From Verrucomicrobiales bacterium (GTDB taxonomy: Bacteria > Verrucomicrobiota > Verrucomicrobiia > Verrucomicrobiales > DEV007): 37,345 nucleotides of DNA. This document shows positions 1-37,345 of the stretch, piece by piece. Both the position numbers and the translations under genes were made by a program. The number at the start of each line of letters is the position of its first letter. Within the stretch, counting starts at the first letter, position 1. The stretch is taken from contig JBLHKS010000051.1 in assembly GCA_047620505.1 (NCBI GenBank), positions 1-37,345 on the forward strand, in the 5' to 3' direction. Under the pieces are notes generated by a model, which did not search any database, had not been told where the DNA came from, and saw nothing but the letters and a program-made list of their open reading frames with translations.

Positions 1-749
1 GCATCAAAAAATCCAGAAAGTTTTCCACACCGTTGATCTGGATAGATGTCCGCTGGCTCTGGAACTTCCGCATCGGGATAATCAGCTTGATGGCGCTCGG
101 CTGGAGTGAAAGGACCGTGAACCGCGCCAAAACAGAGCCATAAATACCATGGCTTCTCGTCAGTTCGATCTTCGCCGCGAATGAAGTCGGCAGCGCGCTC
201 TGTATACCAATCCGTCGTGTACCCTGAGACTCGCTCCTTCTTTCCATCGATCTCGACGATCTGATCATCAAAATAGTTTCCTGCATTCTCTGGATACTTC
301 GGACGATTCCAGATGATTTGGTGATCCCAATCGCGACCGTATCCGCCATCGACGCCGGTGTGCCACTTGCCGATCTGTGCCGTGACGTAGCCCTTCTCGC
401 GAAAGACTTTTGGCCAGAACGGACACTTGTCAGGATCATAGGCGCTGGCTGGATACTCGCCTTCCATCCGCATGGACTCGACTCCGAACTGATGATGCCC
501 AGTTAACATCGTTGCCCGCGAGGGCATGCACCAAGTTCCCATGTAGGCATGCGTGAACCTGACTCCGTCGGCTGCGAGCGCGTCAATGTTGGGGGTGTTG
601 ACCCATGAATAGGCTTCTGGGTAACAACTAACGGTTCGGTGGGATTGATCGTCCGTAAATATATAGAGAATGTTGGGGCGCTCGGCTCCGAATCCGGATT
701 GGGCTGCGATCAGCAAGTAGAGTAACGGGATGTAGGAAATCTTTATCAT
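1..749 (-). CDS. Sulfatase (arylsulfatase family), N-terminal part. The gene continues beyond the window start (C-terminus missing).
   Basis: Manual reverse-strand translation from the ATG at 749 gives MIKISYIPLLYLLIAAQSGFGAERPNILYIFTDDQSHRTVSCY...MGTWCMPSRATMLTGHH. This has a signal peptide, the LYIFTDDQ metal-binding start and the C-x-P-S-R formylglycine motif of type I sulfatases. There is no stop before position 1. Confidence 0.8.
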   Translation of the reverse strand, partial: MIKISYIPLLYLLIAAQSGFGAERPNILYIFTDDQSHRTVSCYPEAYSWVNTPNIDALAADGVRFTHAYMGTWCMPSRATMLTGHHQFGVESMRMEGEYPASAYDPDKCPFWPKVFREKGYVTAQIGKWHTGVDGGYGRDWDHQIIWNRPKYPENAGNYFDDQIVEIDGKKERVSGYTTDWYTERAADFIRGEDRTDEKPWYLWLCFGAVHGPFTPAERHQADYPDAEVPEPADIYPDQRCGKLSGFFD

Positions 750-776
750 TGGCAGTAGTTGTTTTTCAAAATGCGG

Positions 777-1960
777 TTACTTCCCAAAAATATCCGGGCT
801 CGGCCAGCGGTCTTCGAGGGTCCTGACACGCTCCTCAACCGGTGGCTTCACGTTTGGCCAATTCTGCGGGCGAAAACGGACGATGCGTCCGGGGCGGAAA
901 CCCTCGAGAATCAAAGGGACCTCGAATTGAACCTGAATCCCGCTGCTGCAAAAATGGGGCTCTTCCGCCGTCTTTTCCACAGCGATAATTTTGCCATCCA
1001 TCCCATCGTGGTCGGGCCACCAGGTCCGTAGGGTGTTTTCTGCAGCGGCCATTTTGCCGCCGATGCCCGGCTTGAAATCGATGTAGAGCGATTCATCCAT
1101 TCCGCCAAACAAAGTCGCCGTTATCGTGGCCTGACCGAACTTTTCGTGGCTTACCGAATCTATTCTCGCAGGCATCCAGCGGGTGCGGATGTGGCGGATG
1201 TGGCGCTGACGTTGGCGCTCGGAAGCGACCTTCATCGCGGCTTCATCGAGCCAAATATCAGCAGCATGAAACTGTTGGTAAAGATATCTCGGATGCCAAG
1301 TCAGGCCGAGTTGAATGGCCTTCCCATCGAAACTCTTCTGCCCCGATGCTGGCCACGTCCCCTCAGCCACGAGTTCACCGAAACCGAGCAGCTCTCGGCC
1401 ACGCCAAATCCGCGTGGAGCCGTCGATCGTAATTTTATGTTCTCCGCCGAGCCCCTCGCCGCCTTCCTCGCGGTCTAGAGTGACGTCGAGGTGGCCTTCC
1501 GAGCCGTTGATCCCCACCTCCTTCAGCTTCCAAGCCTTGCCTTCGCGCAAACACAGGCTCGGGCCATCTTCCAGCAATGCTGCGTGGTTTTCGGCCGGCT
1601 GAGTTACCTGATTTCTCTTCACAACCGGGACTGCGGATGTCTCAGGATCAGGCGGCAGGAAAAAGCGGCCGTAAAGAACGGTGCCGAGCGGAATATCGCG
1701 CAACTCGGCCGGTGCGCCGCGGTAACGGATCATGCCGTAGGGCAGCATCGCAAAATGGTGCAGCCGACCCTCTTGAAAATGGTCGTCCACGTGCAGACGC
1801 AGGCTTCCGCGCCGATTTATGTGGTCGACAAAGACTAGCTCACCACGGTAGGATTTGGCTTCTTCGATTGGTGGAAACTTGCCAGGCTCCGGGCGGAAGG
1901 GCTCCTCATCCGCGGCATGTCCCAGAGAAGTGAGCAGAGCAAAGTAGAGCAGCAAACGAA

Positions 1961-1964
<4 letters not shown>
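777..1964 (-). CDS. Secreted hypothetical protein with an N-terminal signal peptide and no recognised domain.
   Basis: 395-aa ORF. The N-terminus [21 protein letters not shown] is signal-peptide-like. The start overlaps the stop of the upstream DUF1501 gene by 4 bp (1961..1964). Confidence 0.6.
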
Positions 1965-3316
<1,352 letters not shown>

Positions 3317-3330
3317 AGTATTATTAGTCT

Positions 3331-5757
3331 TCAGCGTTTTTGAATGAGGTTAGACAAGGCTACGGCGCGGACAATGTCTTTCAAACGATGGTCTTTCTGT
3401 TTTGCCTCTTCCACAATTAATTGGATGTCCTCGCGATCGTCCACGGTGAGGACCCGGCGCAATGTGTAGGTGCAAAGATGCTCGACAAAAGCATGTAGAA
3501 AACGGTCGCGGTCACCCAGCAGCTGCTGCTTGAACTCGACCGCGTCCGCAAAATCGCGGCCATCCGGCAACGTGCCGCTGGGATCCACCGGCGGATCGTC
3601 TCCCTTGCCTTTCTCGACCCGTTCGTGCGTTCGCCATTGGCCGATCGCATCGTACTGGTCGAATGCTAAGCCGAGCGGATCGATCGTGCGATGGCAGGCC
3701 GCGCAGTTCGCGTTCTGAGCGTGCGCTTCGATCTTTTGGCGAATCGTAGCCTTGGGGCTGTCTGGCGGATTCGGCTCGATAGGATCGACATTCGCTGGCG
3801 GAGGTGGCGGGGTTTTTCCGAAGATCGCTTCGCTGACCCAAACCCCACGGTGAACCGGACGATGTCGGGTGCCGTCAGAGGTAAGCCCGAGGATCGCTCC
3901 CGTGGTCAGCAGACCGCCGCGGTGATTTTCAGGAAGTAAAGAAACTCGCTGAAATCCGGAACTTTTTGGTTCTGGCAGGCCGTAGAAATCGCACAGACGC
4001 GGATTGGCGACCGTCCAGTCAGAAGCGAGAAACGAGTCGAGAGGCTGGTTGTTTGCGAAGACCTCGCGGAAATAATGAACGACTTCTTCGCGCATGCTCG
4101 CCTCCAGCCAAACGTCGTAGCTCGGATACAGTTTGCGATCCGGCGGAAACATCCCGAGACGATGCAGCTGAAGCCACTGACGCGGGAAATCGTCGATGAA
4201 TCGGTCGATCTTCGGATCCTCCAGCATTCGATCTACCTCAGCAGCCAAGCCGTTGCCTTCGCCCAGCTTACCATTTCGAGCTGCGTCGAACAGAGCCTGA
4301 TCTGGCATGGAGCTCCATAGTAGAAAGGACAGCCGGGAGGCGAGTTCGGAATCCGTCAGCAACTCGCGAGGCTCAGCGTCGCCTTCTACCAGGTAGGTGA
4401 AATTCCGCGAGGTCAGCACACCGAGCAGCGCCACCTGGTAAGCCGCGAAAATGTCCTCACCAAGTGCGCGTTCCGATTCGTAAGATTTGAGGTAGGGCGC
4501 GAGTTCATCCAACGAAACCTGGCGACGCCAGGCGCGTTCTGCAAAGCGCTGTATATGAAGAGCGACGTCGCTCGACGCTGCATCCTCGATGGGGAGCAGG
4601 CCCTCACGAGTGGCGCGCTCGACCTCTGTTTCGATCGGTCCTTCCCACTCGATCCAATCTAGTAGCACCGTTGAGTAAATCCCGTTCCCGTCATCATCGA
4701 ACATTTTGGGCGCAGTCGGATTCAGCAGCTGGGTCTCGCTCGAGTGAGTGAAAATGTAAAACGGTTGGGAGAGGGCATTTCGGTAGTGGCCGCCTTTCTG
4801 ACGGTCGATGATGTCCGTCGCCACGACGTTAAAATTTAGAGTTGTCGGCATCTCCAGAAACACCTCGAATTCGTAGATTTCCGGCGCGTCCTCCGGAGCC
4901 AGAATATCCAATTCGATCAATCCTTCGTTGCTCTCTTCGCCTGTGCTTTTGCCGATGCGCAAATGGGCCGGCTGACCTCCCGGCGGACGAATTCCGCTGG
5001 CCTGCATTTTAACCCGATAAAGCCCGCTGTGTTCCGGTCCAGTTTGTCCAAACCAGTTGGACGAAAACGCCTGCTGCATTCGGCCGGGAAATATCAGAGA
5101 GCGCAGAGGCCGCTTGATCCCAAACCGATCGAGGGAAGCCTGTTGCTTCTCGCCGCCCTGGTAGCGAATGTCTGCCCCGGTTTTGCGGACGGTTCGCGTC
5201 TCGACCGGCTTATCGGGAAACGCGCGTCCCAGCACCGTCTCGGCCGCGCGAAAATAACGCTCCACGTGAGATGGCGCGAGCGTGAGCTGCGAACCGATTC
5301 GCTCAAACCCGTGCCAGAGCGGATCCGCATTCAATTCGCCCGGCTTAGTCGGATCGTAACGCACCCCCAGGAGATCGTAGACCGTGTTCTGATATTCCTT
5401 TCGGCTAAGCCGGTAGTGAGCCACTGGAGGTCGCGCCGCCATGCGTGCTGCTCGGCCCTCGCGGATCAGCGAATCGAGCTGCCCGATCACCGCGGCGATC
5501 TCGCTTTCGTTTGGCTGAGGCTCATCCTCAGGCGGCATTTCCCCAGCGTTGATCCGCTCCACGACCTCCACCCAGAGATGGCCGTCCGCACCCGCCTTGA
5601 AATCGCGCGAAAGCTGGTCGATCCGCAAGTCGCCTTTCTCCTTCTCCGGCCCATGGCAACTCACGCAATGCTTCTGGAGAAACGCTTCGAACGGTTCTTC
5701 AGCGAAACCAGCAGCTGCTGGTAGGCAGGCGATGAGGATGAAACAAAATCGAGTCAT
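3331..5757 (-). CDS. Planctomycete cytochrome-c (PSCyt) domain protein with a DUF1588/DUF1592-type C-terminal CxxCH region.
   Basis: 808 aa. It has a signal peptide, an N-terminal heme-like motif [18 protein letters not shown] (PSCyt1-like) and a C-terminal [26 protein letters not shown] (DUF1588-like). Family names are assigned from motif memory, not from a search. Confidence 0.65.
3517..3528. repeat. Exact copy of the palindrome CAGCAGCTGCTG.
   Basis: Lies inside the 808-aa PSCyt gene (KQQLLG). Confidence 0.9.
5709..5720. repeat. Exact copy of the palindrome CAGCAGCTGCTG.
   Basis: Lies in the signal-peptide region of the 808-aa PSCyt gene (PAAAGF, a different frame). Confidence 0.9.
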
Positions 5758-5867
5758 AAAATGGCAGTTGCAGATTAGACACGGTTAAGGCGATTCCGGA
5801 ATATCTTCAATTTCTCCGTCGGTTTAGGGAAGGCCGAGGCCACAATTCCGGGCTAAGATGGCGATCA
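5758..5867. promoter_or_regulatory. Divergent intergenic region, presumably holding promoters for the minus-strand PSCyt operon and the plus-strand membrane-protein pair.
   Basis: A 110-bp non-coding gap between two divergently oriented gene starts. No specific -35/-10 call was made. Confidence 0.3.
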
Positions 5868-6434
5868 ATGAATGCAATGGAACGATGGCTCGCTCCCGGG
5901 ATCCTGATTGGGGTCGCGCTCCTTCAGTTGGGGCTCGCGAATTTCGGGACGCTGACGCCTTGGAAGGGCGGGGGATTCGGGATGTTTTCGAGCACGGATT
6001 CTCTGGGAAAGCGGGTCGTTTCCTGCGAAGGTGTGACGACTTCGGGTGAGAAAATTCGGATCAATCCGTTCGCTGGTCTTGAACCCGAGTTAGTCGACAG
6101 CTGGCAATCGATGCCGCGCGAGGATGTTTTGAGGCGGTTAGCCGGGGATCTGCTGCGGACGCCGGTGGTTCCTGCGGGATCGCGACGAAATGCGGCTGCG
6201 GAGCGCTTTTTGGTCGAGAATCCTGCCCTCGTTCCTGAGATTGAGCCGGTTCATTCGAAGCCGAGCGCGGTTTTTCGGCCGATCTCTTCCGAAGATCCGG
6301 AAGCGGCTCTGGTTGACGCCGTCGACCTCGAATCTGTCCGGATGCAGTGGTGGCGAGTCGTGTTTGATGTCGAAACGGCGAGCTTCACCTCCGAACCGAT
6401 CGGCGAATTTGTAGAACTAAGCCGCAACGACTGA
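5868..6434 (+). CDS. Hypothetical membrane-anchored protein.
   Basis: 188 aa. It has an ATG start and an N-terminal hydrophobic segment APGILIGVALLQLGLANFG. Its stop overlaps the next ATG (ATGA at 6431-6436). Confidence 0.5.
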   Translation: MNAMERWLAPGILIGVALLQLGLANFGTLTPWKGGGFGMFSSTDSLGKRVVSCEGVTTSGEKIRINPFAGLEPELVDSWQSMPREDVLRRLAGDLLRTPVVPAGSRRNAAAERFLVENPALVPEIEPVHSKPSAVFRPISSEDPEAALVDAVDLESVRMQWWRVVFDVETASFTSEPIGEFVELSRND

Positions 6435-7318
6435 TGCCGACGTTTCTTCAGGATTTCTGGCGTTTTGTCAGGGAGATGTTCGACGCTCTGCTTGAGCAGA
6501 AAATTGACGAGCTTGTTTTGCGGCTGACGTTGCTGGTTTTGATCCTTCATGGCGCGAGCGACACGATCCTCGACGTCGCTCTAAAAGTGCTCTGCGGCTT
6601 TCTGCTCCTCAGCCCGAAACATCTCAAAAATCCGCCGCTCTGGGCTCTTCTCTGCGCGGTTGTCTGGTGGATGAACGCGACGGTTTGGCTCTTGATCGAC
6701 AATCACAAATTCCTCATGAGTTACTGGACTCTCGCTTGCGCGGTGGCGGTCGCGAGCTCGGATCCTAAGCGAATTTTGGCGTGGAACGGTCGCTTGTTGA
6801 TCGGCCTGACGTTTTTGTTCGCCGTCGGCTGGAAACTCATCGGAGGCCAGTACCTGAACGGCGAATTTTTCTACCACGCGCTGCTGACAGACGATCGTTT
6901 CGAAATCATCGCCACCACGCTGGGCGGAGTTTCGCCTGTCGATCTCGACCAAGCCAAAATCATCGAGGATGCGGTCAAAGCCTACCCAGCCGAATCAACC
7001 GTCGCGACAGTCGTCGACAGCCGCCGCTTGTTGATGGTTTCGCTCGTCATTTCGTGGTGGACGTTGCTGATTGAGGCCGCGATTGCGATCGATTTTCTCT
7101 TTCTGCAGAAGTCAGCAGCTGCTCGCCGAACGCGCGACTGGATTCTCCTCGGTTTCATCGCCACGACTTACCCGATCGCCCCGGTTCTCGGCTTCGGATA
7201 CACGTTGGTCATTCTTGGGTTCGCTGCTTGCCCTAAGGAACGGACGGCGACTCGGGTTGCGTATTTGATCGTGCTTGTTGTGCTTCAGTTAGGGCGATTG
7301 CCGCATGAAATGCTGTGA
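6434..7318 (+). CDS. Polytopic integral membrane protein. It may be HTTM-like, but that is unverified.
   Basis: 294 aa with at least 6 hydrophobic helices (LVLILHGASD, LWALLCAVVWWMNATVWLLI, LIGLTFLFAVGW, LMVSLVISWWTLLIEAAIAIDFLF, ILLGFIATTYPIAPVLGFGYTLVILGF). It is translationally coupled to the upstream ORF. Confidence 0.55.
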   Translation: MPTFLQDFWRFVREMFDALLEQKIDELVLRLTLLVLILHGASDTILDVALKVLCGFLLLSPKHLKNPPLWALLCAVVWWMNATVWLLIDNHKFLMSYWTLACAVAVASSDPKRILAWNGRLLIGLTFLFAVGWKLIGGQYLNGEFFYHALLTDDRFEIIATTLGGVSPVDLDQAKIIEDAVKAYPAESTVATVVDSRRLLMVSLVISWWTLLIEAAIAIDFLFLQKSAAARRTRDWILLGFIATTYPIAPVLGFGYTLVILGFAACPKERTATRVAYLIVLVVLQLGRLPHEML

Positions 7319-7416
7319 ATTCGCCAATTCTACTTGGACGGGCTTATTGGAAGCAAGCCCATCCAGGAGTTGGCTCCAAGGACTTGAATCGAAGTCTTGA
7401 ACTGATAGATTCGGGT

Positions 7417-7839
7417 ATGAATGCGGCCGAAATCATTGCGGAAATCAAATCCTTGCCACCCGACGAGGTTGGTGCGCTTGAGGAGTTCTTCGAGGAGCGG
7501 GCAAGGGAATCCCGGCGGCTTTCTGGCGAGGAATTGAAGGAAATGGCTCACGAAATGGTGGATTCCGATGGCATGCATGAGCAAGCGGCAATGAAAAAGA
7601 CAATCACAGAGGAATTTTACGGCGATGAGGGCGATGACCGCGCCCGTTGTCTCGACGGCAGCGACTGGCCGCAGACGGTCAGCGACAAGAAAGTTTGGGT
7701 GGCTTGGTTCAAATCATTGAAACCCATGATGAACGAGGCTGAGCACGTCGAATGGGAGAAATTCCGGCTTGAGGAAAAGGAGCGCCGAAAAAAGCAGGAT
7801 TGGGAACGACTTAAGAAGGTTGAAACGATCTTCGATTGA
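7417..7839 (+). CDS. Putative antitoxin / addiction-module component partnered with the downstream VapC. It is an acidic protein.
   Basis: The ORF ends 3 bp before the VapC start. From the ATG at 7417 it reads MNAAEIIAEIKSLPPDEVGALEEFFEER..., resembling the LSPEER-type addiction-module component family. The track ORF starts at GTG 7315. The true start is uncertain, and the 141-174 aa length is unusual for an antitoxin. Confidence 0.35.
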   Translation: MNAAEIIAEIKSLPPDEVGALEEFFEERARESRRLSGEELKEMAHEMVDSDGMHEQAAMKKTITEEFYGDEGDDRARCLDGSDWPQTVSDKKVWVAWFKSLKPMMNEAEHVEWEKFRLEEKERRKKQDWERLKKVETIFD

Positions 7840-7842
7840 TCG

Positions 7843-8247
7843 ATGCGATATCTTCTCGATACCGGACTCGCCGGAGCTTTTCTCAACGCGCGTGACGGCG
7901 TTCTTGAGCGTGTCTTCGAAGCTCAGCAGCGAGGCGATGTGATCGGAATCTGCACGCCGGTGCTCGCTGAGCTTTGGTATGGGATCGAGAACTCCGCGAA
8001 TCCCGAGGCGAATCGCCGAAGGCTTCTCTACGGCTTCAAGAGGCTCAAAGACTGGCCGTTCGATCCTGCCGCCGCTCGGAGGTTTGGCGAGTTGGCGGCG
8101 GAATTGCGTCGTATCGGCCGGCAGATGCAAACGTTCGACATTCAAATCGCTGCGATCGCGCTCGAACTCGGAAATTGTGTTGTCGTTTCCAAAGATAGCG
8201 ATCTCAAAGCCGTTCCGGGGCTCAAAGTTGAGGATTGGAGTCGGTAA
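7843..8247 (+). CDS. vapC: PIN-domain ribonuclease toxin VapC.
   Basis: 134 aa. It has MRYLLDTGL (conserved Asp6), an acidic residue in LAELWYG, and the C-terminal DIQIAAIALELGNCVVVSKDSDL. This is the classic VapC PIN signature. Confidence 0.8.
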   Translation: MRYLLDTGLAGAFLNARDGVLERVFEAQQRGDVIGICTPVLAELWYGIENSANPEANRRRLLYGFKRLKDWPFDPAAARRFGELAAELRRIGRQMQTFDIQIAAIALELGNCVVVSKDSDLKAVPGLKVEDWSR

Positions 8248-8361
8248 GAATCGCCCATTTCCAACATCCGCTTCACTTGAAAGCCCCTCCATGCCGCTCT
8301 CGTGTATCGCGGTGAACCGCCAACTCCGGTTCGGGCCCCATTTTTAACGATCTCTAGAGGA

Positions 8362-11300
8362 ATGATGAATTCGACGCTGCGCTTCCGTCTCGCCGTGCCA
8401 TTTTTGGCGCTTTCGCTCACTTCAACCGGCTTTGCGGCTGACGAAAAATCGGACAGTTCCGGTCCGGTCAGCTACTACGAGCAGATCCGCCCGATCTTCC
8501 AGGCCAGTTGCCAGGGCTGCCACCAGCCGGCGAAGGCGAAGGGCGATTACGTCATGACCCAGTTTCAGCAGCTGCTGAAGGGCGGAAAAACGGGCGATGC
8601 GGCGATCACGCCGGGGAAAGCGGAGGAATCGAGCGTGGTTCTCCGGGTGAAGCCCGAGGCTGGCGAGGACATCATGCCGCCGAAGGGCGAGAAGCTGAAC
8701 GAATCGGAAATCGCGCTGATCGAGCGCTGGATCAGCGAGGGCGCGAAGGACGACACGCCGCAAAACGCCGTCGCCCGCTATTCGCTGGAAAACCCGCCGA
8801 GTTACGTTCAGGCCCCGATCATCACGTCGATGGATTTCTCGCCAGACGGGAAGCTGCTGGCAGTCGCGGGGTTCCACGAGGTGATTTTGCTCAAAGCCGA
8901 CGGCTCGGGGCAGGTCGCGCGGCTGATCGGGCTTTCGGAGCAGATCGATACGGTCAAATTCTCGCCAGACGGGACGAAAATCGCGGTGACGGGCGGGCTG
9001 CCGGAGCGGATGGGCGAGCTTCAGGTCTGGGACGTCGCCAAACGCGAACTCGACCTCTCGTTGCCGATGGGTTTTGACACGATTTACGGGGCAAGTTGGT
9101 CGCCGGACGGCAAGTTGGTCGCTTTCGGCATGCCGGACAACACGATGCGCGCGGTGAACTCGGAAACGGGCGAGCAGGTCGTTTTCATGGGTGGCCACAA
9201 CGACTGGGTTCTCGACACCGAATTCAACAAAGCGGGCACCCACATCATTTCGGTCGGCCGCGACATGTCGACGAAATTGACCGAGGTCGCGACCCAGCGA
9301 CTTGTCGATAATTTGACCTCGATCACGCCCGAGGCGCTCAAGGGCGGGATCGGCGCTGTCGTGATTCATCCGTCGCAGGACCACATTTTGATTGGAGGCT
9401 CGGATGGTGCTCCTCAAATCTACCGAACGAAGCGCGAAACTGTGCGAAAAATCGGTGACAACGCCAATTTGATTCGAAAATACCCACAAATGCGTGGACG
9501 GATCTGGAGCGTCGCTTTTCGGCCTGATGGAAAGCAGTTCGTGGCTGGTTCGAGCCTGAACGGACAGGGCGAGATCGCGATTTACAAAAGCGAGTACGAC
9601 CCGGCGATTCCTGCCGATGTGAAGAAGGCGATGGAGACGGCTCGGAGTCGGCCAGATTCGAAAAAAGGTAAAGAGCAGCAGCTGGTCGACGCCTGGCAGA
9701 CGAAGGGCGTCGAGGAGCCGATTCGGATTCCGGTCGAAGTCGCAATTTACGCGGTCGCCTACTCGCCGGACGGCAAAATGATCGCCGCGTCAGGTCAGGA
9801 CGGCTTGATTCGCTTGATCAATCCGGCTGATGGGAAAATCGCGAAAAATGTGACGCCGGTCGAGATCACAGCTGAGAAGATCGCGGTCGATAAATTTGGC
9901 GAGAAAGATAAGGCGGACGAGATCACTTGGCAGACGGAGCCGGTGCTTTCGGGGGAGATCACAAAGCTTGATGTTTCGCCGAAGAAAATCACGATCAGCG
10001 GTCCGGCTCGCTACCAGCAGCTGCTGGTGACGGCGCACTACGCGAGCGGTGAGCAGCTCGATGTAACGCGGATGGTTGCCTTCGAAGTCAGCGGTGAATT
10101 GGTCGAGATTTCGAAACGCGGTCTCGCCAAGCCGAAGCGGGACGGAACCGGAAAACTAACGGTGGCGCTCGGCGCGAAGAAAGTTGAGATCGCGGTCGAG
10201 GTCGCTGGTTTGGCTGAGCCGCTGCATCCGTACTGGATCACCGATATCAATCCGGTCATCAGCCGGATGGGCTGCAACGCCGGCACCTGCCACGGCGCGA
10301 AAGACGGGAAGGCCGGCTTCAAACTTTCGCTTCGCGGTTACGACCCGGTTTACGATGTCAGGGCTTTCACTGACGATATTCAGAGCCGCCGGGTGAATTA
10401 CGCTTCGCCCGACGACAGCTTGATGCTTCTGAAAACGACGGGCGCGGTCCCTCATGAGGGCGGTCAACTCGCGCCGCAGCACTCGACTTATTATGATCTT
10501 GTCAGGAGCTGGATTTCTGACGGTGGTCAGCTCGAATTGGCCGCTCCGCGCGTGAAGAGCATCGAAGTTTTCCCGAAAAATCCGGTGATTCAGAAAATCG
10601 GGAGTCGCCAGCAGTTTCGCGTCGTCGCGACCTTGACCAACGGCGAAATTCGCGATGTGACGCGCGAGGCGTTTGTCGAAAGCGGAAACGCCGACGTGTC
10701 GACGCATGACAACCAAGCGATGCTCGCGACGATCCGTCGTGGTGAAGCGCCGATCCTCGCTCGCTACGAGGGAGCCTACGCGGCGACGACGTTGACGGTG
10801 ATGGGCGATCGCAAGGGCTTTGAGTGGTCGGAGCAGCCGGCGAATAACCGGATTGACGAACTTGTCGCTTCGAAGTGGCAGCGGATGAAAATCGAGCCAA
10901 GCGGTTTGTGCGATGACTCGGAATTCATTCGCCGGGTTTATCTGGATTTGACCGGTTTGCCGCCAAGCGTCGACGTGGTTCGCGCGTTTCTCGCCGATAA
11001 GAGTCCGATGCAGAAAAAGCGTGATGGGTTAGTCGATTCGCTCATCGGGACGGGGGAGTTTGTCGATCACTGGGCCAACAAATGGGCTGACCTACTTCAG
11101 GTAAACTCGAAATTCCTCGGTGGCAGCGGCGCGTCCGAATTCCGGGCCTGGATTCATGAGGAAGTGAAGGCGAACACGCCCTACGACGAGTTCGTTTACA
11201 AAATCATCACCGCGACCGGCTCGAACAAGGACAACCCGCCCGCGAGCTACTACAAAATCCTCCGCGAGCCGGATGCGATCATGGAAAACACGACGCACCT

Positions 11301-13503
11301 GTTTCTTGCGACGCGTTTCAACTGCAACAAATGCCACGATCACCCGTTTGAGCGCTGGAATGTCGGCCAGTACTATGAAACGGCCTCGTTCTTCACGCAG
11401 ATCGGCCTGGCGCGGGATGCGAAGAATGCGCCTACCCAAAATCTTGGCGGAAGTGCAGTTGAGAACGCGAAACCGCTTTACGAAGTGATCTCCGACACGA
11501 CTGAAGGCGCGATTACGAATGTCGTGACTGGTGAGGAAGCTAAGCCTGTATTTCCTTACCCATCGAAGCTCGCTCAAGTCGCGTTCACCAATCCGGAAGC
11601 GCCGACGCGCCGAGAGCAGTTCGGTGCTTGGCTTACGAGTGGGGACAATGATTACTTCGCGATGAGTTACGCGAATCGGATTTGGGGATATTTGTTGGGA
11701 ACCGGGATTATCGAGCCGATCGACGATATTCGTGCGGGCAACCCACCGACGAATCCGGAACTTCTTCAGTACCTGACATCCGAATTTGTCGGGAGCGATT
11801 TCAATTCGCAGCACTTAATGAGATTGATCTGTAAATCTCGCGCTTACCAGCTTTCGATCCAGACGAATCGGTGGAACGAGGACGACCAGATTAACTTCGC
11901 TCATGCGAAAGCCCGTCGTCTGCCGGCCGAAGTTTTGTTCGACGCCGTGTTCTCGGTGACCGGTTCGCAGTCCAAAATTCCGGGTGCCCCGGCTGGCGCG
12001 CGTGCGGCTTCGCTGGCGGATGCGAAGATCGATTTGAAGAGCGGATTTCTCGCCAACCTCGGCCGTCCGGCTCGCGAAAGCGCCTGCGAGTGCGAGCGGA
12101 GCAACGACGTCCAGATGGGCGCGATCATGGCGTTCGTATCAGGGCCGACGATTGCCGAGGCCGTTGGTCAGCCCGGAAACGCGATCGAAAAGCTCGTCGC
12201 TGCGCAGCCGGACGATGCAAAAGTCGTCGAGGAACTTTATTTGCGGACGTTGTCTCGATCGGCTAAGCCCGAAGAAATTCAAACTGCTCTCGGCGCTCGC
12301 GATGAAATCAGAGCTGATCACGAAAAGTTACTCAAAATTGTAGCGGAACGCGAAGCTTGGTGGGTGCCGGTGAAGGCCGAACGCGAGGAAGCCCGGGTCA
12401 AACGGATCGGAGCAGCTGCTGGCGAGATTCAAGCTTACGTTCCGGAGTATACGAAGAAGAAAAACGAGGCTGAGGCGGCCCAGAAAGCGCGAATCACCGC
12501 TGCTGACAAGGGGCTTAAAGATTATCAGGCGGGCTTGCCCAAGATCGTGGCTGACGGAACGGCTGGGATCCAGGTGAGCGATCTCTGGACTCAGTGGACA
12601 GGCCTGGTTCCTAAGACGGTCGTTTCATCGAACGCCGCGATCAAACTGGAGGCTCAGGAGGGCGGCGCGCTGCTCGTGACCAGCCCACACGTTAAGGCGA
12701 ACGTCGATTACACGCTGACTTTCGATATTCCGGCTAAGCAAACGGTGACCGGCTTCAAGATCGACGCGTTGCCGAACAACAGTCTGGCTGGATTTGGCCC
12801 TGGGGTGAACCCGAACGGGAATTTCGTCGTGACCGAAGTGGAAGTTCAGACGTCGACGGCGAAGGAGCCCAAGAAGCTTGTCAAAGCGAAGTTCGTCGAC
12901 GCAAAAACTGAGCACATCCAAGACGGATTCAACGTTAAGGGCCTCTTTAACGGCAATCCGAACAACGACAAGAGCTGGGCAATCGCCGGAAAAGAACGCC
13001 AGCCGCATGCGGCGCGTTTGAAGCTGGAGAAGCCGCTTGTTCTGGAACAGGGCGGTCAGCTCGTGATCAAAATCTACAACCGATATGGCGGCGGCGACTA
13101 CCCACTTGGGCACTTCCGAATTTCCGCGACGACTTCGGCAAGACCGCTTGAAATCGGCCTACCCACAGAAGTAGCTCAAGCAGCCGCGACTGCGCCCGAG
13201 GGCAGGACGGAAACGGTTAACGCAGTGCTCGCGGCTTACTTCAAAGCGAACGACTTGGAATTGCTCAAGCGCGATCAGCTGCTGGTGAAAGAGCAGCGAC
13301 CGCTGCCGCGCGATCCGAGGATGATCGAGCTTGAAGCCGGGTTGAAAGTCGCCGAAACGCCGATCAAGCAGGATCCACCGCTTTTGCAGCTTCGTCAGGA
13401 TGCCGAGTATTCGGTGAAGCAGCTCGAGAACAGCCGCCTGACAGCAGCGCAGGACCTTGCTTGGGCGCTGATCAATAATCCGTCGTTTTTGTTTAACCGT
13501 TAG
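8362..13503 (+). CDS. Giant secreted multidomain protein: PSCyt cytochrome-c-like domain, WD40 beta-propeller, Ig-like segment, DUF1549, DUF1553 and a C-terminal beta-rich domain.
   Basis: The ORF spans 8302..13503 in the track. The likely start is the ATG at 8362, preceded by GAGG, which gives the signal peptide MMNSTLRFRLAVPFLALSLTSTGFAADE. Motifs present: CQGCHQPAKAKGD (PSCyt); WD40 repeats (FSPDGKLLAVAG, FSPDGTKIAVTGG, WSPDGKLVAFG, YSPDGKMIAASGQDGLIRL); FIRRVYLDLTGLPPS (DUF1549); NCNKCHDHPFERW (DUF1553). Confidence 0.8.
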   Translation: MMNSTLRFRLAVPFLALSLTSTGFAADEKSDSSGPVSYYEQIRPIFQASCQGCHQPAKAKGDYVMTQFQQLLKGGKTGDAAITPGKAEESSVVLRVKPEAGEDIMPPKGEKLNESEIALIERWISEGAKDDTPQNAVARYSLENPPSYVQAPIITSMDFSPDGKLLAVAGFHEVILLKADGSGQVARLIGLSEQIDTVKFSPDGTKIAVTGGLPERMGELQVWDVAKRELDLSLPMGFDTIYGASWSPDGKLVAFGMPDNTMRAVNSETGEQVVFMGGHNDWVLDTEFNKAGTHIISVGRDMSTKLTEVATQRLVDNLTSITPEALKGGIGAVVIHPSQDHILIGGSDGAPQIYRTKRETVRKIGDNANLIRKYPQMRGRIWSVAFRPDGKQFVAGSSLNGQGEIAIYKSEYDPAIPADVKKAMETARSRPDSKKGKEQQLVDAWQTKGVEEPIRIPVEVAIYAVAYSPDGKMIAASGQDGLIRLINPADGKIAKNVTPVEITAEKIAVDKFGEKDKADEITWQTEPVLSGEITKLDVSPKKITISGPARYQQLLVTAHYASGEQLDVTRMVAFEVSGELVEISKRGLAKPKRDGTGKLTVALGAKKVEIAVEVAGLAEPLHPYWITDINPVISRMGCNAGTCHGAKDGKAGFKLSLRGYDPVYDVRAFTDDIQSRRVNYASPDDSLMLLKTTGAVPHEGGQLAPQHSTYYDLVRSWISDGGQLELAAPRVKSIEVFPKNPVIQKIGSRQQFRVVATLTNGEIRDVTREAFVESGNADVSTHDNQAMLATIRRGEAPILARYEGAYAATTLTVMGDRKGFEWSEQPANNRIDELVASKWQRMKIEPSGLCDDSEFIRRVYLDLTGLPPSVDVVRAFLADKSPMQKKRDGLVDSLIGTGEFVDHWANKWADLLQVNSKFLGGSGASEFRAWIHEEVKANTPYDEFVYKIITATGSNKDNPPASYYKILREPDAIMENTTHLFLATRFNCNKCHDHPFERWNVGQYYETASFFTQIGLARDAKNAPTQNLGGSAVENAKPLYEVISDTTEGAITNVVTGEEAKPVFPYPSKLAQVAFTNPEAPTRREQFGAWLTSGDNDYFAMSYANRIWGYLLGTGIIEPIDDIRAGNPPTNPELLQYLTSEFVGSDFNSQHLMRLICKSRAYQLSIQTNRWNEDDQINFAHAKARRLPAEVLFDAVFSVTGSQSKIPGAPAGARAASLADAKIDLKSGFLANLGRPARESACECERSNDVQMGAIMAFVSGPTIAEAVGQPGNAIEKLVAAQPDDAKVVEELYLRTLSRSAKPEEIQTALGARDEIRADHEKLLKIVAEREAWWVPVKAEREEARVKRIGAAAGEIQAYVPEYTKKKNEAEAAQKARITAADKGLKDYQAGLPKIVADGTAGIQVSDLWTQWTGLVPKTVVSSNAAIKLEAQEGGALLVTSPHVKANVDYTLTFDIPAKQTVTGFKIDALPNNSLAGFGPGVNPNGNFVVTEVEVQTSTAKEPKKLVKAKFVDAKTEHIQDGFNVKGLFNGNPNNDKSWAIAGKERQPHAARLKLEKPLVLEQGGQLVIKIYNRYGGGDYPLGHFRISATTSARPLEIGLPTEVAQAAATAPEGRTETVNAVLAAYFKANDLELLKRDQLLVKEQRPLPRDPRMIELEAGLKVAETPIKQDPPLLQLRQDAEYSVKQLENSRLTAAQDLAWALINNPSFLFNR
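8566..8577. repeat. Exact copy of the palindrome CAGCAGCTGCTG.
   Basis: Lies inside the 1733-aa gene (FQQLLKG). Confidence 0.9.
10015..10026. repeat. Exact copy of the palindrome CAGCAGCTGCTG.
   Basis: Lies inside the 1733-aa gene (YQQLLVT). Confidence 0.9.
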
Positions 13504-13603
13504 ATTTGCGGCCAAGCGATCGGGGTGCTAAGAATAGGTTATTGTTAGGATTATCTGATATTTGACAGAACTTACATTCCGGACGTTGTTGCTGGGATCG
13601 CCA

Positions 13604-14566
13604 ATGTTTCCGTATCGAGCAGTTGCTTGGGCTCTCGCCCTGATTTTCTCCAATTTTTGGGGCGAAAGCGCGCTTGCCGGCGTCGGAGAATCTGATGATT
13701 CAGGGAATCCACCTGCTCCCTCAGCCGAGACGGCTCTGGCTGGCTGGACTGAGGATTACGAACTCGCCAAGGCGCGTGCGGTTCACAAAGGCGCGGATCT
13801 CTTGATCTGCTTCACGGTTCGAGATTGGTCAGCGGTCTGCCGCCGATTCGAAACCGACTTTTTGCGGCAGGCGGATTTCGTTCGCAGCGCCAGCAAGAAT
13901 TACGAGCTCGTTCAATTCGATCTCTCGGAAGAAGAAGAAGATTCGATCGGGGCTCAGCTTCGAAGGAAATACGAAATCGGCGGGTTTCCGGCGATCATTC
14001 TCGCCAATTCCCAAGGACAGCCCTACGCCCTGACTGGGTTTCGTCCGGACAGTCTCGAACGTTATGTTGAGCACATCGATTTCCTGCATAACGAAAATCT
14101 GGAGCGCCGGCAGCTGCTGGCAAAAGCTGCTGAATCGAAGGGCCCGGAACGCGCGGATCTGCTCGCTCAAGCGCTGCCTGTTCTCGGGGAGCACCGCACG
14201 CCGAAGTTCTACGGCGATATTATTCGTGAGATCGTCGAACTCGACCCTGAGGACACGACTGGAAAAGTCGACGAACTCAAATTTAAGCTCGCCGATTACG
14301 CCTACCTTCAGGAAATGAGACGGCTGGATACCGAGTATCGTTGGCTGCAAATGGTCGAGCTAACTGATAAGCACATCGACGATTTGAATCTGACCGGTTC
14401 CCGTAAGCAGGCGGTGCTGATGAATCGCTACGACGTCAACCGCCGCCAGGGAGACATCCGCGCGATGATCCTTTCTCTGCAGGAGATTCTCGAAGTCAAT
14501 CCGTACAACCCGCATGGCCAGCAGGCGAGCGAGCTCTTGCAATCTCTCGCTAGCCAGCTTCAATAG
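13604..14566 (+). CDS. Thioredoxin-like-fold protein with a signal peptide and a single-Cys degenerate active site.
   Basis: From the ATG at 13604: MFPYRAVAWALALIFSNFWGESALA. It then reads DYELAKARAVHKGADLLICFTVRDWSAVCRRFE...GGFPAIIL, which resembles the thioredoxin / DsbD-gamma-like layout but has WSAVC instead of CxxC. The track ORF begins at an upstream TTG at 13562. Confidence 0.45.
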   Translation: MFPYRAVAWALALIFSNFWGESALAGVGESDDSGNPPAPSAETALAGWTEDYELAKARAVHKGADLLICFTVRDWSAVCRRFETDFLRQADFVRSASKNYELVQFDLSEEEEDSIGAQLRRKYEIGGFPAIILANSQGQPYALTGFRPDSLERYVEHIDFLHNENLERRQLLAKAAESKGPERADLLAQALPVLGEHRTPKFYGDIIREIVELDPEDTTGKVDELKFKLADYAYLQEMRRLDTEYRWLQMVELTDKHIDDLNLTGSRKQAVLMNRYDVNRRQGDIRAMILSLQEILEVNPYNPHGQQASELLQSLASQLQ

Positions 14567-14593
14567 CTCCAGCCTGACATTCCCAAAAAAACC

Positions 14594-15073
14594 ATGAAAG
14601 CGATCCCCCTCAAATTCTCGATCCTTGTTCTGGCCCTGACTGCTCCTTTTACCCTGACTCAATGCATAAGCACTGGTGGAACAGGAGGAGGGACCGTCAG
14701 CGCCGGAAATCTCGCCACGCCGAATCATTCGCTCTCGAAATCGGATTACCCGTTCGATGAGCAAGGGAACTATCGAGAAGATTGGGTTCGATATCCGGGT
14801 GGAGCCAGCACAGGATCCAGCAGTTCTAAGAAAAAATCCTCTTCCTCGTCAGGCAGTTCCCGGACGACTTCATCGACGCCAAAGCCGGCCCCAGCTCCAA
14901 AGCCAACCCCATCGCCTTCCAGCAGTCCAACTTCAAGGACCTACACCGTTGTCAGTGGCGATACGCTCTGGGGGATCAGCCGCCAATACGGCGTGACCGT
15001 ACCCAGCCTTCAAGCGAAAAACGGGATTACGACGACGAATATTCGCCCCGGGCAGCGTTTGAAAATTCCGTAA
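14594..15073 (+). CDS. LysM-domain lipoprotein.
   Basis: 159 aa. It has a signal peptide with a lipobox-like LTQC, a Ser/Pro-rich linker, and a C-terminal LysM motif YTVVSGDTLWGISRQYGVTVPSLQAKNGI...PGQRLKIP. Confidence 0.7.
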   Translation: MKAIPLKFSILVLALTAPFTLTQCISTGGTGGGTVSAGNLATPNHSLSKSDYPFDEQGNYREDWVRYPGGASTGSSSSKKKSSSSSGSSRTTSSTPKPAPAPKPTPSPSSSPTSRTYTVVSGDTLWGISRQYGVTVPSLQAKNGITTTNIRPGQRLKIP

Positions 15074-15082
15074 GCCTCGGGC

Positions 15083-16189
15083 ATGCCCGGCTTTTACGAA
15101 TTTTTCGCCGGGGGCGGAATGGCCCGATTGGGACTTGGGAAATCCTGGACCTGTCTCGCCGCGAACGATTTCAGCCCGAAAAAAGAAGCTGCCTATCGGG
15201 CGAACTGGGGCGATGCCGATTTTTTGCCAGGTTGCATCAGCCAGATCCGCACGGCTGATCTTCCGGGGGAGGCTGATCTCGCTTGGGCTTCGTTTCCTTG
15301 TCAGGACCTTTCGTTGGCCGGAAAAAGGCGCGGAATTTATTCGGAACGCAGCGGCGCTTTCTGGCCGTTCTGGGAATTGATACGTGAGCTGGAAGGGGAG
15401 GGGAGAATGCCGCCGGTGATCGCCCTGGAGAACGTGACCGGGATGCTGTCCGCGAACGGTGGGCGTGATTTTGCTGACGTCTGCACGGCGCTGGGTGAAG
15501 CCGGATTTCGCGTCGGCGCAGCTGTGATTGACGCGAGTCGATTCGTTCCGCAGTCGCGCAAACGAGTTTTCATCGTCGCGACGACCCGCCCGATCCCGGC
15601 TGAGATCGAGTCGTCGAGCTTCGATCCCGACTGGCATCCGGAAGCGATGCGGCGAGCAGCTGCTGGCCTCGAAAACTGGTTCTGGCTGGCTCTGAGGGCC
15701 CCGCGAAACCGAGTGGCGGCGCTTGCAGAATTGATCGATGCAGAAGATTCGACCGATACTCCTTGGAAATCAGAATCGGATCTCGAACGCCTGCTTTCGA
15801 TGATGTCCAAGCTGAATCGCGAAAAAATCCAGATCGCAAAGCGCGAAGGGAAGAGGATAGTGGGCACGCTCTACAAACGGACGCGGCCAGACCCGAATGG
15901 TGGTCGAATTCAACGAGCCGAAGTCCGCTTTGATATCGCCGGTTGCCTGCGGACGCCAGTGGGCGGGTCGAGCCGGCAGACGATCGTCGTCATCGAAAAC
16001 GGAGAGGTCAGCGCCCGGCTGCTTTCCGCGCGCGAAGCGGCTCGCCTGATGGGAATTCCGGACGGCTATCGGCTTCCAGAGCGATACAACGATGCCTACC
16101 ACCTTGCCGGGGATGGGGTCGTGGTGCCGGTGGTTCGGTATCTGGCGAAGCGGGTGATCGAGCCAATTTTAGAATGCGAACCGATCTGA
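15083..16189 (+). CDS. DNA (cytosine-5)-methyltransferase, Dcm-like. It appears to be an orphan.
   Basis: 368 aa. Motif I is FYEFFAGGGMARLGL. Motif IV is SFPCQDLSLAGKRRG. Motif VI is ENVTGML. Motif VIII is QSRKRVFIVA. The C-terminus has LSAREAARLMGIPDGYRL...GDGVVVPVV. No adjacent restriction endonuclease or vsr-like ORF was seen. Confidence 0.85.
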   Translation: MPGFYEFFAGGGMARLGLGKSWTCLAANDFSPKKEAAYRANWGDADFLPGCISQIRTADLPGEADLAWASFPCQDLSLAGKRRGIYSERSGAFWPFWELIRELEGEGRMPPVIALENVTGMLSANGGRDFADVCTALGEAGFRVGAAVIDASRFVPQSRKRVFIVATTRPIPAEIESSSFDPDWHPEAMRRAAAGLENWFWLALRAPRNRVAALAELIDAEDSTDTPWKSESDLERLLSMMSKLNREKIQIAKREGKRIVGTLYKRTRPDPNGGRIQRAEVRFDIAGCLRTPVGGSSRQTIVVIENGEVSARLLSAREAARLMGIPDGYRLPERYNDAYHLAGDGVVVPVVRYLAKRVIEPILECEPI

Positions 16190-16232
16190 TTGACGCGGTT
16201 GCGCGTGCGCGAGGTTGGTGTTAGAATTTGGG

Positions 16233-17654
16233 ATGTTCAGCATCACCGGATCACTCTCCGCGCTCTTTGCGTCCATCCTCGCCTGCCTAACCCTGATGTT
16301 CGTTTGGGGAGGGACTTCCGAGGTCCAATTCAGTTGGGTAGGCATGTCGACCGACTATGACGTGGTCGCGCTTCAAATCAGGCGCAATCCGATGCCGGAA
16401 GCGCTTCCGACAGGCGGCTATGATCCGGTCGCCGCTGGCGACAACGCTGCGCCACCAGTTTTGAATGGCGACAATTACGTCCTCTGGCTTGCGATCAGCG
16501 GTTTCCGCTCAGACTACATGGAAAAGGCCGAAACTCCGTTCTTGGATGGAATCGGCGGAAAATCGACAAATCAGCTCGTCCCGACTTTTCCCGCACTTTC
16601 CTGGTCGAGCTTGATGTCCCAGGCGACTGGTCGGACTTCGGACGGACACGGGATCAGTGGAAACGTGATGCGGCTTCCTGGCTCTGGGGAGGTCGTCAAG
16701 CATCCGAGTGATCTGAGCCTGTTGAAGGCTGAGCCGATCTGGACATCAGCGAGAAAAGCGGGCCTTCCGGTTTTGGTTCACGATTGGCCGTTTTCCCAGA
16801 AGCAGCCTGCCGAAGGGGCCGCGGATGTGTTTTTGCCTTCTTACGATCCTGAGTTAGATGATCAGACCCGTCTGGATGCGCTTTACGATGCTTGGAGCAG
16901 TTACCAGGGCGAAAACAAGCTGCGTTTGGTCATGGGGAGCCTCCGGGGGATTCACAAAGCGGCTCAGACCAACGGCACCAGGGAAGAAGACACGATCACG
17001 GCGATTCAGGATATGGATAAAATGCTGAGCGGATTTTTTGGCAAAGTGATCAACAACTGGCCGAATCTCAGCAACGAGGGAGACAAGCTTTACGTCGTGA
17101 TCACCACCGACCACGGAATGGTCGATGCGGAAAAATTGATCAATTTCAAAGATCTCATGGGGCCGATGGCCGATCAGGTCGATTACACCGTTGACGAAGG
17201 CGTTGCCCATCTCTGGTTCAAGGATCCGCCGGAAGGCGTGGACAAAGACGAGTTCATCGAAAGCTACGATTCGGAGCTGAAAAAGCGGATTTATTGGCGC
17301 TCGTTCGCCCCGAGCGATTACCCGAGCGATTGGAAATTGGCTGCTGAAGGCGGGCACCTCGGTGATCGGCTTTTGCTCCTCAAACCGCCCTACGCCTTCC
17401 ACACCGAAAGCGGATCAGAGGGAGTTTACGCGCCGGCGGAAACAGGCGGCCCGTTCGCAGCGAGCGGCTACTGGGTGAACGATTCTTCGCGGATGAAAGG
17501 CCAGATGTTCTCCTTTGGCCTTGCAGGCGGCGGTGGATTCAGCGGCGACCTCGGCGAGGTCAGCGGAACTCAGCTCTATCCGTCCGTTTGCAAATTGCTC
17601 GGCGTTGAAGTGACCTCGGATCTCGTGGAAAGCAACGTTTTGGACCTCGAGTAG
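16233..17654 (+). CDS. Nucleotide pyrophosphatase/phosphodiesterase (type I phosphodiesterase, AlkP superfamily) with an N-terminal membrane anchor.
   Basis: PTFPALSWSSLMSQATGRTSDGHGISGNVM matches the NPP core T-F-P...TG...HGI..N with a Thr nucleophile. VVITTDHGM matches the NPP metal-site DHGM motif. The N-terminus is hydrophobic. The track start is an alternative codon at 16215. The ATG at 16233 is more likely. Confidence 0.6.
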   Translation: MFSITGSLSALFASILACLTLMFVWGGTSEVQFSWVGMSTDYDVVALQIRRNPMPEALPTGGYDPVAAGDNAAPPVLNGDNYVLWLAISGFRSDYMEKAETPFLDGIGGKSTNQLVPTFPALSWSSLMSQATGRTSDGHGISGNVMRLPGSGEVVKHPSDLSLLKAEPIWTSARKAGLPVLVHDWPFSQKQPAEGAADVFLPSYDPELDDQTRLDALYDAWSSYQGENKLRLVMGSLRGIHKAAQTNGTREEDTITAIQDMDKMLSGFFGKVINNWPNLSNEGDKLYVVITTDHGMVDAEKLINFKDLMGPMADQVDYTVDEGVAHLWFKDPPEGVDKDEFIESYDSELKKRIYWRSFAPSDYPSDWKLAAEGGHLGDRLLLLKPPYAFHTESGSEGVYAPAETGGPFAASGYWVNDSSRMKGQMFSFGLAGGGGFSGDLGEVSGTQLYPSVCKLLGVEVTSDLVESNVLDLE

Positions 17655-17715
17655 GCCTGCATAAAATAACCTTGTGATGTTCGTCCAATTTCCGGACGAA
17701 TCGGAAACTTTTTGA

Positions 17716-17745
17716 CAGCTTGGCTCGTGTTTCGAGTCCAAGCTG
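17716..17745 (+). promoter_or_regulatory. Imperfect hairpin in the 5' leader of the HemN-like gene: 12-bp stem with one bulge and a 5-nt loop.
   Basis: CAGCTTGGCTCG-tgttt-CGAG(T)CCAAGCTG. There is no following U-run, so it is not a classical intrinsic terminator. It sits 10 bp upstream of the ATG at 17755. Confidence 0.3.
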
Positions 17746-17754
17746 CCCCGAACC

Positions 17755-19119
17755 ATGGCCACAGAACATTCCTCCATTGCCGAAGCCGTCCTCGACTCAA
17801 ACCTGCCGTCCAACGCGCAGAGTGACGAAACCGAGGCCGGCAATTATTTCGTAGCGAACTATCCGCCGTTCAGTTTCTGGGAACAGGAACAGCTCGGTGA
17901 GATCGATCGCGTGTTAGCCCAGCCAGCAGCTGCTGACACGAACCTCGGGGTTTATTTTCACATCCCGTTTTGCCGCAAGCGCTGTCATTTCTGCTATTTT
18001 CGCGTCTACACCGATCGAAACGCCGCCGAGATCAACGGCTACATTCAGGCGGGCATCAAAGAATTCGAGGCCTATGCGAAAAAGCCGTACCTCGCCGGCC
18101 GCAAGCCGCAGTTCATCTATTTTGGAGGCGGAACACCGAGCTTTCTTTCCGTTAAGCAGCTGACGGAGCTGACGAATGCGATGAAGTCCAATTTTCCTTG
18201 GGACGAGGCCGAGGAAGTCGCGTTCGAGGCCGAGCCAGGCACGCTCACCGAGAAAAAACTCGAAGCGATTCGCGAAATTGGAATCACTCGGCTTAGCCTC
18301 GGGATAGAGAATTTCGACGACCACATTCTTGACCTGAACGGCCGAGCTCACCGCTCAAAGGAGGCCCACCGCGCGCTCAAATTTGCTCAGTCGCTCGATT
18401 TTGATCAGCTCAACATCGATCTGATAGCTGGCATGGTCGACGAGACCGAGGACAACTGGAAAAACTGCGTTGAGCAGGCCATCAACTACGGTCCCGAATG
18501 CGTCACGATTTATCAAATGGAAGTGCCTTACAACACTACCCTTTATAAAGAGATGAAGACAGCTGGCAAGCTCACCGCGCCGGTTGCGAACTGGGAAACC
18601 AAGCGCCGCTGGGTCGATTACGCGTTTGATGAATTCGTCAAAGCCGGCTACACGGTTTCGAGCGCGACAACCGTCGTCAAGAATCCTGAAAATAACAAAT
18701 TCGTCTATCGCGATAGCCTTTGGGAAGGCGCGGATCTGCTTTCAGCCGGGGTTGCGTCGTTCGGTCACTTTGGCGGAGTTCATTACCAGAATAATCACGA
18801 TATTGGGCCTTACATGATGGCTCTGGACAAAGACGAGTTGCCGATTTACCGCGCTTATAGCACTAGCGCGGAAGAGCAGCTCGTCCGCGAATTTATCCTT
18901 CGTTTGAAGCTCGGTCACGTCACCGCGAGCTACTATATTAAGAAATACGGAGTCGACCCTCGCGAGCGTTTTGCGAAGCAACTGAAATTTCTCGTTAGCG
19001 AAGGATTCGGCGAACTGAATGGGGACGATATCTGGGTTAATCGTCAGGGGCTGCTCGTGATCGATCGGCTGCTCCAGGAATTCTTTTTGCCTAAGCATCA
19101 GAATGCGCGTTATGCCTGA
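17755..19119 (+). CDS. Radical SAM protein, HemN family (oxygen-independent coproporphyrinogen-III oxidase-like).
   Basis: 454 aa. It has the CxxxCxxC motif (YFHIPFCRKRCHFCYF) and the FIYFGGGTPSFL motif typical of HemN/HemW/ChuW-type enzymes. Confidence 0.75.
   Translation: MATEHSSIAEAVLDSNLPSNAQSDETEAGNYFVANYPPFSFWEQEQLGEIDRVLAQPAAADTNLGVYFHIPFCRKRCHFCYFRVYTDRNAAEINGYIQAGIKEFEAYAKKPYLAGRKPQFIYFGGGTPSFLSVKQLTELTNAMKSNFPWDEAEEVAFEAEPGTLTEKKLEAIREIGITRLSLGIENFDDHILDLNGRAHRSKEAHRALKFAQSLDFDQLNIDLIAGMVDETEDNWKNCVEQAINYGPECVTIYQMEVPYNTTLYKEMKTAGKLTAPVANWETKRRWVDYAFDEFVKAGYTVSSATTVVKNPENNKFVYRDSLWEGADLLSAGVASFGHFGGVHYQNNHDIGPYMMALDKDELPIYRAYSTSAEEQLVREFILRLKLGHVTASYYIKKYGVDPRERFAKQLKFLVSEGFGELNGDDIWVNRQGLLVIDRLLQEFFLPKHQNARYA
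17924..17935. repeat. Exact copy of the palindrome CAGCAGCTGCTG.
   Basis: Lies inside the HemN-like gene (QPAAADT, the Ala-Ala-Ala frame). Confidence 0.9.
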
Positions 19120-19702
19120 ACAGAACGCGCTCGGGACCGTGCCCGAGGATTCAAATCTCGCGCTGCACTGGCTCATGCCGCTGCACTTTTTTTACGAGCG
19201 GCGGGGCCTCGAGCTACCGGGATTGGACTTCATCGACGGTGCGGAAATGCGCGACGGCGACCAGCAGCTGCTGGTTCACGAAAACGACATGACGCCGACT
19301 CTGACTGAGCATCACGGCACGGAACTCGGCATCCAGGTCCTCGATAAAGAGGTCAGCGAAGCCATGATTTTGCGGCTCGTGATTCTGCGACGTCACGATA
19401 ATCTCTTGCCAGTCGAATGCGGCGCGATCGCGATTCATCTCGAGCATTTCGAGCCCGAAGTCCGCGAGCTGATTCGCGATTGCCAAATCCCGCTCGGCGG
19501 AATTCTCCAGACCCACGAAATCCCGCACTACGGTCGGCCGCGCGGCTTTTTCCAGCTCGAGGCCGATGAGCTGATCGCCAACGCTCTTGGCGAGGACGTC
19601 GGTCAGGTTCTCTCCGGCCGCTGCAACGAACTCTGCAATCCCGAGGGCTTCGCCTTGGCCGACGTGGTCGAAATTCTTCCCCAAACGCGCGTAGTTTCAT
19701 GA
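19103..19702 (+). CDS. Hypothetical protein, possibly chorismate-lyase-like (UbiC/DUF98 fold). It overlaps the HemN-like gene by 17 bp.
   Basis: 199 aa. It shows weak pattern similarity to UbiC (LLVHENDMTPTLTEHHG versus the UbiC LLLEDSMTKRFEQQGK region). This assignment is tentative. Confidence 0.35.
   Translation: MRVMPEQNALGTVPEDSNLALHWLMPLHFFYERRGLELPGLDFIDGAEMRDGDQQLLVHENDMTPTLTEHHGTELGIQVLDKEVSEAMILRLVILRRHDNLLPVECGAIAIHLEHFEPEVRELIRDCQIPLGGILQTHEIPHYGRPRGFFQLEADELIANALGEDVGQVLSGRCNELCNPEGFALADVVEILPQTRVVS
19262..19273. repeat. Exact copy of the palindrome CAGCAGCTGCTG.
   Basis: Lies inside the UbiC-like ORF (DQQLLVH). Confidence 0.9.
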
Positions 19703-19770
19703 GATTCCAGCCAAAAAATCCCGCCCTGTTGTTGGTTGCGTGATCCAGCCCATTTAAGTAGATTCCAGCC

Positions 19771-20436
19771 GTGACGTTCATCGCCGAAGAGAACCAGATT
19801 CATATCGACATTCCGGATTCAGTTCGGACTCTCGCTTCATTCCGCAATTGGGCGCGTTCGAGCGATTTCCCGGCTGAAGGAAGGATCTGTTATCTCGGAC
19901 AAGTCTGGATCGATATGAGCAAGGAGCAGCTGTTTTCGCACAATGGAATTAAGACGGAGTTCGGAGCGGTTTTGCACACTCAATCAAAAAACGAACGAAG
20001 CGGTCGCTATTTTTGCGACGGAGCCCGGCTTAGCAACGCCGTCGCCGACCTCTCTGCGGTTCCAGATGGAATGTTCGTCTCCTGGCAGACGCTTGAAGCC
20101 GGCGGCGTTCAGCTGATCGAGGGTGCCGGGAGTGGATTTGTTGAGTTGGAAGGTTCGCCTGACATGACGCTTGAAGCGGTGAGCGACAGCAGCGTGGAAA
20201 AAGACGCCGTCGAGCTGCGCGATCTCTACTGGAAGGCCGGCGTCACTGAATATTGGTTGATCGACGCCCGCGATCAGCCGCCCCAATTCACGATTCTTCG
20301 TTGGGAACCGGACGGCTACGTCGCTGTTGAGCCTACGGACGGCTGGCGACGTTCCGATGTGTTTGCCAAGGAATTCAAATTGGATCAAACCGATGATCCT
20401 GGCGGAAACCCGGAATTTCGGCTCGAATCGCGCTGA
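19771..20436 (+). CDS. Uma2-family (DUF820) putative endonuclease.
   Basis: 221 aa with a GTG start. The C-terminal core AVELRDLYWKAGVTEYWLIDARD matches the Uma2 EYW(L/I)(I/V)D motif. Confidence 0.65.
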   Translation: MTFIAEENQIHIDIPDSVRTLASFRNWARSSDFPAEGRICYLGQVWIDMSKEQLFSHNGIKTEFGAVLHTQSKNERSGRYFCDGARLSNAVADLSAVPDGMFVSWQTLEAGGVQLIEGAGSGFVELEGSPDMTLEAVSDSSVEKDAVELRDLYWKAGVTEYWLIDARDQPPQFTILRWEPDGYVAVEPTDGWRRSDVFAKEFKLDQTDDPGGNPEFRLESR

Positions 20437-20469
20437 TCCGAACGATCAGCCCGCTCGTAGTCCCTCAAA

Positions 20470-21720
20470 ATGACCCAACACGACGCTATAATCATTGGAG
20501 CCGGCCCGGCTGGTTCGACAGCTGCTGCTCTGCTCGCCGAAAAGGGCCGATCGGTCCTACTTATCGAAAAAGACAAACATCCGCGTTACCATATCGGCGA
20601 ATCGCTCATGCCGTTTTGCTGGTTCACCCTTGAGCGGCTTGGATTAACCGAAAAGATGGATGAACTGGGTTTCGTCAAAAAGTTCTCGGTGCAATTCGTG
20701 ACCCAGGACGGCAAGCAGTCTCGGCCGTTCTACTTTTTTCAGCACTACGATCATCCCTCTTCGACGACTTGGCAGGTTGAGCGTGCGGCGTTTGATAATA
20801 TGATTTTTGAGAAAGCCGTCGCCAACGGTGCCGAGACTCTCGAGGAAACCAGGGTGCTCGACGTCATTAAGGACGAGTCCGGAGCAGTGGTCGGAGTCCG
20901 GGCCAAGGGACCCGACGGCGAGGAACGTGAGCACCGCGCGAAGGTTACGATCGACTGCACGGGCCGCGATGCGCTGGTCAGCCGAAAGCAGAAATGGCAG
21001 CGCCGCGATCCGGAGCTAAGCAAGATCGCGATCTGGACTTATTATGAGGGCGCTAAGCGCGATGAGGGTCTCGACGAAGGCTCCACGACGGTGGCCTACA
21101 TTCCGGAGCGTGGCTGGTTTTGGTACATTCCGCTTCAGGACGACAGGGTCAGCGTCGGCGTCGTCGCTGACCGTGATTATCTTTACCGCGATGGTGTCCG
21201 CGATCTGGAAACGATCTTCAATCGCGAGATCGACGAAAATGTCTGGATTCAGGAGCACCTCGCGCCGGGGAAACGCGTCGATGACTTCACTCCGACCGGA
21301 GAATTCTCCTACCGCAGCGAATTTTGTGCGGCTGACGGCTGCATTCTTGCGGGCGATGCTTTCGCATTTCTCGATCCGGTTTTCAGCTCCGGCGTTTTTC
21401 TCGCACTCAAAACCGGCGAGTTGGCCGCCGATGCCGTCGATCGGGCAATCGAGGTTAACGACTTTAGCGCTGCTCAGTTCGAGAGTTACGGCGCGGCAAC
21501 TTGCGAGGCGATCGAGCGGATGCGCGCCCTCGTCTACGCGTTCTACGATCAGGATTTCTCCTTCGGCAAACTCATCAAAAGGAATCCCGATCTCCGTCCG
21601 AGTTTGACCGATTGCCTCATCGGAGATCTTTACGAAGACAAATTTGGCCCGCTCTTCGACGCCGTCGCCGAAATCGCTGAGACTCCGCCACGGCTCGACT
21701 ACGGAATGAAAGTCGCTTAG
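20470..21720 (+). CDS. FAD-dependent oxidoreductase of the flavin-dependent halogenase family (tryptophan-halogenase-like).
   Basis: 416 aa. It has N-terminal GxGxxG (IIIGAGPAGSTAA), HIGESL, the halogenase signature WxWxIP (GWFWYIPL) and a second flavin motif AFLDPVFSSG. Confidence 0.65.
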   Translation: MTQHDAIIIGAGPAGSTAAALLAEKGRSVLLIEKDKHPRYHIGESLMPFCWFTLERLGLTEKMDELGFVKKFSVQFVTQDGKQSRPFYFFQHYDHPSSTTWQVERAAFDNMIFEKAVANGAETLEETRVLDVIKDESGAVVGVRAKGPDGEEREHRAKVTIDCTGRDALVSRKQKWQRRDPELSKIAIWTYYEGAKRDEGLDEGSTTVAYIPERGWFWYIPLQDDRVSVGVVADRDYLYRDGVRDLETIFNREIDENVWIQEHLAPGKRVDDFTPTGEFSYRSEFCAADGCILAGDAFAFLDPVFSSGVFLALKTGELAADAVDRAIEVNDFSAAQFESYGAATCEAIERMRALVYAFYDQDFSFGKLIKRNPDLRPSLTDCLIGDLYEDKFGPLFDAVAEIAETPPRLDYGMKVA

Positions 21721-21809
21721 TTCGCCGCGCGCCAAGTGACTTTCCCGAACTCCAGACTTGTCGCTAGCTGAATTTCTGAGATGTTCGATGCCGGAAACCC
21801 GATTTTCAG

Positions 21810-22796
21810 ATGAAACGAAACTCTCCTTTATTGATAACTGCGGCGCTTCTCAGCGTTAGCGCCCTGATGATGTCGAGCTGCATTCAGTTCGAAGAAAAAG
21901 TCATCCTCAACCCGGACAACTCTGGCAAAACTCGAGTCACTCTCATCATGCCGAACCCTGCGGAGATGATGGGAGCCATGATGGAAGGTCTGGCACCAGA
22001 CGGTGCTGCCGCTGCTGAAGGCATGCCCTCGATCGACGATATGGCGAAAGACATGGCCCAGGGGATCTTGGGTGGAGCCAAAGGCGTGGAAGCTTGGCGC
22101 AATGTCGAGTGGGGTGCGACTGAGGACGGGAAAATGCGGTTTCAGGGAGTTGCCTACTTTCGGGATTTCAATGAATTCGAGGCTTCCAGTGACGACGGCG
22201 GCGCAGGACCGGACCTCGGATCGCCGACTTCCACAATGCGGGACGGCAAGTGGGTGATCGCGATCGAAATGAAAGATGACGGCGAACCGGATGATCCTGC
22301 GGCGGCCCCTCAGATCCCTGCTGATCAGATCGACACAATTATTGCCCAGAGTCGTGCCCAATGGGAGCAGCAAAAGCCCGTCATGGGGCCGATGATTGGA
22401 TCGATGCGGATGGAATATCGATTGAAAGTCGGCGGGACAATCGAGTCGGTTTCTGCTTTCACTCAACACGAGCCGAATGTCGCGGGAATCGTGATGGACG
22501 GACAGAAAATGATCGGCGCGATGGACGGGCTGATCGGCGATGATGACGCGATGCGGAAGCTCATGACTGAAGGCAGTTTCGATGCTCAGGGAATGCCGGA
22601 GCCGCCGGACGATCAGATGATGGAGCTGGTTTTCGGATCGCCGGGACCGCTCGAAATTATTATCGAGCCAGGTGACCCGCTCTTCGATTATGAGGCCGAA
22701 GTCGCTGCGGCAAAAGCCTCGATGACGGACGAACTCAAGGGAATGATCGAGGCTGGACAGGCAGCAGCTGCTGCTGGAGATGGCGACCCGTTCTGA
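21810..22796 (+). CDS. Methionine-rich acidic lipoprotein. It may bind Cu(I) or another metal.
   Basis: 328 aa. It has a signal peptide with lipobox LMMSSC and clustered Met motifs (MMGAMMEG, MGPMIGSMRM, MIGAMDG, DDQMME). Confidence 0.55.
   Translation: MKRNSPLLITAALLSVSALMMSSCIQFEEKVILNPDNSGKTRVTLIMPNPAEMMGAMMEGLAPDGAAAAEGMPSIDDMAKDMAQGILGGAKGVEAWRNVEWGATEDGKMRFQGVAYFRDFNEFEASSDDGGAGPDLGSPTSTMRDGKWVIAIEMKDDGEPDDPAAAPQIPADQIDTIIAQSRAQWEQQKPVMGPMIGSMRMEYRLKVGGTIESVSAFTQHEPNVAGIVMDGQKMIGAMDGLIGDDDAMRKLMTEGSFDAQGMPEPPDDQMMELVFGSPGPLEIIIEPGDPLFDYEAEVAAAKASMTDELKGMIEAGQAAAAAGDGDPF
22762..22773. repeat. Exact copy of the palindrome CAGCAGCTGCTG.
   Basis: Lies inside the Met-rich lipoprotein gene (QAAAAAG). 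Confidence 0.9.
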
Positions 22797-22880
22797 TTTC
22801 GCTCTCTGAATTTTCCTTCAAGCCGTGCTCGAAATTTCGGGCGCGGCTTTCTTTTTGCCTGAACGCGTCGAAATTCGACC

Positions 22881-23684
22881 ATGCCCAACACATCTGAGAT
22901 CTCAAACATGGCGGTGTTCTGCGATTTCGAGAACATCGCTCTCGGCGTGAACGAGGTAGGGTTCTCCAAGTTTCAGATCGACAAAGTCCTCGAGCGATTG
23001 CTCGTGAAAGGCAACATCGTCGTCAAAAAGGCTTACTGCGATTGGTCAAGATACGAATCCTTCAAACGCTCGATGCACGAGGCCGCTTTCGAGCTAATCG
23101 ACATCCCGCACGTTCGGCAAAGCGGAAAAAACTCGGCCGATATCCGCATGGTTGTCGATGCACTCGACCTCTGCTACACCAAAGCTCATGTTGACGCCTT
23201 CGTTGTTGTCAGCGGCGATTCGGACTTCTCTCCGCTGGTCAGTAAACTTCGTGAGAACAACAAAGTCGTTATCGGAGTCGGCGTGAAACACTCCACCTCG
23301 GACCTGTTGGTTGCGAATTGCGACGAGTTCATTTTCTACGATGAATTGGTCGAGAAAAAGCCTCGTCGAGCCGCAAAGAAGGCTGGCAAACCGACCACGA
23401 AAAAGTCTGCCAGAACCAAATCAGCTGAAAACATCGACGACGACGGAATCGAGCTCGTCGTGTCGACGATCGACAGTCTGATCGATGAAATCGGCGGTCG
23501 GAGTTCGCTCTGGGGCTCGATGGTCAAGCAGGCGATCAAACGTCAGCGTCCCGGCTTCAACGAACGCGCTCACGGCTTCAAGTCCTTCAACGCGATGCTC
23601 GAAGTCGCGCGAGATCGCGGCCTGATCGCGCTTAGCCCAGACGAAAAATCTGGCGGCTACGTGATCGAAACGGCGGGTGATTGA
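22881..23684 (+). CDS. NYN-domain ribonuclease-like protein with a C-terminal OST-HTH/LOTUS domain.
   Basis: 267 aa. The NYN core is AVFCDFENI...KKAYCDW...NSADIRMVVDALDL...VVVSGDSDFSPLVSKLRENNKVVIGVG. The OST-HTH-like C-terminus is LVVSTIDSLIDEIGGRSSLWGSMVKQAIKRQRPGFNERAHGFKSFNAMLEVARDRGLIAL. The start may instead be the internal Met at 22908. Confidence 0.75.
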   Translation: MPNTSEISNMAVFCDFENIALGVNEVGFSKFQIDKVLERLLVKGNIVVKKAYCDWSRYESFKRSMHEAAFELIDIPHVRQSGKNSADIRMVVDALDLCYTKAHVDAFVVVSGDSDFSPLVSKLRENNKVVIGVGVKHSTSDLLVANCDEFIFYDELVEKKPRRAAKKAGKPTTKKSARTKSAENIDDDGIELVVSTIDSLIDEIGGRSSLWGSMVKQAIKRQRPGFNERAHGFKSFNAMLEVARDRGLIALSPDEKSGGYVIETAGD

Positions 23685-23689
23685 CCATC

Positions 23690-25150
23690 TCAGGTTCCGC
23701 AAAAAGTCGCCTCCACAATCTCGCCGGCGCTTGGAGCGGCCTCGAATTCGGCAAACTCGCTTTTCTCCGCAAACGGCTCCTTCAGGACTTCGTTCAGCCT
23801 GTGAAACAGCTCGAAATCTCCCTGGTTCCCGGTGCGGATCGCTTCCTCAATTTGATGATTGCGCGGAATGAACACCGGATTCGACCGCCGCATCAACGCA
23901 AGCGCCTCGTCTTGATCACTGCCCGCCATCCGCGCTCGCCATCGCTCCAACCAAGCAACAATCGCTTCCGGCTGATTGAACAGTTTGATCACTTCCGCGT
24001 CTTCAGAACTTCCGTGAGCGCTCGTTAGATGTCGAAAAACCAAAGTGAAATCGGCCTCGCCTTCAGCCATCGCTTTGAGCAGAGACTCCACGAGTTGCCA
24101 GTCGTCTTTTTCATCGCCCTTCAATCCGATCTTCGCCGTTAGTCGTTCTCGGAGCGCGCTTTGGTGCAGATCGGGAAACCGCTCAAGCTCGGCCTCTGCA
24201 ATTGCTACGGATCGATCCGGATTGTCGTCCAGCAACGGAAGCAGGGTCTCCGCAAGCCGCGTCAGGTTCCATTGAGCGATTGGTCCCTGATTCGCAAAAG
24301 CATAACGCCCATTCTGATCGATTGAGCTGAATTTTTTCGCAGGATCGTAGTCATCGAGGAAAGCACACGGCCCGAAGTCGATCGTCTCGCCTGAGACGTT
24401 CATGTTGTCCGTGTTCATCACTCCATGGATGAAACCGAACTGCATCCAGTGGGCAATCAGGTCGGCCTGACGACCAATCACGCCGCTTAGCAGAGCTTGG
24501 TAAGAGTTCTCGGCTTCCCTCGCGTCGGGAAAATGACGGTCGATCACGTAATCGGCGAGAATTCGGAGATTCTCTTTGTCATCCCGAGCTGCAAACCATT
24601 GAAAAGTCCCAATTCGAATGTGAGAACGCGCGACCCGGGTGAAAATTCCGCCAGGCTGCATTCCCTCACGCGCGACGTGCTCTCCGCTCGTCACAGCCGC
24701 CAGCGCCCGAGTCGTCGGAACCCCAAGAGCTGCCATCGCTTCAGAAACGATATACTCGCGCAAAACGGGCCCTAACGCGGATCTTCCGTCGCCTCTCCGT
24801 GAAAACGGAGTCGGCCCCGAGCCCTTCAACTGGATGTCATACCGGACGCCATCTTTTCCTATGACCTCGCCAAGCAGAATCGCCCGACCGTCTCCCAATT
24901 GGGGCGAGAAGCCGCCAAACTGATGTCCCGAGTAAGCCATCGCCAATGGATCAGAACCTTCGGGTGTCTGATTTCCTGAAAGCGCCGCGAGACCTTCCAG
25001 CGATTCCAGCTTCTCCGCGTCTAGTCCAAGCTCTGCGGCCAGCGAATGATTAACCCGAATGATTGTCGGATTCGTGACGGGAGTTGGTTGGACCGGAGCA
25101 TAAAAAGCCTCCGGAAGCCGAGCATAACTGTTATCGAATGGAAAGAGCAC
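23690..25150 (-). CDS. selO: Protein adenylyltransferase (AMPylase) SelO/YdiU, UPF0061 family.
   Basis: 486 aa with a GTG start. It has the N-terminal FDNSYARLPEAFY and the kinase-like core GHQFGGFSPQLGDGRAILLGE...QLKGSGPTPFSRRGDGRSALGPVLREYIVSEAM. Its start codon directly abuts the stop of the upstream giant gene (25150/25151). Confidence 0.9.
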   Translation of the reverse strand: MLFPFDNSYARLPEAFYAPVQPTPVTNPTIIRVNHSLAAELGLDAEKLESLEGLAALSGNQTPEGSDPLAMAYSGHQFGGFSPQLGDGRAILLGEVIGKDGVRYDIQLKGSGPTPFSRRGDGRSALGPVLREYIVSEAMAALGVPTTRALAAVTSGEHVAREGMQPGGIFTRVARSHIRIGTFQWFAARDDKENLRILADYVIDRHFPDAREAENSYQALLSGVIGRQADLIAHWMQFGFIHGVMNTDNMNVSGETIDFGPCAFLDDYDPAKKFSSIDQNGRYAFANQGPIAQWNLTRLAETLLPLLDDNPDRSVAIAEAELERFPDLHQSALRERLTAKIGLKGDEKDDWQLVESLLKAMAEGEADFTLVFRHLTSAHGSSEDAEVIKLFNQPEAIVAWLERWRARMAGSDQDEALALMRRSNPVFIPRNHQIEEAIRTGNQGDFELFHRLNEVLKEPFAEKSEFAEFEAAPSAGEIVEATFCGT

Positions 25151-28100
25151 TCAGTCTCCTTGCCTGACTTCGCCTTCGATATCCACTGGTAATTTATCCG
25201 CGCCCTTAGCTTTCTTAATCTTAATCTTCTTTTTCTTCGGCGCGCCAGCAGCTGCTGACTTCGATTTGGACGCTTCCTGAACGGGAACGACCTTGATTTC
25301 CACTTCCACTGGCACAGCGCGAAGTCCGGAAATCACCTTTTCCAGCTTTGCGACGGTCTCGTCTGTCAGCCCAGTCGATTGCAAGGATTCGCCGATCCGG
25401 CTCAAACCGTCGTTGAATTCGCTCAGCTGAGCTACCACGCGCGTTACCGGGTCGGACTCGTCGCCACCCGCCAGCAGTTGGTTTTTGTTGAATGCCTTGT
25501 GGATTTCCGCCCATCGAGTCGCCTCGGTGTCGGTCAAAATCCCTTCAAGCTCCTTGAATTTGAGTAGATTCGCTTCAGCGCCCGTAGTGAGCGTCTGACT
25601 CTCGTTTTCGTAGTGCGATACGATGAGATTCTCGACTTCCTCGTCCGTCATGATCGCCAATACTTTTTCAGCGATCCGGCTCATGTTACGATAACTGCCT
25701 TGTAGCTTGAACGAAGGCTCCGTTCGATACGCGTCTTCCATCGCGGCAGAGCGAATGTATTCCAGATTCACGCGTAGAATCGTATCGCGAACACGCATCA
25801 ATTTTTTGGTCACCGAAACAAGCTCGTCGATCTCTTCTACCGAATAGTTGCCTTCAAAATCCGCGCCTTCCTGTGATCCCGTCTCCGCGATCTTCATCAC
25901 CGCATAAATATCTTTTTGGCTTCGGCTTGAGAGCTTGCTCAGCACCGAATTACTGGTTAGCGAGTTCTCAATATAACTATCTTTGAACGAACCTTCGTTC
26001 TCTCCAATAATATCGCCAAGATTGTAGGTATCGGCGCGGTTGGCGAGCATATCAGGAATCTGGAATCGCCCGCCGCTCTCGGTATAAGGGTTGCCAGCCA
26101 TCACCACTGCGACTTTCTTCCCGCGCAGATCGTAAGTTCTGGCTTTGCCTTCCCAGACGCCCTCAATTTTGCGTTGAGCGTCGCAGAGCGAAATGAATTT
26201 CTGAAGAAACTCAGGATTGCAGTGCTGAATGTCGTCAACGTAGATCATTACGTTGTCGCCCATTTCTAAGGCGAAGTTCAACTTGTTGACTTCGGCGCGC
26301 GCGCTGGCGTTTGGCGCTTCTGTCGGGTCAAGCGAGGTGACTTGATGGCCAATCGCTGGCCCGTTGATTTTCACGAACGTGATCCCCAATCGGTTGGCCA
26401 CGTATTCCATCAGTGTGGTTTTGCCGTAGCCTGGCGGGGAAACGAGCAACAGCATGCCCATTCGATCGGTTCGCGTATCGGCTCCAGCGGTTCCGAGCTG
26501 TTTGGCCAGATTGTCGCCGATCATCGGAAGGTAAACTTCGTCGAGCAACCGGTTGCGCACGAAGGCGCTCATAACAGTTGGTTTAAACTCGTCCAACCTC
26601 ATTGACTCACGCGCCTCATCGATCAGGCGAGATTTCAATTCATGGTAGGCTTCAAAGCGAGGAACAACCTCCGATTCGAAATTACTCAAACGAGTCAGAA
26701 ATTCGTTGTAGTCCAACAAATATCCGCCTCCAGCAATTCGCGAATGATCGCCCAGTAAACCATCCAGCTCCGCGCGGGTCGCCGCATCGACGACTTCGCG
26801 TTGCTCGAATCCACCACGCATTTCGTGCGCCGCCGCCTCAACCACGACGTCTTCCGTGACGTCGCCACCAGCGCTTCCTCGCATCCAGTCGGAAGTCACC
26901 TGGAAACGCCCAGCCGCGTCGTCTTCGAGTTCGCTTACAGCCTCCTGAAATTTCGACTTTGACCGCGTTGAAGCGAGTTTCCCGTGAAACTCCTTCACCA
27001 CACGTGCAGCCTCTGCGGAAACGACCACGCCACCTTCTGACGAAAGCTCATCCACCAGATAATCGGCTGCTCCGGACTTATGGCGCGCGTCAAATAGCCC
27101 AGTCTGCTCAAGAAATACACCAAGATGCTCCGCCAACTCTTCTTCGTAATCAGCATCGAGGTTCCCGCCGGCGCCTCCAAAAGCATCGCGCATTTGGCCG
27201 AACGATTTCAGTTTGGCGGCAAGCCGCTGCTTTTCGGCTCCCTCAAACCATTCCCAAAACACGAGACCGCACGCCCGCGAGGTCATTGAATGCCTTAGAC
27301 GCCCGGCCCTTTGATGAATCGGGAGTAACGCACTCAAGAGTCGCTCGGTATCGTGGTCGTTGACTCCTTTGACGTAGCCCTCAGCGTAGCGAGATGACAT
27401 GAACTCTTGAATCATTTCGATCGAAACCGCCTCGCTATCAGCATAACGTTTTTCACTGAGCATCTGAAAGGCGAGATACTCAGACCGGTATACATTTTGA
27501 TTTTCGGAAATGATTTCCTGATCCCAAACGGAGCGAGTTTGTAGAAACTCTGGGTCAACGATCGTTTCATAAAAGGCAGTGCCTGCCAGATGAAACGCCA
27601 TTTCGCCGTCCCGCGGAATTACAGTGAGATCGAGTTCGCGTGTATTGACTGAGAACTGGTGATTTCCTAAGCGAATGACATCTTTGCCGCCGATGAACAG
27701 TTCCTTGCGATCTTTGAGCTGCCGCACCGCGTCCTCTCGCATCGTCTTCAGACGCGTCTGGACATCGCCCGATTTGACGGTGTCGCCCAACTCCGTGAGA
27801 TTTTCGACAATGTCACGAACCTTGTCGACCATCAGGTCGCTGGCAAAGTAGCTGTTGATCTCGGCGATCTCTTCAAACCCGGACACGCGCCGCACAATAC
27901 CGCCTAAAATCCGGTCGGCGGACTTTAGCAAAGTGTCGGCTCGCTTGTTTCGAGACTCCAGCAGCTGCTGCTTGCGGCTTTCGAACGCGCCGTAAATTTC
28001 TTCCCGTTTTTCGCCGAGCTGAGCGACGTAATCATCAAACTCGCTGAATTTACCTTCCAGCTCTTCGATCTGCACCATTAGGCGCGTAAGCTGTTCGTCG

Positions 28101-30229
28101 CACTTTTCTGGCGTATCGCAAACATCTAAGGTGTTGACCACTGTTTGAGCGATCAACTTCATCTGCGCCCCGAATTGGCCTTCCGCTTCGACTCGTCCGA
28201 GCTCCTGCCGGCGCTTGCGAACCTGCGCTTGAACCTGGTTCAAACTCGCATAAATGCCCGAGATCGCCTCAGTGATCTTCGTCGCTTCCGTCGCGTCTGT
28301 GATCTGGAGATTCCCGACGATATCGATCAGCATCTCCAATTCGCCGCCAGCCTCGGCCAAAGCGTCCGAAACTGCGGTGGCTTCAGTAACTTTGGTGAGT
28401 TTTGCCGCCGCATCCCTTTGCTCGGTGATCTTCGCTTGATAAGGATCGAGCGCCTCGGGCTTCAGGAGGAAACTAACGCAACTCTGGGACGTCTTTTCTG
28501 TCGCCTCAGAAATTTCTGCTTCTAGTTTATCAACTAAGTCGTTATCAATATAGCGGAGGTCCCGCAACGAAATTACCTCGCCGCGCGCCCCTCGCAGATC
28601 CGCCAAGTGATGAACAAATCCGAGAATGTCATCCGGAGCTTGGTGATCCGCGGCTGACGTTGCCTTGCGGGCTCGATCGTGTGCGCGTTTGGTTTCCTCC
28701 TTTGTCGTCTTGCGAATCCGTTGAACCTTATCGAATTCCCCAATCGCAGCCTGGGCAGCCTGGTTGACCGCCATCAACGGCGTTTTCAGCTCGGCGGTCT
28801 CGGAGTTGCCAACCCAGAAATAGCTATCGACGATATCCCCGGTTTTCTTGACCAGATCGACATAGAGATCGGCGTAAGTATCGTCCTTGCCGATCAGATT
28901 GAGAACCTCATGGCACTCCGCCATGCCGCGCACAATATCGGCGTTGCCTATTTTAAAGAGATAGCTGTCGGTCTGCGCTGGCTCGCTGGCACCTTCCGTC
29001 GTAAACGGAGTTTGCCAGACCTGAATCACGTGATGTTTCTGCGGCTGATCCTCCGTGCGAAAATAGAACAGCTCACCATCCGGGAAAACGCAATAGCCGT
29101 TGCAGATGATCGGCGTATCCAGCGTTTGCGCGATCAAGTTGTAGGCCATCAACGTGTAGGTCCCACTGGCGCGGTTGTAGAAAACGTACAACGTGTCCTC
29201 GCCGTTCGATGAAGCAATTCGACGCTCGAATCGCATGTCGGTTAGCCCGCTGTCGAAAACCTTTGTCTCGCCGGTTTGAAGGAGATAGCCATTGGAAACC
29301 ACGATCCCGTGATCGTCCGGAAGCAGAACACACGAATCCGCTATCGTATCGATTCGAGTAACCTTCTTCGTCTTCTCGTTAAAAGCGAGATATCGGAATT
29401 CCTGCTCTTGATAAGGCCGAACTTTGATCAATATCAAGCTGCCAACAATCGTGTAGAGAATTTCGGCATCGTCCAGGGTCTGATCGACATTGTCGACAGG
29501 CTCGGCATAGATCCCTTCGCCCGTTTCCGTGTTGTCTTCGATCTTTACAGTTAAATCGCCTCCGACAGTCTCGATGAAAACGCGGTCCTCGATCGAAATG
29601 TGCGGATGATCGCCACCGCGCTGCATGTCGCGGTGTGCACGCTTCCATTCGAACTCGTGCTGTGGCGGAAACTTGTATTCGTGATCGAAGCGATTGCCCA
29701 GATACTCAAGACGACCATCGCCAGGCATCAGGAATTTGAACGCCTTAATGTCTTCAACAGAGGCACCGGTGCGGAAAGCCACGTAAAGATGGACGCCCAG
29801 GACCATGAACTTCACGAAAATCGTTTCGCGATAGTATTTGTAGAGATAGGCAAACTCCTCTGCAAATCTCTCCTCGCCTTCAATCTCCCAAGTCGTCGGA
29901 ACAAAAGTGTGTCCGGCGTTTTCGTAATGATACGCCGAAAATACATCGGCAAGGTCGGTTGTAGCCTTGAGCCCAAGTTGAACGTTATACCCGAAGAGGA
30001 ATTTTCCGCCGCCGATCGACACCATGTCGCGCGGCGTGCAGTTGTGGGCGGTCGTTACCCGCTCGGTCGCGACGAGGCTGCTTTCGATCGCGCCGAAAAC
30101 CGCCTGCCGATCCCGGTTGAGCGTCCCAAGACGCTCGCGCAAGTCGGAGGCGTGGGTGTTGAGCCGATTGCGGATTACCTCGTAGGCTCCGCCTTCCAGC
30201 TTTGCGCCAGCTGTTGATTCGTCAGGCAA
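25151..30229 (-). CDS. Giant (1692 aa) multidomain protein with a single MoxR/dynein-type AAA+ ATPase module. It has an N-terminal beta-rich domain and a long central coiled-coil/helical region.
   Basis: Walker A is LLLVSPPGYGKTTLMEYVANRLG. Walker B is NVMIYVDDIQHC. The sensor-1-like element is VAVVMAGNPYT (the A-x-N-P pattern of the MoxR/McrB/dynein clade). The N-terminal ~430 aa have no recognised motif. There are long E/K/Q-rich helical stretches, and the tail is lysine-rich (KKKKIKIKKAK). No second P-loop is present. Confidence 0.8.
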   Translation of the reverse strand: MPDESTAGAKLEGGAYEVIRNRLNTHASDLRERLGTLNRDRQAVFGAIESSLVATERVTTAHNCTPRDMVSIGGGKFLFGYNVQLGLKATTDLADVFSAYHYENAGHTFVPTTWEIEGEERFAEEFAYLYKYYRETIFVKFMVLGVHLYVAFRTGASVEDIKAFKFLMPGDGRLEYLGNRFDHEYKFPPQHEFEWKRAHRDMQRGGDHPHISIEDRVFIETVGGDLTVKIEDNTETGEGIYAEPVDNVDQTLDDAEILYTIVGSLILIKVRPYQEQEFRYLAFNEKTKKVTRIDTIADSCVLLPDDHGIVVSNGYLLQTGETKVFDSGLTDMRFERRIASSNGEDTLYVFYNRASGTYTLMAYNLIAQTLDTPIICNGYCVFPDGELFYFRTEDQPQKHHVIQVWQTPFTTEGASEPAQTDSYLFKIGNADIVRGMAECHEVLNLIGKDDTYADLYVDLVKKTGDIVDSYFWVGNSETAELKTPLMAVNQAAQAAIGEFDKVQRIRKTTKEETKRAHDRARKATSAADHQAPDDILGFVHHLADLRGARGEVISLRDLRYIDNDLVDKLEAEISEATEKTSQSCVSFLLKPEALDPYQAKITEQRDAAAKLTKVTEATAVSDALAEAGGELEMLIDIVGNLQITDATEATKITEAISGIYASLNQVQAQVRKRRQELGRVEAEGQFGAQMKLIAQTVVNTLDVCDTPEKCDEQLTRLMVQIEELEGKFSEFDDYVAQLGEKREEIYGAFESRKQQLLESRNKRADTLLKSADRILGGIVRRVSGFEEIAEINSYFASDLMVDKVRDIVENLTELGDTVKSGDVQTRLKTMREDAVRQLKDRKELFIGGKDVIRLGNHQFSVNTRELDLTVIPRDGEMAFHLAGTAFYETIVDPEFLQTRSVWDQEIISENQNVYRSEYLAFQMLSEKRYADSEAVSIEMIQEFMSSRYAEGYVKGVNDHDTERLLSALLPIHQRAGRLRHSMTSRACGLVFWEWFEGAEKQRLAAKLKSFGQMRDAFGGAGGNLDADYEEELAEHLGVFLEQTGLFDARHKSGAADYLVDELSSEGGVVVSAEAARVVKEFHGKLASTRSKSKFQEAVSELEDDAAGRFQVTSDWMRGSAGGDVTEDVVVEAAAHEMRGGFEQREVVDAATRAELDGLLGDHSRIAGGGYLLDYNEFLTRLSNFESEVVPRFEAYHELKSRLIDEARESMRLDEFKPTVMSAFVRNRLLDEVYLPMIGDNLAKQLGTAGADTRTDRMGMLLLVSPPGYGKTTLMEYVANRLGITFVKINGPAIGHQVTSLDPTEAPNASARAEVNKLNFALEMGDNVMIYVDDIQHCNPEFLQKFISLCDAQRKIEGVWEGKARTYDLRGKKVAVVMAGNPYTESGGRFQIPDMLANRADTYNLGDIIGENEGSFKDSYIENSLTSNSVLSKLSSRSQKDIYAVMKIAETGSQEGADFEGNYSVEEIDELVSVTKKLMRVRDTILRVNLEYIRSAAMEDAYRTEPSFKLQGSYRNMSRIAEKVLAIMTDEEVENLIVSHYENESQTLTTGAEANLLKFKELEGILTDTEATRWAEIHKAFNKNQLLAGGDESDPVTRVVAQLSEFNDGLSRIGESLQSTGLTDETVAKLEKVISGLRAVPVEVEIKVVPVQEASKSKSAAAGAPKKKKIKIKKAKGADKLPVDIEGEVRQGD
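25246..25257. repeat. Exact copy of the palindrome CAGCAGCTGCTG.
   Basis: Lies in the C-terminal tail of the giant AAA+ gene (SAAAGA on the minus strand). Confidence 0.9.
27959..27970. repeat. Exact copy of the palindrome CAGCAGCTGCTG.
   Basis: Lies inside the giant AAA+ gene (KQQLLES). Confidence 0.9.
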
Positions 30230-30231
30230 AT

Positions 30232-32301
30232 TCAGAGGACCTTGTTAGCCTTTTGGTCGGCGACGCCGAGGCGCTGAGCAGCACCCAGAAGTCCGTTCAG
30301 CGTGCGACCGGTTGTCGAGTCGTTGTTGGCAGCCAGCATTTTGCCAAGAACCGCAGCCACGGTCAGATTCTTTAAGTCCTCACTGCTGATTCCGAACATA
30401 TCGACCCATTCCCGGATCTGCGCCTTGAATGCGTCCGGATCGCCGCGGAATAACGTATCTTTGATCTCGGTTAGGGTATCCGAATTGTCGAGCGCGCGGT
30501 CAACTTGCTTGCCAGCCGTTATGGCTTGAGTAATCTTGTCGAAGAACGTGCTTTCGCCGCCCACGATATCGATGTTTGCGGTTTTGAGGGCTGCCGCAAC
30601 CACGGTAGCTTGTTCGGCTGCGATATCCTTTTGAGCTTCGATCTCAGCGAGGTCGATCTGGCGTTCCTTGTCGAGCTTGAGCTTGAATTCTTCGTGGCCT
30701 TGACCGGCCTCTTCGAATAGCTTCATGGCGCCGGCCTTCTCGGTGATTCCGTCGGCATCAGCAGTTGCTTTGGCTCGAATTCCCTCCGCCTCCGCTCTTG
30801 CTTGTGCCTCTGTTCCTTCAGCGTTTGCGTTTGCTTTAGCGCGGATGACTTGAGATTCACCTAGCCCAGCAGCTGCTGTCTCGGCAGTGACACCCTCGGC
30901 GAGCATTTTCTTCGCTGCCGACTCTTTCTCGGCTGATTCCTGGTTCGCTTCAGCCGTGATCACGATCTCCTGCGCATGAAGCTCGGCCGATTGCTTGCTG
31001 GCCTCAGCCGCTTTCACATGCTCATAGGCTTCTTCGTCTGCCTTCAACTGTGCAGATTCCTTTTGTGCTTCAGCGTCGCGAACTTTGACCAACATCGCCT
31101 CCTGCGCCGTCTTCTCAGCCAGGGTAATCGCGACTTGCTTCTCTCGATCCGCGCCCGCGAAGGCCTCGGTATCTTTGATCTTCTCTTGCTCGATCACGAC
31201 CATCTTTTCGACCGCGACGCGCTCTTTGATCACGTCCTGAATGTTTTTCTTCTCGATTTCGACGGCTTTCTCCTTTTCGATGGACTTGAGAGTCGTTACC
31301 CGCTCACGATCGATCTCCTCCAATTTCCGATCCCTCTCAACACGCTCAAGTTCGACCCCATCGGTTCGTTCTTTGTTCCGCAGCGCGACAATCACCTGGC
31401 GCTCTTTGTTTTGTTCAGCGATCTGAATTTCCTCATCAGCTGCGATCCGAGCTTGCTCGGCTCGTTGACGGTTTTCCTCTTGGACCTTCTTCGTCTCGGC
31501 CTGCTCTCGCGCCTGAACTGAATCGACTTCCCGCTGTTGCTTCGCTTCGGTTTCTGCCAGCTGGCGTTCTAACTCTAGAATCGCTTCACGAGCTTCAACG
31601 TCCTGCTGTTTGATGACTTTTTCCTTATCTCGCTGAATGTGGTTAGCGAGTTTGGCTTGCGTTGCCGTTCTCTCTGTAATCTTCTTGATGCCTTCCGAAT
31701 CGAGGATGTTGTTCGGGTCTAAGGAATCCAGCGGAGTCTGCTCAAGGTCGTCAATCGCGGCGTCCTCCAGCGAGAAACCATTCAAGTCAGTTCCGATCAG
31801 TTTGATGATTTCATCGCGGAAACTGTCGCGCTCTTCGTAGAGTTCGGTGAAATCGAAGCGCTTTCCGATTGTCTTCAAGGCTTCCGAGAATTTGGCTCCG
31901 AAAAGCGCCTCAAGTTCCTTTTGATCCGAGGCGCGAACGCAGCCAATCGATTGCGCTACTTTTTTGACGTCGGCGTCCGTTGGATTGACCCTGACAAAGA
32001 AGGCGACTTTGATATCTGCCCTCATATTGTCTTTGCAGATCAGGCCGTTATCGCCTGCTCGGTCGATCTCGATTCGTTTTACCGAGATATTGATCATTTC
32101 GGCCTGATGGAATACGGGAATGACGACTTTTCCGGTAAATGACACCTGTGTTCCGCCCTGGCCGGTGCGCACCAGCGCGAGTCCTTGCGGGACTTTGCGA
32201 TAGCACTTTACGACCAGCACAAACAATCCTACGACCAAGATTAGGAATACGACGACAATGACGACGCCGATGCCGCCTAGCATTTCAATTAGTTCACTCA
32301 T
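30232..32301 (-). CDS. Flotillin-family SPFH/band-7 protein (YqiK/FloT-like) with an extended coiled-coil C-terminus.
   Basis: 689 aa. It has an N-terminal TM helix (VVIVVVFLILVVGLFVLVV), an SPFH core (VRTGQGGTQVSFTGKVVIPVFHQAEMINISVKRIEI...DIKVAFFVRV) and a long Glu/Ala/Lys-rich coiled-coil flotillin tail. It overlaps the upstream NfeD-like gene by 8 bp and ends 2 bp before the giant AAA+ gene. Confidence 0.85.
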   Translation of the reverse strand: MSELIEMLGGIGVVIVVVFLILVVGLFVLVVKCYRKVPQGLALVRTGQGGTQVSFTGKVVIPVFHQAEMINISVKRIEIDRAGDNGLICKDNMRADIKVAFFVRVNPTDADVKKVAQSIGCVRASDQKELEALFGAKFSEALKTIGKRFDFTELYEERDSFRDEIIKLIGTDLNGFSLEDAAIDDLEQTPLDSLDPNNILDSEGIKKITERTATQAKLANHIQRDKEKVIKQQDVEAREAILELERQLAETEAKQQREVDSVQAREQAETKKVQEENRQRAEQARIAADEEIQIAEQNKERQVIVALRNKERTDGVELERVERDRKLEEIDRERVTTLKSIEKEKAVEIEKKNIQDVIKERVAVEKMVVIEQEKIKDTEAFAGADREKQVAITLAEKTAQEAMLVKVRDAEAQKESAQLKADEEAYEHVKAAEASKQSAELHAQEIVITAEANQESAEKESAAKKMLAEGVTAETAAAGLGESQVIRAKANANAEGTEAQARAEAEGIRAKATADADGITEKAGAMKLFEEAGQGHEEFKLKLDKERQIDLAEIEAQKDIAAEQATVVAAALKTANIDIVGGESTFFDKITQAITAGKQVDRALDNSDTLTEIKDTLFRGDPDAFKAQIREWVDMFGISSEDLKNLTVAAVLGKMLAANNDSTTGRTLNGLLGAAQRLGVADQKANKVL
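30867..30878. repeat. Exact copy of the palindrome CAGCAGCTGCTG.
   Basis: Lies inside the flotillin gene (TAAAGLG). Confidence 0.9.
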
Positions 32302-32998
32302 TCGGTTCGATCTGGTTCGGTTGGTTTATTTGGATAAGTTTTTCCACTGCCGCGGATTTACGAACGGAAAAAAAGCCGGTTTCAGGATCTTCAGAAACCA
32401 CTAGGGCCTCATCGCCCTTGATCAATGACTCTTGATCTTCGGTTGCCCTGACATTGATCAGAAAGGTGGCACCGTCGCGTTCGACCTCTGCTTGCCCGCT
32501 GTCCGGGGTCACTTTCAATGACCGAATGGTGCAGGCACGACCCACGATTGGCTCATGGGTATCTCCATCTGCGTTCAAAGCCACGAAGAGACGCTTCAGA
32601 GGAGCGGTAGTGATTTTTGTGAGGATCGCGCTGATAAACAGGTTTGCGGTGAAGATCGCTGCAGTGATGAGAATCAGGCCACCGCCATTAAATATATAAT
32701 TCCCAAGGATCGAAATGGACCAAAGGCAGAGTACAAGGACGCTAATAACTATAAGCGCGGGAACCTGGCCAAAATTCAAGAATCGAAGGACGGCCATTCC
32801 GATACCGCCTCCGCCGGTTCCGGCGGTATCAAGGTCTGGATCCACATCGGCGTCGACGTCCGCATCAACATCGAAATCGAGACTGTCGACGCCGATCGCT
32901 CCCAAGATAACGATCAACCAGTAAACAACTACGGCCCCGAGAAGAATCGTAAGGGGTAGGTTCTGGCTTTTCAGGGCTTCTGTCAGGATCAAAGTCAT
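32294..32998 (-). CDS. NfeD/YqiJ-like membrane protein, the usual flotillin operon partner.
   Basis: 234 aa. It has N-terminal TM helices and an acidic DVDADVDADVDPDLD repeat. A central hydrophobic block is followed by a C-terminal soluble beta-rich domain (IVGRACTIRSLKVTPDSGQAEVERDGATFLINVRA), consistent with an NfeD OB-fold. Gene order matches yqiJ-yqiK / nfeD-floT operons. Confidence 0.6.
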   Translation of the reverse strand: MTLILTEALKSQNLPLTILLGAVVVYWLIVILGAIGVDSLDFDVDADVDADVDPDLDTAGTGGGGIGMAVLRFLNFGQVPALIVISVLVLCLWSISILGNYIFNGGGLILITAAIFTANLFISAILTKITTAPLKRLFVALNADGDTHEPIVGRACTIRSLKVTPDSGQAEVERDGATFLINVRATEDQESLIKGDEALVVSEDPETGFFSVRKSAAVEKLIQINQPNQIEPNE

Positions 32999-33066
32999 GT
33001 CTGTGGCGGCGTGACTTTAGAAGAAATGGGTGGAGAACCGGATTACAATTGCTAGACGAGTTTGTA

Positions 33067-35646
<2,580 letters not shown>

Positions 35647-37345
35647 ATGAAAACCCTGCTTGTTTCGATCCTCCTCGGCCTTTCGGCCATCGCGCTTCAT
35701 GCGCAAGACGCCCCGCCGCTCAAAGATCTGAACGGATTCTTTCCGTTCGAGGTTCCAGAAACTCTCGAGGCCTGGGAGGAGCGCGCGGCCGATCTTCGCC
35801 AACGCGTGCTCGTCGCCAATGGTCTCTGGCCGATGCCGGAGAAAACTCCGCTGAACCCGGTCATCCACGGCAAATTTGAGCGCCCGGGCTTTACGGTCGA
35901 GAAGGTCTACTTTGAGAGCTATCCCGGATTGTTCGTCACTGGCCTGCTTTTTCGACCTGAGAATCCGCCGGAGGGAAAACTGCCCGCTGTGTTGAGTCCG
36001 CACGGTCACGGCGGTCGACTTCAGGACCACGGCGTGGAGGGCGTCCTCAAGCAGATTGAGGGCGGTGGCGAGAAATTCAAGGAGTCAGGCCGGATGCCGA
36101 AAGTCGCTCGCTGCGCGACGTTGGCGCGGCTGGGTTGCGTTGTTTTTCTCTACGACATGTTTGGTTATGCCGATAGCAATCAACTTTCACGCGGGCTTGC
36201 TCACGGATTCAAGAAACAGCGGCCAGATTTCGAGGGGAAGGACAGCTGGGGGTTGTTCAGCGCGCAGGCGGAAATGCGGATGCAGTCGATCTTCGGTCTG
36301 CAAACCTGGAACTCGATCCGTGGTCTGGATTTTCTCGAAAGCCTGCCTGACGTAGACCCAAAACGCATCGCGGTGACCGGCGGAAGCGGCGGAGGAACGC
36401 AGACGATCATGTTGTGCGCGATCGACTCGCGGCCGATCGCGGGTTTCCCAAACGGGATGGTTTCCAGCGCGATGCAAGGCGGTTGCACCTGTGAAAACGC
36501 GAGTCTTCTGCGGATTGGAACTGGCAACGTGGAACTCGCCGCGCTGTTCGCACCTAAGCCGCAAGGGATGACCGCGGCTAACGACTGGACCAAAGAAATG
36601 CTCGTGCCCGGGAAAGGTTTTCCGGAATTGCAGAAGCTCTACGGGATGTACGGAAAAGTGGACAACGTGATCTGTGAAGACCTGCTTCATTTTGGGCATA
36701 ACTACAATTATGTGAGTCGCGCGGTCATGTATTCGTGGTTCAACAAGCATCTCGACCTCGGTCTTGAGGAGCCGATTGTTGAGGAGGATTTCAAGCTGCT
36801 GACGGCGGAAGAGCACGCTGTCTGGACTGTCGAGCATCCTGAGCCAGAAGGCGGCGATGAATTCGAGCGGAATCTAACGAATTGGATCGCGGATCAGGAC
36901 CAGCAGCTGCTGGACGCGATGACGGAAGGCGAGCGGCGCGAGACGGTTCGTGCGGCGTGGCGGACGATGATCGGTGCGAGCGATTTGAGCGGCGCAGTTG
37001 CGAGTTCGTTCTCTGCCGTGGGTTCGCCAGAAAAAACTACCCTTCAAACTGATCCGAAGTCCCCGTCTTTCTCGGTTTTTACGGCGAAACCAAAGGGGGA
37101 TTTCAAATTCACTGTTGTCTGGACGCACGAAAAGGGGAAGGACGGCTTATTCAAAGGGGACGGAACTCCAACTCCGGCCGTCCAGGGAATTCTCGACCGT
37201 GGAGGCCGAGTGATCACGGCGAATCTCCATCTTCAAGGGGACGAAATCAACGAAACGCCAGTCGTGGCCAACCCACGCGAATCTGCGAGCTACACGCACG
37301 CCTACAACGACTCGGTTTTCGCCGAACGAGTCCAGAATATTCTCG
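35647..37345 (+). CDS. Secreted alpha/beta-hydrolase (esterase/peptidase-like). The N-terminal ~566 aa are present and the gene runs off the window end.
   Basis: Manual translation from the ATG at 35647 gives MKTLLVSILLGLSAIALHAQDAPP (signal peptide)…RIAVTGGSGGGTQTIM (G-x-S-x-G nucleophile elbow)…HFGHNYNY. There is no stop codon before position 37345. Confidence 0.6.
   Translation, partial: MKTLLVSILLGLSAIALHAQDAPPLKDLNGFFPFEVPETLEAWEERAADLRQRVLVANGLWPMPEKTPLNPVIHGKFERPGFTVEKVYFESYPGLFVTGLLFRPENPPEGKLPAVLSPHGHGGRLQDHGVEGVLKQIEGGGEKFKESGRMPKVARCATLARLGCVVFLYDMFGYADSNQLSRGLAHGFKKQRPDFEGKDSWGLFSAQAEMRMQSIFGLQTWNSIRGLDFLESLPDVDPKRIAVTGGSGGGTQTIMLCAIDSRPIAGFPNGMVSSAMQGGCTCENASLLRIGTGNVELAALFAPKPQGMTAANDWTKEMLVPGKGFPELQKLYGMYGKVDNVICEDLLHFGHNYNYVSRAVMYSWFNKHLDLGLEEPIVEEDFKLLTAEEHAVWTVEHPEPEGGDEFERNLTNWIADQDQQLLDAMTEGERRETVRAAWRTMIGASDLSGAVASSFSAVGSPEKTTLQTDPKSPSFSVFTAKPKGDFKFTVVWTHEKGKDGLFKGDGTPTPAVQGILDRGGRVITANLHLQGDEINETPVVANPRESASYTHAYNDSVFAERVQNIL
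36902..36913. repeat. Exact copy of the palindrome CAGCAGCTGCTG.
   Basis: Lies inside the alpha/beta-hydrolase gene (DQQLLDA). Confidence 0.9.

Follow-up and report, generated by a model that had tools for sequence, protein, structure and literature searches.

YqiJ and YuaF, which are NfeD homologues, are paired with flotillins of the SPFH2 type (Hinderhofer et al. 2009, PMC2636767). In a comparative-genomics study, Ravi et al. (2024, mSystems 9:e00847-23; PMC11237479) present a PSP-associated operon that combines a YqiJ/YuaF protein and a band-7/flotillin protein with a beta-propeller/coiled-coil AAA+ protein, and they report that it comes with or without CesT/Tir-PspA and that its 'abbreviated' form is widely distributed. 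The DNA analysed here, a stretch of 37,345 nt from a Verrucomicrobiales bacterium (contig JBLHKS010000051.1, hereafter the window), encodes the same three architectures, that is, a YqiJ-like protein with three transmembrane (TM) segments, a flotillin with a TM segment, an SPFH domain and a coiled coil, and a giant propeller/coiled-coil AAA+ ATPase. Neither PspA nor CesT is present in the window, and the locus corresponds to the abbreviated form without the CesT/Tir-PspA dyad, an equivalence that rests on matching architecture and layout. The system can thus no longer be called novel, as an earlier note on this DNA had proposed, since the three-gene operon was already described. Unlike the operon of Ravi et al., the one in the window is flanked by ligA on its upstream side and by selO on its downstream side, and PMC11237479 mentions neither gene. 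The first two genes of the triad are homologous to yqiJ-yqiK of E. coli and yuaF-floT of B. subtilis, with the same order and membrane topology; however, the E. coli locus lacks the giant ATPase gene, and yqiK is followed there by sibD/ibsD.

The ORF listing of the window confirms the four minus-strand genes that the earlier note had grouped into one unit (Table 1), and their junctions could be read directly. The ATG of the flotillin gene lies within the end of the yqiJ-like gene (...CCGAATGAGTGA), giving an 8-nt overlap; only 'AT' separates the flotillin stop from the TTG of the giant gene, leaving 2 nt between the two genes; and the GTG of selO comes immediately after the TGA of the giant gene, a 0-nt gap. 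Both non-ATG starts are credible, because residue 1 of the giant ATPase falls on the M1 that is nearly invariant among its homologues, its ORF has no further ATG, GTG or TTG within its first 29 codons, the SelO profile match begins at residue 4-5, and independent gene calls of a relative give the same layout. No promoter or terminator signal within the unit exceeds shuffled expectation, which makes co-transcription of the four genes plausible. The ligA gene, absent from the unit drawn in the earlier note, lies 68 nt upstream of the yqiJ-like gene on the same strand and could belong to the same transcript. The surroundings of the operon within the window are mostly housekeeping genes of planctomycete/verrucomicrobial type.

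Table 1. Genes and domains of the locus, with positions in the window
Feature	Position	Strand	Remarks
ligA	33067..35382	-	NAD-dependent DNA ligase, 771 aa; Pfam DNA_ligase_aden, OB, ZBD, HHH, BRCT
yqiJ-like gene	32294..32998	-	234 aa, ATG start
yqiK-type flotillin gene	30232..32301	-	689 aa, ATG start
giant ATPase gene	25151..30229	-	1692 aa, TTG start
DUF3686 N-terminal domain (aa 29-471)	28817..30145	-	divergent beta-propeller after long helix
AAA+ core (aa ~1220-1410)	26000..26572	-	Pfam AAA/AAA_5
selO/ydiU gene	23690..25150	-	486 aa, GTG start; protein adenylyltransferase
NYN gene	22881..23684	+	convergent; unit ends there

The two membrane proteins are recognised best by profile comparison. 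The YqiJ-like protein is of the NfeD family, with TM segments at about residues 12-42, 69-103 and 104-129 by hydropathy, an acidic loop of D-x-D repeats and a C-terminal beta (OB-like) domain. Its Pfam YqiJ_N match (E=7.6e-4) is below the cutoff, and among 18 family members YqiJ_N is matched by five and NfeD by one. The family profile aligns with E. coli YqiJ at 96.5% probability (hhalign, E=9.6e-10, 187 columns), so that the NfeD/YqiJ identity proposed earlier is right, although a profile-profile test was needed to reach it. The 689-aa protein starts with a TM segment and an SPFH domain, continues as a very long coiled coil and ends in a conserved C-terminal region specific to its family. It has no match of its own in Pfam (Band_7 included), NCBIfam or PDB sequences, and Band_7 is matched by only 1 of 16 family members, yet the family profile aligns with E. 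coli YqiK at 100% probability (hhalign, E=6.8e-40, 34% identity, 382 columns), while QmcA gives one weak profile match. The low-confidence AF2 model (pLDDT 61.5) runs from the TM segment through a beta/alpha part into a helix spanning residues 202-574; its top 13 Foldseek matches are all SPFH proteins, yet with E>=0.17, and the SPFH cage structures of HflK/C-FtsH and QmcA-YbbJ (7vhq, 9cz2 and 8z5g) are top but non-significant fold matches. Source databases name the protein 'flotillin/YqiK'. Judged from its sequence, it is a YqiK-type (SPFH2) flotillin, as had been suggested, which differs from YqiK in being about 135 aa longer and in its conserved C-terminal region, left unaligned with YqiK by hhalign.

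The giant ATPase is a soluble protein that has no TM segment by hydropathy. It begins with the DUF3686 N-domain (605 bits in Pfam), followed by a coiled coil with DUF7902 (aa 592-676), and a variable linker joins these to its one AAA+ module. The earlier call of a single AAA+ module is borne out by Pfam matches to AAA (32.1 bits) and AAA_5 (27.6 bits) at aa 1260-1383. This module carries a Walker A motif SPPGYGKTT (1264-1272), a Walker B motif YVDDIQH (1330-1336), a sensor-1-like motif MAGNP (N1380) and a conserved R1398. In an alignment of the window protein with 74 full-length homologues (75 sequences), 246 positions are at least 97% conserved, among them the residues of the Walker A, Walker B and sensor-like motifs and R1398, across at least seven phyla, and conservation is highest in the AAA+ region (0.81-0.89). 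Such conservation suggests that the protein is an active enzyme, although the Walker B motif has Asp-Asp, not Asp-Glu, and the catalytic behaviour may be unusual. Matches of the AAA+ core to p97/VCP, Rix7 and RuvB in the PDB cover the Walker A region only, and hhalign aligns the module with RavA, RuvB and FtsH only around Walker A/B; the protein may thus thread its substrates or resemble a MoxR-type chaperone in its action. Homologues number more than 3112, and relatives are encoded in at least 568 species-representative genomes; identity to the window protein is 53-60% in the PVC group, 46-52% in Bacteroidota and 46-49% in Clostridia.

A neighbourhood census with the giant protein, covering 58 species-level loci from at least seven phyla with enough upstream DNA, places a flotillin gene upstream of the giant gene in 55 loci and the full YqiJ-flotillin-giant triad in 52, without exception in that gene order and on one strand. 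Triads occur in Verrucomicrobiota, Planctomycetota, Bacteroidota, Desulfobacterota, Clostridia, Kiritimatiellota and Omnitrophota, and are kept where giant homologues are only 30-32% identical in the N-domain; the gap between the NfeD and flotillin genes is mostly -8 to +30 nt. In the remaining three loci (L034, L047 and L053) the 7-10 kb upstream of the giant gene contain no gene for a flotillin. The giant AAA+ protein is thus a fixed operon partner of the YqiJ/NfeD-flotillin pair, and this part of the co-occurrence that the earlier note had anticipated stands, while the part concerning SelO, adjacent at 0 of 66 species-level loci, does not. Directly upstream of the yqiJ-like gene in Bacteroidota, PspA_IM30 is encoded in 17 of 34 loci and CesT_Tir_1 in 15 of 34, and loci of this phylum reproduce the full five-gene form of Ravi et al.; TelA adjoins the two distant triads. 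Some loci have small PD-(D/E)XK or DMP19-like genes between the flotillin and giant genes, and divergent phage-type regulators occur in relatives (HTH_3+Peptidase_S24 in Bacteroidota, CII-like in Verrucomicrobiota).

The SelO protein itself is a full-length member of its family (Pfam SelO, E=9.6e-117; NCBIfam YdiU family, 562 bits against a cutoff of 431) with visible HGVMNTDN and DFG-like motifs, and it appears catalytically intact. One may ask whether the four genes form an integrated system in which SelO would AMPylate any of the three triad proteins or their clients. The 0-nt gap speaks for this idea, as it makes selO very probably co-transcribed with the giant gene and perhaps translationally coupled to it, and this junction recurs in a relative (L083/L084) at 77% identity. 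However, that neighbourhood is fully syntenic with the window, including ligA, the NYN gene and the FAD/halogenase gene, so that the case is not independent and both represent one evolutionary event. Besides its absence from the 66 loci, SelO is missing beside the closest giant (79% identical), beside a 63%-identical giant and in Sulfuriroseicoccus, whereas two SelO orthologues at 73% identity have unrelated neighbours, namely PSCyt/PSD genes or SelU. We also found no link between SelO and flotillin in the literature. An integrated four-gene system is hence unlikely, and on the distribution of loci SelO is a recent lineage-specific neighbour outside the conserved module, not the fixed fourth partner for which it had been taken. 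LigA likewise adjoins the triad in 0 of 80 species loci and only in L083/L084, and both are housekeeping genes that have become neighbours of the triad in this Verrucomicrobiales lineage, where they are probably transcribed together with it. The 0-nt junction would still imply co-expression of selO in this lineage, which may have some functional use.

The earlier note had also considered a conflict or defence module, which in its anti-phage version would have the flotillin scaffold recruit an ATP-driven effector. The giant ATPase does give weak PADLOC matches to LmuB (E=2.4e-6, coiled coil) and to IetA and mad8 (P-loop), and the phage-type regulators of relatives and the PD-(D/E)XK or DMP19-like insertions could be read in the same direction. 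However, the PADLOC matches span no more than generic coiled-coil and Walker A segments, the other three proteins have none, and the triad contains no nuclease, protease or toxin domain. Unlike fast-evolving and patchy defence genes, the giant ATPase has a rigid architecture and an identity among homologues that tracks phylogenetic distance. No defence island adjoins the operon in the window, where a C5 DNA methylase and Uma2 lie about 3-8 kb from its end, and the module is linked to the PspA/CesT envelope-stress system; a role in defence is thus very unlikely. Highly improbable is a DNA-repair machine, which is suggested by the name 'DNA repair ATPase' (Pfam DUF3686 description and NCBI product name), by ligA 68 nt upstream on the same strand, by the S24/LexA-like regulator in Bacteroidota loci and by weak RuvB P-loop matches, but neither a DNA-binding nor a nuclease domain was detected, RuvB is matched over only some 45 residues around Walker A, ligA is adjacent in none of the 80 loci, the invariant partners are two membrane proteins, and the name probably stems from coiled-coil similarity to SMC/RecN-type proteins (LmuB match, 499-875).

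We therefore favour, with a probability of about 0.72, the reading that the locus represents a deeply conserved membrane module of three genes in which the giant ATPase would remodel the flotillin/YqiJ scaffold or its clients. Known systems offer analogies for such a module: in HflK/C-FtsH an SPFH oligomer works with an AAA+ partner, and in QmcA-YbbJ an SPFH protein has an NfeD partner. FtsH, however, belongs to another AAA+ family and is a protease anchored in the membrane, whereas the giant ATPase is soluble, lacks a protease domain and has a propeller and coiled coil. Vps4/ESCRT-III and PspA-associated AAA+ ATPases likewise combine a membrane-remodelling polymer with an AAA+ protein, and PspA is linked to the triad in Bacteroidota; unlike Vps4, the giant ATPase has no MIT or Vps4-type domains, and only its Walker A region resembles classic-clade AAA+ proteins in sequence.

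In summary, the triad is most likely a membrane-stress or remodelling module, and neither a four-gene SelO system nor a defence system. The PspA and CesT genes upstream in Bacteroidota, together with TelA beside the two distant triads, link it to membrane or envelope stress, a link that is indirect for the window locus. We speculate that the coiled coil lets the flotillin assemble into an oligomeric cage or microdomain at the cytoplasmic face of the inner membrane, where YqiJ-like subunits would dock through their OB-like domain, as modelled on the solved SPFH-NfeD (QmcA-YbbJ) complex. The giant ATPase would oligomerise by its AAA+ module and dock by its propeller and coiled coil, in a role analogous to that of the AAA+ partner in HflK/C-FtsH (SPFH cage and AAA+) or in Vps4/ESCRT-III-PspA, and the ATP that it spends would drive assembly, disassembly or remodelling of the scaffold or its clients when the envelope or membrane is under stress.

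Ravi et al. 2024 (PMC11237479) have already described the triad of YqiJ-like protein, flotillin and giant ATPase as an operon, in which genes for a YqiJ-like protein, a band-7/flotillin protein and a propeller/coiled-coil AAA+ protein stand together as they do in the window, so that the combination is not the novelty the earlier note took it for. The full form of that operon carries a CesT/Tir-PspA dyad, whereas Pfam annotation finds no PspA or CesT/Tir domain in the window's other 19 main ORFs. Because this dyad is absent, the window matches the abbreviated, dyad-less form, for which a wider distribution is reported (Ravi et al. 2024, PMC11237479). Among the 34 Bacteroidota loci that we compared, CesT_Tir_1 lies upstream of the triad in 15 and PspA_IM30 in 17. 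A literature search under YqiK, YqiJ and AAA+ together returned no paper. Divergent phage-type regulators also occur upstream of the triad, namely an HTH_3 plus Peptidase_S24 (LexA/CI-like) regulator in 15/34 Bacteroidota loci and a Phage_CP76/CII-like gene of 159-167 aa in about seven or eight PVC loci; in the window this slot is held by ligA.

The four minus-strand ORFs reported previously, that is, the triad and the 486-aa selO gene, agree exactly in their coordinates with our ORF listing. Read directly at the junctions, the 234-aa gene shares its last 8 nt with the 689-aa gene, 2 nt separate the stop of the 689-aa gene from the TTG that starts the 1692-aa gene, and the TGA of the 1692-aa gene is followed without a gap by the GTG that starts the 486-aa gene. 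These TTG and GTG codons are the sole start candidates near the two 5' ends and fit the homologue N-termini and the profile matches. Such spacing makes it likely that the four genes are co-transcribed. A scan for consensus promoters and terminators gave none above shuffled expectation; the block is limited downstream by a convergent NYN gene.

Standard HMMs did not confirm the names flotillin or NfeD/YqiJ, and for this reason we compared family alignments built from related loci with E. coli YqiK and YqiJ (MG1655) by hhalign. The 689-aa protein sequence, searched directly, had no match in Pfam, NCBIfam or the PDB; it fails the Pfam Band_7 and Flot gathering thresholds with no match even at E<=10, and only 1 of 16 relatives matched Band_7 (E=2.6e-4). 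Its family profile aligned with YqiK at 100% probability (E=6.8e-40, 34% identity over 382 columns), which supports the flotillin identity claimed for it and, at the level of sequence, places it in a divergent subfamily that escapes single-model HMMs. Against the PDB the family profile gave only a weak match, to the QmcA coiled coil. Hydropathy predicts one transmembrane segment, within residues 1-38. The AF2 model gives only weak support, because its confidence is low (pLDDT 61.5) and its best Foldseek matches, all of them SPFH proteins, are not significant; it places beta/alpha structure after the transmembrane segment, followed by near-continuous helices at 202-574. The protein combines the SPFH homology of SPFH2/YqiK-type flotillins with their N-terminal anchor and long coiled coil, both as predicted features. 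Similarly, Pfam YqiJ_N matched the 234-aa protein below its cutoff (E=7.6e-4, 20.1 bits against 23) and was matched by 5/18 family members, yet the family profile aligned with E. coli YqiJ at 96.5% probability (E=9.6e-10, residues 14-223 on 4-204), a stretch that takes in a predicted C-terminal OB-like beta domain, and the NfeD/YqiJ-like assignment stands. With three predicted transmembrane segments (12-42, 69-103 and 104-129, Kyte-Doolittle), YqiJ homology and an SPFH gene directly downstream, it has the features of the YqiJ/YuaF branch, NfeD homologues that pair with SPFH2 flotillins (Hinderhofer et al. 2009, PMC2636767). The YqiJ-like gene is directly upstream of the SPFH gene in 52/58 loci, mostly with gaps of -8 to +30 nt. 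The loop between its first two transmembrane segments contains an alternating-Asp stretch, DFDVDADVDADVDPDLD, and a loop of this type, variable in length, is present in 18/18 aligned homologues from several phyla (columns 55-100 of the YqiJ-like family profile, A4); such an Asp-rich loop may bind cations.

The giant ATPase is, as the earlier note held, a protein with a single AAA+ module, and above the Pfam cutoffs it consists of DUF3686 (aa 29-471, 605.5 bits), DUF7902 (aa 592-676, 86.6 bits) and one C-terminal AAA+ module (aa ~1247-1400, 32.1 bits), with no transmembrane segment by hydropathy. Its DUF3686 N-domain agrees with the beta-propeller that Ravi et al. 2024 describe there. We found more than 3112 homologues of the giant protein, with a relative encoded in at least 568 species-representative genomes. 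The N-domain family is small: clustering at 50% leaves 730 representatives out of 1.84 billion proteins, and its full-length members are always 1600-2036 aa. Identity across phyla is 46-60%, with 246 near-invariant positions, and the AAA+ region is the most conserved part: Walker A (SPPGYGKTT), Walker B (YVDDIQH), N1380 and R1398 are at least 97% conserved in 75 sequences, so that these ATPase motifs are, judged by their alignment, under very strong purifying selection. The Walker B motif has an Asp (D1333) where the canonical catalytic Glu would be expected, and because this is conserved to the same degree the Asp-Asp form is a family trait rather than a degenerate site. When the AAA+ region was compared by hhalign with E. 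coli RavA, RuvB and FtsH, the alignment was confined to the Walker A/B stretches. The segment GNPYTESGGRFQIPDMLANRA may resemble the MoxR/AAA_5 motif. In the literature search no experimental study of the giant ATPase turned up, and no paper at all on DUF3686 (PF12458).

The linkage of these genes was quantified in the best 80 loci, whose ORFs were searched with the window proteins (24 Verrucomicrobiota, 34 Bacteroidota, 11 Planctomycetota, 4 Desulfobacterota, 3 Clostridia, 1 Kiritimatiellota, 1 Omnitrophota and 2 unclassified). Among the 58 loci with at least 3.5 kb upstream of the giant gene, a flotillin gene precedes it on the same strand in 55 and the full order of YqiJ-like gene, flotillin and giant gene is kept in 52; three have the flotillin without the YqiJ-like gene and three have neither. 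Two of the most distant members (30-32% N-domain identity) still encode a 205-212-aa YqiJ-like protein, a 647-673-aa flotillin and then the giant protein. On its downstream side the giant gene has no conserved neighbour, and SelO is adjacent to it in 0 of the 66 loci with at least 1.6 kb downstream. The earlier note had proposed that both the giant ATPase and SelO are fixed partners of the NfeD/flotillin pair; the neighbourhood search bears this out for the ATPase and not for SelO. In both of the most divergent triads examined, a TelA gene (PF05816, toxic-anion resistance) follows the giant ATPase one or two genes further on, and TelA may be a further membrane-stress partner of the triad. Between flotillin and giant ATPase, five Verrucomicrobiota loci (L003, L008, L009, L028 and L044) hold a 124-aa PD-(D/E)XK_3 gene and Pontibacter holds a DMP19-like gene, and the gap between the two genes reaches 2.4 kb in Bacteroidota.

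Coordinates of the features discussed, in the window and in comparison loci (L numbers) from other genomes
Feature	Location	Strand	Remark
YqiJ-like gene	window 32998..32294	-	234 aa
Flotillin gene	window 32301..30232	-	689 aa
Giant ATPase gene	window 30229..25151	-	1692 aa
selO	window 25150..23690	-	486 aa
ligA	window 35382..33067	-	
Alternating Asp run	window 32820-32880		YqiJ-like protein, aa ~40-60
Walker B YVDDIQH	window 26231-26251		giant ATPase, aa 1330-1336
PSCyt1+WD40 propeller+PSCyt2+PSD1 protein	window 8302-13503	+	1733 aa, planctomycete-type
PSCyt/PSD1-5 protein	window 3331-5757	-	808 aa, planctomycete-type
DUF1552 (HXXSHH) protein	window 1961-3316	-	planctomycete-type
C5 cytosine DNA methylase	window 15083-16189	+	
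Uma2-family gene	window 19771-20436	+	putative restriction endonuclease-like
HTH_3+Peptidase_S24 regulator	L045:3873-4652	-	Bacteroidota example
Phage_CP76/CII-like gene	L017:6483-6962	-	Verrucomicrobiota/Kiritimatiellota example
Phage_CP76/CII-like gene	L086:4616-5119	-	Verrucomicrobiota/Kiritimatiellota example
TelA	L093:12001-13221	+	divergent triad
TelA	L094:12502-13608	-	divergent triad
PD-(D/E)XK_3 gene	L044:2287-2661		
DMP19-like gene	L038:8618-9247		Pontibacter
PQQ/beta-propeller gene	L085:7874-10936		1020 aa, in the slot of selO
SelO directly after rhodanese/SelU gene	L097:6733-7860		one genome

The identity of the 486-aa protein as SelO/YdiU is secure (Pfam SelO E=9.6e-117; NCBIfam NF000658 562 bits against a cutoff of 431, full-length), in agreement with the earlier note, and the gene is probably co-expressed with the triad in the window. 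A four-gene system with SelO as its recurrent fourth partner nevertheless fails. Among the close giant relatives examined, SelO with the 0-nt junction occurs only in the 77%-identical one, which is syntenic with the window throughout (ligA upstream, NYN and FAD/halogenase genes downstream), so the two count as one event. The 79%-identical relative has a PQQ-propeller gene next and no SelO, the 63%-identical relative faces a carbonic-anhydrase gene and has no SelO, and Sulfuriroseicoccus has carotenoid genes in this slot; synteny appears to break immediately after the giant gene. Planctomycetota and Verrucomicrobiota contain many SelO orthologues of 70-76% identity; the two examined stand beside PSCyt/PSD genes or SelU, and within 8 kb of them there is neither a flotillin gene nor a giant gene. 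Because of the contexts of both the giant relatives and the SelO orthologues, we regard SelO, on this comparative evidence, as a lineage-specific neighbour and not a fixed partner. The PQQ-propeller gene of the 79%-identical relative, the closest one, shares 47 nt with the 3' end of the giant gene. Between the window and Planctomycetota SelO is 70-76% identical, against 53-55% for the giant ATPase, and in one genome SelO directly follows a rhodanese/SelU (tRNA 2-selenouridine synthase-like) gene. It could be supposed that SelO was captured into the operon in this lineage and now modifies one of the triad proteins (flotillin, YqiJ-like protein or giant ATPase) by AMPylation or UMPylation, which we consider very unlikely; if true, it would couple redox or ATP stress to membrane-microdomain remodelling and would give a first case of a bacterial SPFH scaffold under control by nucleotidylation. 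The literature search found nothing joining SelO and flotillin.

A role in DNA repair, as the NCBI name 'DNA repair ATPase' implies, was considered and appears unsupported, since the giant ATPase resembles RuvB only along about 45 residues at the P-loop and ligA, 68 nt upstream of the block on the same strand, is adjacent in 0 of the best 80 loci, a count that also removes ligA as a module member. We found no DNA-related domain in the giant ATPase, and from its sequence the name is probably wrong. The conflict or defence role suggested previously is rejected, as PADLOC gave no significant defence-protein match, only LmuB (E=2.4e-6), aligned along the coiled coil, and others limited to the P-loop, with none for the other three operon proteins. 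The rest of the window is mostly typical verrucomicrobial/planctomycete-type housekeeping; the planctomycete-type families found there also adjoin SelO orthologues in loci L095 and L096, and the C5 methylase and Uma2 genes are adjacent neither to each other nor to the operon.

Beyond the composition, homology, membrane topology and tight linkage demonstrated for the triad, we propose that the flotillin and the YqiJ-like protein would form a membrane-attached SPFH-NfeD scaffold, modelled on the solved QmcA-YbbJ complex, on which the soluble giant ATPase would dock via its propeller and coiled coil; under envelope stress the ATPase would spend ATP on assembling, taking apart or remodelling this scaffold or its clients. 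Possible parallels to such a mechanism are HflK/C-FtsH and Vps4/ESCRT-III-PspA.

In summary, the association of these genes has so far been noted in one comparative-genomics paper only (Ravi et al. 2024), and the triad, already known and not discovered here, is a worthwhile experimental target. Our census adds that the linkage is quantified and held down to 30% identity and that the DNA-repair name is probably mistaken; in practice, SelO is best not counted as a member of the system. Flotillins and NfeD proteins occur widely in bacteria, and a giant, extremely conserved ATPase that is almost always found beside one flotillin subfamily is an obvious handle on the energy-dependent step of these scaffolds.

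Follow-up and report, generated by a model that had tools for sequence, protein, structure and literature searches.

At the junctions of the E. coli trp operon, termination-reinitiation takes place at abutting or overlapping stop and start codons. HflK/C-FtsH is an SPFH scaffold with an AAA+ partner. Flotillin-like SPFH genes also stand beside NfeD-like genes in the SPFH2 operons, among them yqiJ-yqiK of E. coli and yuaF-floT of B. subtilis (Hinderhofer et al., 2009; PMC2636767), and SelO/YdiU is represented by the P. syringae (6EAC) and E. coli/Salmonella (6K20, 6III) enzymes. What, then, should be made of a locus in which such elements lie in a row, with no base at all between the last two genes? 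In the window (the whole stretch of DNA analysed, 37,345 nt of contig JBLHKS010000051.1 from a Verrucomicrobiales bacterium), an NfeD-like gene, a flotillin gene, a gene for a giant AAA+ protein and selO follow one another in this order, with spacings of -8, +2 and 0 nt. The unit and its neighbours are as follows:

33067..35382, minus strand: ligA, NAD-dependent DNA ligase, the upstream neighbour, separated from the module by a 68-nt gap
33042..33066, minus strand: promoter-like motif TACAAA ... ATTGTAAT, directly past the ligA stop and about 44 nt ahead of the NfeD-like ATG
32294..32998, minus strand: NfeD/YqiJ-like membrane protein, 234 aa, first gene of the module
30232..32301, minus strand: flotillin-like SPFH protein, 689 aa, with an N-terminal transmembrane segment, Band_7 and then a long coiled coil
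25151..30229, minus strand: giant protein, 1692 aa, with DUF3686, DUF7902, a coiled coil and AAA+
23690..25150, minus strand: selO/ydiU, 486 aa, a predicted protein AMP/UMP-transferase, last gene of the unit
22881..23684, plus strand: NYN-domain gene, convergent, its stop 5 nt from the selO stop at the end of the unit

The original prediction had named a flotillin, an AAA+ giant and SelO/YdiU at this locus, and these identities are confirmed by Pfam and NCBIfam domain matches. The NfeD-like protein has a weak, sub-threshold match to YqiJ_N (20 bits; cutoff 23), and the end of its gene, stop codon included, shares 8 nt with the start of the flotillin gene (ATGAGTGA). The full-length flotillin-like protein gave no match in the domain scan; when its residues 1-230 were scanned alone, Band_7 was found at residues 36-186 with 49.6 bits. 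Band_7, the coiled-coil tail and the NfeD-like gene just ahead of its own give it the marks of an SPFH2 protein, and no solved structure matches it by sequence. The giant begins at a TTG codon 2 nt past the flotillin stop and ends in ...EVRQGD-TGA. It matches Pfam AAA (PF00004) at 32 bits (cutoff 21.2), with a Walker A of SPPGYGKTT and a Walker B of IYVDDIQH in which D1332 and D1333 are invariant and there is no Glu; the Pfam scan returned no protease domain, and only Walker-A-level matches to solved structures were obtained (Cdc48/p97, RuvB). For the N-terminal 480 aa, AlphaFold2 gave mostly beta strands after a long helix, at a mean pLDDT of 57 and a pTM of 0.36, a model too poor to base a fold search on. 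There is no visible basis for the giant's annotation as a “DNA repair ATPase,” and DUF3686 is not mentioned in the literature searched. Membership of a defence system was considered and rejected, PADLOC giving just a weak coiled-coil LmuB match for the giant and a generic NYN match.

Transcription of the unit likely starts at the promoter-like motif, whose core ([T/G]TACAAA...ATT[A/G]TAAT) can be aligned ahead of the NfeD-like gene in five relatives, two of which have a gene other than ligA upstream. Transcription of ligA may also read through into the module. Among the matches listed, ligA lies upstream of the module only in the window and in the relative L082/L083, a lineage-specific neighbourhood, and the convergent NYN-domain gene is likewise a neighbour in L082.

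As for the last gene, its product is a member of the SelO/YdiU family, with predicted transferase activity. It matches PF02696 at 391 bits (cutoff 22.8) over residues 5-455 of 486 and the NCBIfam YdiU family at 562 bits (cutoff 431), while the species-specific equivalog YdiU models score it below their cutoffs, as expected in a distant phylum. The motifs defined for SelO are the ATP-binding lysine (xxLK), the HGVMNTDN catalytic loop and the metal-binding DFG (PMC12599244). Aligned with 6EAC, the window protein has all its catalytic motifs intact (IQLKGSG, HGVMNTDN, IDFGP). Its C-terminus reads ...EATFCGT, and the homologues share the FCGT tail, whose C-terminal Cys corresponds to Sec in eukaryotic SelO. 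At the other end, all 11 stand-alone close homologues start at the residue aligned with the GTG (M-x-x-x-F-D-N-S-Y-A-R-L-P), and the family profiles align from residue 4-5. Judged by these alignments, the GTG at 25150..25148 is the true selO start; no better one was found downstream, where the next in-frame TTG/ATG stands some 68-70 codons on and would cost conserved sequence. Among the homologues examined, the change from ATG to GTG occurs only in the two abutting lineages (the window and L082/L083), and in the other lineages examined selO is a stand-alone gene with an ATG start and its own upstream region. Composition gives no signal of horizontal transfer for selO, GC and GC3 being unremarkable. 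Many of the closest SelO homologues are labelled Planctomycetota.

The junction between the giant gene and selO has the following parts:

25143..25180, minus strand: junction block ATCGAAGGCGAAGTCAGGCAAGGAGACTGAGTGCTCTT, 38 nt, identical in L082 and spanning the Shine-Dalgarno (SD) motif, stop and start
25156..25161, minus strand: putative SD motif AAGGAG, inside the giant's conserved Q-G-D codons (CAA GGA GAC)
25148..25153, minus strand: stop/start abutment, TGA at 25153..25151 and then GTG at 25150..25148

The abutment of the selO GTG on the stop of the 1692-aa gene, as first predicted, is borne out by the minus strand, which reads ...GTC AGG CAA GGA GAC TGA GTG CTC TTT CCA TTC GAT AAC..., and because there are no intergenic bases the two open reading frames (ORFs) share one frame. 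Stop and start lie on the same strand within a few nucleotides of one another, as in a translationally coupled junction. The AAGGAG ahead of selO (25161..25156), a putative ribosome-binding site, stands 5 nt from the GTG, and SD-like motifs are found at only 2 of the 23 window genes. Zero spacing is not exceptional here, other same-strand neighbours in the window lying at -4, -1, +3 and +14 nt. The feature that rises above chance is the conservation of the junction and not the abutment.

The identical TGA-GTG junction is found in L082 and L083, which are one relative recovered in separate assemblies from two samples, with a giant 77% identical to that of the window. In the 9.3-kb alignment of the window and L082 operons, whose overall nucleotide identity is 72%, no other identical run is as long as the 38-nt block. 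Taken as codons, it contains 12 identical ones, the longest run among 2189 codons (permutation P 0.006-0.012), a statistic drawn from one pairwise comparison of two lineages. Synonymous sites within the block are identical too. Amino-acid conservation accounts for part of this identity, through the family-wide ...EVxQGD tail of the giant and the N-terminus of SelO; in L081, which is without selO, 8 of the 27 nt in the corresponding tail of the giant gene are different. Selection appears to act on the junction, which is conserved beyond coding needs.

Co-transcription and translational coupling are thus well supported by the identity of the junction, the longest run and the packing of the genes, as far as sequence can tell, and in the window genome expression of selO together with the flotillin/AAA+ genes is very probable. 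Joint regulation of these genes had been predicted: the co-expression part of that claim stands, on the packing, the SD and the identical junction of L082, and the suggestion that SelO and the module interact in function is unsupported. We consider it probable that the NfeD-like gene, flotillin, the giant and selO make up one transcription unit, in which selO comes last and is translationally coupled to the giant. The NfeD-like, flotillin and giant genes make up an ancient module of wide distribution, in which the giant is normally the last gene, and selO would have arrived directly after the giant's stop in the common ancestor of the window genome and one sister lineage. Ribosomes terminating the giant ORF at UGA would then re-initiate on the adjacent GUG or, alternatively, new 30S subunits would bind the AAGGAG offered by the giant's last codons (CAA GGA GAC). 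By either route, SelO would be made only upon expression of the module and in proportion to it, and what the arrangement would do is set selO expression, inducing the gene along with a membrane-associated stress module; it would not mark an enzyme and its substrate. Against this reading, a strong SD could serve independent initiation instead of re-initiation, and most genes of the window have no SD.

How widespread is this association? The module and selO were each followed through their best 80 loci among the matches listed. In these, flotillin lies directly upstream of the giant in 60 of 63 informative loci, with an NfeD-like homologue upstream of flotillin in at least 46. selO is downstream of the giant in none of the 68 informative loci, which span seven phyla, and in none of six other Verrucomicrobiales relatives (63-79% identical); at L084 and L165 the sequence reaches 227 and 321 bp past the giant, which covers an abutting selO and not one further downstream. 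The genes that follow the giant in other phyla are heterogeneous among the matches listed, with no recurrent fourth gene (the largest cluster has 3 members). Approached from the other side, no giant, flotillin or NfeD gene was found near selO at any of the 80 selO loci among the matches listed (55-79% identical), and the module is not nearby in four further close selO contigs. With 0 of 80 selO loci and 0 of 6 relatives carrying the link, the contexts of selO in close relatives are largely unrelated. A chimeric query run against 5.8 billion proteins returned no giant-SelO fusion covering both halves among the scored candidates; longer SelO entries, considered as possible fusions, proved to be unrelated N-terminal over-extensions (over-called starts). 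In a published survey of about 45,000 SelO neighbourhoods, Band_7 occurs in 98 and Flotillin in 8, well under 1% (PMC10364804), and no bacterial SelO-flotillin link was found in the literature searched. The adjacency does not recur across divergent lineages, and among the matches listed only the window and L082/L083 share it. Because it is not seen in the module loci, selO loci or scored fusion candidates and flotillin is rare in the published survey, the link between selO and the module is, on this distribution, a recent and narrow event, a lineage-specific addition to a widespread, uncharacterised operon.

Does the junction betray a partnership in which SelO acts on the flotillin/NfeD/AAA+ machinery or is controlled by it, for instance by AMPylating or UMPylating the giant, flotillin or their clients? 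This is unlikely. Selection on the junction beyond coding needs would suit such a partnership, as would its survival as the operon's nucleotide identity fell to 72%; SelO/YdiU has been described as linked to stress and as modifying redox proteins, chaperones and further targets (PMC10364804, PMC9239255, PMC13355359), and SPFH proteins have been tied to membrane stress in the literature. Selection on the level of selO expression, however, explains the conservation of the junction equally well, and the absence of the link from the 68 module loci and 80 selO loci among the matches listed, from the six other relatives and from the scored fusion candidates, together with its rarity in the surveyed neighbourhoods, leaves the predicted modification of the upstream module by SelO, or regulation of SelO by it, unsupported. 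So narrow a link is compatible with a lineage-specific functional tie without being evidence of one. Because the link is confined to one narrow lineage, the abutment is an ordinary operon junction and not evidence of a SelO-flotillin partnership. We give little credence to the idea that this Verrucomicrobiales clade has taken SelO into the NfeD-flotillin-AAA+ membrane module as a functioning part. If it were true, the giant ATPase, flotillin or their clients might, for instance, be nucleotidylated during envelope or oxidative stress, the conserved coupling junction would fix the stoichiometry of SelO with the module, and the DUF3686 AAA+ family would acquire its first physiological context, together with membrane-linked targets for bacterial SelO.

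It is also improbable that selO is expressed independently, from a promoter inside the giant's 3′ end and with its own SD, the zero spacing being compaction after a rearrangement. The SD is strong and well spaced and would permit de novo initiation, and in all the other lineages examined selO is a gene by itself, starting with ATG and preceded by a region of its own. Yet the move from ATG to GTG is restricted to the two abutting lineages, and the conserved block is limited to the 38 nt around the SD, stop and start: beyond it, further upstream, window-L082 identity is 0.55-0.78, with no promoter-sized conserved region. A consensus scan, of E. coli type and so of little power for Verrucomicrobiota, found no promoter- or terminator-like sites at the giant/selO junction; the nearest minus-strand promoter-like site upstream of the GTG is at 27828..27800, none lies within several hundred bases, and the counts of such sites equal the shuffle expectation. 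Because the scan is this insensitive, some room is left for a promoter within the giant gene, towards its 3′ end.

With both ORFs in one frame, any read-through of the stop would yield a fusion, and the nucleotides flanking the stop are conserved. It is nonetheless very hard to credit that ribosomes pass the in-frame UGA, by read-through or by decoding it as Trp, Sec or Gly, so that giant and SelO form one protein of 2179 aa. TGA terminates 15 of the 23 window genes, the giant stops at its family-typical C-terminus (...QGD), SelO homologues all start here as free N-termini, and the chimeric query found no fused homologues among the 5.8 billion proteins. No significant hairpin follows the UGA, the fold at the junction being no better than shuffles in the window and in L082 (z 0.36-0.40), and no Rfam or known RNA family was found within 22500..37345. 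TGA recoding, Sec included, was ruled out on the usage of TGA and the lack of structure. An artefact of mis-assembly or of a mis-called start, conceivable in a metagenome-assembled contig, is effectively refuted by the recurrence of the junction in separate assemblies from two other samples and a diverged organism (L082/L083), by the homologous selO starts and by gene ends that both match their families exactly.

With selO read as the coupled last cistron of the unit, the lesson is mainly a cautionary one: a perfect and even selected abutment speaks for co-expression in one lineage but does not establish that the proteins work together, and a general link between SelO and flotillin is made unlikely by broad synteny. 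Should the lineage-specific link prove functional, the search for SelO substrates beyond Enterobacteria would gain a lead that can be put to the test. Of longer-lasting value is the unit of NfeD-like, flotillin and 1700-aa DUF3686/AAA+ genes, conserved in at least seven phyla, a module that appears unstudied.

How, finally, do these genes compare with the systems described so far? Like the coupled junctions of E. coli trp, the giant/selO junction has its genes on the same strand, a stop and a start within a few bases, an SD in the end of the upstream ORF, a tolerated non-ATG start and no intergenic regulatory space. Unlike the ATGA or TGATG overlaps of such junctions it abuts (TGA-GTG), its SD is supplied by the family-conserved C-terminal Q-G-D codons, and its coupling is predicted from sequence. 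As in HflK/C-FtsH, a protein of the SPFH family has an AAA+ ATPase as its genetic partner, a pairing known here from the genes alone; in contrast to that system, the giant has no protease match in the Pfam scan and its Walker B carries DD, not DE. With the SPFH2 operons the module shares an NfeD-like membrane gene immediately upstream of, and overlapping, a flotillin-like SPFH gene with a long coiled coil, but it differs from those described (PMC2636767) in having a conserved third gene, for a 1650-1800-aa DUF3686/DUF7902/AAA+ protein, and, in the window lineage, a fourth, selO. The window SelO matches the 6EAC, 6K20 and 6III enzymes over their full length (334-338 bits) and shares with them the xxLKG lysine, HGVMNTDN, DFG and the C-terminal FCGT cysteine; whereas the studied SelO/YdiU enzymes are encoded by stand-alone genes with ATG starts, the window selO begins with GTG and is the last cistron of a flotillin operon.

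In the window, selO ends a tightly packed series of four minus-strand genes (NfeD-like, flotillin-like, a giant AAA+ gene and selO itself), with the following components.

33066..33042, minus strand: promoter-like motif TACAAA...ATTGTAAT, upstream of the NfeD-like gene and directly 3' of the ligA stop
32294..32998, minus strand: NfeD/YqiJ-like gene, overlapping the flotillin gene by 8 nt
30232..32301, minus strand: flotillin-like SPFH gene, with 2 nt between its stop and the TTG that opens the giant gene
25153..25151, minus strand: stop codon TGA of the giant gene, closing the 1692-aa ORF 25151..30229
25161..25156, minus strand: SD-like AAGGAG, 5 nt upstream of the selO GTG and made up from the final codons of the giant gene (CAA GGA GAC)
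25150..25148, minus strand: start codon GTG of selO, opening the 486-aa ORF 23690..25150
stop near 23682..23692, plus strand: NYN-domain gene, convergent with selO and marking the end of the unit

No base separates the giant gene from selO, and across the junction the minus strand reads ...GAA GTC AGG CAA GGA GAC TGA GTG CTC TTT CCA TTC GAT AAC... The original prediction had described selO as starting immediately after the giant gene's stop, and every detail of that description is borne out by the sequence and by family matches (SelO, DUF3686/AAA, SPFH). Judged from the sequence, the GTG is the real selO start, given the starts of homologues, the coverage of family profiles, the distance to the next start and a genuine giant-gene stop. 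All 11 close stand-alone SelO homologues begin with ATG at the aligned position (M-x-x-x-F-D-N-S-Y-A-R-L-P), and the alignment to SelO family profiles begins at residue 4-5, which together refute a better start further downstream. The next in-frame TTG or ATG lies about 68-70 codons away, and its use would remove conserved sequence. The start codon is GTG in both abutting lineages (the window and the relative L082/L083), as against ATG in all stand-alone homologues compared. The giant gene's stop is genuine too; the family's consensus C-terminus is ...EVxQGD, with Q1690 invariant. SD-like motifs occur at only 2 of the 23 gene starts in the window, those of selO and of the gene at 777..1964. 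The AAGGAG of selO stands out as strong, yet it is built of conserved coding triplets.

Homologues of the giant protein put the window in the Verrucomicrobiales. There, L082/L083, one relative assembled separately from two samples, shares the window's GC content (0.559) and its gene order: ligA, NfeD-like, flotillin, giant, selO and the convergent NYN gene. The giant protein is 77% identical and SelO 76%, and the junction CAAGGAGACTGAGTG is the same in both. Across the whole unit, NfeD-like start through selO stop (9.3 kb), the window and L082 are 72% identical overall, and the longest identical run in this alignment, 38 nt at 25180..25143, falls exactly at the giant/selO junction as a conserved block, CAAGGAGACTGAGTGCTCTT. 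The next-longest runs, of 27 and 22 nt, lie in the SelO motifs DGRSALGPV and VMNTDNM. Viewed by codon, the 12 identical codons at the junction (IEGEVRQGD-stop-VL) form the longest run among 2189 codons, while codon identity at conserved amino acids is only 46%. By permutation, a 12-codon run anywhere has P = 0.006 for this one pairwise comparison; conditioning on which amino acids are identical gives 0.012. In the control L081, a slightly closer relative (giant protein 79% identical) without selO, the tail of the giant gene differs at 8 of 27 nt. Since this tail diverges, synonymous positions at the junction are, on these alignments, under constraint just where selO adjoins the giant gene.

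The other end of the module differs as well. In both the window and L082, the NfeD-like gene is preceded by ligA on the same strand; a small divergent Phage_CP76-like gene lies there in three relatives (L084, 6616..7119; L171, 1312..1794; L173, 1113..1598). Because ligA upstream and selO downstream replace the relatives' arrangement, both flanks of the module have been remodelled in the window/L082 lineage. The promoter-like motif (type TTACAAA...ATTATAAT, with about 13-15 nt between hexamers) aligns in five Verrucomicrobiales relatives, in two of which the upstream gene is not ligA. At the far end, the selO and NYN stops are 5 nt apart in the window and 42 nt apart in L082, and no terminator-like hairpin lies between them in the window (23682..23692). 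With so short a gap and no such hairpin, the two transcripts must, as far as the sequence indicates, overlap or terminate within each other's coding sequence.

The reading we favour is that an old three-gene module (NfeD-like, flotillin, DUF3686-AAA+) gained selO as a terminal fourth cistron in one Verrucomicrobiales lineage. The module transcript would then carry selO expression, translation of selO would follow either from re-initiation after termination at the UGA or from initiation at the embedded AAGGAG, and the junction would since have been held by selection. Thus selO is probably co-transcribed with the module and translationally coupled to it. That selection appears to have kept the junction supports the co-regulation of selO with the flotillin and AAA+ genes proposed from the sequence, and argues that the lineage relies on the module route for SelO expression.

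How far does this link extend? Among other Verrucomicrobiales relatives, the giant gene is followed by a PQQ beta-propeller gene in L081, by non-SelO sequence in the 227 bp at hand in L084 (giant protein 72% identical) and the 321 bp at hand in L165 (70%), by unrelated convergent genes in L171 and L172 (63% each), and in L173 (64%) by an unrelated same-strand glyoxalase-family gene and then a convergent gene. An alignment scan of species-representative genomes with the giant protein gave 80 loci (the best of at least 600 matches) from Verrucomicrobiota, Planctomycetota, Bacteroidota, Desulfobacterota, Kiritimatiellota, Omnitrophota and Firmicutes. Among the matches listed, 60 of 63 informative loci have flotillin immediately before the giant gene, and in 46 an NfeD-like gene precedes flotillin; the genes 3' of the giant gene are heterogeneous and often convergent, with no family in more than three loci and selO in none of the 68 with at least 1.5 kb downstream. 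So the giant gene is where the conserved module stops. The sole selO match in the 80 loci (L041 7..561, minus strand, Hymenobacter metallilatus) looks like chance proximity: only a fragment falls within the locus, at its edge, and it lies on the other strand, some 9.4 kb 5' of the giant gene.

The converse scan with SelO gave 80 metagenomic loci (55-79% identity, the best of at least 600 matches); among those listed, none has a giant, flotillin, NfeD, ligA or NYN gene near selO, and in the closest the upstream genes are unrelated and mostly divergent. In four further close contigs selO also stands alone. Among about 45,000 SelO neighbourhoods in a published survey, Band_7 is listed for 98 and Flotillin for 8, the emphasis there falling on transport, two-component and redox genes (PMC10364804). 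A chimeric query (the last 250 residues of the giant protein and the first 250 of SelO) found no fusion in 5.8 billion sequences. The two lineages among the matches listed may not make up the whole clade bearing the junction, which could be somewhat larger. The prediction had also raised the possibility of a partnership in which SelO acts on components of the module or is itself controlled by them; neither phyletic co-occurrence (0/68 and 0/80 among the matches listed) nor fusions point to SelO acting on or under it, and a functional tie restricted to this lineage seems unlikely.

Expression of selO from an undetected internal promoter is improbable too. Consensus scans, of low power in this phylum, revealed no promoter-like or terminator-like site at the junction, site counts being those expected from shuffling. 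No Rfam match was found, and folding of the junction RNA is on a par with that of shuffled sequence (z about 0.4). With zero bases between them, the giant and selO ORFs share one frame, as a read-through fusion would need; TGA ends 15 of the 23 window genes, so the genome is not recoded, and such a fusion, which would be of about 245 kDa, is very improbable. An artefactual junction, recurring in separately assembled samples, is hardly credible.

The selO product matches Pfam PF02696 (391 bits, residues 5-455), the NCBIfam 'YdiU family' (562 bits; cutoff 431) and P. syringae SelO (6EAC, 337 bits). It keeps IQLKGSG, HGVMNTDN and DFG intact (motifs as defined in PMC12599244) and the usual C-terminus ...FCGT. 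By every sequence criterion it is an ordinary family member, distinguished by its context and GTG start alone. Planctomycetota labels (Fuerstiella, Pirellulaceae, Rhodopirellula) are borne by many of its closest homologues, at 70-76% identity, and for the giant protein identity to planctomycete homologues is just 51-55% or so; selO may have been acquired horizontally, or SelO may simply be more strongly conserved. Three contigs (L166-L168; SRR21700128/133/168) carry a stand-alone selO, 75% identical, between guanylate-cyclase/AAA_16 and M50 peptidase genes. They share a run series with L081 (SRR21700129), whose giant gene has no downstream selO, and may hold that organism's selO at another locus. 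Elsewhere in the window, a 1733-aa protein (8302..13503, plus strand) with PSCyt1/PSCyt2/PSD1 planctomycete cytochrome-type domains and WD40 repeats fits the assignment to the Planctomycetota-Verrucomicrobiota-Chlamydiota group.

DUF3686 (605 bits) and DUF7902 are both matched in the giant protein, as is an AAA domain (32 bits; cutoff 21). Its Walker B is IYVDDIQH (26216..26239, minus strand; residues 1331-1338), and D1332, D1333, I1334, Q1335 and H1336 are invariant across 21 homologues; DD thus stands in this family where DE is usual. Its common label 'DNA repair ATPase' has no visible support. An AlphaFold2 model of residues 1-480 (28790..30229, minus strand; DUF3686 region), of low confidence (pLDDT 57, pTM 0.36), opens with a long helix at the N-terminus and continues in about 30 beta strands, perhaps a propeller-like repeat. 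The flotillin-like protein gives Band_7 at 49.6 bits when its first 230 residues are scanned alone and zero Pfam matches at full length, even at E <= 1; HMMER filters apparently drop it owing to its coiled-coil, low-complexity tail, an annotation pitfall.

Known counterparts of the NfeD-flotillin pair are the SPFH2/NfeD2 operons, with yqiJ-yqiK and yuaF-floT as type examples; the paper on them gives no description of the conserved third gene (PMC2636767). DUF3686 found no mention in the literature searched. The NfeD-flotillin-DUF3686/AAA+ module (25151..32998, minus strand; giant protein 1650-1800 aa across the loci), widely conserved and apparently unstudied, is a more interesting by-product than the selO junction. 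A coupled selO would not surprise a specialist, and as a lead for SelO biology it is modest and restricted to the lineage. The junction is a fresh instance of a known feature, a terminal cistron, probably coupled, appended to an operon. It would behave as translationally coupled operon junctions of the classic kind do, and it agrees with them on the sequence-level criteria tested.

Follow-up and report, generated by a model that had tools for sequence, protein, structure and literature searches.

A giant MoxR-like AAA+ protein of a Verrucomicrobiales bacterium belongs to the DUF3686-DUF7902-AAA+ family and probably uses ATP to remodel flotillin membrane assemblies, not to repair DNA

The giant protein encoded in the 37,345-nucleotide Verrucomicrobiales contig analyzed here, referred to throughout as the window, belongs to the DUF3686-DUF7902-AAA+ family. 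The family gene nearly always follows a flotillin gene, and for this reason the protein is more likely to remodel flotillin membrane assemblies at the expense of ATP than to act in DNA repair. The family has already been described by comparative genomics and the window protein is one more orthologue. It comprises 3,000-4,000 clusters at 90% identity, with proteins of about 1600-1900 aa, is patchily distributed over many phyla with some copies on megaplasmids, and retains 40-60% identity between phyla over 1,600 residues, with invariant motifs. Query coverage was 97-100% in nearly all of the 120 matches listed, and one precomputed Pfam set was common to all 120. The possibility left by the original prediction, that the whole protein might belong to a characterised family of known function, was not borne out, as the family is catalogued and named and literature searches found no experimental work on any member. 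Thousands of database entries bear the name 'DNA repair ATPase', a misnomer supported by neither domain content, gene context nor the searchable literature.

The gene, annotated by NCBI as 'DNA repair ATPase' and encoding a 1692-aa DUF3686/DUF7902/AAA+ protein, occupies positions 25151..30229 of the minus strand, reading from a TTG start at 30229, which is 2 nt past the TGA of the upstream gene, to a TGA stop at 25151-25153. Its 1692 codons run without interruption, GC by codon position is even along the whole gene, an identical 1692-aa product is present in the JGI set (P0001, 100% identity and coverage), and homologues from over 3,100 clusters at 90% identity can be aligned to the protein over its full length. 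An open frame of this size is far beyond chance and the protein is real. In at least nine phyla, orthologues align collinearly with it along about 95-100% of the length, which rules out a frameshift or the fusion of several genes that had been raised as a possible source of error.

The original prediction had left the first ~1200 aa unassigned and had recognised no family in the first ~430 residues, and both statements have to be withdrawn. Pfam DUF3686 (PF12458) matches aa 29-471 (nt 28817-30145, minus strand, as are all features below; E 6.3e-182) with its profile fully covered (positions 1-448 of 448), and Pfam DUF7902 (PF25472) matches aa 592-676 (nt 28202-28456; E 1.4e-24). The profile searches and segment-wise structure prediction that had been proposed as checks returned DUF3686, DUF7902 and AAA_5 together with a propeller model for the N-terminus. 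Two AlphaFold2 models were available, with mean pLDDT of 84.2 and 83.6, and in the latter, covering aa 1-1010, a predicted N-terminal helix (aa 15-45, 30095..30187) stands ahead of a predicted beta-propeller (aa 51-406, 29012..30079) of ~28 strands in ~seven blades, which forms the DUF3686 core and is supported by Pfam, model and Foldseek. The N-terminal segment YVFYNRASGTYTLMAYNL quoted originally is present, at aa 348. Foldseek matched the propeller model to WD40/DCAF1, paraoxonase, oligopeptidase and clathrin/IFT-A propellers; a protocoatomer-like reading of the clathrin, IFT-A and Elp1 matches, with TM-scores of 0.07-0.15, was not adopted because the propeller alone explains them. A long-helix region follows (aa 423-845, 27695..28963; Pfam and model), with 13 modelled helices, three of them of 48-58 residues, and with DUF7902 inside it; this region also gave a weak coiled-coil-type match to LmuB in PADLOC. 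Beyond it the AlphaFold2 models place a small beta-sheet domain (aa 851-889, low confidence) and a helical domain (aa 893-1150), together spanning 26780..27694. Residues 850-990 are conserved, and residues 990-1200 are the most variable stretch of the protein. Transmembrane segments were not predicted anywhere in the chain, and the protein is soluble and cytoplasmic.

The AAA+ module (aa 1227-1470, 25820..26551) consists of a MoxR-like alpha/beta core and the start of a lid, and it is single and near the C-terminus, as originally proposed: no further GK[ST] motif occurs in the protein and the AlphaFold2 models hold one alpha/beta nucleotide-binding domain. The three motifs first read from the sequence are likewise in place, namely Walker A SPPGYGKTT at aa 1264-1272 (26414..26440; motif match and orthologue conservation), Walker B IYVDDIQH at aa 1329-1336 (26222..26245; DDIQH core invariant in the orthologues examined) and AGNP at aa 1378-1381, where the sensor-1 strand ends and from which a segment placed by conservation runs to the arginine-finger motif ANRAD at aa 1396-1400 (26030..26098). 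Between Walker B and the sensor-1 strand two modelled strands and conservation point to a pre-sensor-1 beta-hairpin, KIEGVWEGKARTYD (aa 1354-1367, 26129..26170), a predicted feature as expected for the MoxR clade. An invariant QGSYR (aa 1510-1514, 25688..25702) is the putative sensor-2 motif by its likeness to the 'G.S.R' of MoxR, and a lid with a conserved C-terminal helical extension is placed by model and conservation at aa 1464-1637 (25319..25840). Conservation of Walker A, Walker B and the arginine finger had been suggested as a check and is complete, with SPPGYGKT, DDIQH, AGNP, ANRAD and QGSYR invariant across 113 sequences and in the Pseudomonas, Streptomyces, Proteus, Deinococcus, Firmicutes, Bacteroidota, Desulfobacterota, Kiritimatiellota and Planctomycetota orthologues; the ninth residue of Walker A, outside the invariant SPPGYGKT core, differs in one Streptomyces orthologue. 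The module is predicted from this intact and invariant site to be catalytically competent, and its ATP turnover may be slow because Walker B reads DD, not DE.

Several observations bear on the clade to which the module belongs. Pfam AAA_5 matches along nearly its whole length and scores 27.6-30.5 bits, where the cut-off is 22. The closest solved structures to the module are MoxR proteins, and the pattern 'AGNPYTESG..F.IPDML.NRAD' appears to resemble the MoxR motif. The MoxR-specific Pfam AAA_3 did not match the giant protein even at E <= 10, and PDB sequence matches were restricted to the Walker A region. PF00004 covers profile positions 1-69 of 131 only, and the second region of homology that marks the classical AAA type (Cdc48/Vps4/FtsH) is not found. 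With regard to the helix-2 insert and pre-sensor-2 insert of the MoxR clade, a conserved 18-residue loop (GH.V.SLDP) was seen after beta2, with no hairpin predicted in it. As the original prediction held, the architecture is neither that of a classic ~300-aa MoxR protein with a VWA partner nor that of a multi-AAA chain, since the protein has 1692 aa and one module, and no VWA domain was found in it or in its conserved neighbours.

The C-terminal tail (aa 1641-1692, 25154..25309) is modelled and aligned as two short strands around a disordered linker, and the poly-Lys run KKKKIKIKKAK noticed at the outset does lie inside that linker (aa 1665-1675, nt 25205-25237; motif match). It is not a conserved feature: among Verrucomicrobia the linker is basic, acidic or almost missing, and Firmicutes orthologues are without the whole C-terminal extension. 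A nucleic-acid- or membrane-binding role for the poly-Lys run was rejected as a family feature because the run is not conserved.

The giant gene is the third of a module in which a YqiJ/NfeD-like membrane protein and a YqiK-type flotillin come first. The flotillin gene (30232..32301), directly upstream and ending 2 nt ahead of the giant-gene start, encodes 689 aa comprising a TM segment at the N-terminus, an SPFH domain, a coiled coil rich in Glu and Ala, and a C-terminal domain; source names for this partner are 'flotillin' and 'YqiK'. The first gene (32294..32998) overlaps the flotillin start by 8 nt and encodes a 234-aa YqiJ/YuaF (NfeD-like) membrane protein with ~3 TM segments and a weak Pfam YqiJ_N match. 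PDB sequence searches with the two proteins returned nothing useful, and Pfam Band_7 was below threshold for the window flotillin and matched one of 19 flotillin orthologues, so homology was settled by hhalign, which aligned the flotillin with residues 21-422 of E. coli YqiK (E 2.7e-41) and its neighbour with E. coli YqiJ (probability 96.7%, E 4e-10). Of 63 related loci whose upstream flank reached 2.6 kb or more, 60 had a same-strand flotillin gene directly upstream, and the YqiJ-like gene was found in 48 of 59. Three loci (L028, L039, L046) lacked flotillin despite full flanks, and no alternative conserved partner was seen in them. The same gene order recurs in pQBR103, a Streptomyces plasmid, the Proteus mirabilis chromosome and a Deinococcus megaplasmid. 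CesT/Tir and PspA genes lie immediately upstream in 14 Bacteroidota loci (16 when PspA alone is counted), and pQBR103 also carries the two upstream; no PspA or CesT homologue was found in the 37-kb window. XRE/S24-type and CII-like regulators are divergent and upstream in some clades, and small nuclease-like genes are inserted at some loci, being variable rather than conserved. Scans for promoters and terminators gave nothing above chance and do not delimit a transcription unit. Exactly this operon has been described from comparative genomics by Ravi, Anantharaman et al. (mSystems 2024; PMC11237479) and assigned there to 'sub-membrane dynamics'.

Gene neighbourhood and domain architecture are the basis of the functional reading, which we hold at slightly better than even confidence: the giant protein would be a MoxR-like ATPase that remodels flotillin/YqiJ membrane scaffolds in envelope stress. 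The AAA+ modules would form a ring, as MoxR proteins do, with the helical regions acting as arms or linkers that hold the propellers against flotillin/YqiJ assemblies on their cytoplasmic side; in loci that also encode PspA, its polymers may be within reach of the propellers as well. Hydrolysis of ATP would drive the remodelling, assembly or dismantling of the membrane scaffolds under envelope stress, and we infer ring formation, flotillin contact and direction of remodelling alike. The link to membrane stress comes from CesT/Tir-PspA upstream in Bacteroidota and pQBR103. Topology was counted for the reading (the giant protein without TM segments, the flotillin with one at its N-terminus, the YqiJ-like protein with ~3), as was the precedent of SPFH scaffolds paired with AAA+ machines; counted against it were the normal use of a VWA partner by MoxR ATPases, absent here, the DD of Walker B, the failure of the window flotillin to reach the Band_7 threshold (though its homology to YqiK is clear), and the three fully flanked loci without flotillin.

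An alternative explanation, which we regard as improbable, could be that the protein works like Vps4 and disassembles PspA, the ESCRT-III homologue of bacteria, and that flotillin and YqiJ serve only as the membrane platform recruiting PspA. This would account for the operon that PspA and a CesT/Tir-like protein share with the gene in Bacteroidota and pQBR103, for the placing of that operon among PSP systems by Ravi et al. (PMC11237479) and for the label 'phage shock protein A' on the JGI homologue P0060, a label probably due to the helical region, but PspA adjoins the gene in 16 of 80 genome loci compared with 60 of 63 for flotillin, the window encodes no PspA, and the ATPase resembles MoxR and not the classical Vps4 type of AAA, which carries an MIT domain. 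An anti-phage or conflict system, in which the propeller would act as sensor of an invader and the ATPase would set off a membrane response via flotillin, appears somewhat less likely again and was rejected for want of PADLOC support and of any phage homologue. In PADLOC-DB v2 none of the three module proteins had a significant match, the giant protein giving weak partial matches only (LmuB coiled coil at 2.4e-6, IetA and mad8 P-loops at >1e-3) and the flotillin-like and YqiJ-like proteins none, and no homologue was found in phage genomes. The patchy spread over many phyla, the megaplasmid copies, the divergent XRE/S24-type and CII-like regulators and the nuclease-like insertions would suit such a system, but the insertions are not conserved, the system has no effector domain, and 40-60% identity over 1,600 residues with invariant motifs is unusual for fast-evolving defence genes. 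That the protein is a DNA repair ATPase is very unlikely, even though NCBI and Pfam name the family 'DNA repair ATPase' or 'ATPase involved in DNA repair', the window has the gene for the NAD-dependent ligase LigA a short way upstream, and RuvB and MCM are among the Foldseek matches: domain searches found no DNA-binding or nuclease domain in it, and a repair role hinted at by the LigA neighbour was rejected because LigA (0 of 80) and the window's other neighbour SelO are missing from 80 related loci, save one unrelated SelO fragment at L041. An assembly or annotation artefact joining several genes, for which unusual length is the sole argument, has practically no chance of being correct and is already refuted by collinearity, given thousands of collinear 1600-1900 aa orthologues, complete genomes among them, an uninterrupted frame and uniform GC by codon position.

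If remodelling of flotillin assemblies is accepted as the preferred reading, a bolder and distinctly tentative extension is that bacterial flotillin (SPFH) cages have in this family their first dedicated regulator that consumes energy, a homo-oligomeric 'mini-midasin' in which a MoxR-type ring, with a long helical linker and N-terminal propeller instead of a VWA partner, would grip and remodel YqiK/YqiJ assemblies. SPFH scaffolds would in that event be served as ESCRT-III is by Vps4. With 1,600-1,900 residues, invariant motifs and flotillin linkage over at least nine phyla, the ATPase gene is an obvious handle on the role of bacterial flotillin and on how large flotillin oligomers are built up and taken down, and tractable hosts exist in Proteus mirabilis and in P. 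fluorescens plasmid pQBR103.

The protein can be compared with several known systems. MoxR proteins such as CbbQ, NorQ and RavA have about 270-500 aa and a separate VWA/MIDAS partner, whereas the giant protein has about 1,230 residues ahead of its module, no VWA gene nearby, Walker B DD instead of DE, and no match to AAA_3. Midasin (Rea1/Mdn1) and dynein concatenate six AAA modules per chain, whereas the giant protein has one, so oligomerisation would be needed, and its binding head would be the N-terminal propeller rather than a MIDAS or microtubule-binding domain; the resemblance to midasin and dynein is an analogy and not a demonstrated relationship. SPFH scaffolds are repeatedly paired with AAA+ machines, as in HflK/C-FtsH, prohibitin-m-AAA protease and SLP2-YME1L. 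The ATPases of these pairs are membrane-anchored classical AAA proteases, whereas the giant protein is soluble, MoxR-like and without a protease domain. Cages of HflK/C and of QmcA-YbbJ are cited in PMC13086221. With the E. coli yqiJ-yqiK and B. subtilis yuaF-floT operons the module shares its two upstream genes, which are homologues of YqiJ and YqiK; the E. coli operon is without a third ATPase gene and its YqiK has 553 aa compared with about 690 aa for the module flotillin. The closest known system is the CesT/Tir-PspA-YqiJ/YuaF-flotillin operon with a 'beta-propeller + coiled-coil + AAA+ ATPase' of Ravi et al. (PMC11237479), which gives the ATPase no clade assignment and reports no experiments, and whose Dokdonia example is matched gene for gene by the Bacteroidota loci here. 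Like that operon, the window has a YqiJ/YuaF-type multi-TM protein upstream, identified by hhalign to YqiJ; compared with the full form it is without the CesT/Tir-PspA dyad and the divergent repressor, and since CesT and PspA are missing it represents an 'abbreviated' form of the operon, a form also mentioned in PMC11237479.

The giant protein is an unexceptional member of a large, uncharacterised family previously noted in the literature, and the interest lies in the function of that family rather than in this one member. No experimental study of it was found in the literature searched by Pfam names, by NCBI product name with flotillin or PSP, and by MoxR or AAA with flotillin, YqiK, or YqiJ. 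Its gene, at 25151..30229 on the minus strand, runs for 1692 codons without interruption from a TTG start, 2 nt past the TGA of the upstream gene, to a TGA stop, and the product is identical to a 1692-aa entry in the public JGI set (P0001). The original prediction was correct in its observations: SPPGYGKTT at residue 1264, IYVDDIQH at 1329, AGNP at 1378, KKKKIKIKKAK at 1665, and an aromatic, beta-rich stretch at aa 348 are all in place, and a motif scan of the protein found no second P-loop, with just one nucleotide-binding alpha/beta domain across both structure models. A transmembrane scan found no hydrophobic stretch of membrane-spanning length. Fusion of several genes, raised as a possible artefact, is excluded by a large family of full-length members of 1600–1900 aa. 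Clusters at 90% identity numbered 3,112 in one sequence search and 4,181 in another, with relatives at 37–60% identity in Verrucomicrobiota, Planctomycetota, Bacteroidota, Desulfobacterota, Kiritimatiellota, Omnitrophota, Firmicutes, Actinomycetota, Deinococcota, and, within Gammaproteobacteria, Proteus, Vibrio, Photobacterium, Halomonas, and the Pseudomonas plasmid pQBR103; phage genomes searched yielded no homologue. The propeller alone as query gave 730 clusters at 50% identity, in which it was N-terminal in full-length members (~1600–1900 aa) and the shorter entries look like fragments.

The N-terminal sequence, thought to be unassigned, matched Pfam DUF3686 at aa 29–471 (E 6e-182) and DUF7902 at aa 592–676 (E 1e-24), which places the first two thirds of the protein in families that are catalogued but uncharacterised. 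AlphaFold2 models of aa 1–1010 and aa 990–1692, built from input alignments of 113 sequences (two distant clades), had mean pLDDT of 83.6 and 84.2, respectively. The predicted order is an N-terminal helix (aa 15–45), a propeller region (aa 51–406) of ~28 strands in roughly seven blades, a long-helix region (aa 423–845) of thirteen helices including three of 48–58 residues, a small, low-confidence beta domain (aa 851–889), a helical domain up to ~aa 1150, a hairpin and long helix (aa 1152–1209), the AAA+ core (aa 1227–1470), a conserved helical extension up to aa 1637, and a tail (aa 1641–1692) with a disordered linker between two short strands. For the N-terminal model, Foldseek hits comprised WD40, paraoxonase, oligopeptidase, and clathrin/IFT-A propellers; since overall TM-scores were low, they are read as indicating a beta-propeller and nothing finer. 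The poly-Lys tail did not hold up as a conserved element binding nucleic acid or membrane, as its linker is disordered (pLDDT <50) and varies among close relatives, where it is basic, acidic, or almost missing; Firmicutes orthologues lack the entire C-terminal extension.

Placement of the AAA+ module near the MoxR clade was a good call, but full MoxR membership is unsupported because a VWA partner is absent, the MoxR-specific AAA_3 profile was unmatched, and the helix-2 insert is ambiguous. In Pfam, AAA_5 matched over positions 2–126 of 139 and PF00004 over its first half only, and sequence likeness to solved classical AAA proteins was confined to the Walker A region. Walker A, Walker B (DD), the sensor-1 Asn, the ANRAD arginine, and QGSYR, a putative sensor 2, were invariant in 113 sequences, and the same ATPase motifs were invariant in orthologues from ten loci that together cover nine phyla, which argues for a working ATPase.

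Linkage to flotillin and YqiJ genes has persisted through transfer among nine or more phyla. The gene directly before that of the ATPase on the same strand (30232..32301) encodes a protein of 689 aa, which combines a single N-terminal TM segment with a coiled coil rich in Glu and Ala, is named “flotillin” or “YqiK” in public sources and, in profile comparison, is homologous to E. coli YqiK, a flotillin (E 2.7e-41). Before it, also on the minus strand (32294..32998), lies the gene for a 234-aa protein with ~three TM segments, homologous to E. coli YqiJ (probability 96.7%); its gene overlaps the flotillin gene by 8 nt, and 2 nt separate the flotillin gene from that of the ATPase. Of 80 related genome loci, 63 had sufficient upstream sequence, and in 60 of these a flotillin gene was directly upstream on the same strand; a YqiJ-like gene was also present in 48 of 59. 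The same order occurred in pQBR103, a Streptomyces plasmid, Proteus mirabilis, and a Deinococcus megaplasmid. Comparative genomics by Ravi, Anantharaman et al. (PMC11237479) had already described a CesT/Tir-PspA-YqiJ/YuaF-flotillin operon encoding an ATPase with beta-propeller, coiled-coil, and AAA+ parts, and reported a wider distribution for abbreviated operons that lack PspA.

The Pfam Band_7 model overlooks the ~690-aa flotillin subfamily: at E <= 0.01 it missed the partner and 18 of 19 aligned orthologues despite the YqiK match; YqiK (553 aa) aligned only at residues 21–422, leaving the partner's C-terminal ~260 residues unaccounted for. AT skew down to -0.30 at 30000–32000 and long antisense ORFs, e.g. 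30976–31521 (+), are probably by-products of Glu/Ala/Lys-rich coiled-coil coding sequence, and at several related loci a ~700-aa antisense ORF was called in preference to the flotillin gene. The flotillin-ATPase junction tolerates insertions up to ~2.4 kb, among them, in some loci, small endonuclease-like genes of the DUF559/Vsr-like type (DUF559 in L040:9524–9946, L041, and L025) or the PD-(D/E)XK type (PDDEXK_3 in L001:9504–9923 and L023) and, in others, unrelated inserts such as an esterase (L053).

Of the remaining neighbours in the window, neither LigA nor SelO was a conserved partner in the 80 loci, where SelO was never seen adjacent to the giant gene. In the window, the SelO/YdiU protein adenylyltransferase gene (23690–25150, minus strand; Pfam E 1e-116) has a GTG start directly after the giant gene's TGA, and this zero spacing may mean co-transcription here. 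The NAD-dependent DNA ligase gene ligA (33067–35382), also on the minus strand, is separated by 68 nt from the YqiJ-like gene downstream of it, and the top minus-strand sigma-70-like site in 23400–35700 was upstream of it (35520–35491) in a scan at chance level overall. A ~160-aa protein weakly matching Phage_CP76 (a CII-like regulator), absent from the window, was encoded upstream of the YqiJ-like gene, mostly divergently, in seven Verrucomicrobiota/Kiritimatiellota loci (L003, L005, L008, L013, L017, L020, L021; e.g. L005:6312–6791, minus strand) and may be a clade-specific regulator. Elsewhere, a DUF1552 gene (1961–3316) adjoining a DUF1592/1588/1585/1587/1595 gene (3331–5757; both minus strand) and a second giant gene (8302–13503, plus strand; 1733 aa) with PSCyt1 (planctomycete cytochrome c), WD40 repeats, PSCyt2 (DUF1549), and PSD1 (DUF1553) are typical of the PVC superphylum and fit a Verrucomicrobiales origin. 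Plus-strand genes for a C-5 cytosine DNA methylase (15083–16189), a Uma2-family endonuclease-like protein (19771–20436), and an NYN-domain protein (22881–23684) lie among metabolic genes.

The family identity, folds, intact active site, and gene linkage are established here. The explanation that we judge somewhat better than an even bet is an ATPase that remodels flotillin/YqiJ assemblies. A Vps4-like role specific to PspA has some basis in 14 Bacteroidota loci, where CesT/Tir-like and PspA/IM30 genes extend the module upstream with a divergent XRE/S24 repressor, in two further loci with PspA and no CesT/Tir, and in pQBR103. On this P. fluorescens megaplasmid (L081, NC_009444.1 84437–97641) the module is fused to a YjfI-PspA-polyamine set (YjfI-PspA-rhomboid-DUF2491-DUF350-DUF1190-glutathionylspermidine synthase), combining on a plasmid two PSP operon classes of Ravi, Anantharaman et al. 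(mSystems 2024, PMC11237479); a phospholipase D gene lies ~9 kb downstream. PspA linkage is, however, much rarer than flotillin linkage, making the PspA-specific role unlikely. A conflict or defence role is more doubtful again, as PADLOC support and an effector domain are absent and conservation is very high. DNA repair, carried by the NCBI name and the Pfam description of DUF3686 (“ATPase involved in DNA repair”), is highly improbable.

For remodelling of flotillin/YqiJ assemblies, functional coupling to flotillin is likelier than the explanation as a whole and the specific mechanics less so. By analogy with MoxR proteins, the AAA+ modules would form a ring, with the long-helix region possibly serving as an arm or linker. 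Under envelope stress, ATP would be spent on remodelling the targets, namely flotillin/YqiJ assemblies at their cytoplasmic face and, where PspA is present, PspA polymers as well. Whereas ordinary MoxR systems have a VWA adaptor, the giant protein has no such partner, and its propeller may grip the target in the adaptor's place.
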